Below are positions 1 to 32,000 of a DNA stretch of 32,000 nucleotides, one piece after another (within the stretch, counting starts at the first letter, position 1; the number at the start of each line of letters is the position of its first letter). The notes under the pieces were generated by a model that was given only the letters and a program-made list of their open reading frames with translations, ran no database searches and was not told where the DNA came from. The stretch is from contig NZ_LT934425.1 of assembly GCF_900232105.1 (NCBI RefSeq), forward strand, positions 2,520,001 through 2,552,000. Reading direction: 5' to 3'. Made by a program: the position numbers and the translations under genes. This DNA comes from Candidatus Kuenenia stuttgartensis (GTDB lineage: Bacteria; Planctomycetota; Brocadiia; Brocadiales; Brocadiaceae).

Positions 1-2
1 AA

Positions 3-74
3 GATAAAATATTTAAAGGAATGACGGTGGATGATATAGTTTCTGAAATCGAATCAAACAAAGATTTACCATAA
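3..74 (+). CDS. 3' end of an unidentified ORF entering from the left edge (partial)
   Basis: The reading frame is open from the window edge (..DKIFKGMTVDDIVSEIESNKDLP) to TAA at 72-74. It is too short to identify. Confidence 0.2.
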   Translation, partial: DKIFKGMTVDDIVSEIESNKDLP

Positions 75-127
75 AATTTATGAGGAGATTCGTAACGCAA
101 CGTTTTTAAAAGGAGAGAGAGGATGCT

Positions 128-298
128 ATGCCAGAGGAAGAATTTAAAAAAATCTTCGAAACACTGGAATGTATTATGGAAAAAGACAGTAATGAAGCGT
201 GGTCAGTATGGGAAGAACTTGGTAAAGGCGCTGCTGAAGGCAAATGGAACGATGCTTCTGAAAGACACTATTTCTGTTTGTACGGAATAAAGAAATGA
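128..298 (+). CDS. small hypothetical protein (56 aa), candidate antitoxin partner of the downstream PIN remnant
   Basis: ATG at 128 follows a purine-rich RBS (AGGAGAGAGAGG, 111-122). The product starts MPEEEFKKIFETLECIMEKD. Its TGA (296-298) overlaps the next ATG (295-297) as ATGA, the coupling typical of toxin-antitoxin pairs. No family recognised. Confidence 0.45.
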   Translation: MPEEEFKKIFETLECIMEKDSNEAWSVWEELGKGAAEGKWNDASERHYFCLYGIKK

Positions 299-402
299 AA
301 ATCTTTATTGATACCAGCGCGTGAGTTGCCTTAGAAAACAAAAAAGACATTCACTTGATAAAGATTTTGAACAAATGGGCTTTGCAAAAAGACCTTAGCT
401 AA
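295..402 (+). pseudogene. PIN-domain (VapC-like) toxin remnant with premature stop and truncation
   Basis: Translation is MKIFIDTSA*VALENKKDIH.., a typical VapC N-terminus (FIDTSxW..). TGA at 322-324 sits where the family has Trp (TGG). The frame ends after about 35 codons, against about 130 in intact PIN toxins. Confidence 0.55.
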
Positions 403-489
403 TATGTATATGCCATGTGAAATATTTTTCAAATTCTTTTTAAACAAATTTGGGAATCAGAGAAAAATTTTTCCACTTTCGTATCCGGG

Positions 490-1006
490 TTTATAATAGG
501 AGCATTTCCGATTTTTTGTAACCGTTTGTGTGATTGGGGCAAAACAACGCAGCAAGGGGGATGTGGCAAGCCTGTCCCCCGCTGGCGGGGGATTAAGGGG
601 GTGGAATTGTCTGCGGAGGAAATCTGGGAGGTTTATAACATGAATAGCCATAAATTTTTCTTCTCATTCCTACGTTCTGCGGGAATGCATGTCACGAAGC
701 AGGATAAAATTGTCCATTTGACCAGTCTGCGGAGCGTGGGAAAGAGGGTCAAATTTGTTTTCATAATAAAGGGGTAGTTGAATCGATGGAGAAATCCAGT
801 CCACCCCCTGCACCCCCGCCAGCGGGGGACATAGTTTGAACAACAGGCGCATTCCCGATTTTTGGTTAACTAATTGTACATTGTAACACAAGCATCCTGC
901 TTGTGGCATTTTACCCTCAAACAGGAAGCTTGTGTTACTATTCCTTTCCCTCTCCCCGCTAATGACATTTTTACAAAAATCGGGAATGCTCCCGTTCATA
1001 ATAAAG
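490..1006. repeat. nested inverted-repeat block with paired GC-rich palindromes
   Basis: 490-521 (TTTATAATAGGAGCATTTCCGATTTTTTGTAA) is the imperfect reverse complement of 971-1006 (TTACAAAAATCGGGAATGCTCCCGTTCATAATAAAG). A third, direct copy of the core (GGCGCATTCCCGATTTTTGG) lies at 846-865. CCCCCGCTGGCGGGGG (576-591) and CCCCCGCCAGCGGGGG (813-828) are exact reverse complements, embedded in inverted segments of about 38 nt (573-610 vs 795-832). Confidence 0.6.
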
Positions 1007-1152
1007 AAACAGGCTTGCCCACAGGTATCTGAACTTTCGCTGACAGGCAATGAAGTTTTACAGCAATAACAAGACACTTAGTCAAAGATTTATCTGATAG
1101 ATTGTGTATAAAATTTATGTATTGTATGACAAGGTGAGAATGTTGCATTTTT

Positions 1153-2236
1153 TTGAGAGAGGCGTACAAGCGCTGCAAATCCAATGGAGGAAGCGCCGGG
1201 GCAGACGGGATTACATTTGAAGATGTGGAGTCATACGGGGTGGAGAAGTTTCTTGGAGAGATAATAGAGGAACTTGAAAACAAAACCTACGAACCACAGC
1301 CGGTACTGAGAGTGTACATACCTAAAACCAACGGTAAGACACGACCATTGGGAATCCCTGTGATAAAAGACAGGGTAGTGCAGATGAGTGTAAAGCTTGT
1401 AATAGAGCCGATATTCGAAGCAGACTTTGAAGATAGCTCCTACGGATTCCGACCGGGACGTTCAGCGGGCGATGCTGTGAGGAAAATCAAAAGAAAGACT
1501 GCGAGAAGGGAAAACAGAGGTATTTGACGCAGACCTTAGTTCTTATTTTGACACAATACCGCACAAGGAATTGTTACTGTTAATAGGGATGAGGATAAGC
1601 GACAAGAACGTACTGCACTTGATAAAAATGTGGTTAAAAGCACCGGTGGTAGAGGAAGGCAAACCAGGTGGCTGGAGGAAAAATAAGATAGGAACACCGC
1701 AGGGAAGCGTAATATCACCATTATTAGCAAACATATATCTGCACATGCTCGATAAAGCAGTCAATAGAGAGAATGGGGTTTTCTATAAGTATGGGATAAC
1801 AAATCATACGTTATGCGGATGATTGGGTACTGATGGCAAAGCGAATACCTCGTGAAGCATTAGACTATCTCAATAGGAAACACAAGAAATACTGGAACAT
1901 AGAACCAAGCAAGAAATCACAAAAGAAGGTTAGGGAAAAGATAGGAAACTACCTCAAGGGCAATGGGCATAAAGCGGCGGAAAAAGTAGCTAATGAATTG
2001 AATGCAATAACAAGAGGATGGATAAATTATTTCACAATAAAGGAGTAACGTATCCAAACAAGGTGAAAAGAGACCTACGATATTATCTTTTCAGGAGATT
2101 GACGAGATATTATAAGAGGAAAAGTCAGCGCAGGAGCAAGCTCTATAATCGGGGAGCGTTTAAGGAATTAGTCAATAGATATGGACTAATAGACCCGACA
2201 AAATATGTTCCTGTCAGACAACCTGTGAAAGCTTAA
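1153..2236 (+). pseudogene. group II intron reverse transcriptase/maturase, fragmented by frameshifts and an internal deletion
   Basis: Four ORF pieces lie in different frames. 1153-1527 carries SAGADGITFEDV and TRPLGIPVIKDRVVQ. 1571-1822 carries [17 protein letters not shown] and is preceded in-frame by [15 protein letters not shown]. The YADD box ([10 protein letters not shown], 1806-1832) is in frame with 1833-2048, which holds the maturase domain X motif ITRGWINYF. The tail is 2018-2236. The stretch between YADD and domain X is far shorter than in intact intron-encoded proteins. Confidence 0.85.
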
Positions 2237-2253
2237 GAAGAAGACTGTCCGGA

Positions 2254-2286
2254 AAGCCGTGTGCGGGAAAATCGCATGCACGGTTT
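2254..2286 (+). ncRNA. group II intron domain V-like hairpin
   Basis: AAGCCGTGTGCGGGAAAATCGCATGCACGGTTT folds like the domain V consensus. The AGC triad at 2255-2257 pairs with GTT at 2283-2285. There is a lower stem, a 2-nt bulge (TG, 2277-2278), an upper stem and a GAAA-like loop. The hairpin lies just 3' of the maturase ORF, as expected. Confidence 0.6.
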
Positions 2287-2430
2287 GACGAGGGGGGCAG
2301 ATGATAAGTATATGGCGGAGATATGGTGGCACTGGCGGAAAACCAGCCAGCAAACAGAGAAAACAAACTTCTGCCTAAATTCTCGTCGTCTGTTTCTACC
2401 TCTACCGTTTATTCGTGGCTAAATAATTAA

Positions 2431-2661
2431 ATGGAGAGAAAATATGTTTGATAGAATATACATTTGATTCTCAGATTATGGGTGGAAGAGCGTGTATTAG
2501 AGGTATGAGATTCCCGGTTTCTGTAATTGTTGGGCAAATTGCACATGGGGCTACCTATTGAGGAGGTACTGGTTGACTATCCAGACCTGGAACGTGAAGA
2601 TATACAGCAGGCATTAGAGTATGCAGCGTGGTTGCAGCAGGAGGAAGTCCATACGGTATAA
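2431..2661 (+). pseudogene. DUF433-family antitoxin-like gene with two frameshifts
   Basis: Pieces read MERKYV* / IEYTFDSQIMGGRACIRGMRFPVSVIV / (K)LHMGLPIEEVLVDYPDLEREDIQQALEYAAWL. Together they reconstruct a DUF433 protein (GGxPxIRGTRxPV ... EEILxDYPxLxxEDIxAAL). The frame changes near the T-run at 2447-2449 and the GGG at 2532-2534. Confidence 0.6.
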
Positions 2662-2670
2662 GTGGTTAAA

Positions 2671-3054
2671 ATGAGATTTATTGCAGATATGGGTATTGCC
2701 ATGAAGGTTGTTGAATGGCTAAGGGAAAACGGACACGATGCAGTGCATCTTCGGGAAGAAGGTTTACACAAACTTTCGGATAGGGAAATTTTTAAAAAAG
2801 CTGGCCTCTGAGGGGCGTATTATTTTGACTTTTGATTTAGATTTCGGAGAAATTATTGCCCTTTCTGAAGGAATATTAGTTAGTGTTATTCTTTTCCGAC
2901 TTCGAAATACTCGCACACCACATGTCATGAACGTCTTGAACATGTATTGATGAATCTTGTGATTCGCTTAAAAGAGGGGTCAGTTGTTGTTGTAGAAGAG
3001 ACACGACATCGTATCCGTAAATTACCCATAAAGACTGAAGAGGATTGGCGATAA
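2671..3054 (+). pseudogene. DUF5615 (Mut7-C/PIN-like) toxin partner of DUF433, frameshifted
   Basis: Translation is MRFIADMGIAMKVVEWLRENGHDAVHLREEGLHKLSDREIFKKA, then a frame switch to SEGRIILTFDLDFGEI.., then another switch near 2940 to ..LKEGSVVVVEETRHRIRKLP. The gene starts 10 nt after the DUF433 stop. Confidence 0.55.
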
Positions 3055-3151
3055 CAATGAAACCAATTATTTCTGTGGAGATCGGATTTTAGAAATGGTT
3101 TGGACACAGATGAACACTGATGGACACGGATTATCGGCATATTAATTTAAA

Positions 3152-3285
3152 GATCTGACCGAGAAGATTATCGAAATCTTCTTTAAAGTTTATAATAACT
3201 TGGTTACGGTTTTCTGGAAAAAGTTTATGAAAATGCAATGATGATAGAATTCAAAAAAGAAGGCATTCACGCTGTATCACAATAA
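3152..3285 (+). pseudogene. GxxExxY-family protein fragment (frameshifted and truncated)
   Basis: DLTEKIIEIFFKVYNNL then, after a 1-nt slip at GG 3202-3203, GYGFLEKVYENAMMIEFKKEGIHAVSQ*. This contains the GxxExxYxxA signature but stops after about 45 of about 125 residues. Confidence 0.5.
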
Positions 3286-3624
3286 TTATTTGTTGTTCGT
3301 GTAAATTTAGAAACCGTTCAAGATTACTGCCAAGCTATAGGACACAGATAACGCAGAGACGACACGGAGAAAGTATTTAAATGCACCTGTGAAAGATGGG
3401 ATTTAGAGATTTGTCCCTTGGTTTTTGCATGTGCCTCTTTGGTTATGTGGCACACACTATGAAGAAAGGAAACGCAACCAATCTTCCCCTTTTGCCGTTG
3501 ATTTCACATAATGATTTTGTTACTTTTGTGTTATGTATAAGTCTTCGACCTTATAAAAACCCTGAACCCAAAATCGGCGAAGAAGAGGCCCATAGAGTTC
3601 ATTGAATCATTTATTAATCATTTA

Positions 3625-3859
3625 AGGGCGATATTGCTACGAAAACTGACCTTCAATTGCTAAGATAGACATCGAAGGTAGCTTGACAAACTCGATACAA
3701 AGATTGAATGGGTAAAGAGCGAGCTTGAGGGTAAAATCTAAAATTCCAGGCTTGATTTAATGGACAAATCGGGGCGGCAAAGATAGATATGCTCAATGGC
3801 TTTTTGGTTTCTGGATTACACTCATGGGAACTATTATTGCCCTATGGTTATCCAAATAG
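3625..3859 (+). pseudogene. heavily decayed copy of a DUF1640-like coiled-coil, membrane-anchored protein
   Basis: Fragments across frames (GDIATKTDLQ.., KIDML.., ..GTIIALWLSK-like hydrophobic tail) resemble the gene at 3998-4442. Multiple stops are present. Confidence 0.35.
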
Positions 3860-3997
3860 CATCCTGCCTGAATTTTTTTGAGAAAATAACTAATAATGCC
3901 AACAGTTCTTAACATAGCGCCAAGCGCCTAAAAATCTGCCATAGTCAGAACTCTTACCGATGCACATTGCATGTTACTTTAAGATACGGAGGTTTTT

Positions 3998-4442
3998 ATG
4001 CCCATTATAAACACCCTTGAGATTTACGAAGACTTAAAATCACAATTCAAAGAAGATGAGGCGCGCACTTTGACAAAGGCATTAGAAAAATCTTTGGAGG
4101 AATACCAAAGAAAGCAGGAAAGTTTTTTGGCAACAAAGGATGATATTGCTAAACTCCGTGAAGAGCTGAAAGACGATATAATAAGTTTAAGTTTAATAAC
4201 AAAAAATGATATTGCCAATTTGCGAAGTGAACTGAAGGATGATATTGCCAATTTGCGAAGTGAACTGAAGGATGATATTACCAAATTCCAAATAGAAACG
4301 AAAAACGATATGACTAAACTTCGTGAGAGCTGAGAAAGATATTAATAAGGTAAGAAATGATCTTGCTAATGCAAAGGCCGAAATTATCAAGTGGTTATTT
4401 ATATTCCTGATAGGTCAGGGAGCGACAATTATTAGTATTTGA
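3998..4442 (+). pseudogene. DUF1640-like coiled-coil protein split by one frameshift near 4325
   Basis: A 111-aa coiled-coil ORF (KDDIAKLREELKDDI.. repeats) stops at 4331-4333. The +1 frame then continues as EKDINKVRNDLANAKAEIIKWLFIFLIGQGATIISI*, the C-terminal TM anchor typical of this family. The RBS is GGAGG at 3979-3983. Confidence 0.55.
4208..4273 (+). repeat. perfect 33-bp tandem duplication (2 units) inside the coiled-coil gene
   Basis: GATATTGCCAATTTGCGAAGTGAACTGAAGGAT occurs at 4208-4240 and again at 4241-4273. It encodes DIANLRSELKD twice. A diverged third unit starts at 4274. Confidence 0.95.
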
Positions 4443-4473
4443 AGTTTATAAAGTGAAAATAAGGAGGTTCGCC

Positions 4474-5014
4474 ATGACACCGGTTCTGGAAAATAAAAGT
4501 ACACCTATGAAGATTATTTGAAAATTTCTGATGATAAAAGGTACGAACTGATTGATGGAGAATTAATTATAACACATTTCCGAGCACGAGGCATCAAAGG
4601 ATTTCGAGGAAGATTGAATTTGTTATTGAGAAATTTGTAGCAGATAATAATCTGGGAGGTCTTTGATGCTCCCTATGATGTTTATCTTGATGAAGAAAAT
4701 GTTGTTCAGTCGGATATCCTATTTGTTTCAAGAGACAGGTTGAGTATCATTGGTGAAAAGAATATCAGGGATCACCTGACATGGTAATTAAGATAGTTTC
4801 TGAAAATAGCGCATATAGAGATATTGTGCAAAGAAAAATCTTTATGCGAGATTTGGTGTAAAGGAATACTGGATCGTGATACCGGAGACCTAAGAGATAG
4901 AAATCTATATGCTGGAAGAAAACCATTACGGTTGTATAAGACAACGGGAAAAACGAATCTCTTGAATCGCCTGTGCTAAAGGGCTTAAGAATGGAGTTAA
5001 ATAATATACTTTAG
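4474..5014 (+). pseudogene. Uma2-family (DUF820) endonuclease with multiple frameshifts and stops
   Basis: AAGGAGG RBS at 4461-4467. Fragments are YEDYLKISDDKRYELIDGELII, ..KIEFVIEKFVADNNLG, VFDAPYDVYLDEENVVQSDILFVSRDRL, PDMVIKIVSENSAYRDIV and VKEYWIV. These match the Uma2 pattern (ELIDGE.. PD..E..S) but lie in three frames. Confidence 0.6.
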
Positions 5015-5659
5015 AAACAAGCATATGACCAGTTGGTAGGCTAGCGTTAAAACCTCCAGCCCCCAATCGTCGCCAGGTATATTTGTTACCAAACAACATC
5101 CCCTTTTAAACCATACGGCTTTCCCGTAGTTAGCGACCCCTGCAGAGTTGCGCTATAGCAGAGAATGGACGTTAATACCATGCAAAGCATCTGGCGATCT
5201 CCAATTGTCATTAGAATTTGTTTCGGTTTCGCGTTCGTGAAGGTTGCAGTTTAATTCCAGTTGCAGGGTTTAATTATTTGGGGTGAAGTTCCGTTATAGG
5301 GAAAAATTGAAAAGGTCTGCCTTCCGGATCGGAGAAATTTATTCGGGAAAAAAGATTGCAGGCAGACCGCCGTTACGCCACGCCATGCAGTCTGTCCCAA
5401 AAATAAAAATGACAGGTGTAAGAGGTAGTTCCCATTCCCTCTCTTTTGTTTTTTTCTTGCTTCAAGGTAATTAATTATATAAAATCTTCAAATTTTGCAA
5501 AAAAGCAAATGTACCTATTTTACCGAAATACCAACAGGCTTGTTTTACGGCATTTCGATAAAAAATACAGTGTTTTTATTCTTTTTTTCTGTAGTTTACA
5601 GCGTAGTAAATTTTTCGGGTATGTCGCAAATTTTTGACTTTGTTGTGTTTGCGGTTTTT

Positions 5660-5737
<78 letters not shown>

Positions 5738-5769
5738 ATTCATTTCAGCTAAGCCTTATATACATTTGT

Positions 5770-5844
5770 GGTGAGCGTAGCTCAGTTGGTTAGAGCATTA
5801 GACTGTGGCTCTAAGGGTCGCGGGTTCGAATCCCGTCGCTCACC
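5770..5844 (+). tRNA. tRNA-His (anticodon GUG) with encoded G-1
   Basis: An extra 5' G precedes acceptor GTGAGCG/CGCTCAC. Anticodon stem is TTAGA/TCTAA with loop CTGTGGC. T loop is TTCGAAT. Confidence 0.9.
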
Positions 5845-6085
5845 CATTTTTTTCAATTCCTGATTGATACATCTTTCGTTATTCTTTAATAATAAAAGAA
5901 CAGCGTATTTAAATACATTAAGTGTCTATTAGCGGTTTTGGACGCCATATTTATTTCGTGATAGAATTTTTGCGGGGTGAAATCAGGTTGACATTTGTCC
6001 TATCTTCTATAATAAATTGCTTGGACTTTATTTTATTGTCCAATTTTTGATGTATGAACGACTGCGCCGACATTGCGTTTTTTTT

Positions 6086-6163
6086 GCGCTCGTAGCTCAA
6101 TTGGATAGAGTGGTGGACTTCGAATCCAAAGGTTGCCAGGTTCAAGTCCTGCCGGGCGCGCCA
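6086..6163 (+). tRNA. tRNA-Arg (anticodon UCG), CCA encoded
   Basis: Acceptor GCGCTCG/CGGGCGC has one T:G pair. The anticodon loop is CTTCGAA and the T loop is TTCAAGT. One mismatch at the base of the anticodon stem and one in the T stem lower confidence slightly. Confidence 0.8.
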
Positions 6164-6193
6164 TTCTTAAATTTTTTCAATAAATAACCTTTT

Positions 6194-6269
6194 GCGCCCT
6201 TAGCTCAGATGGTAGAGCAACTGACTCTTAATCAGTGGGTCGGAGGTTCGATCCCTCCAGGGCGCACCA
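6194..6269 (+). tRNA. tRNA-Lys (anticodon CUU), CCA encoded
   Basis: Acceptor GCGCCCT/AGGGCGC, anticodon stem ACTGA/TCAGT with loop CTCTTAA, T arm GGAGG-TTCGATC-CCTCC. Confidence 0.9.
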
Positions 6270-6490
6270 ATAAGATTGTCGTTTTTAGTACGTCGGGCAT
6301 ATCGTTTAATTGAAATTAAAACAGTGCCATTACGATGAGGGCATTGAAAACTCAATACCTTGCAAATGTAAGATTAAAACTGCTCAGTCGTTGTTTATGA
6401 TGGAAGACAATAGGTCTCTGTTTTAGTAAAACGCGATACTGGCTTAGCAAAATTGCAAGAAGTATTTAAACGTAATTGCTGTTTATTCGG

Positions 6491-6519
6491 TTGATATATT
6501 TTTATGCCGCAATTGTAAT
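6491..6519 (+). promoter_or_regulatory. candidate sigma70-type promoter for tRNA-Leu/tRNA-Gly
   Basis: TTGATA (6491-6496), a 17-nt spacer, then TGTAAT (6514-6519), about 40 nt upstream of tRNA-Leu. This is a pattern match only. Confidence 0.3.
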
Positions 6520-6561
6520 TTTAATTGAGAAATTTTATTTCTTGATTTTAAACAGAGGTCT

Positions 6562-6643
6562 GCGAGGGTGGCGGAACTGGCAGACGCGCAAGACTTAGGA
6601 TCTTGTACCTTAACGGTGTGGGGGTTCGATTCCCCCCCTCGCA
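6562..6643 (+). tRNA. tRNA-Leu (anticodon UAG), class II with long variable arm
   Basis: GCGAGGGTGGCGGAACTGGCAGACGCG resembles bacterial tRNA-Leu. The anticodon stem is CAAGA/TCTTG with loop CTTAGGA. The C-run at 6632-6638 has 7 C where a canonical 5-bp T stem plus 7-bp acceptor needs 8. Confidence 0.85.
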
Positions 6644-6663
6644 TAAATATGCGAATATAAAAA

Positions 6664-6738
6664 GCGGGTGTAGCTCAGTGGTAGAGCATCACGTTGCCAA
6701 CGTGAATGTCGTGGGTTCGAGCCCCATCACCCGCTCCA
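6664..6738 (+). tRNA. tRNA-Gly (anticodon GCC), CCA encoded
   Basis: Acceptor GCGGGTG/CACCCGC, anticodon stem TCACG/CGTGA with loop TTGCCAA, T arm GTGGG-TTCGAGC-CCCAT. Confidence 0.9.
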
Positions 6739-6776
6739 ATTTTTTAGCAAGTGTTTAGAATACGGAATGATGAATC

Positions 6777-8084
6777 ATGAATATAACAATTGAAAATGCA
6801 GGGCCTTGTAAGAAACTTTTAAAGTTTGAAATTCCCAAAGAAGCAATAGAAAGCGAATTAGAGAAAAAGACGTTGGAAGCCTGTAGTACTGTACAGCTTC
6901 CAGGTTTTCGAAAAGGACACGTACCCAGAAAACTGGTTGAGAAACGATTCGAAACCCAAATCAAAGAAGATGTGAAGCAATCCCTCATAAGCGAATCGTA
7001 TGAAAAGGCATTAGAAGAAAACAAAATCGAACCTGTAGGCGAACCTAAATTTGACCCTGAGTTCGGAAATTTGAATCTTGAAATCGGGAAACCGCTCACC
7101 TTTGACGTTACGCTTGAAGTTTTGCCTGTATTTGAAGTAGGCCAATATAAAGGTTTACAGTTAAAGAAGAAGGCGATCGATGTGTCTGAAGAAGAAATTG
7201 ATAAGCTCCTAAAAGAATTGGCGCTGCAAAAAGCGCAATTTACTGTTGTGAGTGGTGGAGGTATAGAAGAAAAGGATCTTATTATTTGTGACTGCAAAGT
7301 TGAAGTAAATGGTATAACTGTTTTTGAAGACAATGACATAGAAGTCAGTGTTGTAGACGGAAGCAAAATTGCTCATACGGAAATCCCTGAGTTGGTAAAA
7401 TATTTAAAAGGAAATACAACTGGTGCCACATGTACGATTAATGTTGTATTATCTGATACGTTCAATATAAAAGAATATCGTGGAAAAGAAGCAAGTATAA
7501 AACTTGTGGTTAATGAGATAAAACGTTTAAGCCCTCCGGAAATAGATGAGGATCTTGCCAAAACCTTAAATTTTAAATCACTGGAAGACTTAAAATTAAA
7601 TGCCAGAAAGCGCCTGGAAATAAATAAGAATATCTGGGCAGAAAACGATTTGAGGACGCAGATTCTTGATACACTTTTGGCTCAAACACAATTTGATCTG
7701 CCGAAGGACTTTATTAACAAACATGCAGAAGAAAGGGTATATAAGCATCAGCTTGATTTGGTAAAAAGAGGCGTTCCGTTTGAAGAGGTTCAAAAACAAA
7801 CTGAATCAATGAAAAGCGTTTCAGAAGAATCCGTAGTGAAAGAATTAAAGGCATCGCTTATAATTGAGTATATTGCGAAAAAAGAAAAAATATTTGTAAC
7901 TGAAAACGAAGTTGAACAACGAATAGTGGAAATTGCATATTCTTATAACACAGATAAAAAAGTTGTTCGAAAACAACTGGAAACACAGGGAAACTTATCT
8001 TATTTACGGAACGAAATGCGGGAAGATAAGACATTGGCTTTTTTGTTAAAGGAAGCAAAAATTGAACAGGAAGCAGCGAAATAA
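6777..8084 (+). CDS. tig: trigger factor (ribosome-associated chaperone / PPIase)
   Basis: 435-aa ORF. The N-terminus MNITIENAGPCKKLLKFEIPKEAIESE and GFRKGHVP (ribosome-binding GFRxGxxP motif) are diagnostic. The classic tig-clpP arrangement is present. Confidence 0.95.
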   Translation: MNITIENAGPCKKLLKFEIPKEAIESELEKKTLEACSTVQLPGFRKGHVPRKLVEKRFETQIKEDVKQSLISESYEKALEENKIEPVGEPKFDPEFGNLNLEIGKPLTFDVTLEVLPVFEVGQYKGLQLKKKAIDVSEEEIDKLLKELALQKAQFTVVSGGGIEEKDLIICDCKVEVNGITVFEDNDIEVSVVDGSKIAHTEIPELVKYLKGNTTGATCTINVVLSDTFNIKEYRGKEASIKLVVNEIKRLSPPEIDEDLAKTLNFKSLEDLKLNARKRLEINKNIWAENDLRTQILDTLLAQTQFDLPKDFINKHAEERVYKHQLDLVKRGVPFEEVQKQTESMKSVSEESVVKELKASLIIEYIAKKEKIFVTENEVEQRIVEIAYSYNTDKKVVRKQLETQGNLSYLRNEMREDKTLAFLLKEAKIEQEAAK

Positions 8085-8114
8085 TTTCTGATTTATTAAC
8101 CTAAAGGAGTTTTT

Positions 8115-8789
8115 GTGTATAAAGATTATTTGTCGCGTTTAGAAAATGGTGCGTTTCCGGATGTTTCTCCACAAATGAAACAAGGGGCGCTTTTTGTTCC
8201 GTATGTTGTGGAAAAAACGGGGCATGGAGAAAGACATTATGATATTTTCTCGCGGTTACTTAAAGATCGTATAATTTTTATCGGATCAGCCATCGAAGAT
8301 ACGTTAACAAATTTAGTTATAGCACAGATACTCTTTCTTCAGAATGAAAACAAAAATCAGGATATTAATATTTACATTAACTCGCCCGGAGGATCCATAA
8401 CTGCAGGTTTAGCCATTTACGACACGATGCAATTTGTACAATGCGATGTTGCTACTTTCTGTATTGGGCAGGCATACAGCATGGCTGCTATTCTCCTTGC
8501 AGGTGGCACAAAAAACAAAAGATTTGGTCTCCCCCATACACGTATCATGTTGCACCAACCTTGGGGAGGAATGCGGGGTACTGCGACTGACATTAGCATC
8601 CAGGCGGAAGAAATTCTGAAAATGAAAAAGTGTTTAAACGAAATCCTTGTAAAACATACAGGACAGCCTTTGGAACGTATAGAGGCAGATGTTGACCGCG
8701 ACTTTTACATGTCATCACATGATGCAAAAGAATATGGTTTGATTGATGAAGTAATTGAATCGCTACGAGATAAGAAGGAGAAGGAATAA
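8115..8789 (+). CDS. clpP: ATP-dependent Clp protease proteolytic subunit
   Basis: 224-aa ORF with a GTG start 6 nt after AAGGAG (8103-8108). Motifs are [25 protein letters not shown] (catalytic Ser), MLHQP (His) and the Asp region DRDFYMS. ATG at 8175 is an alternative start. Confidence 0.95.
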
Positions 8790-8869
8790 GTATTTTGCAA
8801 TGCAGAAATATTTTGACAAAACACAAGTATAGATCGTGACTTTTATTTTTAAGTTTTTTTAAAGGAGGA

Positions 8870-9208
8870 ATGTTGATGCATAGAGTGCAAAAACGCGTAA
8901 TGGTTGTTTTGTTAATGTTTGCAGTAGCCTTTATCGTAGGTCAGGGTAACGTTAGTTTTGCAAAGGCGAAGCTGCAAGGGCATGTAAATATTAATACGGC
9001 AACTGAGGCACAATTGGCAATGTTGCCGGGCATTGGTGAAAAACTGGCAAAAGAAATAGTTGCGCATAGAACAAAAATAGGACCTTTCAAAACAACCGGA
9101 GATATTATAAAAGTAAAAGGACTAAAAGATAAAAAGTTTGAAAAATTTAAAGATTTCATAGTTTTGGAAGGCGAAACAACGATAGAAGAGATAAAAGAGA
9201 AGAAGTGA
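8870..9208 (+). CDS. ComEA-like helix-hairpin-helix DNA-binding protein with N-terminal signal/anchor
   Basis: 112 aa with a hydrophobic N-terminus (VMVVLLMFAVAFIV). ININTATEAQLAMLPGIGEKLAKEIVAHR is the ComEA-type HhH motif. GGAGG lies upstream at 8863-8867. Confidence 0.75.
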   Translation: MLMHRVQKRVMVVLLMFAVAFIVGQGNVSFAKAKLQGHVNINTATEAQLAMLPGIGEKLAKEIVAHRTKIGPFKTTGDIIKVKGLKDKKFEKFKDFIVLEGETTIEEIKEKK

Positions 9209-9256
9209 TTGCCTTTTAAAGAATAAATACAATACGAATCTTAGATAGTAAGAAAA

Positions 9257-9293
9257 GAAGGGGCGTCCAAAACAGGCGTCCCTTCTTTGTTTT
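9257..9293 (+). terminator. rho-independent terminator after the ComEA-like gene
   Basis: An 11-bp stem GAAGGGGCGTC (9257-9267) / GGCGTCCCTTC (9275-9285), including two G:U pairs, has a 7-nt loop and is followed by TTTGTTTT. Confidence 0.7.
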
Positions 9294-9537
9294 AAAGTGT
9301 AAGGTTGTTGTAATTAACAAATAGTCGTAACTATTCAGCGTAATCTATTAAACTACCGAAGCACAACTCGTTCTCAAATCTTGTACTGAACATAGTGAAG
9401 TATATGATTGGGTACATAATGGCAATGGAAACTTCATTCGTTGGTTCAGGTTTGTAAACTGAACCAAACGTTTTATACTTTCAATCCCGCCTTCTATTAG
9501 CAGAACAAATTACAAATAAATTCCGGATTCCAACCAG

Positions 9538-9611
9538 TCATCATGTTTCATTTGCAACACCCGGAAACGATCAAAATGGTTTTATAACCATATCGTGTTG
9601 TAGTATCTGTG
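9538..9611 (+). repeat. 74-bp direct repeat, copy 1
   Basis: TCATCATGTTTCATTTGCAACACCCGGAAACGATCAAAATGGTTTTATAACCATATCGTGTTGTAGTATCTGTG matches 10030-10103 with 8 mismatches by my hand count. Confidence 0.85.
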
Positions 9612-9713
9612 CTTAAACTATTTTTTGTAGTCTTACTTTTGAGTCGGAAACATCCGGCATTTCCGTTTCTGTACCGGTTCAAATGTATAGGGCCATCCAA
9701 AGGGCCTCAGCTT

Positions 9714-10016
9714 GTCATTGCAGGTGTTATTTGCAAGGGTCTCGGCTTTGTCATTGCAGGGGGTCTCCGCTTGTCATTGCGAGGGTCTTTTCTGAAGCAA
9801 TCAGTATACTACGAGATATTTCGTGACGTAAGAAACGTCATATCCCGGGAGAAGCAAATTAAGGGTGGCTCAAGGGCTAAAAAAATAGAATTAATTAATG
9901 GAATGAATGCAGGATGGAAGGATCTCTATAAAGGTTTATGAGATTGCTTCGGAAAAGACCCTCGCAATGACAAAACGGATACCCTCGCAATGACAAGCTG
10001 ATGCCCTTGTAATGAC
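9714..10016. repeat. palindromic module with triplicated GTCATTGC(G/A)(A/G)G arms flanking a GIY-YIG remnant
   Basis: The left arm has GTCATTGC at 9714, 9750 and 9773 and ends GTCATTGCGAGGGTCTTTTCTGAAGCAATC (9773-9802). The right arm starts GATTGCTTCGGAAAAGACCCTCGCAATGAC (9942-9971), its reverse complement with 1 mismatch, then has GCAATGAC at 9987 and GTAATGAC at 10009. Confidence 0.85.
9800..9941 (+). pseudogene. C-terminal fragment of a small GIY-YIG nuclease-family protein
   Basis: ..SVYYEIFRDVRNVISREKQIKGGSRAKKIELINGMNAGWKDLYKGL* matches the C-terminal half of small GIY-YIG proteins (..YYE.F.....A..RE.QIKgwsR.KK..LI). The GIY and YIG motifs are missing. The upstream part of ORF 9609-9941 is only a translation of the repeat arms. 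Confidence 0.55.
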
Positions 10017-10029
10017 AAAATAAGTCACC

Positions 10030-10103
10030 TCATCATGTTGCATTTGCAATACCCAGAAACGATGAAAATGGTTTTATAACCATATCATATTGTGGTACCT
10101 GTG
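10030..10103 (+). repeat. 74-bp direct repeat, copy 2
   Basis: See 9538-9611. The orientation is the same, and the two copies bracket the palindromic module. Confidence 0.85.
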
Positions 10104-10175
10104 TTGGGATTTGGGCATTGGAATTTTACCGCAGTACATGGCCCCATTATACACATAAACTCATAGGCTCAGGCT

Positions 10176-10410
10176 GCAAGCCAATGTCATTAAGTTAAGC
10201 AACCTGCCTGAAGAGCCTAAAAAACAATGTAGCCCCTTTAGAGGCAGTCTGTTTGTAGCACAATAAAATTCAACAGGTAAATAGCTCCGTAGGAGCGGCC
10301 TGTATATGATTGACAGGAAGACCGGCCGCTCCTACGGAGCTTATCGGTAATACGTTTTTTTAAAAAACCAAAGTGTTACAATAATTCTTAACTTAATGAC
10401 ATTGGGTTGC
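10176..10410. repeat. 24-bp inverted repeat pair enclosing the long hairpin
   Basis: The reverse complement of GCAAGCCAATGTCATTAAGTTAAG (10176-10199) matches CTTAACTTAATGACATTGGGTTGC (10387-10410) with 1 mismatch. Weaker complementarity extends outward (GGCTCAGGCTGC / GCAACCTGAACC). Confidence 0.8.
10283..10341. repeat. 18-bp perfect stem hairpin with 23-nt loop
   Basis: AGCTCCGTAGGAGCGGCC (10283-10300) pairs perfectly with GGCCGCTCCTACGGAGCT (10324-10341). Confidence 0.9.
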
Positions 10411-10524
10411 AACCTGAACCCGCCGGGAGTCGTGTAATGTTTACGCTGAATAGTTACAAATAGTTTACAGAAGCGCTTTCTATGCTGATTATATCAATGT
10501 GTGTTTTTGGATCGCATGCGTGTC

Positions 10525-12249
10525 TTAATACTGCCTCTTTTTTGGTACAAATGGTCCTATATTTACCGGAGCATAATCAAGCCTGACTCCCTCTTCTGTA
10601 AAATAGGACAACGTATGTTTTAGCCAGTTTGTATCGTCTCTTCCGGGAAAATCCGTGCGAAAATGAGCTCCGCGGCTTTCTTCCCGTGCCAATGCGCCCA
10701 TTAGGCATGCTTCCGCTACATCTAAATTCCCCTTTAGCTCCAATGCCCAAACCAACCCTAAATTTACTCGCGATCCCGTATAATCTAATTTAATTTGTCG
10801 ATACCTTTCCTGTAATGCTTTTATTTCACATACTGCTACCCGCAAGTCAGGGGCATTGCGAAAAATTCCCACCTTAGCATCCATTATTTTATTTAGTTCA
10901 TTTTTAATTGTTACCGGTTTTTCGGCGCCTGTCGATTTACCAATCTTGTCGATGTTTCGTTTTGTTAGCTTTAAGACATCATTGAGGCGATTTTCACTTT
11001 TTTGCCTCTCTGAATTTTGCACGTATTTAGCGGCATTCCCTCCTGCGATTGCGCCAAACACAATAGTATCCAACAGAGAATTTCCACCCAATCTGTTAGC
11101 TCCATGGACACTTATGCAGGCGCTTTCTCCCGCAGCGTACAATCCCTTTATTTTCGTTTCACATTCGATATTGCAGTCAATCCCTCCCATAGTATAATGC
11201 TGACCCGGTTTAATTGGTATAAGGGAATCAACAGGATCTATACCGATAAATTCCATGCATATATCTCTTATGCCGGGTAATCTCTGTAAAATTTTCTCTC
11301 TTCCCAAATGTCTTAAATCCAAAAACACATAACTATCATCATAGCCATACCCCGCCATAATTTCTCTTACGATATTTCTTGCAATAATGTCCCTGGGCGC
11401 GATTTCCATATCTTTTCGGGAATCATCATATTTTTCAAGAAATCGCTCGCCTTTATTATTCAGCAAAAATCCACCTTCTCCACGACACCCTTCTGTGATT
11501 AAAATATTTTTCCCCAAAGTAGTTGTGGGATGAAATTGAATGAACTCCATGTCTTTCAATGGCACGCCAGCCCAATACGGGATTGCCATGCCCAGCCCTG
11601 TATTAATCAAAGCATTTGTTGTATTGCCATATATCCTACCGGACCCTCCCGTTGCAAAAATTACTGCTCCGGCCTGTAACGCCTCAATCTCCCCGCTAAT
11701 GATATCCATCACAATCACACCGACACAAACGCCTTCTTCGATTACCAGGTCTGTAACCAGCCATTCATCATACATCACCATTTCTTCCCGTTCTGATGCA
11801 TGTTTCAATTGAATGATTTGTTGATACAGGGTATGTAACAATGCATGTCCTGTCTTGTCTGAGGCATAGCAAGCCCTCGGGAATCCTGCTCCGCCAAAAG
11901 GCCTTTGTGCGATCCGCCCCTCCGCTGTCCTGCTGAAAGGACATCCCCAATGCTCCAACTCATAAATACGATCTGCCGCATCTTTTGTCATCCGTATTAC
12001 TGCATCCTGGTCCGCCAGATAATCACTCCCCTTTACGGTGTCAAATGCATGTTTTTCCCAGGTGTCATAAATCCCGCGGAAATGGTTTCCCAAAGGGGCG
12101 TTTATTCCCCCTTGTGCTGCGATAGAATGAGATCGCAGTGGATGTACCTTGGAAATTATTGCGATCTTAACGTTGTGGCGATTTATTTCAATGGCCGCCC
12201 TTAAGCCTGCTAATCCCCCGCCGACAACAATAACTTCATATCGTTTCAT
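10525..12249 (-). CDS. sdhA: succinate dehydrogenase / fumarate reductase flavoprotein subunit
   Basis: Motifs are VVGGGLAGLRAA (FAD fold), RSHSIAAQGGINA (covalent-FAD His), FHPT, CRGEGG and HGANRLGGNSLLD. I prefer the ATG at 12249 (MKRYEVIVVGGG); the ORF-track start at 12267 adds 6 residues. Confidence 0.9.
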   Translation of the reverse strand: MKRYEVIVVGGGLAGLRAAIEINRHNVKIAIISKVHPLRSHSIAAQGGINAPLGNHFRGIYDTWEKHAFDTVKGSDYLADQDAVIRMTKDAADRIYELEHWGCPFSRTAEGRIAQRPFGGAGFPRACYASDKTGHALLHTLYQQIIQLKHASEREEMVMYDEWLVTDLVIEEGVCVGVIVMDIISGEIEALQAGAVIFATGGSGRIYGNTTNALINTGLGMAIPYWAGVPLKDMEFIQFHPTTTLGKNILITEGCRGEGGFLLNNKGERFLEKYDDSRKDMEIAPRDIIARNIVREIMAGYGYDDSYVFLDLRHLGREKILQRLPGIRDICMEFIGIDPVDSLIPIKPGQHYTMGGIDCNIECETKIKGLYAAGESACISVHGANRLGGNSLLDTIVFGAIAGGNAAKYVQNSERQKSENRLNDVLKLTKRNIDKIGKSTGAEKPVTIKNELNKIMDAKVGIFRNAPDLRVAVCEIKALQERYRQIKLDYTGSRVNLGLVWALELKGNLDVAEACLMGALAREESRGAHFRTDFPGRDDTNWLKHTLSYFTEEGVRLDYAPVNIGPFVPKKRQY

Positions 12250-12348
12250 GGCAACCCCCCGCCCCAAAAAGGTGCGGCAATACTGTATTTAATTTCCCGC
12301 AACAATGTAGTTTTTTGAAAAGAAACATCTAATGCATTCGTTATGTAT

Positions 12349-12729
12349 TTACAGGACTACTGAATAAAAACCAATAACTGCTATTATAAAGAGAATGAAG
12401 ATGGCAAGTCTCAGCATTTGTTTCTGGCTGCGGGTAAACCCGCAAAAATCCATAATGGTAATCCTTATTCCATTAAGCAGGTGAAATGCTATTGTTAAAA
12501 GTAAAATATATTGAAAAATATAGCCAAAATCTGTGTCGAACTTACTAATTGTGTAATCATACGCATCTTTACCGCGAAAGACTGCGCTTAGTGTCCATAT
12601 GTGGAGAAATAAAAACAGTGTCAGCAATATGCCTGAAATACGATGTGCCCAAAAGGCAGCCATGCCAATGTTTTTATTTCTCCAAAGATCATAAAGGGTT
12701 TCTTTTAATTTTTGTGTAATCATCAACAA
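12349..12729 (-). CDS. SdhC-like membrane anchor / cytochrome b subunit of succinate dehydrogenase
   Basis: 126 aa with three hydrophobic helices. FWAHRISGILLTLFLFLH and HLLNGIR resemble SdhC heme-ligand regions. The gene lies directly upstream of sdhA on the same strand. Confidence 0.65.
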   Translation of the reverse strand: MLMITQKLKETLYDLWRNKNIGMAAFWAHRISGILLTLFLFLHIWTLSAVFRGKDAYDYTISKFDTDFGYIFQYILLLTIAFHLLNGIRITIMDFCGFTRSQKQMLRLAIFILFIIAVIGFYSVVL

Positions 12730-12915
12730 AACTCAAAAAACAGTGCAAATGCTACATGTCACGGTAATTCCATGTAATTGCATTATTTGTTAATTACCCT
12801 GAGCTGGCATAGCCAGAGACAAACAAGACAAGCACGAAAACAGTCCTCAATCTGCAATCTGCCGACTGCAGAAGTGACCCTTAATATTTTGTCAAAAAAT
12901 GCAAAGAAATTACTG

Positions 12916-13290
12916 CTAAGGTACTAATCCCTCAGCTTTTATTTTAGCAAACCAAATAAGTATATACACTCCTGTGCCAAATAAAACCATTCCCATAAAC
13001 CATAAGGCTTGTTTGAATAGACCACCAGACCTCCTTTTAAAGTTGTAATCTGCAAAAATCCCCCAGATTCCATTCAAACCATGGAAGATTACCAATGCAA
13101 GCAAACAAATGTTAAAGGCAATCCACCCAGGAGAACAAAAGCGATTGACAATCTCATCATAGTAGCGGGAAGTATAACGACTCGGACTAAAATGAAATAA
13201 AAAGAAATGCACCGATATGCCCAATACCAGCAACAAGGCAGTGACCCTTTGTAAAAACCATGATAAAAAGCCCTTATTTTCCGTATTCAT
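12916..13290 (-). CDS. SdhD-like small hydrophobic anchor subunit (putative)
   Basis: 124 aa with three hydrophobic helices and a His-containing motif VIFHGLNGIWG parallel to that in the neighbouring subunit. Same strand, 186 bp upstream of the SdhC-like gene. Confidence 0.55.
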   Translation of the reverse strand: MNTENKGFLSWFLQRVTALLLVLGISVHFFLFHFSPSRYTSRYYDEIVNRFCSPGWIAFNICLLALVIFHGLNGIWGIFADYNFKRRSGGLFKQALWFMGMVLFGTGVYILIWFAKIKAEGLVP

Positions 13291-13824
13291 TTAAACTAAT
13301 ATTCCTGATAAAGCAAAAGGTATGTAATTTTTCTTAAACGAAGAATAAGTCGTATTTATATACACAGTTTAAAAAGTAACGTTTTATAAACACGGATAAA
13401 CGAGATGAGCTTATGACATAACCATTGTATTATTGGATGGTTAACTACATTCTCTTGCCAAAGAATCATATGTGTGCCTTATTTGGCATGTACGTTGCGC
13501 ATTTAACAAATTAAACAATACTACAAAAACCATGCTTTAATTTTATAGAATATACCGGAGTCATCCATTATGAAAAACAGAATATTACGTTTTGCAAGTA
13601 AGGGGAGTTTTAGAGAAGTTTCAGTTAAGTTAAATCCATCAATTCAAAAAGATTTGGAATATGTAGTTAATTCTTTACATATTTTTGCCTTGCTAAAAAA
13701 AATGCCCACTCATCATAATCGAAACACACTCAATCTTTGAGGTACAAATTAATTTTGTATAGTAGATATTGGGCAGATAAACGTTAGCCTTGCACTAAAA
13801 TATTTTCCTTCAAAAAGATACTTT

Positions 13825-15240
13825 TCAGCAATACGGCATACTTTTCTGAAGTGTATGCAAGATCTCGTGACAGAAGTCGGTCAAGGTGTTATCCCTTGCG
13901 CCCATTACCAATATACAGTCCCCCTTTTCTACTGTTCTTACTATCTCCGGTATAATATCCCCTCTTTTTTCTACAAAGAATGCATTTCTGCCGCTTTTCC
14001 CTATTTCACGGATAAGGTCTGCAGAGGAAATCTCTTTGCTGACAGAACCGCCAATATAATAGATTTCAGGCATAAAAAGTACATCTTCAGGGGAAAGTGA
14101 TTGTATAAATGCATTTATCAGTTCCTCTCTCATAAAACGAGCGGGAAAGAATCCATGTGGCTGAAAAACTGCAATTACCCTGTTCCCTCCAATTTTTACT
14201 GCGCGTATTGCCGCTGCGATTTTTTCAGGATTATGGGCGAAATCGTCTATCACTTTTATGCCATTGTATTCCCCGATATTATCCATCCGCCGCTGTACGC
14301 CTTTATACTCATACAATGCGGCGGCAATTTCATTATCCTTTATGTTCATATGCCTTGCTACGGAAATTGCAGCCAATGCATTTGATACGTTATGAATTCC
14401 AGGCAGTTTTAATTCAAATGATTGTCCATTAATGTCAAATGTCGAGAGGCATGGTCTGTTTATTATGTTGGAAGCATAAATGTCTGCGGATTTTCTTAAG
14501 CCAAACGTTATGGTATTCTTGTGTCTGAAAGGTATTTTTTTTAGTTCCGGACAATCATCATTAATAATAAGCAAATCCCGGGTATTTTGAGAAAATGTTT
14601 CAAACAATTTTGAGATGCTTTCAATTGGTTTGTGGTCTTTTGACATATTTGTAATGATGGAGATTTTTGGTGTGTAATTGACGATACTCCCGTCGCTTTC
14701 ATCCGCCTCAATAGCAACAATATCAGAATCGCCTACCTTTGCATTGCCAGGAAAGTCAGGAGTAAGATAATTTTTAATACACCCGCCCACGATTATTGTG
14801 GGAGACATTCCCGCATGGTCGAGCACATAGCCCACCATACTGCTGACGGTGGTTTTACCGTTTGTTCCTCCAACGGCAATTCCAAATTTAGTATTAAACA
14901 TTTCAGCAAGAATGTTCGAGCGTGTTGTAATTTTTTTATTGAGGGAAAGCGCCTTCTTAATATCCGGATTTTGCTCCTCTATTGCGGAAGAAACAATTAC
15001 AACATCCGTTGTCTCTTTAATGCCTGAACCATCCTGGGGGGTCAGGTTGATGCCAAGGGAAGAGAGTTTTGAAAATATATTACCTGCAATTTGATTATCA
15101 AAATTCCTGTCAGAGCCGCTGACATGGTGTCCCATTTCTTTCAATACCTGTGCTATAGCACTCATTCCAATGCCGCCAATACCAACTAAGTGGTAGTAGC
15201 AAGGATTTTCGATAGGATTTTTCTTTAATGGATGTTTCAT
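13825..15240 (-). CDS. murC: UDP-N-acetylmuramate--L-alanine ligase (Mur ligase family, MurC-like)
   Basis: 471 aa. The N-terminus HLVGIGGIGMSAIAQVL is typical of MurC. The P-loop is GGTNGKTTVSSM. Also present are EADESDGS and the Mur ligase C-terminal domain DDFAHNPEKI. It stands alone rather than in a dcw cluster, so a paralogous Mpl-type role cannot be excluded. Confidence 0.8.
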   Translation of the reverse strand: MKHPLKKNPIENPCYYHLVGIGGIGMSAIAQVLKEMGHHVSGSDRNFDNQIAGNIFSKLSSLGINLTPQDGSGIKETTDVVIVSSAIEEQNPDIKKALSLNKKITTRSNILAEMFNTKFGIAVGGTNGKTTVSSMVGYVLDHAGMSPTIIVGGCIKNYLTPDFPGNAKVGDSDIVAIEADESDGSIVNYTPKISIITNMSKDHKPIESISKLFETFSQNTRDLLIINDDCPELKKIPFRHKNTITFGLRKSADIYASNIINRPCLSTFDINGQSFELKLPGIHNVSNALAAISVARHMNIKDNEIAAALYEYKGVQRRMDNIGEYNGIKVIDDFAHNPEKIAAAIRAVKIGGNRVIAVFQPHGFFPARFMREELINAFIQSLSPEDVLFMPEIYYIGGSVSKEISSADLIREIGKSGRNAFFVEKRGDIIPEIVRTVEKGDCILVMGARDNTLTDFCHEILHTLQKSMPYC

Positions 15241-15597
15241 GGGCGCATTAGAATATATCTTGCAATGTTTTGATAGTCAAAATATTTATTTTGTAAAGAG
15301 GTCTTTTTGCTTTATATTCGTTTCTTGACAACGGAAATGTATCCATTTAAAATAGAACTTTTTACAGATTTTCCTGCATTTCACTTAACGCTTAAACATT
15401 GTCTAATCGGGGTGTATCCTGACATAGTTGATGATAAAATGGGGAAAACAGGATAGCAAAAGTACAAATAATTTATACCAAAACCAAAGAGCCTTTTCCT
15501 GAAAATACCGTTTTTGTAAACTATTTTTAAAAGCCGTTTATGCAAACAATAAACCACCATGCCTGCAAAAATCATACAGGGAAAGGAGATGTGACCG

Positions 15598-15987
15598 TTG
15601 GCTCTATTGGGGAAACATATTATTCTGGAAATGAAGGGTTGCTGCAGAGACATTATTAACAATGTCTCCTCAGTGAAAAACATCCTTGAAAAGGCAACCG
15701 AGATTTCGAATGCAACATTGGTCGACGTGATATGCCATCATTTTAGCCCTTATGGTATTACCGGAGTTGCTATTCTGGCTGAATCACACATATCAATTCA
15801 CACATGGCCGGAGCACGAATATGCAGCGGTGGATATTTTTTTGTGCGGGAGCACTATGAATCCTCATAACGCGGCCTCGTACATTTCACAAGCATTTCAT
15901 GCAAAAGAAACCTTTACTATGGAATTAAGAAGAGGCGATTTTCTTCTCCATGAAGCCGAAAACAGTTTGCCGTCAATATACCCTTGA
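15598..15987 (+). CDS. speD: S-adenosylmethionine decarboxylase proenzyme (small bacterial class)
   Basis: TTG start 8 nt after AGGAGA. GKHIILEM.., the self-cleavage region AILAESHISIHTWPE and AAVDIFLCG are diagnostic. The gene is followed by speE. Confidence 0.85.
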   Translation: MALLGKHIILEMKGCCRDIINNVSSVKNILEKATEISNATLVDVICHHFSPYGITGVAILAESHISIHTWPEHEYAAVDIFLCGSTMNPHNAASYISQAFHAKETFTMELRRGDFLLHEAENSLPSIYP

Positions 15988-16017
15988 TCAATATCAATCT
16001 TTATTACAAAAATAACC

Positions 16018-16959
16018 ATGGAAAAATTACCCTTAAACTGGATAGATGATTATTTCAGCGACTATGAACTTCACAAACTGGCATTCAAAAACATTGTGTA
16101 CGAGGCAGAATCAAAACATCAAAAAATAATTGTTGTTGATACTTATAGCTTTGGCAAATGCCTTATACTTGACAATGAATTCCAGTCGGCTGAGTCAGAT
16201 GAGTATGTGTATCATGAATCCCTGGTGCAACCTTCCCTTATAATGCATCCGGAGGCGCAAAGCGTCCTTATTATTGGCGGAGGCGAGGGCGCAACCCTGA
16301 GAGAAACGCTTCGCCATAAATCGGTAAAAAAGGCGGTAATGGTTGACATCAATGACGAGGTAATCTCGTGTGCGAAAAAAAGCCTCCCCTCATTTCATGA
16401 AGGGGCTTTTGATGATGAACGAACCTCGCTTGTTATTGAAGACGGGAGGAAATATCTGGAGAATACAGATCAACAGTTTGATGTTATTATTATTGATGTA
16501 AATGACCCTGTTGGCGGCAGCCCTTCTGCCATGCTTTTTACGAGGGAATTTTATCAGATCGCCGCAGGCAGGCTAAAGAAGGACGGCATTGTTGTTGTTC
16601 AGTCCGGCGCGGTTTCTGTTACGGATAATGACCTGTTTTCCGGTATATTCCATACGCTAAACGATGTATTCCCGCACGTATTTCCATACACCACCTACAT
16701 ACCGTCGTATGCATGTCTGTGGGGTTTTACCATAGCAACGCACAATCTGGGGGATTTAGACATCACCGGAGAAGAAATCGATTTCAGAATCGGGAATCGG
16801 GTTAATTCAGCATTGCGCTATTATGACAGCATTACCCATCATTCGCTTTTCAACTTGCCAAAATATTTGCGTGAAGAGTTAAAGAAAAGCAAACACATCA
16901 TACGTGACAATGCACCTCTCATTAAACAATACCCCGGCGTTTCATCGGAAAAGATTTAG
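16018..16959 (+). CDS. speE: spermidine synthase (polyamine aminopropyltransferase)
   Basis: 313 aa with QKIIVVDT..GKCLILDN..Q..E.DEYVYHE, LIIGGGEGATLRE, VDINDEVI and IIIDVNDP. Confidence 0.9.
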   Translation: MEKLPLNWIDDYFSDYELHKLAFKNIVYEAESKHQKIIVVDTYSFGKCLILDNEFQSAESDEYVYHESLVQPSLIMHPEAQSVLIIGGGEGATLRETLRHKSVKKAVMVDINDEVISCAKKSLPSFHEGAFDDERTSLVIEDGRKYLENTDQQFDVIIIDVNDPVGGSPSAMLFTREFYQIAAGRLKKDGIVVVQSGAVSVTDNDLFSGIFHTLNDVFPHVFPYTTYIPSYACLWGFTIATHNLGDLDITGEEIDFRIGNRVNSALRYYDSITHHSLFNLPKYLREELKKSKHIIRDNAPLIKQYPGVSSEKI

Positions 16960-17485
16960 CGCCTTGTTCCATTTCCAGCAACCATTGCTTGACGTGAATC
17001 CCCGTTGCATATCCCGTTAATTTGCCATTTACCCCTATAACCCTGTGGCAGGGAATGACGGGCGGCAAAGGGTTTTTATTGTTTGCCATCCCTACTGCCC
17101 GCGCTGCCTTAGGATTACCAATCTGTTCTGCCACCCATTTATAGGAACGGCATTCACCGTAAGGGATTTCCCGCAGTTTGTCCCATACCTTCCTCTGGAA
17201 AAGAGTTCCGATGCTTAAATCAAGCGAAAAATCAAATACAACCTTTTTCCCTTCAAAATATTTTTTTAAAACAGCGATTTCGTGTTTCAGGAAAGCATCA
17301 TTTTCGTGAAGTCTTGTATAGATTGCACATTGGTCATGGAGGGGCAAATCATCCCCTGAGGTGAGCGGAAATGCTATTCTGCAGATACCTTTTTTTGTTT
17401 TTGCTATGTACACATATCCAAGGGGGGTGGGGAATGTGCTAAAATGAATCTCTTTATAATTATTTGTTCGACCCTTTTTGTCCAA
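16922..17485 (-). CDS. ogt: methylated-DNA--protein-cysteine methyltransferase
   Basis: 187 aa with the active-site IPCHRVIG motif, plus YGECRSYKWVAEQIGNPKAARAVG. The start could be downstream of 17485. Confidence 0.85.
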   Translation of the reverse strand: MDKKGRTNNYKEIHFSTFPTPLGYVYIAKTKKGICRIAFPLTSGDDLPLHDQCAIYTRLHENDAFLKHEIAVLKKYFEGKKVVFDFSLDLSIGTLFQRKVWDKLREIPYGECRSYKWVAEQIGNPKAARAVGMANNKNPLPPVIPCHRVIGVNGKLTGYATGIHVKQWLLEMEQGAKSFPMKRRGIV

Positions 17486-18221
17486 ACGTCAACCGGTACC
17501 CTTTTATAAATCCCATAATGATTAAAGTAAAAAAAAGTAGTGTCGCAAGTACGGAAATGGAGAGCGTGGTTATTGTCCACAGCTCTTTTATAAAATAACT
17601 CCACCATGAATTTTTTAGCAAAGATACACCAAATTTTTCAAGAAAGAAGAGTATAGCAAAAAGGATGGCGAATCCGGGTATCAGATATTTAAAATCCTGT
17701 TTATGCGGGGACATTGATACGGTAAATACAATAATAGCAAAAAGGAACAGTACATGCCGCACTTCTTCTATATGAAACTGGCTGCGAAAAGAATGAAAAG
17801 TAATCCATACCGAATCAAGCAAATACCGGATTAAATTGAAAAGTCCATTAAATGAAAGAGGAATTTTTTCGGGAAATGCATTGTTTACGCGAATGGGATT
17901 GGACAGAATACCTGATATTAATAAGATGGAAAACGCACAGCCAAAAAGAGGCGCAGATGTGATAATAAAGTCGAAAACAAAGGGGATCTTTGGTTTATCA
18001 TACTTTATCCCCGTGTTATCCGTTCGAAACAAATTAAGTTCGCTGATGGTGGTTCCCGTAATAAGACATAAAAGAGCATGGCTAAGTTCGTGAACAATAG
18101 CTCCGGGTAGGAGAAATCCTTTAAGAAACTTGTTATTGATATATTTAACCCATAGCTCATTCGTGGCAAAACTTAGGAATAGTACCAAAATAATGCCTAT
18201 TGCAAGTGAGAAATATATCAT
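17460..18221 (-). CDS. polytopic membrane protein with HExxH motif (putative zinc metallopeptidase)
   Basis: 253 aa with about 6 hydrophobic helices. HELSHAL follows the first helix. No closer family assignment is possible by eye. Confidence 0.5.
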   Translation of the reverse strand: MIYFSLAIGIILVLFLSFATNELWVKYINNKFLKGFLLPGAIVHELSHALLCLITGTTISELNLFRTDNTGIKYDKPKIPFVFDFIITSAPLFGCAFSILLISGILSNPIRVNNAFPEKIPLSFNGLFNLIRYLLDSVWITFHSFRSQFHIEEVRHVLFLFAIIVFTVSMSPHKQDFKYLIPGFAILFAILFFLEKFGVSLLKNSWWSYFIKELWTITTLSISVLATLLFFTLIIMGFIKGYRLTFGQKGSNK

Positions 18222-18460
18222 AGTGCACTTTTACGAAACCGTTTTAGACGATAAGGATAACAATGCCAGTCAAAAATCATGATCTTCAACAGCATTCTTC
18301 ACACCTTGCTCTACATTGTCATCTCACGGCTTTTCACAAACTTACCGACGTTGATAGTGGGCACAGGTGAATTTCGATATTATTTGCGGCATAGAGTATC
18401 AGAGCTTTTGTTCTATGTCAATCCAAAAAAGAAATCAATATAAGTAACTGAGGTGAAAAA

Positions 18461-18484
18461 ATGTATAATGTATAATGTATAATG
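18461..18484 (+). repeat. tandem heptamer (ATGTATA)x3, creating three overlapping TATAAT boxes
   Basis: ATGTATAATGTATAATGTATAATGT lies about 95 nt upstream of tRNA-Ala. Confidence 0.9.
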
Positions 18485-18577
18485 TTTAAAATTATCAAAA
18501 AAATAGTGAAATTGAATCAAGAGATTGTTATATTGAGAAAAAATATACCTTCTTTTAAGCTGTATTGAAATAGGGGC

Positions 18578-18653
18578 GGGGGCATAGCTCAGTTGGGAGA
18601 GCGTCTCGTTCGCAATGAGAAGGTCAGGGGTTCGAATCCCCTTGTCTCCACCA
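18578..18653 (+). tRNA. tRNA-Ala (anticodon CGC), CCA encoded
   Basis: Acceptor GGGGGCA/TGTCTCC includes the G3:U70 Ala identity pair. The anticodon loop is TTCGCAA. The T arm is AGGGG-TTCGAAT-CCCCT. Confidence 0.9.
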
Positions 18654-18686
18654 TTTTATATAATCATCACTACAAGGAGCGATTGC

Positions 18687-18875
18687 ATGAAAATTTCTAT
18701 TGAAAGCCCGTCAAGAATAAAGATGACTCCGGAAACGGAACATGAAAAAGAGAGCCTTGAGGCGTTGTGGAAGATTCTTATACGATGTGAAAAAGAGAGC
18801 AAGACTCTTTGCCCTATCGGTGAATACATCCCCTCAAAGAATGATGGCGCCAATTTTGTCATACAGGAACACTAA
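18687..18875 (+). CDS. small hypothetical protein (62 aa)
   Basis: ATG at 18687 lies 7 nt after AAGGAG (18674-18679). The product is MKISIESPSRIKMTPETEHEKESLEALWKILIRCEKESKTLCPIGEYIPSKNDGANFVIQEH. No motif recognised. Confidence 0.4.
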   Translation: MKISIESPSRIKMTPETEHEKESLEALWKILIRCEKESKTLCPIGEYIPSKNDGANFVIQEH

Positions 18876-19032
18876 TTGGTTCTAAAGCAGGTGAGGTTTT
18901 TAAAACATCGCTTGTTTTATAGCCGGTTTAAATTATTTCATCTCTCGTTTCCATTTTAGCCATCAAGGGCAGAGGTCACAACGAGGCATGAAAGTAGTCC
19001 TGATTGTGATTAATACCGTATTCCCAGTGGTT

Positions 19033-19803
19033 TCAAGTTTTTTTTGTAACATAATAAATCCACGCGCTATGGTTATCGCTATCGCCAGGATGTAATGTAT
19101 TGCCAAAGATATCGTACATTTCCACCGTTTCTAGTCCAATATCTTTGTTTTGTAATAGTTGATTATTTTTATTTATATAGTAAGTTAATAAAGCATAACT
19201 ATGTGCCTTATCATTAATAATTGCGTATGTTTCGTTAAACTGTTCCCGCCTTTTATTTTTTAAAAAATTAATCACTGAGCTAAAATATTTTGCAAAGAGT
19301 TTTGCCTGAACGTATGGGCAGGGTGCAAAAGACATCCTGGGAAAGGAATTTTCAAGGCGGTAATTTCTATTATGAGAAGAAAACACAAATACCCCATCTT
19401 TTTTTAGTATTCTATGAATTTCCTTTAAGGTTTTTAGCCGGTTATTATTGCCCATAGAATCTAATCCATTATATGAAAATAATACAAAATCAAACGTGTC
19501 ATCCTCAAAAATTTTCATATTTCTGACGTCATGATGGAGAAAAGTTGTATTGGCGAATTTTTCCTTGCAGAGTGCTATCATATCAAGAGAAAAATCCATC
19601 CCAATGTAATGCTTGCTTAATTTCGCCAGCGGTAAAGTTGTCCTTCCGGCGCCACATCCGATATCAAGTACCTGTCTGTCGGCAATATATTCCTTGTATT
19701 TTATAAAAATCATTACTTCGGCTATTTGCAATGCTGTAAGGGCATACTCTAGCACCGTGCGTTTCTTTTCATAACATCTCTTGTTTATAGCTTCGTAAGG
19801 CAT
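19033..19803 (-). CDS. class I SAM-dependent methyltransferase
   Basis: 256 aa with motif I VLDIGCGAGRTT, the acidic loop GMDFS and post-I/II features (FDFVLFSYN, LKKDGVFVFS). Confidence 0.8.
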   Translation of the reverse strand: MPYEAINKRCYEKKRTVLEYALTALQIAEVMIFIKYKEYIADRQVLDIGCGAGRTTLPLAKLSKHYIGMDFSLDMIALCKEKFANTTFLHHDVRNMKIFEDDTFDFVLFSYNGLDSMGNNNRLKTLKEIHRILKKDGVFVFSSHNRNYRLENSFPRMSFAPCPYVQAKLFAKYFSSVINFLKNKRREQFNETYAIINDKAHSYALLTYYINKNNQLLQNKDIGLETVEMYDIFGNTLHPGDSDNHSAWIYYVTKKT

Positions 19804-20616
19804 TTTTCCCCTTTCAAAGAATCCTTTTCGTATCCTCTCAAAATTTCATCGTATTAAGATAGATATAGATATAGATTATAGATAAAGAATCCCTGATTTT
19901 TATAAAAAGTGACAAAAAATTAAGTTGAGAAACGAAAGACAGCAAGTTGTTTTCTTATCATAAATCAGGATAACGATAAAGCAAAAATCTATTTCTGTTA
20001 TCACTACTGCTTACTGCTTGCTGCTTTCGCATCACTTATCATCAGGCTCTTTCGCGCATTTCTCCAACTCTTGGAAACATGTCAATGTGGATTTTACCCT
20101 CCCATGTGGCGAAGTGCATCGGCTTAATTTCCTGCTAAAGCAGATTTTATTATTTCCCCCCCCATGCGGCAGCATGGAGCTTGCACATGGAATGATTTTT
20201 CAAAAAATTAAAATGGTACATGGTTTTTAAATTTTAACGAATGAAGAATATATCGATATGACCGACTTCCGCCGGACAATGACCATATATAGACATGGTT
20301 TAACATGTTGCTGTCGCATTGTTTATTATACTTGCATTGCTATAAGATAGATATCCGGTGACCGTTTCGCGTCTATCTCCGTAAGTGATATTAATTTAAG
20401 AAAATCCGTATGCCGTTATTCACCAATAGGTTATAAACTAATAAACATAAAAATAAAGACGGCATAGATGTTGCTTGCCTTTTGTTCAATCTTTTGCAAT
20501 AGGTTGTTGCAAAAATTATGGGCAATTTTCAAATGGACCTGGAATTCAGTCTTAAACTCAAAAAAAGAAAAATTTTGAGGCCTTGCCTCAGAAATAGTTG
20601 TTGTCAGCGCGTAATT

Positions 20617-20643
20617 GTGCAAATTGACAATCATAATTTGCAC
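20617..20643. promoter_or_regulatory. perfect 9-bp inverted repeat GTGCAAATT-N9-AATTTGCAC (candidate operator upstream of hdh)
   Basis: The palindrome is read directly. It contains TTGACA and lies about 115 bp upstream of the predicted -35. Further TTGCAA motifs occur at 20493, 20506 and about 20698. Confidence 0.3.
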
Positions 20644-20756
20644 AAGGTAAAGCAGGGTGTTTAGGCTATATTCTGATGTGCAGGCACTATCAATTATTTT
20701 TGCAATCAGACATCCGTCGGCAAAATTCAAAGAGTAAAAATTATTCGCTTTTTGTA

Positions 20757-20784
20757 TTGACTTGAAAAGCAGATTAAGTATAAT
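20757..20784 (+). promoter_or_regulatory. near-consensus sigma70-type promoter for hdh
   Basis: TTGACT (20757-20762), a 16-nt spacer, then TATAAT (20779-20784). This implies a 5' leader of about 190 nt before ATG 20984. Confidence 0.55.
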
Positions 20785-20983
20785 AATCTGTCCGAAAAAA
20801 ACGATGGTAAGGAAGTTCAGTCTACAGTTAATTTTAGAGATAGCGTTTAACAGTTTAGGTTTAGTGTTTCGGAAAGGGGGTGGTTTGAGGGGTTCCAAGG
20901 TGGTGAAGTATGTTTATTGTTCCGCAATCAAACGTGATTGTGGTATGAGAGAAATGCGAGAAAGGAGGAAGATAAAAAGTATC

Positions 20984-22732
20984 ATGCGTAAATTTTTGAA
21001 AGTTACATTGGCATCAGCGTTGATTGGTTGTGGCGTTATAGGTACTGTTTCAAGCCTTATGGTGAAAGAAGCTAAGGCTGTAGAAATTATCACTCACTGG
21101 GTACCACACGAAGTTTATGGTATGCCTGGGGAGCCTGATAATAGTGGTAAGGTATTTTTCTCTGGTTTGAAAGCAAAATATATGGGTTACCCAAAAGATG
21201 CACAGAGGTCGCCATACCCGGGAAAATACAGCAAGTTTTGGAAGACATTGCCTGCGTACCGTTATTACATCCCGGATTATATGTACAACAGGGATGAGGT
21301 AAGGCCTTCAAACCCGATTAAGGGCACATTTAAGCTGGAGCAGTGTGTTGCTTGTCACTCAGTTATGACTCCCGGCATTGTAAGGGATTATAATAAGAGT
21401 GCTCATTCAAAGGCAGAGCCGGCACCAACTGGTTGTGATACCTGCCACGGCAACAACCATCAGAAGTTAACTATGCCTTCATCAAAGGCTTGCGGGACAG
21501 CGGAATGTCACGAAACGCAGTACAATGAGCAAGGGCAGGGAGGAATTGGTTCCCACGCATCTTGTTCCAGTTTCGCTCAGGTTGAGTGTGCATGGTCAAT
21601 TGAAAGGCCACCCGGAGATACAGCGGGTTGTACTTTCTGCCATACCAGCCCTGAAGAAAGGTGCAGCACTTGCCACCAGAGGCATCAGTTTGATCCGGCA
21701 GTTGCAAGACGCTCTGAGCAATGCAAGACCTGTCACTGGGGTAAAGATCACAGGGATTGGGAAGCTTATGATATAGGTCTTCATGGTACAGTATATCAGG
21801 TTAACAAGTGGGATACGGAACAGTTTGACTTCTCAAAGAAGCTTTCTGATGCTGATTACGTTGGTCCTACCTGCCAGTACTGTCACATGAGGGGCGGGCA
21901 TCATAACGTGCAGAGAGCAAGTATCGTATATACCAGTATGGGTATGTCGATGGCTGATCGTGGTGCACCACTCTGGAAGGAAAAGAGAGACCGTTGGGTA
22001 TCTATCTGTGACGACTGTCATTCACCAAGATTCGCCCGCGAGAATTTGCAGGCGATGGACGAGTCTGTTAAAGACGCTAGTTTGAAGTATCGTGAAACAT
22101 TCAAGGTAGCGGAAGATCTTCTTATTGACGGTGTACTAGACCCCATGCCAAAGGATCTTTGTCCTGATTGGTCAGGTCAGCACATCTGGAGTTTGAAGAT
22201 TGGGGCTTACCACGATGGAGAAGCTTACGGTGGAACTACCGGCGAATCCGGAGAGTTTAGAATGTCAAACTGTACTGATGTGGAGAGGCTTTGTTTTGAA
22301 AGTGTTGGTTACTTCCAGACATACATTTACAAGGGCATGGCGCACGGCTCCTGGAATGATGCTACCTACTCAGACGGTTCATTCGGTATGGATCGTTGGT
22401 TGGTCAACGTAAAGCAGAATGCTTCACGTGCAAGAAGGCTTGCTGCTTTGGAAAAGAAGGTTGGTATTTCATGGCAGCCTGAGCAGTTCTGGAAAACAGG
22501 CGAATGGCTGGATCAGTTGACCGGGCCATATATCGTAAAGAATCACCCTGGCAAGACGATCTTCGATCTTTGTCCAGATCCAGGCTGGTTAGACACACAT
22601 CATGCACCTGCTGAAGAGGTTGAGTACATTGAGAGAAAACTCAAGGAACTCGGCATTACCGCTGGTTCACACAGTGCGCATCATCATGAATCTGGCCATG
22701 ATCCAGCTGCAAGATCCATGAAAGAGCATTAA
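20984..22732 (+). CDS. hdh: octaheme hydroxylamine-oxidoreductase-family protein, assigned to hydrazine dehydrogenase (HDH; HZO cluster 1)
   Basis: 582 aa from ATG 20984 with a Sec signal MRKFLKVTLASALIGCGVIGTVSSLMVKEAKA. There are eight heme c sites: CVACH, CDTCH, CGTAECH (CX4CH), CTFCH, CSTCH, CKTCH, CQYCH and CDDCH. The DNA at 21722-21739 and 22175-22192 matches the HZO cluster-1 primers hzocl1F1/hzocl1R2 as I recall them. The start is uncertain (ATG 20945 and 20954 are also in frame); AAGGAGG is at 20962-20968. Confidence 0.85.
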   Translation: MRKFLKVTLASALIGCGVIGTVSSLMVKEAKAVEIITHWVPHEVYGMPGEPDNSGKVFFSGLKAKYMGYPKDAQRSPYPGKYSKFWKTLPAYRYYIPDYMYNRDEVRPSNPIKGTFKLEQCVACHSVMTPGIVRDYNKSAHSKAEPAPTGCDTCHGNNHQKLTMPSSKACGTAECHETQYNEQGQGGIGSHASCSSFAQVECAWSIERPPGDTAGCTFCHTSPEERCSTCHQRHQFDPAVARRSEQCKTCHWGKDHRDWEAYDIGLHGTVYQVNKWDTEQFDFSKKLSDADYVGPTCQYCHMRGGHHNVQRASIVYTSMGMSMADRGAPLWKEKRDRWVSICDDCHSPRFARENLQAMDESVKDASLKYRETFKVAEDLLIDGVLDPMPKDLCPDWSGQHIWSLKIGAYHDGEAYGGTTGESGEFRMSNCTDVERLCFESVGYFQTYIYKGMAHGSWNDATYSDGSFGMDRWLVNVKQNASRARRLAALEKKVGISWQPEQFWKTGEWLDQLTGPYIVKNHPGKTIFDLCPDPGWLDTHHAPAEEVEYIERKLKELGITAGSHSAHHHESGHDPAARSMKEH

Positions 22733-22773
22733 TAACGTAACTTTTTTCATTAGTATAAAAGATGTTTATGAAA

Positions 22774-22807
22774 GGAAGCTGTGCAGTAATGCACAGCTTC
22801 CTTTTTT
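22774..22807 (+). terminator. strong rho-independent terminator after hdh
   Basis: A 12-bp perfect stem GGAAGCTGTGCA / TGCACAGCTTCC has loop GTAA and is followed by TTTTTT (22802-22807). Confidence 0.85.
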
Positions 22808-22909
22808 ATTATAAATGAGTTGAAATACAAGAAATTTTACCTATACTTTCGTATACTTAAACATAAGCGACAAATATTCTACTTTTTATTTTCGTTGGAG
22901 ATTCCGGCA

Positions 22910-24121
22910 ATGAAGTTAAAGTTTTTTTACCTGTTACTATTACTCTCTATGGTTTGTATCTCATTTGCATGTGGCAAACGGGAGAAACATATTGAGCGAG
23001 CAAACACTTTGGCAAAGGAAAATAAATTAGAAGAAGCACTTAGTGAATATACGAAAGCTATTGAGTCGGATAAGTCTTCCGAAATAGCATACTATGGCAG
23101 AGGTGATGTTTACTTTAAGCTGGGGAAATTAGAAGATGCTGCTAAGGATTTTCGAAGTGCTATTGATATAAAACCGGGCTTTATTGAGGCGCACAAAAAA
23201 CTAGCAGAAACTTTTGATAAAATAGGCGCACCGCCAGATGAATTCCAAAAAAGAATTATTGCAATTGAAAATGAACCTGATAATCCGTTAACGCATGTGG
23301 AACTGGGCCTTTTTTTACATAAATTAGAACAAGATATCGATGCCATAGAAAATTATAAACATGCGCTGTCACTTGATCCAAATAACCCGTATATAATGTT
23401 TAACCTCGGCGTTGGTTATTTGGATATGGGCTTATATGAAGATGCAGAAAAAATATTTAGCGATGCCACTAAAATCGACGAGAATTATGATAACGCCCAT
23501 TATAATCTTGCGATTGCATTGCATAGGCAGGGTAAAATTGATGAGGCGATAAAAGAGCTAAATACCACTCTTGAAATCAATCCAAAATATTCCAACGTTT
23601 ATGTTGTATTTGGTTTAATGAGTTTAAGAGAGAAAAAATTTGAAGAAGCCCTCGTCCATTATAATAAAGCGATGGAAATAAACCCGGAAAACATAGAAGC
23701 CCGGTATCAGAGGGCAATTGTCTATGCATTACAACAGCGGTACGACGAGGCCTTGGAAGAAAACAGGGAAGTATTGAGAAGAAATCCGAAACATGCTAAT
23801 GCCGCATACAATATCGGTACGATTTATCATAGAATGGATCGGATGGACAAGGCAATGGAATGGTATGATAAGATTACAAAGAAAATCGACCCTCTTTATG
23901 AAGACGCCTATTACAACAGGGCGCAAATTTATAGTATGCAAGGGGATCACAGTAAGGCATATAGCGACTATATGTCTTATTCTATGATTACAAAATGGAG
24001 AACGGGGAAAGACCCTGCTGTCGTTTATAATCAGGATGAAATAAAAGAATTATTCACGACTGCCGTACCTGCTTTGCAAGAAGAAGTGCGTGATCAAAAA
24101 TTAGAATTGAAAACGAATTAA
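22910..24121 (+). CDS. tetratricopeptide-repeat lipoprotein
   Basis: I prefer ATG 22910. MKLKFFYLLLLLSMVCISFACGK has a lipobox-like SFAC. The remainder is 9-10 TPR units (e.g. AYYGRGDVYFKLGKLEDAAKDFRSAIDIKP, AHYNLAIALHRQGKIDEAIKEL). Confidence 0.8.
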   Translation: MKLKFFYLLLLLSMVCISFACGKREKHIERANTLAKENKLEEALSEYTKAIESDKSSEIAYYGRGDVYFKLGKLEDAAKDFRSAIDIKPGFIEAHKKLAETFDKIGAPPDEFQKRIIAIENEPDNPLTHVELGLFLHKLEQDIDAIENYKHALSLDPNNPYIMFNLGVGYLDMGLYEDAEKIFSDATKIDENYDNAHYNLAIALHRQGKIDEAIKELNTTLEINPKYSNVYVVFGLMSLREKKFEEALVHYNKAMEINPENIEARYQRAIVYALQQRYDEALEENREVLRRNPKHANAAYNIGTIYHRMDRMDKAMEWYDKITKKIDPLYEDAYYNRAQIYSMQGDHSKAYSDYMSYSMITKWRTGKDPAVVYNQDEIKELFTTAVPALQEEVRDQKLELKTN

Positions 24122-24135
24122 ATAGACATCATCTG

Positions 24136-25185
24136 TTATCGTTCAAATGCATAATTGAACGATTCTTCAGTTAAGTGTGGTTGGTGTTTCAGCATAAAAC
24201 AGTCGAGTTCTTTTAATAATGTCATCTTCTCTTTTGCAGTCTGGAATGTTGCCTGAAAGGAATTCCTGGCGAGCCGGTAAATATCGTTATGATCTAAACG
24301 CAAAGCTTCCTGGACAGCAAGGAGGTTTTCATTTATGTATCCGCCAAAATAAGCGGGGTCGTCAGAATTGATGGTGACATGCAGCCCCATATCAAGCATC
24401 TTTTTTAAAGGATGCATCTTCAAAGAATCAAATATATGTAATTTTATATTAGATAAGGGGCACACCGTCAAAGGGATGCTCTCTGCCTTTAACAGAGCCA
24501 CTAATTGCATATCTTGTATGCAGGCAGTTCCATGGTCAATACGCAATGCTTTCAAATAATGTAAAGCCTGCCAGATGTATTCAGAAGGGCCTTCTTCTCC
24601 TGCATGCGCAACCGTGAGAAATCCTTCCTGCCTGGCTCTTGCAAAAACAGAAGCAAATTTTTTGGGAGGATACCCAACCTCGTATGAATCCAGGCCAACG
24701 CCAATAATCCATTCTCTATAGGGCAAAGATAACAACAGTGCTTCCATTGCAGACGCTACACTCATACAGCGTTGAAAACACATTATTAACCTCGCAGAAA
24801 TACCAAGTTTCTTTTCTCCATCCATCATGGCTCCTAAAATACCTATAAATACGGACTCAAACGATATACCTCTTGTTATGTGCGCTTGCGGGTCAAAAAA
24901 CATTTCTGTATGCCGTATATGTTGTGAGGATGCTTTTTTCAGATAGTTCCATGTTATTTCATAGAAATCCTGTTCGGTTAATAGCACCTGGATACCGCTG
25001 TAATATATCTCCAAAAAAGACGAGAGGTCTTCAAATGTATATGCCCTTCGCACATCTTCTACCGATTTATACGGGAGTTTTATTTTGTTCCTCTCTGCAA
25101 TGGCAACCATAAGTTGGGGTTCTAATGTGCCCTCTATATGAACATGAAGCTCCGCCTTTGGCATACCGCAAATAAATTCATTCAT
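24136..25185 (-). CDS. add: adenosine/adenine deaminase family protein
   Basis: Motifs are PKAELHVHIEGTLEP (HxH metal site), HAGE and INSDDPAYFGGY. I prefer the ATG at 25185 (MNEFICGMPKAELH); the ORF-track TTG start at 25236 adds 17 residues. Confidence 0.85.
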   Translation of the reverse strand: MNEFICGMPKAELHVHIEGTLEPQLMVAIAERNKIKLPYKSVEDVRRAYTFEDLSSFLEIYYSGIQVLLTEQDFYEITWNYLKKASSQHIRHTEMFFDPQAHITRGISFESVFIGILGAMMDGEKKLGISARLIMCFQRCMSVASAMEALLLSLPYREWIIGVGLDSYEVGYPPKKFASVFARARQEGFLTVAHAGEEGPSEYIWQALHYLKALRIDHGTACIQDMQLVALLKAESIPLTVCPLSNIKLHIFDSLKMHPLKKMLDMGLHVTINSDDPAYFGGYINENLLAVQEALRLDHNDIYRLARNSFQATFQTAKEKMTLLKELDCFMLKHQPHLTEESFNYAFER

Positions 25186-25259
25186 ACGTTTTCGAATTAA
25201 CTCTCCACTATGAGGGAAAGAATCTTTTTTCCCCAATATTTAGTAAATAAAAATGTATG

Positions 25260-25286
25260 CCTTTTTCGAGTCCTTACCGAAAAAGG
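25260..25286 (-). terminator. palindromic hairpin between the glycosyltransferase gene and add (possible terminator)
   Basis: CCTTTTTCG-N9-CGAAAAAGG is a perfect 9-bp stem. On the minus strand the T-rich tract follows only after 6 nt, so the terminator assignment is weak. Confidence 0.3.
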
Positions 25287-25405
25287 TGATGCTTTAAATG
25301 CAGACGTAATTATTGCAAGAAACAGCGTATTACAAGACATTGACAAAAATTTACTACTGTTTTGGTGTCGTGTGTAGTCAACAAAAACAGGAGCTATTCC
25401 AATAC

Positions 25406-26665
25406 CTATTCCTTTTTATATTTTTCTATCAAATAAGGTTTTTGTTTTTCAAACTCCATTGCCTGTAATTCTATGATGTCTTCTGCTTCTGTGGAATCCA
25501 TTTCCTTCACTTCACGGCAATATGATGCTGTTCGTCCGAAATAGAGGGGCGTTAACATGTCAACAAGCCGCCTTCTGTTCCTTTGCCAGTGGTTATACGT
25601 AAAGGCAAAGTCGCACAATATCCTTGCCCAAAGGTCTGAAGGGAAATGTATCTCTCCGGTTTTGTTGAAATCTATTGAAATATCATATAAACGGTTAAAA
25701 TTCTCAGCATCAAGTATCTGTTCATAAAAGGGTTCAAATTGTTCAAACCCATCGCTGAATTCTGCCAGTAATTTTGTAAAATTAACCGATACAGGCTCAA
25801 CCTTTGCCGCCTCGCCGGTAATTCCAACGGTTTCTATATCCACAGTCTTTTCCGCTTGTTTCCACTTTGATTCATATTTACTCATCAGATAATATAAAGT
25901 ACTGATAACCTGCTGAAACATGGGGCCAAGGTCCGCCGCCGGGTCTTTTGCATTATGAACCTTTGTTCCCAAATGCGCCTGCACGATTTTAAACCCTTCA
26001 TTAAGGGCAGTAGTAGTCATCCAGACGTCTATTCCGAAACGGGCAACATCTGACTCCCACACATCCTCGTTTACATAATATGCCGCCAGGTCGCCGCAAA
26101 ATCCAAAATCTCCGCCAATGGGCTGCCGGATTTTTGCGCCATATAAAGCACGGGTAAGCGGATAAACAATGTTGTTTGTAATGGTGCCATCATATTTATG
26201 GCGAAGATATAAAGGGGCAACAAAACCTGCCTGTTTGTTTATAATGGGGTCAGCAAGCATCTTAATCCATTCCGGTGTAATGCTCCTCAAATCAGCATCA
26301 ACAACAACGATGGCGTCTGCCTTCAATAATTGGGCAACCTCGAAAATTGCCCGGAATGCCGTTCCCTTTCCAGGAGTACCCCGGTAAATCGTTACGCGGC
26401 GCTCAATGCCGTCAGGAATGGTTGCGGAGTAAGCCTTTTCTCGTGTATCGTCAAGGGAACCACCATCGGAAACAAATACAGCGCATTTTTTATCGGGGTA
26501 ATATTTTTTTAAACCTTCAGCGGATACTGCCACAACATGCGAAATGGTGTCTTCACAATTATAGCAAGGAATGCCGACAATTATATCCACCTCCTGCATT
26601 TTACTTATCCACATGTGTACATTTTGACGAACGGCTGATGAGTACTTCTTTTTTAAATTGATCAT
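25406..26665 (-). CDS. GT-A fold glycosyltransferase (family-2-like), candidate second sugar transferase of the glucosylglycerate-type pathway
   Basis: 419 aa with IVGIPCYNCEDTI, VSDGGSLDDT and VVVDADL (DxD). It lies on the same strand, 115 bp downstream of the GpgS-like gene. The specific function is inferred from context only. Confidence 0.6.
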   Translation of the reverse strand: MINLKKKYSSAVRQNVHMWISKMQEVDIIVGIPCYNCEDTISHVVAVSAEGLKKYYPDKKCAVFVSDGGSLDDTREKAYSATIPDGIERRVTIYRGTPGKGTAFRAIFEVAQLLKADAIVVVDADLRSITPEWIKMLADPIINKQAGFVAPLYLRHKYDGTITNNIVYPLTRALYGAKIRQPIGGDFGFCGDLAAYYVNEDVWESDVARFGIDVWMTTTALNEGFKIVQAHLGTKVHNAKDPAADLGPMFQQVISTLYYLMSKYESKWKQAEKTVDIETVGITGEAAKVEPVSVNFTKLLAEFSDGFEQFEPFYEQILDAENFNRLYDISIDFNKTGEIHFPSDLWARILCDFAFTYNHWQRNRRRLVDMLTPLYFGRTASYCREVKEMDSTEAEDIIELQAMEFEKQKPYLIEKYKKE

Positions 26666-26780
26666 GAAAATCCCCCCCCTTCTTTTTGTTTATCCCCGGT
26701 TAATTATAAAATTACTCTGTATCGATGCACAATCTTTACCCTACTCCATATGTCCGAAAATGTAAGGTATATTTTTCAGA

Positions 26781-27998
26781 TTAACGCGTTTTTGTATTAT
26801 CAGCTTCTACTGCAGCAATTAATTTATTAAAGAAATCGGGGATTGCAGAAATAATCCTGTTCCAATTTGGAATAAAAGGTATCCCCGATGGGTCATTTAG
26901 AAATTGTTCTCCTGCTATGCCAATACTTTTGACGAATGCGTCAACGGCATTCATTTCCTGATGACGGTCAAAAACAAGCCCGTTAATTGCAGAGTCGTGG
27001 TTGTATTTTTCAATGAATTCATGACCTGCCCTTTGGTATGTAGCCCTCAGCGTTCTGAAGCATTCACCTGAAAAAACAACACCCATACTAGCCAGATTTT
27101 TGTAAATGGACTTAGCGATGTCAATGCTCATTTTGGTAAGCCCGGTGGTTGGGTCTTCGTCAGATAACGGTTGATGTTTGTGTTCATACGTTTCACACAA
27201 ATCAACCTGGCAAATCCTTCTCATCGAACAATTTCTGTAAACTTCAGCCAAAACACCCACCTCCAGTCCCCAATCTCCCGGTATTCTGTTAATACGTGCA
27301 AGGTCGGTTGCCATTGAAAATTCTCCTGCAAGCGGATAACGAAAGCTGTCGAGGTATTCGAGGAAATCGTTATTGCCTATTATTTTTTTCAACGACCTGA
27401 TGAAAGGAGTCACAAATAACCTTGTGACACGGCCGTGCATCCGATCGGTAATACGGTGATAGTATCCTTTGCAGAATTCAAAATCCAAATTGGGATTTAC
27501 CACAGGATAGCATAATCGTGCCAAAAGTTCACGGCTATAGTTTGTAATGTCGCAATCATGCAAGGCAATTACTTTTGATTTTTCTGTCGCCAGCACATAT
27601 CCATAAGCGAGCCATGCTGACCGTCCCTTTCCGTCAATGCCCGCAGATATCTTCTCGTCCGTTAAAAGCTTATACAGATTTTGAATATTTTCTCCGTCAT
27701 TCCAGATTAATTTTGTTTCCTGAGGGAGAACCGAAAAAAATCGTTTTGCTTCGGCAAATTCGCTTTCATTAAACCGACCAAGCGTCACAACAACCTGGCT
27801 TATATACTTTACCTCCTTAATCTGTTCAACGATTCCCCGTAAAGCAGTTCCTTTCAGTTCAACGGGCGTCGCCGGCAAAACAAGCGCAACAGGCCGTGAA
27901 TAGGCATATTTTTCAATGCCATGCTCTATCTTTTCTATTGTGGTGGTGTCAAACCTGTGAATTGTGGTAATCTCACCATTTTGAAAAAAATCTCCCAT
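26781..27998 (-). CDS. glucosyl-3-phosphoglycerate synthase-like retaining glycosyltransferase (GpgS/MpgS type)
   Basis: 405 aa. The N-terminus FFQNGEITTIHRF, plus DGKGRSAWLAYGY, ALHDCDI, PLAGEF and DWGLEVGVLAEV resemble GpgS-type enzymes as I remember them. The gene is adjacent to an MPGP-family phosphatase. Confidence 0.65.
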   Translation of the reverse strand: MGDFFQNGEITTIHRFDTTTIEKIEHGIEKYAYSRPVALVLPATPVELKGTALRGIVEQIKEVKYISQVVVTLGRFNESEFAEAKRFFSVLPQETKLIWNDGENIQNLYKLLTDEKISAGIDGKGRSAWLAYGYVLATEKSKVIALHDCDITNYSRELLARLCYPVVNPNLDFEFCKGYYHRITDRMHGRVTRLFVTPFIRSLKKIIGNNDFLEYLDSFRYPLAGEFSMATDLARINRIPGDWGLEVGVLAEVYRNCSMRRICQVDLCETYEHKHQPLSDEDPTTGLTKMSIDIAKSIYKNLASMGVVFSGECFRTLRATYQRAGHEFIEKYNHDSAINGLVFDRHQEMNAVDAFVKSIGIAGEQFLNDPSGIPFIPNWNRIISAIPDFFNKLIAAVEADNTKTR

Positions 27999-28011
27999 GT
28001 TTTTCCTCTTT

Positions 28012-28821
28012 TTATAGGTCTTCGAATATCCTTAATATCTCCCTATTCCAACCTGCCGGGCCAATTCCATCGGCATAAACAAGATTTGGAAGCTGAATCC
28101 TTTTATCATAATCTCCCGTTTTTTTCCGGACAATAACGGGAACATCTACCGCGGCTAACATAGGCAGATCTATATGGCTGTCGCCAATGCCAATTGTGCG
28201 TATTTGATCATGATAATGATCGCAATACATATTGATTAGCATTCTTACTGCTTTCCCTTTGTCGGTATTTAAGCTAAAAATGTGATGAAAACGTCCTCCT
28301 TCCATAAAATTAAAACCCAAAGCATTAAATATTTTTTTGATTTTGTTAATATTTTCATGACCACTTTCTATAAAAATTGGTTCAGAATAAAGACGCTGTT
28401 TCGCTCGTATCGCGGAAGAAATATCGATTCCCGTAATAGCCGAAATTTTCCCGGGCGTTAAATCGGAAAAACCTGTTATGGCAATACCGCAAGATTCCCT
28501 TATCTTGTGTAATGCAGCTACAATTTCCTTATAGGGGGTTCCAAGCCTGACTATGCTATAGTTCCCGTTTTTTTTATCAATGACAGATTTGAAATATCCG
28601 TCCGGTATAATAATAGCACCGCCATTTTCAGGGATAAAAGGGTCTTTATTGTCCAGTTTTTCACGATATACCTCAATCTCGGCCTGTGTTTTACTCGTAC
28701 AGATTACTACAGGAATGTTACGCGCACGAACCAACGCCAGGGCCTCTTTTGCCTTTTCGAAGGAATAGGTGGTATGGTCTAACAACGTTCCGTCCAGATC
28801 AGTTATTATGATATACTTCAT
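28012..28821 (-). CDS. HAD-IIB phosphatase of the mannosyl-/glucosyl-3-phosphoglycerate phosphatase (MPGP/YedP) type
   Basis: 269 aa with motif I IITDLDGTLLD, motif II VICTSKT and motif IV GIGDSHIDLPML. It follows the GpgS-like gene with a 13-bp gap. Confidence 0.75.
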   Translation of the reverse strand: MKYIIITDLDGTLLDHTTYSFEKAKEALALVRARNIPVVICTSKTQAEIEVYREKLDNKDPFIPENGGAIIIPDGYFKSVIDKKNGNYSIVRLGTPYKEIVAALHKIRESCGIAITGFSDLTPGKISAITGIDISSAIRAKQRLYSEPIFIESGHENINKIKKIFNALGFNFMEGGRFHHIFSLNTDKGKAVRMLINMYCDHYHDQIRTIGIGDSHIDLPMLAAVDVPVIVRKKTGDYDKRIQLPNLVYADGIGPAGWNREILRIFEDL

Positions 28822-29696
28822 GGTTGATTTGTCTCCGTCTTTCCAAAAGACTTTTTCATGTAAAAATAGCTGAACCCTGCGACCAGAAGCAAAATAAATA
28901 CAGAAGCTGCAGCTCCCTGTCCGAAATCGCCTTTATAAAAGAAAAGTCTGTAAGAATATACCGATAACGTTTCAGTAGCTCCTCCTGGCCCGCCGCCTGT
29001 CAAAACATAAACAAGATCAAATATCCTTAAGGTGTCAATTGCACGGAACAAAACGGCCACCCCCAATATGGGTAGTATTAATGGAAGCGTTATGTATCTG
29101 AAAGACTGCCAACTGTTTGCCCCATCAATTATGGAAGCCTTGTATATTTCACGCGGTATGGCAGAAAGGCCCGCCCATACAATTATAGCTACAAACGGAG
29201 ACGTCTTCCAGACATCTGCCATCACCAGGGATAAAAAAGCGACAAATGAATTTCCGAGCCAATTAATTCTGCCAATTTCAATAATTCCTAAAAGATAATT
29301 CAAAATGCCAAGGTTGTAATCCAGCATCCATTGCCACATTCTGGCCGTTACTACAGTCGGTATTATCCAGGGTATTAATATAAAAATTCTCAAAAACCCT
29401 TTTTTTTCAGAAATAAGATTGAGCATAAGCCCAAAACATAAACCTACTATTGCCTCAAGAGATATCGAAACAAAGGTGAAAAGAAGGGTAAAAAAAAGAG
29501 CATGCCAAAAGCGTGAATACGATACTAAAACTTTGTAATTATGAAAACCATTAAATGTTTCGTCAGGCAGTATTGTTTTTGAGTTTTTGAAAGAAAGCAC
29601 AAGCGTATCAATGAACGGGAATAGACTAAACAGCGCCACTAATACTAATCCTGGGATTAAGCAGAAATAGGGGAATCTATTCCTTTGCAAAATCAT
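28818..29696 (-). CDS. ABC transporter permease, CUT1 (MalF/UgpA-like) family
   Basis: 292 aa with 6 hydrophobic helices. The EAA-loop region is KASIIDGANSWQSFRYITLPL. There is a 4-bp overlap with the phosphatase gene. Confidence 0.8.
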   Translation of the reverse strand: MILQRNRFPYFCLIPGLVLVALFSLFPFIDTLVLSFKNSKTILPDETFNGFHNYKVLVSYSRFWHALFFTLLFTFVSISLEAIVGLCFGLMLNLISEKKGFLRIFILIPWIIPTVVTARMWQWMLDYNLGILNYLLGIIEIGRINWLGNSFVAFLSLVMADVWKTSPFVAIIVWAGLSAIPREIYKASIIDGANSWQSFRYITLPLILPILGVAVLFRAIDTLRIFDLVYVLTGGGPGGATETLSVYSYRLFFYKGDFGQGAAASVFILLLVAGFSYFYMKKSFGKTETNQP

Positions 29697-30957
29697 CCTT
29701 AATCCTTTCTATTTTATCCTGCATGATCTGCAATGCCTCCTGAATTTCCATTTGACGGGATAATACCTTGCTGAGATATTTCTGCAAGACGTCGCTAATC
29801 CATTGATAATACGGGACATTTGGCCGCATTTGTATATTTTCAAGCGACTGTTCTACTATTGGGAGGAAGGGCAATTTTTCAATCAACTCCGCATCTTTAT
29901 ACAAGGAACTTCTCGTGGGCGCCCACGATACATTTTCTGCCAGTCTTTTCTGAACTTTGGCGGAGGTTAAAAATTCAATTAATTTCCATGCCTGTGCTTT
30001 TTTCCCGGAGTTTGCATTTATTGCCAGATGCCATCCTCCACATACGGAAGCAAACGATCCATCGGGAAACTTTGGTAACAGGGCAACACCTACTTTGTCT
30101 TTCAGTGTTATGTCTTCCTGGCATAAATCCCACACATATGTCCAATTCCGCAAAAAAAGTCCCTTACCCTGTTGGAACAAATGCCTTGAAGATTCCTCCA
30201 TTAGCTCGCTATAAGTATTTTGTGGAGAGATTTTATATTTCCAGATTAAATCATGCATAAGCTGGAGGGCTGTTTTGTTTTGTGCAGAATCTATCACAGT
30301 ATTTCCGGTATCATCAATTATTTGACCATTGTTACTGCCAATAAATTCTATAAAATTGCAAACCAAACCCTCATACTGCTTGCCCTGCCATAAATATCCG
30401 TAAACATCCTCCTTTCCTGAAATCTTTTCACATACTGCCACAAACTGATCCCAGTCAACAGGCAGAGGAAGATGATATTTTTCCAGTAAATCTTTCCTAT
30501 AATAGAGAAGTCCTATATTAATATTCCAGGGAATTGCATAAAGGGTATTATTGTAAACATTCGTTTTTTCCGTTACAGGAATGAACGCACCTCGTTCTTT
30601 GCTGTTAATATAGGCATTCAGAGGCTCAATCCAATGTGCTGATGCGAACTCAGGGATCCAAATGGTATCGATTCGCATAACATCTACATACTTGGTTCCG
30701 GCGTCTAAAGTGGAGAGATAATAGTGGTGTTGTTGATCTGAGGGGGAGGGAAGGGCATTTAATTTTACTTTTATTCCATGATTTTCTTTTTCATACGCAG
30801 CAATTATTTCTCTGATAAAGGAAATTTCTTTTGTACCTGCGCCAACACTAAAAACAATTTCATCAGTTTTTTCCTGTTTTAAAAATGTATAAACAATCCA
30901 AGTCCCTAACAAAAAATATACTGATAATACGGCAATTAGTCTTATATTGAATTTCAA
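29677..30957 (-). CDS. ABC transporter extracellular solute-binding protein (family 1, sugar-type)
   Basis: 426 aa with an N-terminal anchor MKFNIRLIAVLSVYFLLGTWIV. Its size and its position upstream of the CUT1 permease (20-bp overlap) fit this role. The ligand is unknown. Confidence 0.65.
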   Translation of the reverse strand: MKFNIRLIAVLSVYFLLGTWIVYTFLKQEKTDEIVFSVGAGTKEISFIREIIAAYEKENHGIKVKLNALPSPSDQQHHYYLSTLDAGTKYVDVMRIDTIWIPEFASAHWIEPLNAYINSKERGAFIPVTEKTNVYNNTLYAIPWNINIGLLYYRKDLLEKYHLPLPVDWDQFVAVCEKISGKEDVYGYLWQGKQYEGLVCNFIEFIGSNNGQIIDDTGNTVIDSAQNKTALQLMHDLIWKYKISPQNTYSELMEESSRHLFQQGKGLFLRNWTYVWDLCQEDITLKDKVGVALLPKFPDGSFASVCGGWHLAINANSGKKAQAWKLIEFLTSAKVQKRLAENVSWAPTRSSLYKDAELIEKLPFLPIVEQSLENIQMRPNVPYYQWISDVLQKYLSKVLSRQMEIQEALQIMQDKIERIKDDFAKE

Positions 30958-31215
30958 CTGAAATCTCTGTGTTTACCTATAGACATAGTAGTTTTATCTT
31001 TGGTCTTCTCTCTTGGTGATACTTGTCCGTTCCAACATTTTGAAAATTTAAACATTTGTTTATTGGAGAAAAGAGGCGTTTTTATCCTTAAATTACCATT
31101 ACAGCGACATTTTTATTTCAGAATTGCAGCAATTTTTTGGAAAGAAACAACCCTGTCAGAGTTAATATCCTGCCGGTTTTCGTGCAGAACGTAAGAATAA
31201 AATGTCACAGAGGTA

Positions 31216-31998
31216 CTACCTACTATGCCCGGCAGGACTAACAACCTCTCTCGCCTCCCGATTCCATGCTTTATGTTTTTTAACTAATTCATCCAATTCT
31301 TTTACGTTTAAAATATTTTGTTGCAGGAAATATTCGCCGAAAGGACGCTGAAGCCTCCGCTGTCTTCCCAGAAGTGCCAAATACTGAAAATGTGTTATAA
31401 AACCGTTCCGGCATGCGTATTCAGCGAATTTTTCACGATGGTTTCTTGTTGTCAAGATGTTTCGTATATCTTCAGTCGTTAAAATATTCCAATCTCTTGC
31501 AAGCTGCCCGATAAGCGGTCTTTGCTTCCTCTGCCAAAAAATAGCGGATAGCAATGTCCTCCACGAAATAGCGCCTGAATAATACATATATTGACCAATC
31601 AGTAGTTTCCGCTTTGGAATGCTGCCTTTGTAAAAAAATTCTGTAACATTGTTTTGCTTTTTAGAATGTGCCGTATGCCTTACGGTCTTTTGTACATCCT
31701 CCCTTTGTTTTGTTGTTTTGTTTCCGGCGATAAGCACGTTCGCACTTTGGCTCTTTATGAAAAGATTTAGTCTTTCATACGCCAGAACTATCTCTTTAAA
31801 ATGCTGTATCATATCGGATTCTAACCTTCCCAGCATTTTAGCCCTGTCCGGGTGGGTTTCCAGCACCTTCTTCCTGTAAACCATCCTGAGTTCGGAAGGC
31901 AACATGTTTTGCAAGAAACTGGTGATATTTACAATGTCAGGGCCAAATAACAAACGGCAATCATTGAGAAGTTTTGTTCCGGATATAATATCTGGCAT
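31216..31998 (-). CDS. J-domain protein with non-canonical C-terminal repeat region
   Basis: The J domain LRMVYRKKVLETHPDR..FKEIVLAYERL contains HPD. There is no G/F or zinc-finger region. The ATG at 31996-31998 touches the window edge, so the ORF could extend further. Confidence 0.7.
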   Translation of the reverse strand: MPDIISGTKLLNDCRLLFGPDIVNITSFLQNMLPSELRMVYRKKVLETHPDRAKMLGRLESDMIQHFKEIVLAYERLNLFIKSQSANVLIAGNKTTKQREDVQKTVRHTAHSKKQNNVTEFFYKGSIPKRKLLIGQYMYYSGAISWRTLLSAIFWQRKQRPLIGQLARDWNILTTEDIRNILTTRNHREKFAEYACRNGFITHFQYLALLGRQRRLQRPFGEYFLQQNILNVKELDELVKKHKAWNREAREVVSPAGHSR

Positions 31999-32000
31999 TA

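Follow-up and report, generated by a model that had tools for sequence, protein, structure and literature searches.

In the 32,000-nucleotide stretch of Candidatus Kuenenia stuttgartiensis DNA analysed here (the window), a ComEA-like gene and sdhA are convergent, and the spacer between them measures 1316 bp. Within this spacer, after the ComEA-like terminator hairpin (9254-9288) and with its far end 67 nt past the sdhA stop (stop at 10525), lies an element of 1131 bp bounded by terminal inverted repeats (TIRs). The left TIR (9327-9343, GTAACTATTCAGCGTAA) and the right TIR (10441-10457, TTACGCTGAATAGTTAC) match at 17 of 17 positions and start with GTAA. A sequence-only reading of this DNA had described a perfect 17-bp inverted repeat and an insertion between the ComEA-like terminator and the 3' end of sdhA, and both were found where it had placed them. 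An 18-mer at the TIR, with up to three mismatches allowed, occurs at only two places in the 32-kb window, and two such matches arose in 0 of 100 shuffles, which rules out a chance inverted repeat as the explanation of the TIRs.

Directly outside the TIRs stand the two copies of an 8-bp target-site duplication (TSD), AAATAGTC on the left (9319-9326) and AAATAGTT on the right (10458-10465), which agree at 7 of 8 positions. The same insertion is present in a strain (L036) that differs by about 5%, and there AAATAGTT flanks both sides (8/8); the C at 9326 therefore arose later, by a substitution that altered the last base of the left copy in the strain studied here. The duplication had earlier been given as 7 bp, with one extra base to the left of the TIR; the heptamer AAATAGT is indeed present at 9319-9325 and 10458-10464, but the true length is 8 bp and the extra base is the mutated last position of the duplication.

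Two other Kuenenia-like species provide the empty sites whose existence was to be checked: their ComEA-sdhA spacers are 164 bp (L039) and 82 bp (L040) long and do not contain the element, and the L039 spacer keeps a CAAATAG motif at the corresponding place. These species are distinct from K. stuttgartiensis, with a ComEA identity of 77%. No empty site was seen within K. stuttgartiensis; every K. stuttgartiensis-like assembly examined carries the insertion, so that no recent movement is documented.

The part of the element that is common to its relatives is a backbone of 338 bp in three segments. The left arm (9327-9537), defined by BLAST and by alignment to copies from metagenome contigs and from Candidatus Kuenenia sp. 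Bin_40, contains a small hairpin (9441-9467); 22 nt of the arm (9383-9404) have no counterpart in the Bin_40 copies. The middle segment (10104-10179) ends in the 5' half of a hairpin (GGCTCAGGC, 10166-10174) and the loop sequence TGCAA, and the right arm (10407-10457) includes the 3' half of that hairpin (CCTGAACC, 10413-10420). A scan of reference genomes with the TIR pattern returned 18 stretches, 17 of them in Bin_40, a genome with about 30 TIR ends. Canonical copies are 316-443 bp in size; the paired ones of 316-428 bp, the size range of the elements in Bin_40, align over their full length to window positions 9327-9537, 10104-10182 and 10405-10457. Additional copies are present in the K. 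stuttgartiensis-type assemblies L045 and L046 and in metagenome contigs L049-L051, which removes the concern that the element might be unique and its termini unrelated to any others. Other copies, which were to be checked for this, are flanked by duplications: five have perfect 8-bp TSDs, each of a different sequence (L023, L026, L030, L032, L051), while three of nine paired copies have none (L019, L022, L049).

The left-hand breaks of independent short-read contigs fall at 9354/9355, and the right-hand ones at 10431. These are presumably k=31 assemblies, in which case the stops put the edges of the repeat near 9326 and 10460. Going by the same stops, the element would be multi-copy in the source population. 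A metagenome scan with the TIR pattern gave only four stretches; the known JGI contig L001 was absent among them, indicating that this collection holds little Kuenenia. Four matches of the bare 17-mer in viral contigs were set aside as chance, since their similarity stops at the 17-mer. There is no transposase gene within 9327-10457, and none was found beside the unpaired TIRs in Bin_40 (L025, L023).

The TIRs themselves point to the family of the enzyme that moved the element. The same 17 bp are found, identical, at the ends of a 1606-bp single-gene insertion sequence (IS) in L055, L054 and L053, and at an element end in L048, where GTAACTATTCAGCGTAATCTAT stands 17 nt past the stop of an ORF matching PF03050 (DDE_Tnp_IS66; E 1.8e-37). 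A full-length relative of this ORF, the 492-aa protein P0112 (88% identical), scores 256.7 bits against the NF033517 IS66 model (cut-off 180) and is encoded in the 1606-bp element, between perfect 17-bp TIRs identical to those of the window. The left TIR of the window is the counterpart of the right end of the related IS66-family element, that is, the end distal to the transposase start. Matches to the IS ends run for 22 nt at one end of the MITE and for 18 nt at the other; since the similarity ends about 22 nt from the termini, the MITE is not a simple internal-deletion derivative of the 1606-bp IS. Judged by their sequence, the ends would be those of a single-gene, ISBst12-like IS66-family IS.

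The search for an autonomous relative with a transposase therefore led to an IS with identical TIRs in other organisms, known from metagenomes and with 25-27% GC. Identity of the 17-bp ends with those of an IS from unrelated, low-GC organisms hints at horizontal spread of the transposase. The other candidate relative, an intact GIY-YIG nuclease as mobiliser, was not borne out, because the ends imply an IS66-family DDE transposase instead. No TSD was seen in L054, the one IS copy with both flanks. No autonomous IS with these ends was found in Kuenenia using a scan pattern that had subterminal bases and would miss different subtermini. K. stuttgartiensis MBR1 expresses an IS66-family transposase (PMC7438415).

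The backbone of the window copy is interrupted twice. Passenger 1 (9538-10103, plus strand, 566 bp) occupies the backbone site CCAA(A/C)CAG| and is absent from canonical copies. It is a partial tandem repeat of the form F-X-F', in which the first F copy (9538-9651, plus strand) is followed by a second one truncated to 74 nt (10030-10103, plus strand). Its edges are the 74-bp direct repeats recognized in the sequence-only reading, namely the first 74 nt of F (9538-9611) and the truncated copy, which are 89% identical; in L045 the F repeat is 117 nt long. Between the F copies lie two inverted arrays. The left one (9700-9802, plus strand) is made of GTCATTGC(G/A)AGG half-units and ends in a complete unit, GTCATTGCGAGGGTCTTTTCTGAAGCAATC (9773-9802), and the right one (9942-10019, minus strand) has a complete unit at 9942-9971 and half-units at 9982-9994 and 10004-10016. 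The palindromic module that had been called triplicated corresponds to GTCATTGC(G/A)AGG-type units, of which three lie on the plus strand (9702-9791) and three on the minus strand (9958-10018).

Framed by these inverted arrays of GTCATTGCGAGGG units is what is left of a GIY-YIG nuclease gene (9804-9941, plus strand): the C-terminal 45 codons and the stop, with the catalytic N-terminal half gone. Only residues ~52-97 remain, and the GIY and YIG motifs are deleted. Because Pfam gave no more than E 0.1 for the 46-aa remnant, homology was established by protein search, in which its homologues were 86-97 aa GIY-YIG proteins of Jettenia (full-length P0035) and Brocadia. The deletion junction GAAGCAATC|AGTATACT is common to 5 of 5 Kuenenia GIY-YIG remnants examined. 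The region had been described as having no intact ORF, which is true in substance; an ORF of 110 aa (9609-9941) is a mechanical read-through of the repeats and has no Pfam match. The GIY-YIG piece is a dead passenger.

Its central position and its flanking inverted repeats could nonetheless be taken to mean that the region was once an autonomous GIY-YIG mobile element and has decayed, with the 17-bp TIRs as its own ends and the nuclease as its mobiliser, and the repeat-gene-repeat layout of the Ssn family has been noted as IS-like (PMC11893778). We give this explanation almost no chance of being correct: canonical TIR-bounded copies are without any GIY-YIG sequence, the 17-bp TIR is that of an element with an IS66-family transposase, and the intact Brocadia gene is flanked not by that TIR but by other repeats, GTCATTGCGAG...GAAGCAATC units. 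An IS200/IS605-type (PATE-like) reading of passenger 1, suggested by its direct-repeat ends, was likewise rejected, as nothing beyond the layout supports it.

The second interruption, passenger 2 (10180-10406, 227 bp), interrupts the backbone hairpin at its loop; it has terminal inverted repeats of 20 bp (10180-10199 and 10387-10406), and (C/T)TGCAA stands on both flanks. The 24-bp inverted pair reported from the sequence is present and, as measured here, extends over 34 nt at 91% identity with a perfect 19-nt core (10166-10199 and 10387-10420). Inside passenger 2 is a further hairpin (10283-10341), the arms of which (10283-10303 and 10321-10341) match over 21 nt at 95%, 18 nt of them forming the perfect stem that had also been pointed out. 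Homologous modules in L047 and L018 have extra inserts in the loop of this hairpin.

Such a concentration of hairpins between two convergent genes might be expected of a structured non-coding region under host selection, acting through terminators, a small RNA or a regulatory platform. Two terminator-like sites do lie inside the element, and the insertion parts sdhA from a shared terminator hairpin used in related species. However, promoter-like and terminator-like counts are at shuffle expectation, and the 74-nt repeat, considered as a structured hairpin, was dismissed on fold energies that could not be told apart from those of shuffles (z -1.0 to -1.6, not significant). Rfam offered nothing above noise: at gathering thresholds it identified only tRNAs and a group II intron piece, elsewhere than the element, and a permissive search of the region 9250-10520 yielded only hairpin similarities to eukaryotic miRNA models that lay far below threshold, which we read as chance. 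The sequence moreover recurs at unrelated loci with target duplications, and the orthologous spacer in relatives is without it. Host selection for structure is accordingly, in our judgement, very improbable. The element encodes nothing and most likely has no host function; at most, it supplies hairpins that end sdhA transcription.

The copies also bear on how the layers came together. L045 and L046 have passenger 1 at the identical backbone junction, and L047 has it in rearranged form; L036 contains 2.15 units of it and the window 1.15. Between the copy in L045/L046 and the window, backbone identity is 87-92% and passenger identity 94-95%. The exact 56-aa remnant was found at this locus only, so the composite is absent elsewhere at 100% identity. 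It is conceivable, though on balance unlikely, that each inner module inserted site-specifically and on its own into MITE copies, passenger 2 at TTGCAA and passenger 1 at CCAAACAG|G. The loop position of the passenger-2 repeats is identical between the window and three copies of the other species, Bin_40 (L030, L032, L033), where they enclose different, unrelated interiors; TTGCAA is duplicated on both sides; the hairpin loops of the family hold varied inserts; and one such hairpin, in L045, has an IS110-family element next to it. Backbone and passenger divergence between copies is similar, however, and no free-standing copy of either passenger was seen. The loci were chosen for containing the MITE, so that an apparent confinement of the passengers to it is a biased observation. 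Passenger 1 of L047 has the same 8-nt left flank in a different context, which fits separate entry, but it lies amid rearranged MITE debris and may share the same composite origin.

Taken as a whole, the 1.13-kb stretch is a transposase-less MITE with IS66-family ends that carries two small repeats inside, and we consider it very likely that it is best explained as an IS66-type nested MITE, with the ends of an ISBst12-like IS, that spread as a composite. The MITE-like or nested non-autonomous architecture proposed from the sequence is thus upheld and can be divided into the 338-bp backbone and passengers of 566 and 227 bp. Its TIRs, fixed TSD, small size, multiple copies, empty site and lack of a transposase mark it as a MITE. 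Under this model, an IS66-family transposase supplied in trans would have bound both ends and inserted the element at a target site whose two strands were cut 8 bp apart; repair of this stagger would have given the duplication. The insertion would have occurred on the branch that gave rise to K. stuttgartiensis, within the selectively quiet spacer between the convergent ComEA-like and sdhA genes. The inserted copy would belong to a K. stuttgartiensis subfamily whose progenitor already held passenger 1, in the form of a partial tandem repeat with a dead GIY-YIG gene flanked by inverted arrays of the repeat units cognate to it. With passenger 2 seated in the MITE's own hairpin loop, the composite would then have spread as one unit.

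The element is neatly layered yet ordinary selfish DNA, and nothing here suggests a new mechanism or host function. Few bacterial MITEs have an identified parent family; this IS66-type MITE family, present in an anammox planctomycete, joins them, and a literature search found no paper on it. MITE hairpin loops act as landing pads for further small elements. In practical terms, short-read assemblies break off precisely where copies of this repeat family end, and its remnants produce spurious "hypothetical protein" calls, such as those of the 56-72-aa GIY-YIG remnants.

Among known systems, IS66 elements have inverted repeats of 20-30 bp starting GTAAGCG and 8-bp direct repeats (PMC11946415). 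With the ISBst12-like single-ORF subgroup, represented here by the 1606-bp element of L055/L054 that encodes P0112, the window element shares the identical 17-bp TIR, the GTAA start and 1-5 further subterminal bases, and its TSD has the 8-bp length typical of the family. Its inverted repeat is 17 bp long and starts GTAAC, in contrast to the 20-30 bp and GTAAGCG of the family, so that GTAA is common to both and GCG is not, and beyond about 22 nt per end nothing is shared. Because 9327-10457 contains no DDE_Tnp_IS66 transposase, the window element is a non-autonomous user of IS66-type ends and not itself an IS66 member.

Passenger 1 invites comparison with the Ssn nucleases (GIY-YIG, cd10448; Chenal et al. 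2025, PMC11893778), single-strand nucleases marked by site-specific ssDNA cleavage and flanked by NTS/SRM hairpin repeats. The intact relative of the remnant is a single-domain GIY-YIG protein of ~97 aa, whose gene lies between inverted repeats beginning (C)GTCATT and ending AATC, and gene-less repeat copies that form a hairpin are present near the intact Brocadia gene in L052. Pfam assigned this protein only to the generic PF01541, NCBIfam gave nothing specific for the GIY-YIG protein, and among solved structures it is matched best by the UPF0213 protein 1ZG2 (E 0.008). The window retains the repeat-gene-repeat layout in its arrays at 9700-9802 (plus) and 9942-10019 (minus), but it is without the catalytic half of the gene and has no intact GIY-YIG protein of ~100 aa; its units are amplified into half-unit arrays, and the module, which includes a spacer element F of 74-117 nt, is partially repeated in tandem. 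A search with the SRM expression from the literature, HGTCWYN(0-2)YYVSBRHN(0-5)WNVSBRGN(0-2)RNCYNB, gave 0 matches in the window, L045 and L052, and only the GTCATT...AATC frame is in common. A putative Ssn-type nuclease/repeat cassette, or a dead derivative of one, exists in Brocadiaceae.

Three features would fit a bolder reading, in which passenger 1 is a degenerate copy from a class of mobile elements not yet described, one that small Ssn-like GIY-YIG single-strand nucleases would drive: the F spacer, inverted GTCATTGCGAG...GAAGCAATC repeats and gene are arranged head to tail in 1.15, 1.16 and 2.15 units; all Kuenenia copies come from one deletion derivative that still multiplied; and passenger 1 is always next to CCAAACAG. 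We regard this reading as quite improbable. If true, the pattern would record the insertion of an intermediate, either rolling-circle or circular single-stranded, that had been cut at hairpins, and the Ssn family would gain the transposon-like life cycle only hypothesised by its discoverers.

The nested IS66-type MITE that we favour is most at home among the MITEs of other bacteria, such as the Correia/NEMIS elements of Neisseria, MITEAba12 and the MITEs of Coxiella (PMC10969869, PMC11602168). It has in common with them a short, non-coding sequence, IS-like TIRs, a TSD of fixed length, many intergenic copies and internal hairpins. It differs from them in that the window copy is swollen to 1131 bp by its two nested passengers, and in that its family seems to be confined to Kuenenia.

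The non-coding element between the ComEA-like gene and sdhA was described in a sequence-only reading as MITE-like or a nested non-autonomous element. Here we confirm the observation and support the interpretation: the element's ends, target duplication and copy family are demonstrated, as are empty sites in relatives and an IS66-family element that shares those ends. Three points need correcting: the duplication measures 8 bp, not 7, the parent is of IS66 type, and the GIY-YIG sequence inside is a dead passenger. The element (9327-10457) lies where it had been placed, between the terminator-type hairpin (9254-9288) after the helix-hairpin-helix ComEA-like gene (110-112 aa, ending at 9208) and the 3' end of the convergent, minus-strand sdhA (stop codon at 10525). 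Positions 9201-10700 are identical in contigs of several assemblies (JGI 3300029304, GCA_002418245.1, GCA_900232175.1), and the source is a Candidatus Kuenenia stuttgartiensis-type genome. Elsewhere in the window, a six-tRNA cluster stands upstream of the trigger factor, ClpP and ComEA-like genes, with one further tRNA (5660-6735 and 18578-18650). A decayed group II intron (1153-1527 and 2252-2405) comprises an RVT_1-matching ORF fragment (E 8e-9) and, 700 nt downstream, an Rfam Intron_gpII domain V/VI match (47.3 bits); no intact RT ORF is present, and two long inverted repeats lie just upstream of the remnant (573-600/804-831 and 842-864/974-996).

The 17-bp terminal inverted repeat (TIR; 9327-9343/10441-10457) is perfect, as claimed. 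Its 18-mer, with up to three mismatches, has no other site in the 32 kb, and two TIR matches arose in 0 of 100 shuffles. The internal 74-nt direct repeats and the hairpin with an 18-bp perfect stem are likewise real, as are the inverted pair (34 nt) and the triplicated module, which consists of three plus three inverted GTCATTGCGAGGG units. The heptamer AAATAGT does flank both sides, but the duplication is 8 bp rather than 7, AAATAGTC on the left versus AAATAGTT on the right, which explains away the "extra base" on the left. The same insertion in strain L036 (GCA_027493735.1), whose left flank differs by about 5%, has AAATAGTT on both sides, so that 9326 in the window is a later T-to-C change; the left TIR of L036 is itself mutated to GTGAC.

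The family is multi-copy. One reference-genome scan with the TIR, extended by several degenerate subterminal bases, gave 18 stretches, 17 of them in Candidatus Kuenenia sp. Bin_40, where BLAST and a mismatch-tolerant search located about 30 terminal repeats. Elements between paired ends measure 316-428 bp and align end to end with 9327-9537, 10104-10182 and 10405-10457 of the window, so the window copy is a 338-bp backbone with two inserts, of 566 and 227 bp, inside it (1131 bp in total). Flanking duplications, again 8 bp and not 7, are present in five other copies (AAAAAATC in L023, TATTTTTT in L026, CATGAATC in L030, TATGTTTA in L032 and GTTTTTTC in L051) but absent from three paired ones (L019, L022, L049). 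Independent short-read contigs, which we take to be k = 31 graph assemblies, all stop at 9354/9355 when they carry the ComEA-like gene and at 10431 when they carry sdhA; with k = 31, these stops put the edges of the repeat at about 9326 and 10460, i.e., the element ends, and the element is also repeated in the source population. A single exact 24-nt match to the TIR pattern was seen in an unrelated gammaproteobacterial MAG (Methylococcales; L028, JAZGEP010000119.1, 4862-4886) beside the housekeeping genes lepA, lepB and degP-like; no second end or transposase lies within that stretch, which makes the match a chance occurrence or a solo end.

Empty sites were found in other species. Two Kuenenia-like species (L039, L040) share the gene order, with a 77% identical ComEA-like protein, and their ComEA-like/sdhA spacers lack the element, measuring 164 bp (L039) and 82 bp (L040) versus 1316 bp in the window; L039 has a CAAATAG motif at the position matching the window's target. 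Within K. stuttgartiensis itself we observed no empty site. The closest other relative (L044; GCA_024654045.1, JANLIE010000600.1, 5339-5418; ComEA-like protein 95% identical) is uninformative on occupancy, since its contig stops 79 nt past the ComEA-like gene, directly after the terminator hairpin and 38 nt short of the MITE start point.

An autonomous, transposase-encoding relative exists as a 1606-bp IS66-family element with the same ends. In a metagenome contig (L048), GTAACTATTCAGCGTAATCTAT lies 17 nt past the stop of an ORF that is cut short by the contig end and matches PF03050 DDE_Tnp_IS66 (E 1.8e-37). Its full-length relative P0112 (492 aa, 88% identical; 256.7 bits against the NCBIfam IS66 transposase model, cut-off 180) sits within the 1606-bp element, both ends of which reproduce the window's 17-bp repeat perfectly; one contig (L055) is exactly this element, end to end. 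The window's left end matches the IS end at the transposase C-terminus over 22 nt and its right end the other IS end over 18 nt, with no similarity of MITE to IS beyond these. The single-gene layout corresponds to the ISBst12 subgroup of ISfinder. The organisms hosting these IS copies have 25-27% G+C and are therefore not Kuenenia. No cognate IS is shown in Kuenenia, which, like the copies that lack duplications and the failure to find a polymorphic empty site within the species, counts against the MITE/IS66 reading. For K. stuttgartiensis MBR1, expression of an IS66-family transposase (KSMBR_3038) has been reported (PMC7438415), and IS66-family elements have inverted repeats starting GTAAGCG and 8-bp direct repeats (PMC11946415). 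In the low-GC contig L048 (Ga0164318_10044400, 165-2451), what by sequence appears to be an IS21-family pair (ORFs of 509 and 270 aa) adjoins the IS66-family element.

We propose that the backbone entered AAATAGTT through an IS66-family DDE transposase supplied in trans, which cut the target with an 8-bp stagger. The insertion would postdate the separation from the L039/L040 species and predate divergence of the sampled K. stuttgartiensis strains. The backbone would probably have carried passenger 1 already, and the element would encode nothing. Relatives use a bidirectional terminator hairpin that in the window now lies 1.2 kb from sdhA; as a side effect, sdhA transcripts would have to stop within the element or run through it.

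In canonical MITE copies there is a short hairpin, GGTTCAGGT-TGCAA-ACCTGAACC, whose loop is filled in the window by the 227-bp passenger 2 (10180-10406), with 20-bp terminal repeats, (G/C)CCAATGTCATTAAGTTAAG, and (C/T)TGCAA on either side. Three Bin_40 copies (L030, L032, L033) have these repeats at the same point around a different interior of about 65 nt. The interior seen in the window, with its 18-bp hairpin (10283-10341), is found again in L018 and L047, where that hairpin's loop holds another insert. Among these loci, all chosen via the MITE, the position may reflect either inheritance or insertion targeted specifically to hairpin loops. In L022 and L045 the loop of the left MITE hairpin contains a 25-nt insert, and in another composite copy (L045; GCA_900232175.1, OCTL01000050.1, 1841-2660) this hairpin directly adjoins a fragment of an IS110-family transposase (GGTT|CAGGTTTG), suggesting an IS110-type insertion into it.

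Passenger 1 (9538-10103) is a tandem: the 74-nt direct repeats mark the edges of a unit composed of a spacer element, F (9538-9651; truncated copy F', 10030-10103), and X, the repeat arrays and GIY-YIG remnant. F has no significant fold, and Rfam returned nothing for the element. A second K. stuttgartiensis copy (L045/L046) has a 117-nt repeat, and its passenger 1 joins the backbone at exactly the same point, CCAAACAG|TCATCATG; window and L045 are 87-92% identical in the backbone and 94-95% in the passenger, compatible with, though not proof of, one shared composite progenitor. A third copy (L047) is surrounded by rearranged MITE fragments. At the window's own locus, the L036 MITE (JAOSKF010000018.1, 3064-4333) reads F-X-F-X-F', 2.15 units versus 1.15 in the window; unequal crossing-over, Campbell-type integration at F and a concatemeric intermediate would each fit this structure. 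The first F copy of L036 also contains a 236-bp inverted-repeat element (3170-3405; ends CAGAACTCCTGA, flanks ACTTT).

The passenger 1 core (9804-9941) is what remains of a small GIY-YIG nuclease gene, its C-terminal 45 codons; this piece is a dead passenger, and the parent family is IS66-type. Protein searches recovered 86-aa proteins of the Pfam GIY-YIG family from Jettenia and Brocadia, together with a dozen "proteins" of 38-77 aa from Kuenenia, all of the latter cut at one same residue; at the DNA level the junction GAAGCAATC|AGTATACT is common to all five Kuenenia copies examined, indicating one deletion derivative that multiplied. In Brocadia sp. (L052; WBVH01000525.1, 800-872 and 960-1347), an intact gene (97 aa from an upstream ATG, PF01541 at E 1e-15) occupies the "loop" that separates inverted GTCATTGCGAG...GAAGCAATC units, and 150 nt upstream a hairpin without a gene, built from two of these units, has the same 40-nt tail; the pair looks like the filled and empty versions of one repeat. 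Since the published SRM expression has no match here, we call the module, on its sequence, Ssn-like and not Ssn, and its greater-than-unit-length tandem structure is the sole thread with real upside. The published Neisseria Ssn repeat (NTS/SRM) reads CGTCATT...GGGAATC, and Ssn with its NTS/SRM has the same repeat-gene-repeat layout as the Brocadia locus (PMC11893778).

Follow-up and report, generated by a model that had tools for sequence, protein, structure and literature searches.

The window, that is, the whole stretch of 32,000 nucleotides analyzed here, contains on its forward strand an open reading frame (20984–22732, +) that runs from an ATG at 20984 to a TAA at 22730–22732 and encodes 582 amino acids plus the stop codon. 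The frame is real, and its coordinates and length agree with those given in an earlier note made from the letters alone. All 582 of the 582 residues of the product were identical to the chains of PDB 6HIF, to UniProt Q1PW30, and to WP_099327045.1 (100% over the full length), which carry the name hydrazine dehydrogenase of Ca. K. stuttgartiensis. The protein scored 1252.9 bits against the NCBIfam HDH equivalog NF052343 (cut-off 900), as compared with only 390 bits for a HOX-type (hydroxylamine oxidase) control from Brocadia, and 122 bits against Pfam PF13447. The gene is thus almost certainly hdh, designated kustc0694, KSMBR1_2369, or KsCSTR_46980, the main, highly expressed hydrazine dehydrogenase (HDH) copy of Candidatus Kuenenia stuttgartiensis; its ortholog is one of the four most abundant proteins (PMC7709395). 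The identification as HDH is already known, as the protein has been crystallized before, and nothing contradicts it. Since our protein shows zero differences from 6HIF/Q1PW30 (Akram et al. 2019, PMC6469936), every protein feature flagged in the earlier note belongs to that known protein, and nothing is added here to the enzymology, because this exact protein has been purified and assayed before and its structure is known. What the window contributes beyond that publication is the flanking DNA, which is not discussed there.

The first 32 residues (MRKFLK...KEAKA; 20984–21079, +) form a signal peptide, and Val33 is the N-terminal residue in the published structure (PMC6469936). The mature protein begins at Val33 because the signal peptide of the exported precursor is cleaved, and Val33 sits in the active-site pocket of a neighboring monomer (PMC6469936). 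Database annotations of 656 and 642 aa arise because the leader of hdh is open in frame with the gene in Kuenenia. We rejected a real N-terminal extension, either from a TTG at 20762 (656 aa) or from an ATG at 20804 (642 aa, the CSTR1 annotation): the upstream frame is open into hdh in Kuenenia only, being closed by a stop at −9 to −7 in the other genera, and Val33 is where the mature protein begins.

Eight heme c attachment sites were found in the HAO-family order, beginning at C121, C151, C170, C216, C227, C247, C297, and C342, as had been proposed. The third one is a CX4CH motif (C170-GTAE-C175-H176; 21491–21511, +; TGCGGGACAGCGGAATGTCAC), located exactly where the earlier note had placed it. 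As to whether this motif is family-wide or specific, it occurred in 55/55 HDH-clade sequences and in 0/51 other HAO-like sequences, and it has already been published as diagnostic for HDHs, where it holds the solvent-exposed heme through which electrons exit (PMC6469936). The fourth motif in sequence order (C216-TF-C219-H220; 21629–21643, +) binds the catalytic, P460-type heme 4, and heme numbers in the HAO family follow the motif order (PMC6469936). Cys202 (codon 21587–21589, +) provides a third covalent bond, a thioether, to this heme (PMC6469936); its column is Cys throughout the HDH clade, and every other HAO-like sequence has A, F, V, or T there. Among the four tyrosines considered as the cross-linking residue (Y443, Y447, Y449, and Y462), the structure of this exact protein identifies Tyr462 (codon TAC, 22367–22369, +) as the one bonded to heme 4 of a neighboring subunit (PMC6469936). 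NDATY, the motif that holds Tyr462, does not vary within the HDH clade; at the column of Tyr462, oxidative HAO-like proteins have Tyr and reductive ones Trp. Trp204 and the Asp255/His256 pair are also present.

The steps of the mechanism come from the publication on the identical protein (PMC6469936) and not from this analysis. The subunits of the HDH trimer are joined covalently through a bond between Tyr462 of one and the catalytic heme 4 of another, and electrons pass through the heme network to the solvent-exposed heme 3 held by CX4CH (PMC6469936). Passages in two papers that cite Maalcke 2016 attribute the four-electron oxidation of hydrazine to N2 to the kustc0694 product (PMC7709395, PMC12053348). 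Eight HDH trimers and twelve Kustc1130 subunits assemble into a 1.7-MDa complex, (alpha3)8-beta12 (PMC6469936). The N-terminal peptide of Kustc1130 is not encoded in the window, and the Kustc1130 gene lies elsewhere.

For the comparison with relatives, we used 55 distinct HDH-clade sequences and 51 other HAO-like sequences. The HDH clade, which includes the window protein, shares 72–100% identity, and the next group reaches at most 45%. The bipartition between this clade and the HOX-type, reductive, and nitrifier-type HAO-like proteins was recovered in 200/200 neighbor-joining bootstrap replicates, with Kimura distances of at most 0.34 inside the clade and at least 0.95 to the outside. CX4CH, Cys202, and the cross-linking Tyr were each invariant among the 55 sequences. 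A HOX (kustc1061 type), or a generic oxidative HAO lacking hydrazine specificity, would also belong to this fold family and carry eight hemes, the cross-linking Tyr, and the Asp/His pair, as the octaheme KsHOX does (kustc1061; PDB 4N4J), and KsHOX was the second-best solved relative (378 bits). However, the window protein is only ~40% identical to HOX-type sequences, in which heme 3 is always attached through CXXCH and Cys202 is always missing, and KsHOX itself is a shorter protein. These differences, the NF052343 scores (1253 versus 390 bits), the clade split, and the identity to the characterized enzyme refute this assignment, which retains a negligible probability. A short run of His is common at the end of HOX-type sequences, and in Brocadiaceae the HOX-type genes have the promoter type and a distal leader element, described below, in common with hdh.

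We regard a reductive HAO-like protein (kustc0458 type), devoid of the tyrosine cross-link, as likewise refuted and just as negligible. Although it belongs to the same superfamily and 6H5L matched weakly (129 bits), the window protein has Tyr462, whose cross-link is seen in the structure (PMC6469936), whereas the reductive-type sequences have Trp in this column and are 28–32% identical to the window protein. HAO of Nitrosomonas europaea (PDB 4FAS, 1FGJ) resembles HDH in its eight hemes, their order, and a P460-type heme with a Tyr cross-link, but it scored only 123 bits and aligned only over residues 114–386; in the nitrifier-type relatives of the alignment, the heme 3 site is CXXCH and Cys202 is missing. 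The earlier reading of the gene as encoding a hydrazine-oxidizing enzyme, as opposed to a generic HAO, is therefore borne out by the identity to 6HIF/Q1PW30, the NF052343 score, and the position of the protein inside the HDH clade.

The gene also contains the sites of two published primers. The hzocl1F1 site (21722–21739, +; TGCAAGACCTGTCACTGG), which overlaps the heme 6 motif CKTCH, and the complement of hzocl1R2 (22175–22192, +; GGTCAGCACATCTGGAGT) were each the sole exact match in the window, and in silico amplification yielded a product of 471 bp. Two reviews print the primer sequences and give a 470-bp product (PMC3082692, PMC2802487); the sequences, which the earlier note had given together with an amplicon of ~470 bp, are identical to the printed ones. 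Across the related loci, in silico PCR amplified HDH-clade genes only and 0/36 other HAO-like genes.

The C-terminal tail (TAGSHSAHHHESGHDPAARSMKEH; residues 559–582; 22658–22729, +) is rich in His, as had been noticed, with 6 His among the last 21 residues. Among 53 HDH tails, the length ranged from 9 to 38 residues, and the mean His fraction was 0.26, versus 0.045 in the remaining protein. The terminal residue was His in 43 tails, and the motif D[PEK][AG][AS]RS was found in 22. The His-rich composition is thus family-wide, while the sequence of the tail is variable and not shared by the family.

Upstream of the coding sequence, we predicted a promoter, TTGACT-16-TATAAT (−35, spacer, −10; 20757–20784, +), that matches 11/12 consensus positions. 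The consensus match alone is weak evidence because such matches are no more common here than in shuffled sequences (6 found versus 6.1 expected in the region). The support comes from conservation: TTGAC[AT]-N16-TATAAT was located 126–250 nt upstream of the ATG in 35/36 primary-copy hdh loci, in all anammox lineages. The site that had been called a consensus promoter is therefore upheld as a promoter, but as a near-consensus one.

Between the predicted promoter and the ATG lies a putative untranslated leader of about 200 nt (20785–20983, +), in which the alignment revealed conserved islands in a variable background. The whole leader folded no more stably than its shuffles (z = −0.10), and no Rfam family reached its gathering score within it; a structured RNA spanning the leader was rejected, as a single small hairpin is conserved, with minimal covariation. 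The first island is a distal Shine-Dalgarno (SD)-like element, GAAAGGGGGTGGT (20872–20884, +), which lies ~110 nt ahead of the start codon. It has a single occurrence in the window (0 expected) and is invariant across 18 Brocadiaceae leaders; the element is also given as AAGGGGGTGGT. The pattern AAGG[GA]GGTGGT was counted 36 times over 763 kb of related loci, with 28 occurrences in hdh leaders, 6 in the leaders of HOX-type genes, and 2 elsewhere. We rejected a leader peptide initiated after this element, as neither a start codon nor an open reading frame is conserved downstream. A TTG three nt downstream of it, in frame with hdh, is present in Kuenenia alone. Further along, CCGCAATCA-AACG-TGATTGTGG (20922–20943, +), which is conserved, could form a small hairpin of nine pairs in the fold of the window sequence and 8 in the consensus; one compensatory pair (G-C to A-U) was detected, in the two Kuenenia sequences only, and the palindrome could equally be a DNA operator. 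The proximal ribosome-binding site, GAAAGGAGGA (20960–20969, +), is invariant in the 18 leaders. The distance between the end of its GGAGG core and the ATG, 15 nt, is conserved.

Downstream of the stop codon, hdh has an intrinsic terminator (22770–22812, +) consisting of a 16-pair hairpin (22770–22805) with a 4-nt GTAA loop, followed by a T-run. The terminator reported earlier is present and strong, with a longer stem than the 12 bp then ascribed to it, namely 15 Watson-Crick pairs and one G-T pair. A hairpin and T-run followed the stop codon in 30/33 hdh loci. Among Brocadiaceae the stem hardly varies, and in Scalindua its sequence is different but still complementary.

The terminator is followed by a second promoter-like site, TTGAAA-16-TATACT (22820–22847, +; 10/12 consensus positions), which is kept in 13/14 aligned Brocadiaceae intergenic regions, and by a gene for a 403-aa TPR lipoprotein (22910–24121, +). 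This protein matched only TPR families, scoring below the cut-off of every NCBIfam model. An ortholog lies directly downstream of hdh on the same strand in 47/54 loci with enough sequence, across the anammox lineages, and all orthologs with a clear N-terminus (24/24) have a lipoprotein signal peptide and a conserved Cys. Among the matches listed, two homologs were close (68–74% identity, Brocadiaceae included) and the next were generic TPR proteins at 28%; since generic TPR proteins saturated the word filter, this search cannot prove restriction to anammox bacteria. From 14843 to 28746, the window is collinear with another Kuenenia species.

From the comparison of loci, we infer the promoter, the leader, and a single-gene transcript. 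Transcription of hdh alone would start at a strong sigma-70-type promoter, run through the conserved leader, and end at the conserved intrinsic terminator. The proposal that the gene is monocistronic thus appears sound, given the promoter in 35/36 loci, the terminator in 30/33, and the putative separate promoter before the next gene. The description of the gene as stand-alone holds insofar as no redox partner gene adjoins it, but not with respect to the TPR lipoprotein gene, its conserved neighbor.

The flanking DNA also bears on which hdh copy is present. The second, stress-expressed paralog, kustd1340 (KsCSTR_11820), belongs to the same clade, is reportedly transcribed under stress only, and is easily confused with kustc0694, given a reported protein identity of 96.4% or more than 98%. 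Moreover, two short-read assemblies, L001 and L002, have the same coding sequence with a different upstream region, their contigs joining the identical CDS to a region with a sigma-54 activator whose Brocadia homologs adjoin second-copy hdh genes. Nevertheless, the window protein is identical, not just similar, to Q1PW30/6HIF. The frame extended to the TTG at 20762 has the 656 aa given for kustc0694 in the KUST genome listing, whereas kustd1340 is listed at 577 aa, and only one residue distinguishes the window protein from the CSTR1 protein that carries this upstream extension. The window also shows the promoter, leader, terminator, and TPR neighbor of the primary copy; in Brocadia and Scalinduaceae, the second copies are without the primary-copy promoter, leader, and TPR neighbor. 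The TPR neighbor was entirely missing at seven hdh genes, at least four of which are second copies in their genomes. The assignment to kustd1340 is therefore close to refuted and very improbable, and we retain kustc0694 for the gene in the window.

HDH makes the N2 released by anammox, and anammox bacteria account for a large share of Earth's fixed-nitrogen loss. Tentatively, and with less than even confidence, the hdh locus may be viewed as a conserved expression and biogenesis module, in which the SD-like leader element would sustain expression and the TPR lipoprotein would aid HDH. We conjecture that the distal element, shared by hdh and HOX-type leaders, might act as a ribosome-binding stabilizer of the STAB-SD kind or as a standby site, enabling very high expression. 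The STAB-SD mRNA stabilizer of Bacillus thuringiensis cry3A (reviewed in PMC4113751) is likewise an SD-like sequence in front of a gene with very high expression; the two elements lie ~110–130 nt from their start codons, and no open reading frame follows that of cry3A and no conserved one that of hdh. The cry3A element involves 30S binding, RNase J, and protection from 5′–3′ decay; the likeness of the hdh leader to it is one of position and sequence only. The TPR lipoprotein, possibly expressed from its own promoter, could serve HDH specifically, in its maturation, assembly, or tethering to the membrane, which is likewise a conjecture. We found no description of such a module in the searchable literature, nor anything relevant there on kustc0695, on tetratricopeptide proteins in connection with HDH, or on Shine-Dalgarno sequences in anammox bacteria. 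The locus comparison provides a likely strong set of promoter, leader, and terminator from organisms without a genetic system, and it points to two leads that can be tested, the shared distal element and the TPR neighbor, concerning the way in which the most abundant cytochrome of anammox bacteria is expressed and assembled.

The second hdh copies in Brocadia adjoin a sigma-54 activator. The strict −24/−12 sigma-54 pattern was present upstream neither of second-copy hdh genes nor of hdh in L001/L002. By eye, a GG-N10-GC box was seen in two of the Brocadia second-copy upstream sequences inspected.

The gene at window 20984–22732 (+) was identified as hdh, encoding hydrazine dehydrogenase (HDH). 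All 582 residues are identical to the PDB 6HIF chains, which bear that name, and an exact look-up of the product returned WP_099327045.1, UniProt Q1PW30 (HDH_KUEST), and 6HIF_A, all from Candidatus Kuenenia stuttgartiensis. The protein scored 1252.9 bits on the NCBIfam HDH equivalog model (cut-off 900), on which a Brocadia HOX-type (hydroxylamine oxidase) control protein scored 390 bits. The 582-residue reading frame described in the earlier note extends from the ATG at 20984 to a stop codon at 22730–22732. The preceding stretch, 20762–20983 (+), is open in frame with hdh, and a mechanical ORF list extends the gene to a TTG at 20762 (656 aa). This open leader explains two database lengths: 656 aa for kustc0694 in the first Kuenenia genome, which gives 577 aa for its paralog kustd1340, and 642 aa for the HDH entry of strain CSTR1, which has the same upstream extension and a single residue difference, C430V. 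The N-terminal extension, which is not kept outside Kuenenia, is most likely an annotation artefact. Codon 430 (22271–22273) specifies Cys in the window and in 53/55 HDH-clade sequences, and Val in CSTR1 and another Kuenenia species. Collinearity with another Kuenenia species spans 14843–28746, at ~95% DNA identity. Based on the protein identity, the 656-aa extension, the CSTR1 match, and this collinearity, the window represents the K. stuttgartiensis kustc0694 locus, the copy reported as highly expressed (PMC7709395). Since the gene encodes a known, structurally solved HDH, the identification itself is not new; the leads beyond the earlier note's claim are modest, and comprise the conserved promoter/leader/terminator set, a leader element that HOX-type genes also carry, and a TPR lipoprotein neighbour.

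The eight heme c attachment sites reported previously were all recovered (C121, C151, C170, C216, C227, C247, C297, and C342). Seven are CXXCH, and the exception at heme 3 reads C170-GTAE-C175-H176 (21491–21511), as described. In the published structure, CX4CH at heme 3 is presented as diagnostic for HDHs, and this solvent-exposed heme is the proposed electron exit; heme 4 is covalently linked to Tyr462 of another monomer, with an extra bond to Cys202, and Val33 forms the mature N-terminus once the signal peptide is cleaved (PMC6469936). Eight HDH trimers and twelve copies of Kustc1130 assemble into a 192-heme complex (PMC6469936). Four tyrosines had been proposed as cross-linking candidates, and Y462 is the right one, because the published heme 4 bond goes to Tyr462 (PMC6469936).

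For the family-wide comparison, 78 related loci were fetched, one genome per species, and the extracted HAO-like (hydroxylamine oxidoreductase family) proteins were supplemented with database hits, resulting in an alignment of 106 distinct sequences. The 55 members of the HDH clade, at 72–100% identity, all carry CX4CH at heme 3, Cys202, Trp204, Asp255/His256, and NDATY around Tyr462, indicating that the heme 3 variant is family-wide. The other 51 sequences (identity ≤45%) all have CXXCH at heme 3 and lack Cys202. The reductive type (kustc0458 type) has Trp at the column of the cross-linking Tyr, whereas the window HDH has Tyr462. The HDH bipartition appeared in 200/200 NJ bootstrap replicates. 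The identity to the solved HDH, the equivalog score, and this clade placement bear out the hydrazine-oxidising interpretation.

The primer-like strings lie where the earlier note had placed them (21722–21739 and 22175–22192): TGYAAGACYTGYCAYTGG is the sole window match to hzocl1F1, and ACTCCAGATRTGCTGACC the sole match to the hzocl1R2 complement, giving the predicted 471-bp product. The primer sequences given in that note are the same as those printed with a 470-bp product in two reviews (PMC3082692, PMC2802487), which credit Schmid et al. 2008. In-silico PCR over the related loci yielded 461- or 471-bp products in HDH-clade genes only, with no product from 36 other HAO-like genes.

The His-rich C-terminal tail, TAGSHSAHHHESGHDPAARSMKEH, was found as claimed. 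All 53 HDH sequences that reach this region have a His-rich tail (mean His fraction 0.26 vs 0.045 elsewhere in the protein), ending in His in 43 cases, so the composition is family-wide; the D[PEK][AG][AS]RS motif of the window tail is not, being common to only 22, and the tails are 9–38 residues long. As His enrichment is general while length and motif vary, the tail is a conserved compositional trait. HOX-type proteins also frequently end in HH or HHH.

Upstream of hdh, a promoter-like site, TTGACT-16-TATAAT (20757–20784, +), agrees with 11/12 consensus positions and is therefore near-consensus, not the full consensus promoter first described. This match alone provides little proof, because such matches are no more frequent in the hdh region than in shuffled sequence (6 observed, 6.1 expected). 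Of 36 primary-copy hdh loci, which come from Kuenenia, Brocadia, Scalindua, and deeper lineages, 35 have TTGAC[AT]-N16-TATAAT 126–250 nt 5' of the start codon. The reported terminator is present as a hairpin followed by a T-run (22770–22805, +); its stem is longer than the 12 bp originally given, with 15 Watson-Crick pairs and one G-T pair. Hairpins with T-runs are present 3' of the stop codon in 30/33 loci; the stem is near-invariant in Brocadiaceae, and Scalindua has a different, still complementary stem. Directly 3' of the terminator is a second promoter-like site, TTGAAA-16-TATACT (22820–22847, +), kept in 13/14 aligned sequences. The conserved promoter, the terminator, and the separate promoter-like site for the next gene suggest that hdh is a single-gene transcription unit, in agreement with its earlier description as monocistronic. 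The earlier note's observation is confirmed, with corrections limited to the terminator stem length and the near-consensus promoter, and its interpretation is likewise correct.

The ~200-nt leader between promoter and start codon contains three invariant islands in an otherwise variable sequence. The first is a distal Shine-Dalgarno-like element, GAAAGGRGGTGGT (20872–20884, +), ~110 nt before the ATG; the second is a small hairpin or palindrome of 9 pairs, CCGCAATCA-AACG-TGATTGTGG (20922–20943, +), ~40 nt before the ATG; and the third is the ribosome-binding site, GAAAGGAGGA (20960–20969, +). In this proximal site, 15 nt separate the GGAGG core from the ATG (20964–20983, +), a spacing identical in 18/18 aligned leaders and longer than the usual Shine-Dalgarno-to-start distance. 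The distal element occurs once in the window, where none is expected. Its core, AAGG[GA]GGTGGT, was found 36 times in 763 kb of related loci, in 28 hdh leaders, 6 HOX-type leaders, and 2 other places, and lies ~85–130 nt before the start codon across both leader types. In second-copy hdh genes, a similar AAGGGGGTGATT is found at about equal distance, although the leader is otherwise unrelated. As the window contains no 16S gene, we infer from the element's own sequence that it could base-pair with the 16S rRNA anti-Shine-Dalgarno. By analogy with its nearest precedent, the STAB-SD stabiliser of B. thuringiensis cry3A, the distal element may act in a similar manner. Among the related leaders compared, no conserved ORF was found 3' of the element. 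The second island, which shows a single compensatory change between Kuenenia and other genera, may form an RNA hairpin or serve as a protein-binding site; the entire leader folds no better than its shuffles.

The flanks of hdh in the window contain no cytochrome or other redox gene, as had been claimed. Upstream are a methyltransferase gene on the opposite strand and a lone tRNA-Ala (cgc; 18578–18653, +), 2.3 kb away. Downstream, the TPR lipoprotein gene (22910–24121, +), preceded by the promoter-like site at 22820–22847, is followed by genes for adenosine deaminase and glycosyltransferase, both on the opposite strand. Of the 54 loci with enough sequence, 47, spread across anammox lineages, have a TPR ortholog directly 3' of hdh and in the same orientation. 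Only the remaining seven hdh genes lack it, and at least four of these seven are second copies, because the same genome has a TPR-linked hdh copy. Judging from this gene order, the TPR neighbour is not incidental. In all 24 orthologs whose N-terminus is clear, the signal peptide is of the lipoprotein type and has a conserved Cys. No specific family model matched the protein above its cut-off. Among the matches listed in a homolog search saturated by generic TPR proteins, the close relatives are from Brocadiaceae where the source is named, followed by generic TPR proteins at 28% identity. The hdh-TPR pair was not found mentioned in the searched literature.

In Brocadia (L056, a related locus, 63–10275, and similar loci), the order is a protein with a hydrazine synthase alpha subunit (HZS-alpha)-like domain, HOX-type, trpB, trpA, hdh, TPR, and a second TPR. 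In many genera, this Brocadia-type order puts a co-oriented HOX-type gene ~4.3 kb 5' of hdh. The Kuenenia hdh has no HOX-type gene at that position; the upstream part of the arrangement is lost in Kuenenia.

Two public short-read contigs (L001 and L002) encode an identical HDH protein and share the downstream genes of the window, with similarity beginning 7 nt before the hdh ATG (20977). Their upstream region is different (L001 1–5302; L002 1–182) and carries sigma-54 activator, KaiC, and KaiB genes. Homologs of this activator adjoin second-copy hdh genes in Brocadia. The contigs reflect either a misassembly joining two nearly identical hdh paralogs or real recombination between hdh copies.

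Elsewhere in the window, a decayed group II intron (1153–2405, +) consists of reverse-transcriptase/maturase fragments across several frames (1153–2236) and, 3' of them, a match to the Rfam group II catalytic intron (RF00029, 2252–2405). Six tRNA genes (Arg-tct, His, Arg-tcg, Lys-ctt, Leu-tag, and Gly-gcc; 5660–6738, +) are located just 5' of the trigger factor gene.

Follow-up and report, generated by a model that had tools for sequence, protein, structure and literature searches.

Candidate dual-route glucosylglycerate synthesis genes beside half of a split trehalose/maltose-type importer in Candidatus Kuenenia stuttgartensis

Results

Organization of the gene block

The window analysed here is a 32,000-nt stretch of Candidatus Kuenenia stuttgartensis (NZ_LT934425.1, positions 2,520,001 to 2,552,000 of the forward strand). 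Five adjacent open reading frames (ORFs) lie on its minus strand. They encode a malE-type solute-binding protein (SBP; 29677..30957, 426 aa, TTG start, PF01547, KSMBR1_2376 / kustc0702), a MalF/UgpA/GlcT-type CUT1 permease (28818..29696, 292 aa, PF00528), an MPGP-family HAD-IIB phosphatase read as GpgP/MpgP, the glucosyl-3-phosphoglycerate phosphatase (28012..28821, 269 aa, TIGR01486), a probable long-type glucosyl-3-phosphoglycerate synthase (26781..27998, 405 aa, NF040724, gpgS_1 / KSMBR1_2373), and a 419-aa GT-A glycosyltransferase with a C-terminal helical domain, called GT419 below (25406..26665, PF00535, KSMBR1_2372). The ORF listing gives exactly the positions reported for these genes in a first-pass annotation, and the families assigned there (SBP, CUT1 permease, MPGP phosphatase, GpgS-like synthase and GT-A enzyme) hold in profile searches.

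The ORFs of the SBP and the permease overlap by 20 nt and those of the permease and the phosphatase by 4 nt, while the phosphatase and GpgS are separated by 13 nt, and GpgS and GT419 by 115 nt. A 258-nt intergenic region (30958..31215, minus strand) is located 5' of malE and contains a weak promoter-like site (CTGACA-16-AAAAAT at 31159-31132). Downstream of the last gene, a consensus scan detected a terminator-like hairpin (25260..25286, minus strand; a pattern match only) with a 10-bp stem followed by a T-run, which is the probable end of the transcription unit.

Gene order in the window agrees with KSMBR1_2369-2377, and hydrazine dehydrogenase is encoded in the same window at 20762-22732. 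In the public MBR1 annotation, gpgS_1, mpgP, malF and malE are already named, while KSMBR1_2372 is left as "hypothetical protein". The parts of the block are of known kinds and partly annotated already; glucosylglycerate itself has not yet been looked for in anammox bacteria. The system had been called uncharacterised in these bacteria, and the literature searched indeed gave no link between anammox and glucosylglycerate synthesis.

Probable genes for a two-step route to glucosylglycerate

The 405-aa protein matches NCBIfam NF040724 (GpgS_Meth) at 3.6e-111 over model positions 3-400 of 402, with 371.9 bits against an equivalog cut-off of 700. Its homologues at 62-69% identity carry the JGI product name glucosyl-3-phosphoglycerate synthase, and the DXD motif of GT-A enzymes is present as HDCD inside VIALHDCDITNY. 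By sequence, this protein is homologous to the Methanococcoides-type GpgS along its full length. A GT55 MpgS identity was rejected, as there is no Pfam match and GpgS_Meth is matched over the full length instead.

The 269-aa protein scores 238.6 bits against TIGR01486 (MPGP family), above the curated cut-off of 164.75, and 224.6 bits against TIGR02461, slightly below the cut-off of 244.35. It also matches the PDB structure of MpgP (3ztw) at 3.5e-35, and the HAD motifs DLDGT and GDSHID are intact, so profile and motifs both assign it to the MPGP-family HAD phosphatases. By the NF040724 and TIGR01486 matches, the synthase and phosphatase earlier described as a two-step pair are of GpgS/GpgP type.

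For substrate supply, the genome contains two GlgC genes, one MOFRL gene and TreY. A search for an MGH1-like hydrolase returned a weak match in an 891-aa ORF as its sole outcome, and no catabolic enzyme could be assigned.

GT419 resembles mannosylglycerate synthase in fold

GT419 matches PF00535 (GT2) at 2e-10, its DXD motif lies in VDADL, and its ATG is preceded by a strong GGGGGG ribosome-binding site. The AF2 model has a pLDDT of 89.9. In a Foldseek search with this model, the top eight matches are all mannosylglycerate synthase (MGS), with TMq of 0.67-0.70 and TMt of 0.74-0.77 over ~410 columns, and the architecture of GT-A plus helical domain is as in MGS, with the whole length aligned. 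The best structural match is the MGS of Rhodothermus marinus (GT78; 2bo4, 2y4j; TM 0.68-0.77), which has these same domains and works in a single step on unphosphorylated D-glycerate. However, sequence identity to MGS is only 16-17%, so the sugar and the acceptor of GT419 are not fixed by the model; the sugar is probably glucose rather than mannose. The Pfam family MGS_GT matches some GT419-family members, but not the Kuenenia protein.

In a set of 80 GT419 loci spread over many phyla, gpgS and gpgP are adjacent in about 14, and a DUF4147+MOFRL glycerate 2-kinase-family gene (9 of 80), glycogen synthase (13 of 80) and GH77 (10 of 80) are found nearby; MscS, CorA and MgtE are further recurrent neighbours. 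GT419 of Kuenenia adjoins gpgS and gpgP as well, and homologues at 60-63% identity are named "glucosylglycerate synthase" by JGI. Given the full-length MGS match, these neighbours and these names, we read GT419 as Ggs-like: its fold, its synteny and the KO-derived names at JGI make a single-step glucosylglycerate synthase the more likely identity, and such an enzyme would provide a second route to the same solute.

The first-pass annotation had proposed that GT419 extends the product to mannosylglucosylglycerate (MGG). This proposal did not stand. MggA in the MGG pathway of Rhodopirellula belongs to GT4 (PMC3736172) whereas GT419 is a GT-A enzyme with the MGS fold, and for this reason the single-step route is more likely than the extender role. 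MggA identity (GT-B fold, GT4) was rejected for GT419 on the PF00535 match and the GT-A fold of the model, and no GT4 gene was found in the five-gene block.

A trehalose/maltose-type importer split over two loci

The SBP matches PF01547 (SBP_bac_1) at 1e-39, and its N-terminus has a membrane anchor and no lipobox. Its best solved relative is the trehalose/maltose-binding protein (TMBP) of Thermococcus litoralis (1eu8; 1.2e-89, 304 bits); T. maritima MalE3 (6dtq) is matched at 2e-85, and SmoF, whose ligand is an alpha-glycoside with a small aglycone, is also among the relatives. In the sister genera Jettenia and Loosdrechtia, the importer's binding protein is predicted to form one polypeptide with a P-type ATPase, a cation pump.

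The 292-aa permease matches PF00528 (4e-13), GlcT (6e-30), UgpA (3e-28) and MalF (1e-24), and is the only MalF-type permease in a genome-wide census. The only MalG-type permease, together with an adjacent MalK/UgpC-type ATPase, is located at G000:C1:2021101-2023073, 527 kb from the window genes. This CUT1 sugar importer (SBP, MalF, MalG and MalK), the sole one in the genome, is complete there and split over two loci; an incomplete or truncated importer was rejected because malG-malK are found elsewhere in the same genome. Since malE-malF are located directly upstream of the synthesis genes on the same strand, synthesis and ABC uptake genes are physically joined, as had been claimed.

The Brocadia orthologue of this importer (62-69% identity) lies inside a trehalose-synthesis cluster with the order TreT...MalG-MalK-SBP-MalF-TreZ-TreY; TreT was searched for in Kuenenia and not found. 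This trehalose context and the closest trehalose/maltose binders place the SBP in the TMBP branch. Because the SBP is closest to trehalose/maltose-binding proteins, glucosylglycerate appears no more likely than trehalose to be the substrate. Divergent TMBP-like importers also adjoin glucosylglycerate (GG) genes in Bathyanammoxibius and one Binatia MAG (SBPs 35-40% identical), and this adjacency favours glucosylglycerate as ligand more than our main reading allows.

Distribution in Brocadiales

The same five-gene block is found in Kuenenia sp., K. hertensis, Loosdrechtia and another Brocadiaceae MAG, and such recurrence indicates that the arrangement is not due to chance. Of the genomes searched, GG genes were found in 26-28 of 28 for Scalinduaceae, 7-8 of 14 for Bathyanammoxibiaceae, 2 of 3 for Kuenenia and both of those for Loosdrechtia, while none of the 12 Brocadia and 2 Jettenia genomes gave a match. 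The GT419 proteins seen in Brocadiales form four subgroups, at about 64, 49, 40 and 35% identity. Brocadia and Jettenia carry the importer but not the synthesis genes; for Scalinduaceae it is the reverse, with synthesis genes present and no importer found. In Bathyanammoxibius, the cluster reads HAD-GpgS-glycerate kinase-GT419-TPR-SBP-MalF-MalG-MalK. Conservation of the operon across Brocadiales is partial: the block is kept in Kuenenia and Loosdrechtia, but importer and GG genes occur apart in Brocadia, Jettenia and Scalinduaceae.

Expression of the block

Published RPKM values (PMC7438415 supplement), with low read counts behind them (baseMean 2-28), are 6.6/7.7 for malE, 12.5/14.3 for malF, 40.9/33.9 for mpgP, 90.8/113.3 for gpgS and 68.0/62.7 for GT419, and 20.9/26.0 and 35.4/23.3 for the distant malG and malK. 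From malE to gpgS the RPKM rises about tenfold, and malE and malF are expressed 5-15 times below the synthesis genes. The genes are expressed constitutively at a low level in non-saline chemostats, and were not differentially expressed when ammonium-limited cultures were compared with nitrite-limited ones (PMC7438415).

The climb from malE to gpgS speaks for promoters inside the block rather than a single fused transcript. Promoter-like matches 5' of malE show no excess (21 found, 22.3 expected in shuffles), and as the scans were no better than shuffles, the promoter consensus was not used to place internal promoters. In the 115-nt gap between gpgS and GT419, the consensus scan found no terminator-like hairpin. 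The earlier suggestion that synthesis and uptake genes are transcriptionally fused so that the cell recaptures its own solute is weakened: the RPKM gradient is against a single transcript, and the importer occurs without GG genes and within a trehalose cluster.

Discussion

Comparison with known systems

Persephonella marina reportedly carries an operon-like gpgS-gpgP-ggs cluster, through which glucosylglycerate can be made either in two steps or in one. In Kuenenia, too, a probable GpgS of the long type, a phosphatase of the MPGP family and one further GT-A enzyme are encoded next to each other; the gene order is different, the cluster lies directly behind malE-malF, and the host is a mesophilic anammox planctomycete. 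The T. litoralis trehalose/maltose ABC transporter, source of the closest solved SBP relative, has treT in the same cluster, and a TreT of the Thermococcales type also accompanies the importer in Brocadia. In Kuenenia, unlike T. litoralis, the importer is split, TreT was not found, and the neighbours are GG synthesis genes.

Synthesis genes for a compatible solute beside CUT1 importer genes are also known from cyanobacteria with GgpS and GgtABCD, and Synechocystis, too, has its transporter genes spread over separate loci. In Synechococcus WH8102, ggpS is in a predicted operon with ggtCDA, and the solute of these systems is glucosylglycerol (PMC2874817). The MGG pathway of Rhodopirellula baltica (GpgS, MggA, MggB), from the same phylum, also uses a long-type GpgS for its first step, but its genes are scattered in the genome while those of Kuenenia are clustered, and neither its GT4-type MggA nor its MggB, a different HAD enzyme, has a counterpart of that type in the block (PMC3736172).

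Proposed function and alternative readings

We consider it likely (roughly 70%) that the block is an osmoprotectant module, combining dual-route glucosylglycerate synthesis with half of a split trehalose/maltose-type importer. It would be assembled from two units, gpgP-gpgS-ggs and malE-malF, that are separable in evolution and expression. In the two-step route, GpgS would condense NDP-glucose with 3-phosphoglycerate, and the MPGP-family phosphatase would then strip the phosphate to give glucosylglycerate. GT419 would reach the same product directly, by joining D-glycerate to the glucose of an NDP-glucose donor (probably ADP-glucose), a single-step route that parallels the P. marina cluster. 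Together with the distant malG-malK, malE-malF would most likely serve uptake or recapture of alpha-glucoside osmolytes, with trehalose the leading candidate and glucosylglycerate possible. Weighing against this osmoprotectant role, the key anammox osmolytes in cited work are glutamate and trehalose, not glucosylglycerate (PMC13597103).

The most serious alternative keeps GpgS/GpgP and Ggs for synthesis and differs in the importer, which would be dedicated to glucosylglycerate for recapture of leaked solute or for scavenging it from neighbouring cells, like GgtABCD. We think this possible but rather unlikely. TMBP-like SBP-MalF-MalG-MalK genes have come to lie beside GT419 or gpgS, apparently independently, in the Bathyanammoxibius and Binatia lineages named above, the predicted ggpS-ggtCDA operon of Synechococcus WH8102 offers a precedent (PMC2874817), and SmoF, a related protein, has as its ligand an alpha-glycoside whose aglycone is small. 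However, in Brocadia genomes, where gpgS and ggs were not found, the orthologue is flanked by TreT on one side and TreZ-TreY on the other, trehalose and maltose are the ligands of the closest solved proteins, and expression of malE and malF is 5-15-fold below that of the synthesis genes. Glycosyl-glycerate might otherwise be no osmolyte at all but a primer or intermediate of a polysaccharide or glycolipid, or a nitrogen-stress solute. Such roles occur elsewhere, e.g. in mycobacterial methylglucose lipopolysaccharide (PMC3736172; PMC5381378), and expression in non-saline chemostats is low and constitutive (PMC7438415). Yet the block lacks any methyltransferase, acyltransferase or polymerising glycosyltransferase, its genes do not respond to ammonium versus nitrite limitation (PMC7438415), the genes found alongside in other phyla encode mechanosensitive channels and Mg2+ transporters or belong to glycogen metabolism, and GG genes occur in marine and halotolerant anammox genera and were not found in Brocadia or Jettenia; we regard this reading as improbable.

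Still less probable, in our judgement, is a single operon in which a glucosylglycerate-type solute is first made, then extended by GT419 to MGG or another di-hexosyl glycerate, and taken up again by the linked ABC system. The tight packing of five genes on one strand would suit it, as would TMBP-like importers beside GG genes in three lineages (Kuenenia/Loosdrechtia, Bathyanammoxibius and Binatia) and MGG production by Rhodopirellula, also a planctomycete (PMC3736172). It is opposed by the GT4 membership of MggA (PMC3736172) against the GT-A, full-length MGS fold of GT419, by the JGI naming of the GT419 family and its link to glycerate kinase-family genes, by a block without a GT4 gene and an RPKM gradient that speaks against one transcript, and by the separate occurrence of the importer (Brocadia, Jettenia) and the GG genes (Scalinduaceae).

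Implications for anammox bacteria

For annotation, the analysis gives the "hypothetical" KSMBR1_2372 a probable function, turns a seemingly truncated importer into a complete but split one, and narrows its likely ligand to trehalose-like alpha-glucosides. Which anammox genus prevails in the sea or in saline wastewater is decided by its tolerance of salt, and the GG genes are found in marine Scalinduaceae, Bathyanammoxibiaceae, and halotolerant Kuenenia and Loosdrechtia. Speculatively, and with the odds against the full picture, glucosylglycerate may be an overlooked anammox osmolyte that helps to set salinity niches, for whose recapture a trehalose-type importer would have been recruited in the Kuenenia lineage, and the P-type pump fusion may hint at coupled osmoregulation by ions and solutes. 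A dual-route glucosylglycerate pathway in salt-tolerant and marine lineages would offer a concrete, nitrogen-free candidate solute.

The gene block and the predicted two-step synthesis genes

The five minus-strand ORFs proposed by the first-pass annotation were recovered in an ORF listing of the window at exactly the claimed coordinates: a solute-binding protein (SBP; malE, 29677–30957), a permease (malF, 28818–29696), a phosphatase (mpgP, 28012–28821), a 405-aa synthase (gpgS, 26781–27998) and a 419-aa GT-A glycosyltransferase (25406–26665). The SBP and permease ORFs share 20 nt, the permease and phosphatase ORFs share 4 nt, and spacings of 13 nt and 115 nt precede the 405-aa and 419-aa genes, respectively. 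The last gene has a G-rich, strong ribosome-binding site and is followed at its 3' side by a terminator-like hairpin (25286–25260, minus strand). The gene order is that of KSMBR1_2369-2377 in Kuenenia stuttgartiensis MBR1, and a hydrazine dehydrogenase (NF052343, 1252 bits) is also encoded in the window, which identifies the organism as Kuenenia.

The 269-aa phosphatase belongs to the TIGR01486 MPGP family (238.6 bits against a curated cut-off of 164.75) and not to an unrelated HAD family; it retains the HAD motifs and matches solved mannosyl-3-phosphoglycerate phosphatases (3ztw at 3.5e-35). Over its full length, the 405-aa protein is matched by NF040724 (Methanococcoides-type GpgS; 3.6e-111), with 372 bits lying under the narrow equivalog cut-off of 700, and its homologues at 62–69% identity are named glucosyl-3-phosphoglycerate synthase by JGI. 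Both proteins thus withstand the refuting checks set for them in the first-pass annotation. A Pfam search gave no match for the 405-aa protein, so GT55 MpgS was ruled out as its identity. The genome has another GpgS-like paralogue, 44% identical to the one in the window, which lies isolated at C1:3178494-3179753 (plus strand; L098:8432-9757) among unrelated genes for CysRS, a GAF-HD protein, MobB and cytochrome P460; its orthologues occur in further Kuenenia genomes and in part of the Scalinduaceae.

A third enzyme, GT419

The 419-aa glycosyltransferase (KSMBR1_2372; GT419) represents a large and highly conserved family, with at least 8000 matches and about 60% identity across phyla, of which several members are named glucosylglycerate synthase by JGI and some match Pfam MGS_GT. 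Its AlphaFold2 model (pLDDT 89.9) superimposes on Rhodothermus mannosylglycerate synthase at TM 0.68–0.77 over about 410 columns, and on GT81 GpgS in the GT-A domain only (TMq about 0.44). Mannosylglycerate synthase is a single-step enzyme whose acceptor is free D-glycerate. Among 80 GT419 loci surveyed in the species genome collection, gpgS and the phosphatase are nearby in about 14, a DUF4147+MOFRL glycerate 2-kinase-family gene in 9, glycogen synthase in 13 and GH77 in 10, and fewer carry branching/debranching enzymes, MscS channels, CorA or MgtE. In Bathyanammoxibius, a glycerate kinase-family gene lies between gpgS and GT419. The Kuenenia genome could supply ADP-glucose through its two GlgC genes and also has a single MOFRL gene.

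The first-pass annotation had suggested that the extra glycosyltransferase extends the product to mannosylglucosylglycerate. This was rejected, because the model matches mannosylglycerate synthase and MggA, which extends glucosyl-3-phosphoglycerate towards that solute, is a GT4 enzyme (PMC3736172), while no GT4 gene was found in the block. We conclude that GT419 probably provides a second, single-step route to glucosylglycerate (GG), like the Ggs (single-step glucosylglycerate synthase) route of Persephonella marina, a likeness drawn from fold, synteny and JGI product names. GT419 is present as two or more paralogues in Scalinduaceae (L005-L010): one about 64% identical to that of Kuenenia, apart from gpgS and adjoining glycogen synthase in L006 and L010, and one at 49–51% identity about 3.5 kb from gpgS; additional copies are at about 40% and 35%.

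A split importer and its probable substrate

Only seven BPD_transp_1 permease matches exist in the whole genome, and the sole MalG-type permease (C1:2022177-2023073) is followed by a MalK/UgpC-type ATPase. This malG-malK pair (C1:2021101-2023073; L097:9102-11074) and the window are 527 kb apart, which makes the importer a complete system divided between two loci. At the distant locus, the pair has a 1232-aa MscS-type mechanosensitive channel to one side; a GroEL paralogue and Lon lie to the other.

The closest relatives of the SBP are the T. litoralis trehalose/maltose-binding protein (TMBP; 1.2e-89), T. maritima MalE3, SmoF, LpqY and a Thermus thermophilus substrate-binding protein that binds alpha-glycosides (6j9w). 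Its N-terminus is a signal-anchor helix with no lipobox. Jettenia, Loosdrechtia and a related MAG encode the MalE orthologue as an in-frame extension at the C-terminal end of a PMR1/SERCA-like P-type cation ATPase (1315–1343 aa; L100:5244-9275 in Loosdrechtia, two copies in L092, and L002:218-4180), where the anchor helix would form an extra transmembrane segment. Such fusions, treated as one protein by NCBI ('HAD-IC family P-type ATPase'), form only six 90%-identity clusters (four named, all Jettenia) and are absent from Kuenenia.

In 78 Brocadiales genomes, GpgS was scored in 42, GT419 in 45 and the SBP in 29. Co-conservation of the operon is partial. The complete five-gene block occurs in Kuenenia, Loosdrechtia and one more Brocadiaceae MAG; Scalinduaceae have GpgS (26 of 28) and GT419 (28 of 28) with no SBP, while Brocadia have the SBP (11 of 12) with neither enzyme, as do both Jettenia genomes (assigned to the genus from their named fusion proteins). 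In a fourth case (L094), the block stops at gpgS and the GT419 gene is on a separate contig.

The orthologous Brocadia importer (62–69% identity) is contiguous as MalG-MalK-SBP-MalF, with Thermococcales-type TreT upstream and TreZ-TreY downstream, which indicates trehalose as substrate. The locus (L091:3096-15782) reads TreT, small ORF, CitMHS transporter, MalG, MalK, MalE, MalF, TreZ and TreY, joining two trehalose synthesis routes to the importer. For the Kuenenia importer, the main substrate would be trehalose-type alpha-glucosides (probability about 55%). Divergent TMBP-like importers (35–40% identity, with MalG and MalK) adjoin GG genes in Bathyanammoxibius and a Binatia MAG, so GG stays a plausible ligand, though less likely than not to be a physiological substrate. 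The fullest "make plus import" cluster among the loci examined is in Bathyanammoxibius amoris (L093:4805-13981), where nine co-directional genes encode a HAD phosphatase, GpgS, a glycerate 2-kinase-family protein, GT419, a small TPR protein, SBP, and MalF, MalG and MalK types.

Transcription

Average RPKM values under ammonium- and nitrite-limited growth, from the supplement of Smeulders et al. 2020 (PMC7438415), are 6.6 and 7.7 for malE, 12.5 and 14.3 for malF, 40.9 and 33.9 for mpgP, 90.8 and 113.3 for gpgS_1, 68.0 and 62.7 for GT419, 20.9 and 26.0 for malG, and 35.4 and 23.3 for malK, with no differential expression for any of the seven. From malE to the synthesis genes, RPKM climbs tenfold along the transcription direction, unlike the output of a single promoter upstream of malE, which indicates that the synthesis genes are served by one or more separate promoters; low read counts make this indicative only. 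The proposed fusion of uptake and synthesis genes in one transcript is therefore weakened as far as a single malE promoter is concerned, and read-through from malE is also possible. The upstream J-domain gene KSMBR1_2377 (31216–31998, minus strand) is at 170–211 RPKM, far above the adjacent malE, which thus does not share its transcript level.

Known and new elements

No part of the block is of a new kind: gpgS_1, mpgP, malF and malE already bear these names in the MBR1 annotation, which calls only the 419-aa gene hypothetical. Cyanobacterial ggpS-ggtCDA (PMC2874817) is an earlier example of a solute synthase linked to a CUT1 importer, as in the Kuenenia block. A literature search found no paper tying anammox bacteria to glucosylglycerate synthesis, in agreement with the earlier view that the pathway is uncharacterised there, and a paper on haloalkaline-tolerant anammox names no anammox osmolytes other than glutamate and trehalose (PMC13597103). 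What is new is the predicted function of KSMBR1_2372, the split importer with its trehalose-cluster ancestry and, as a lead and not a test given that shared ancestry makes the genomes non-independent, a distribution of GG genes that tracks salt tolerance among anammox genera.
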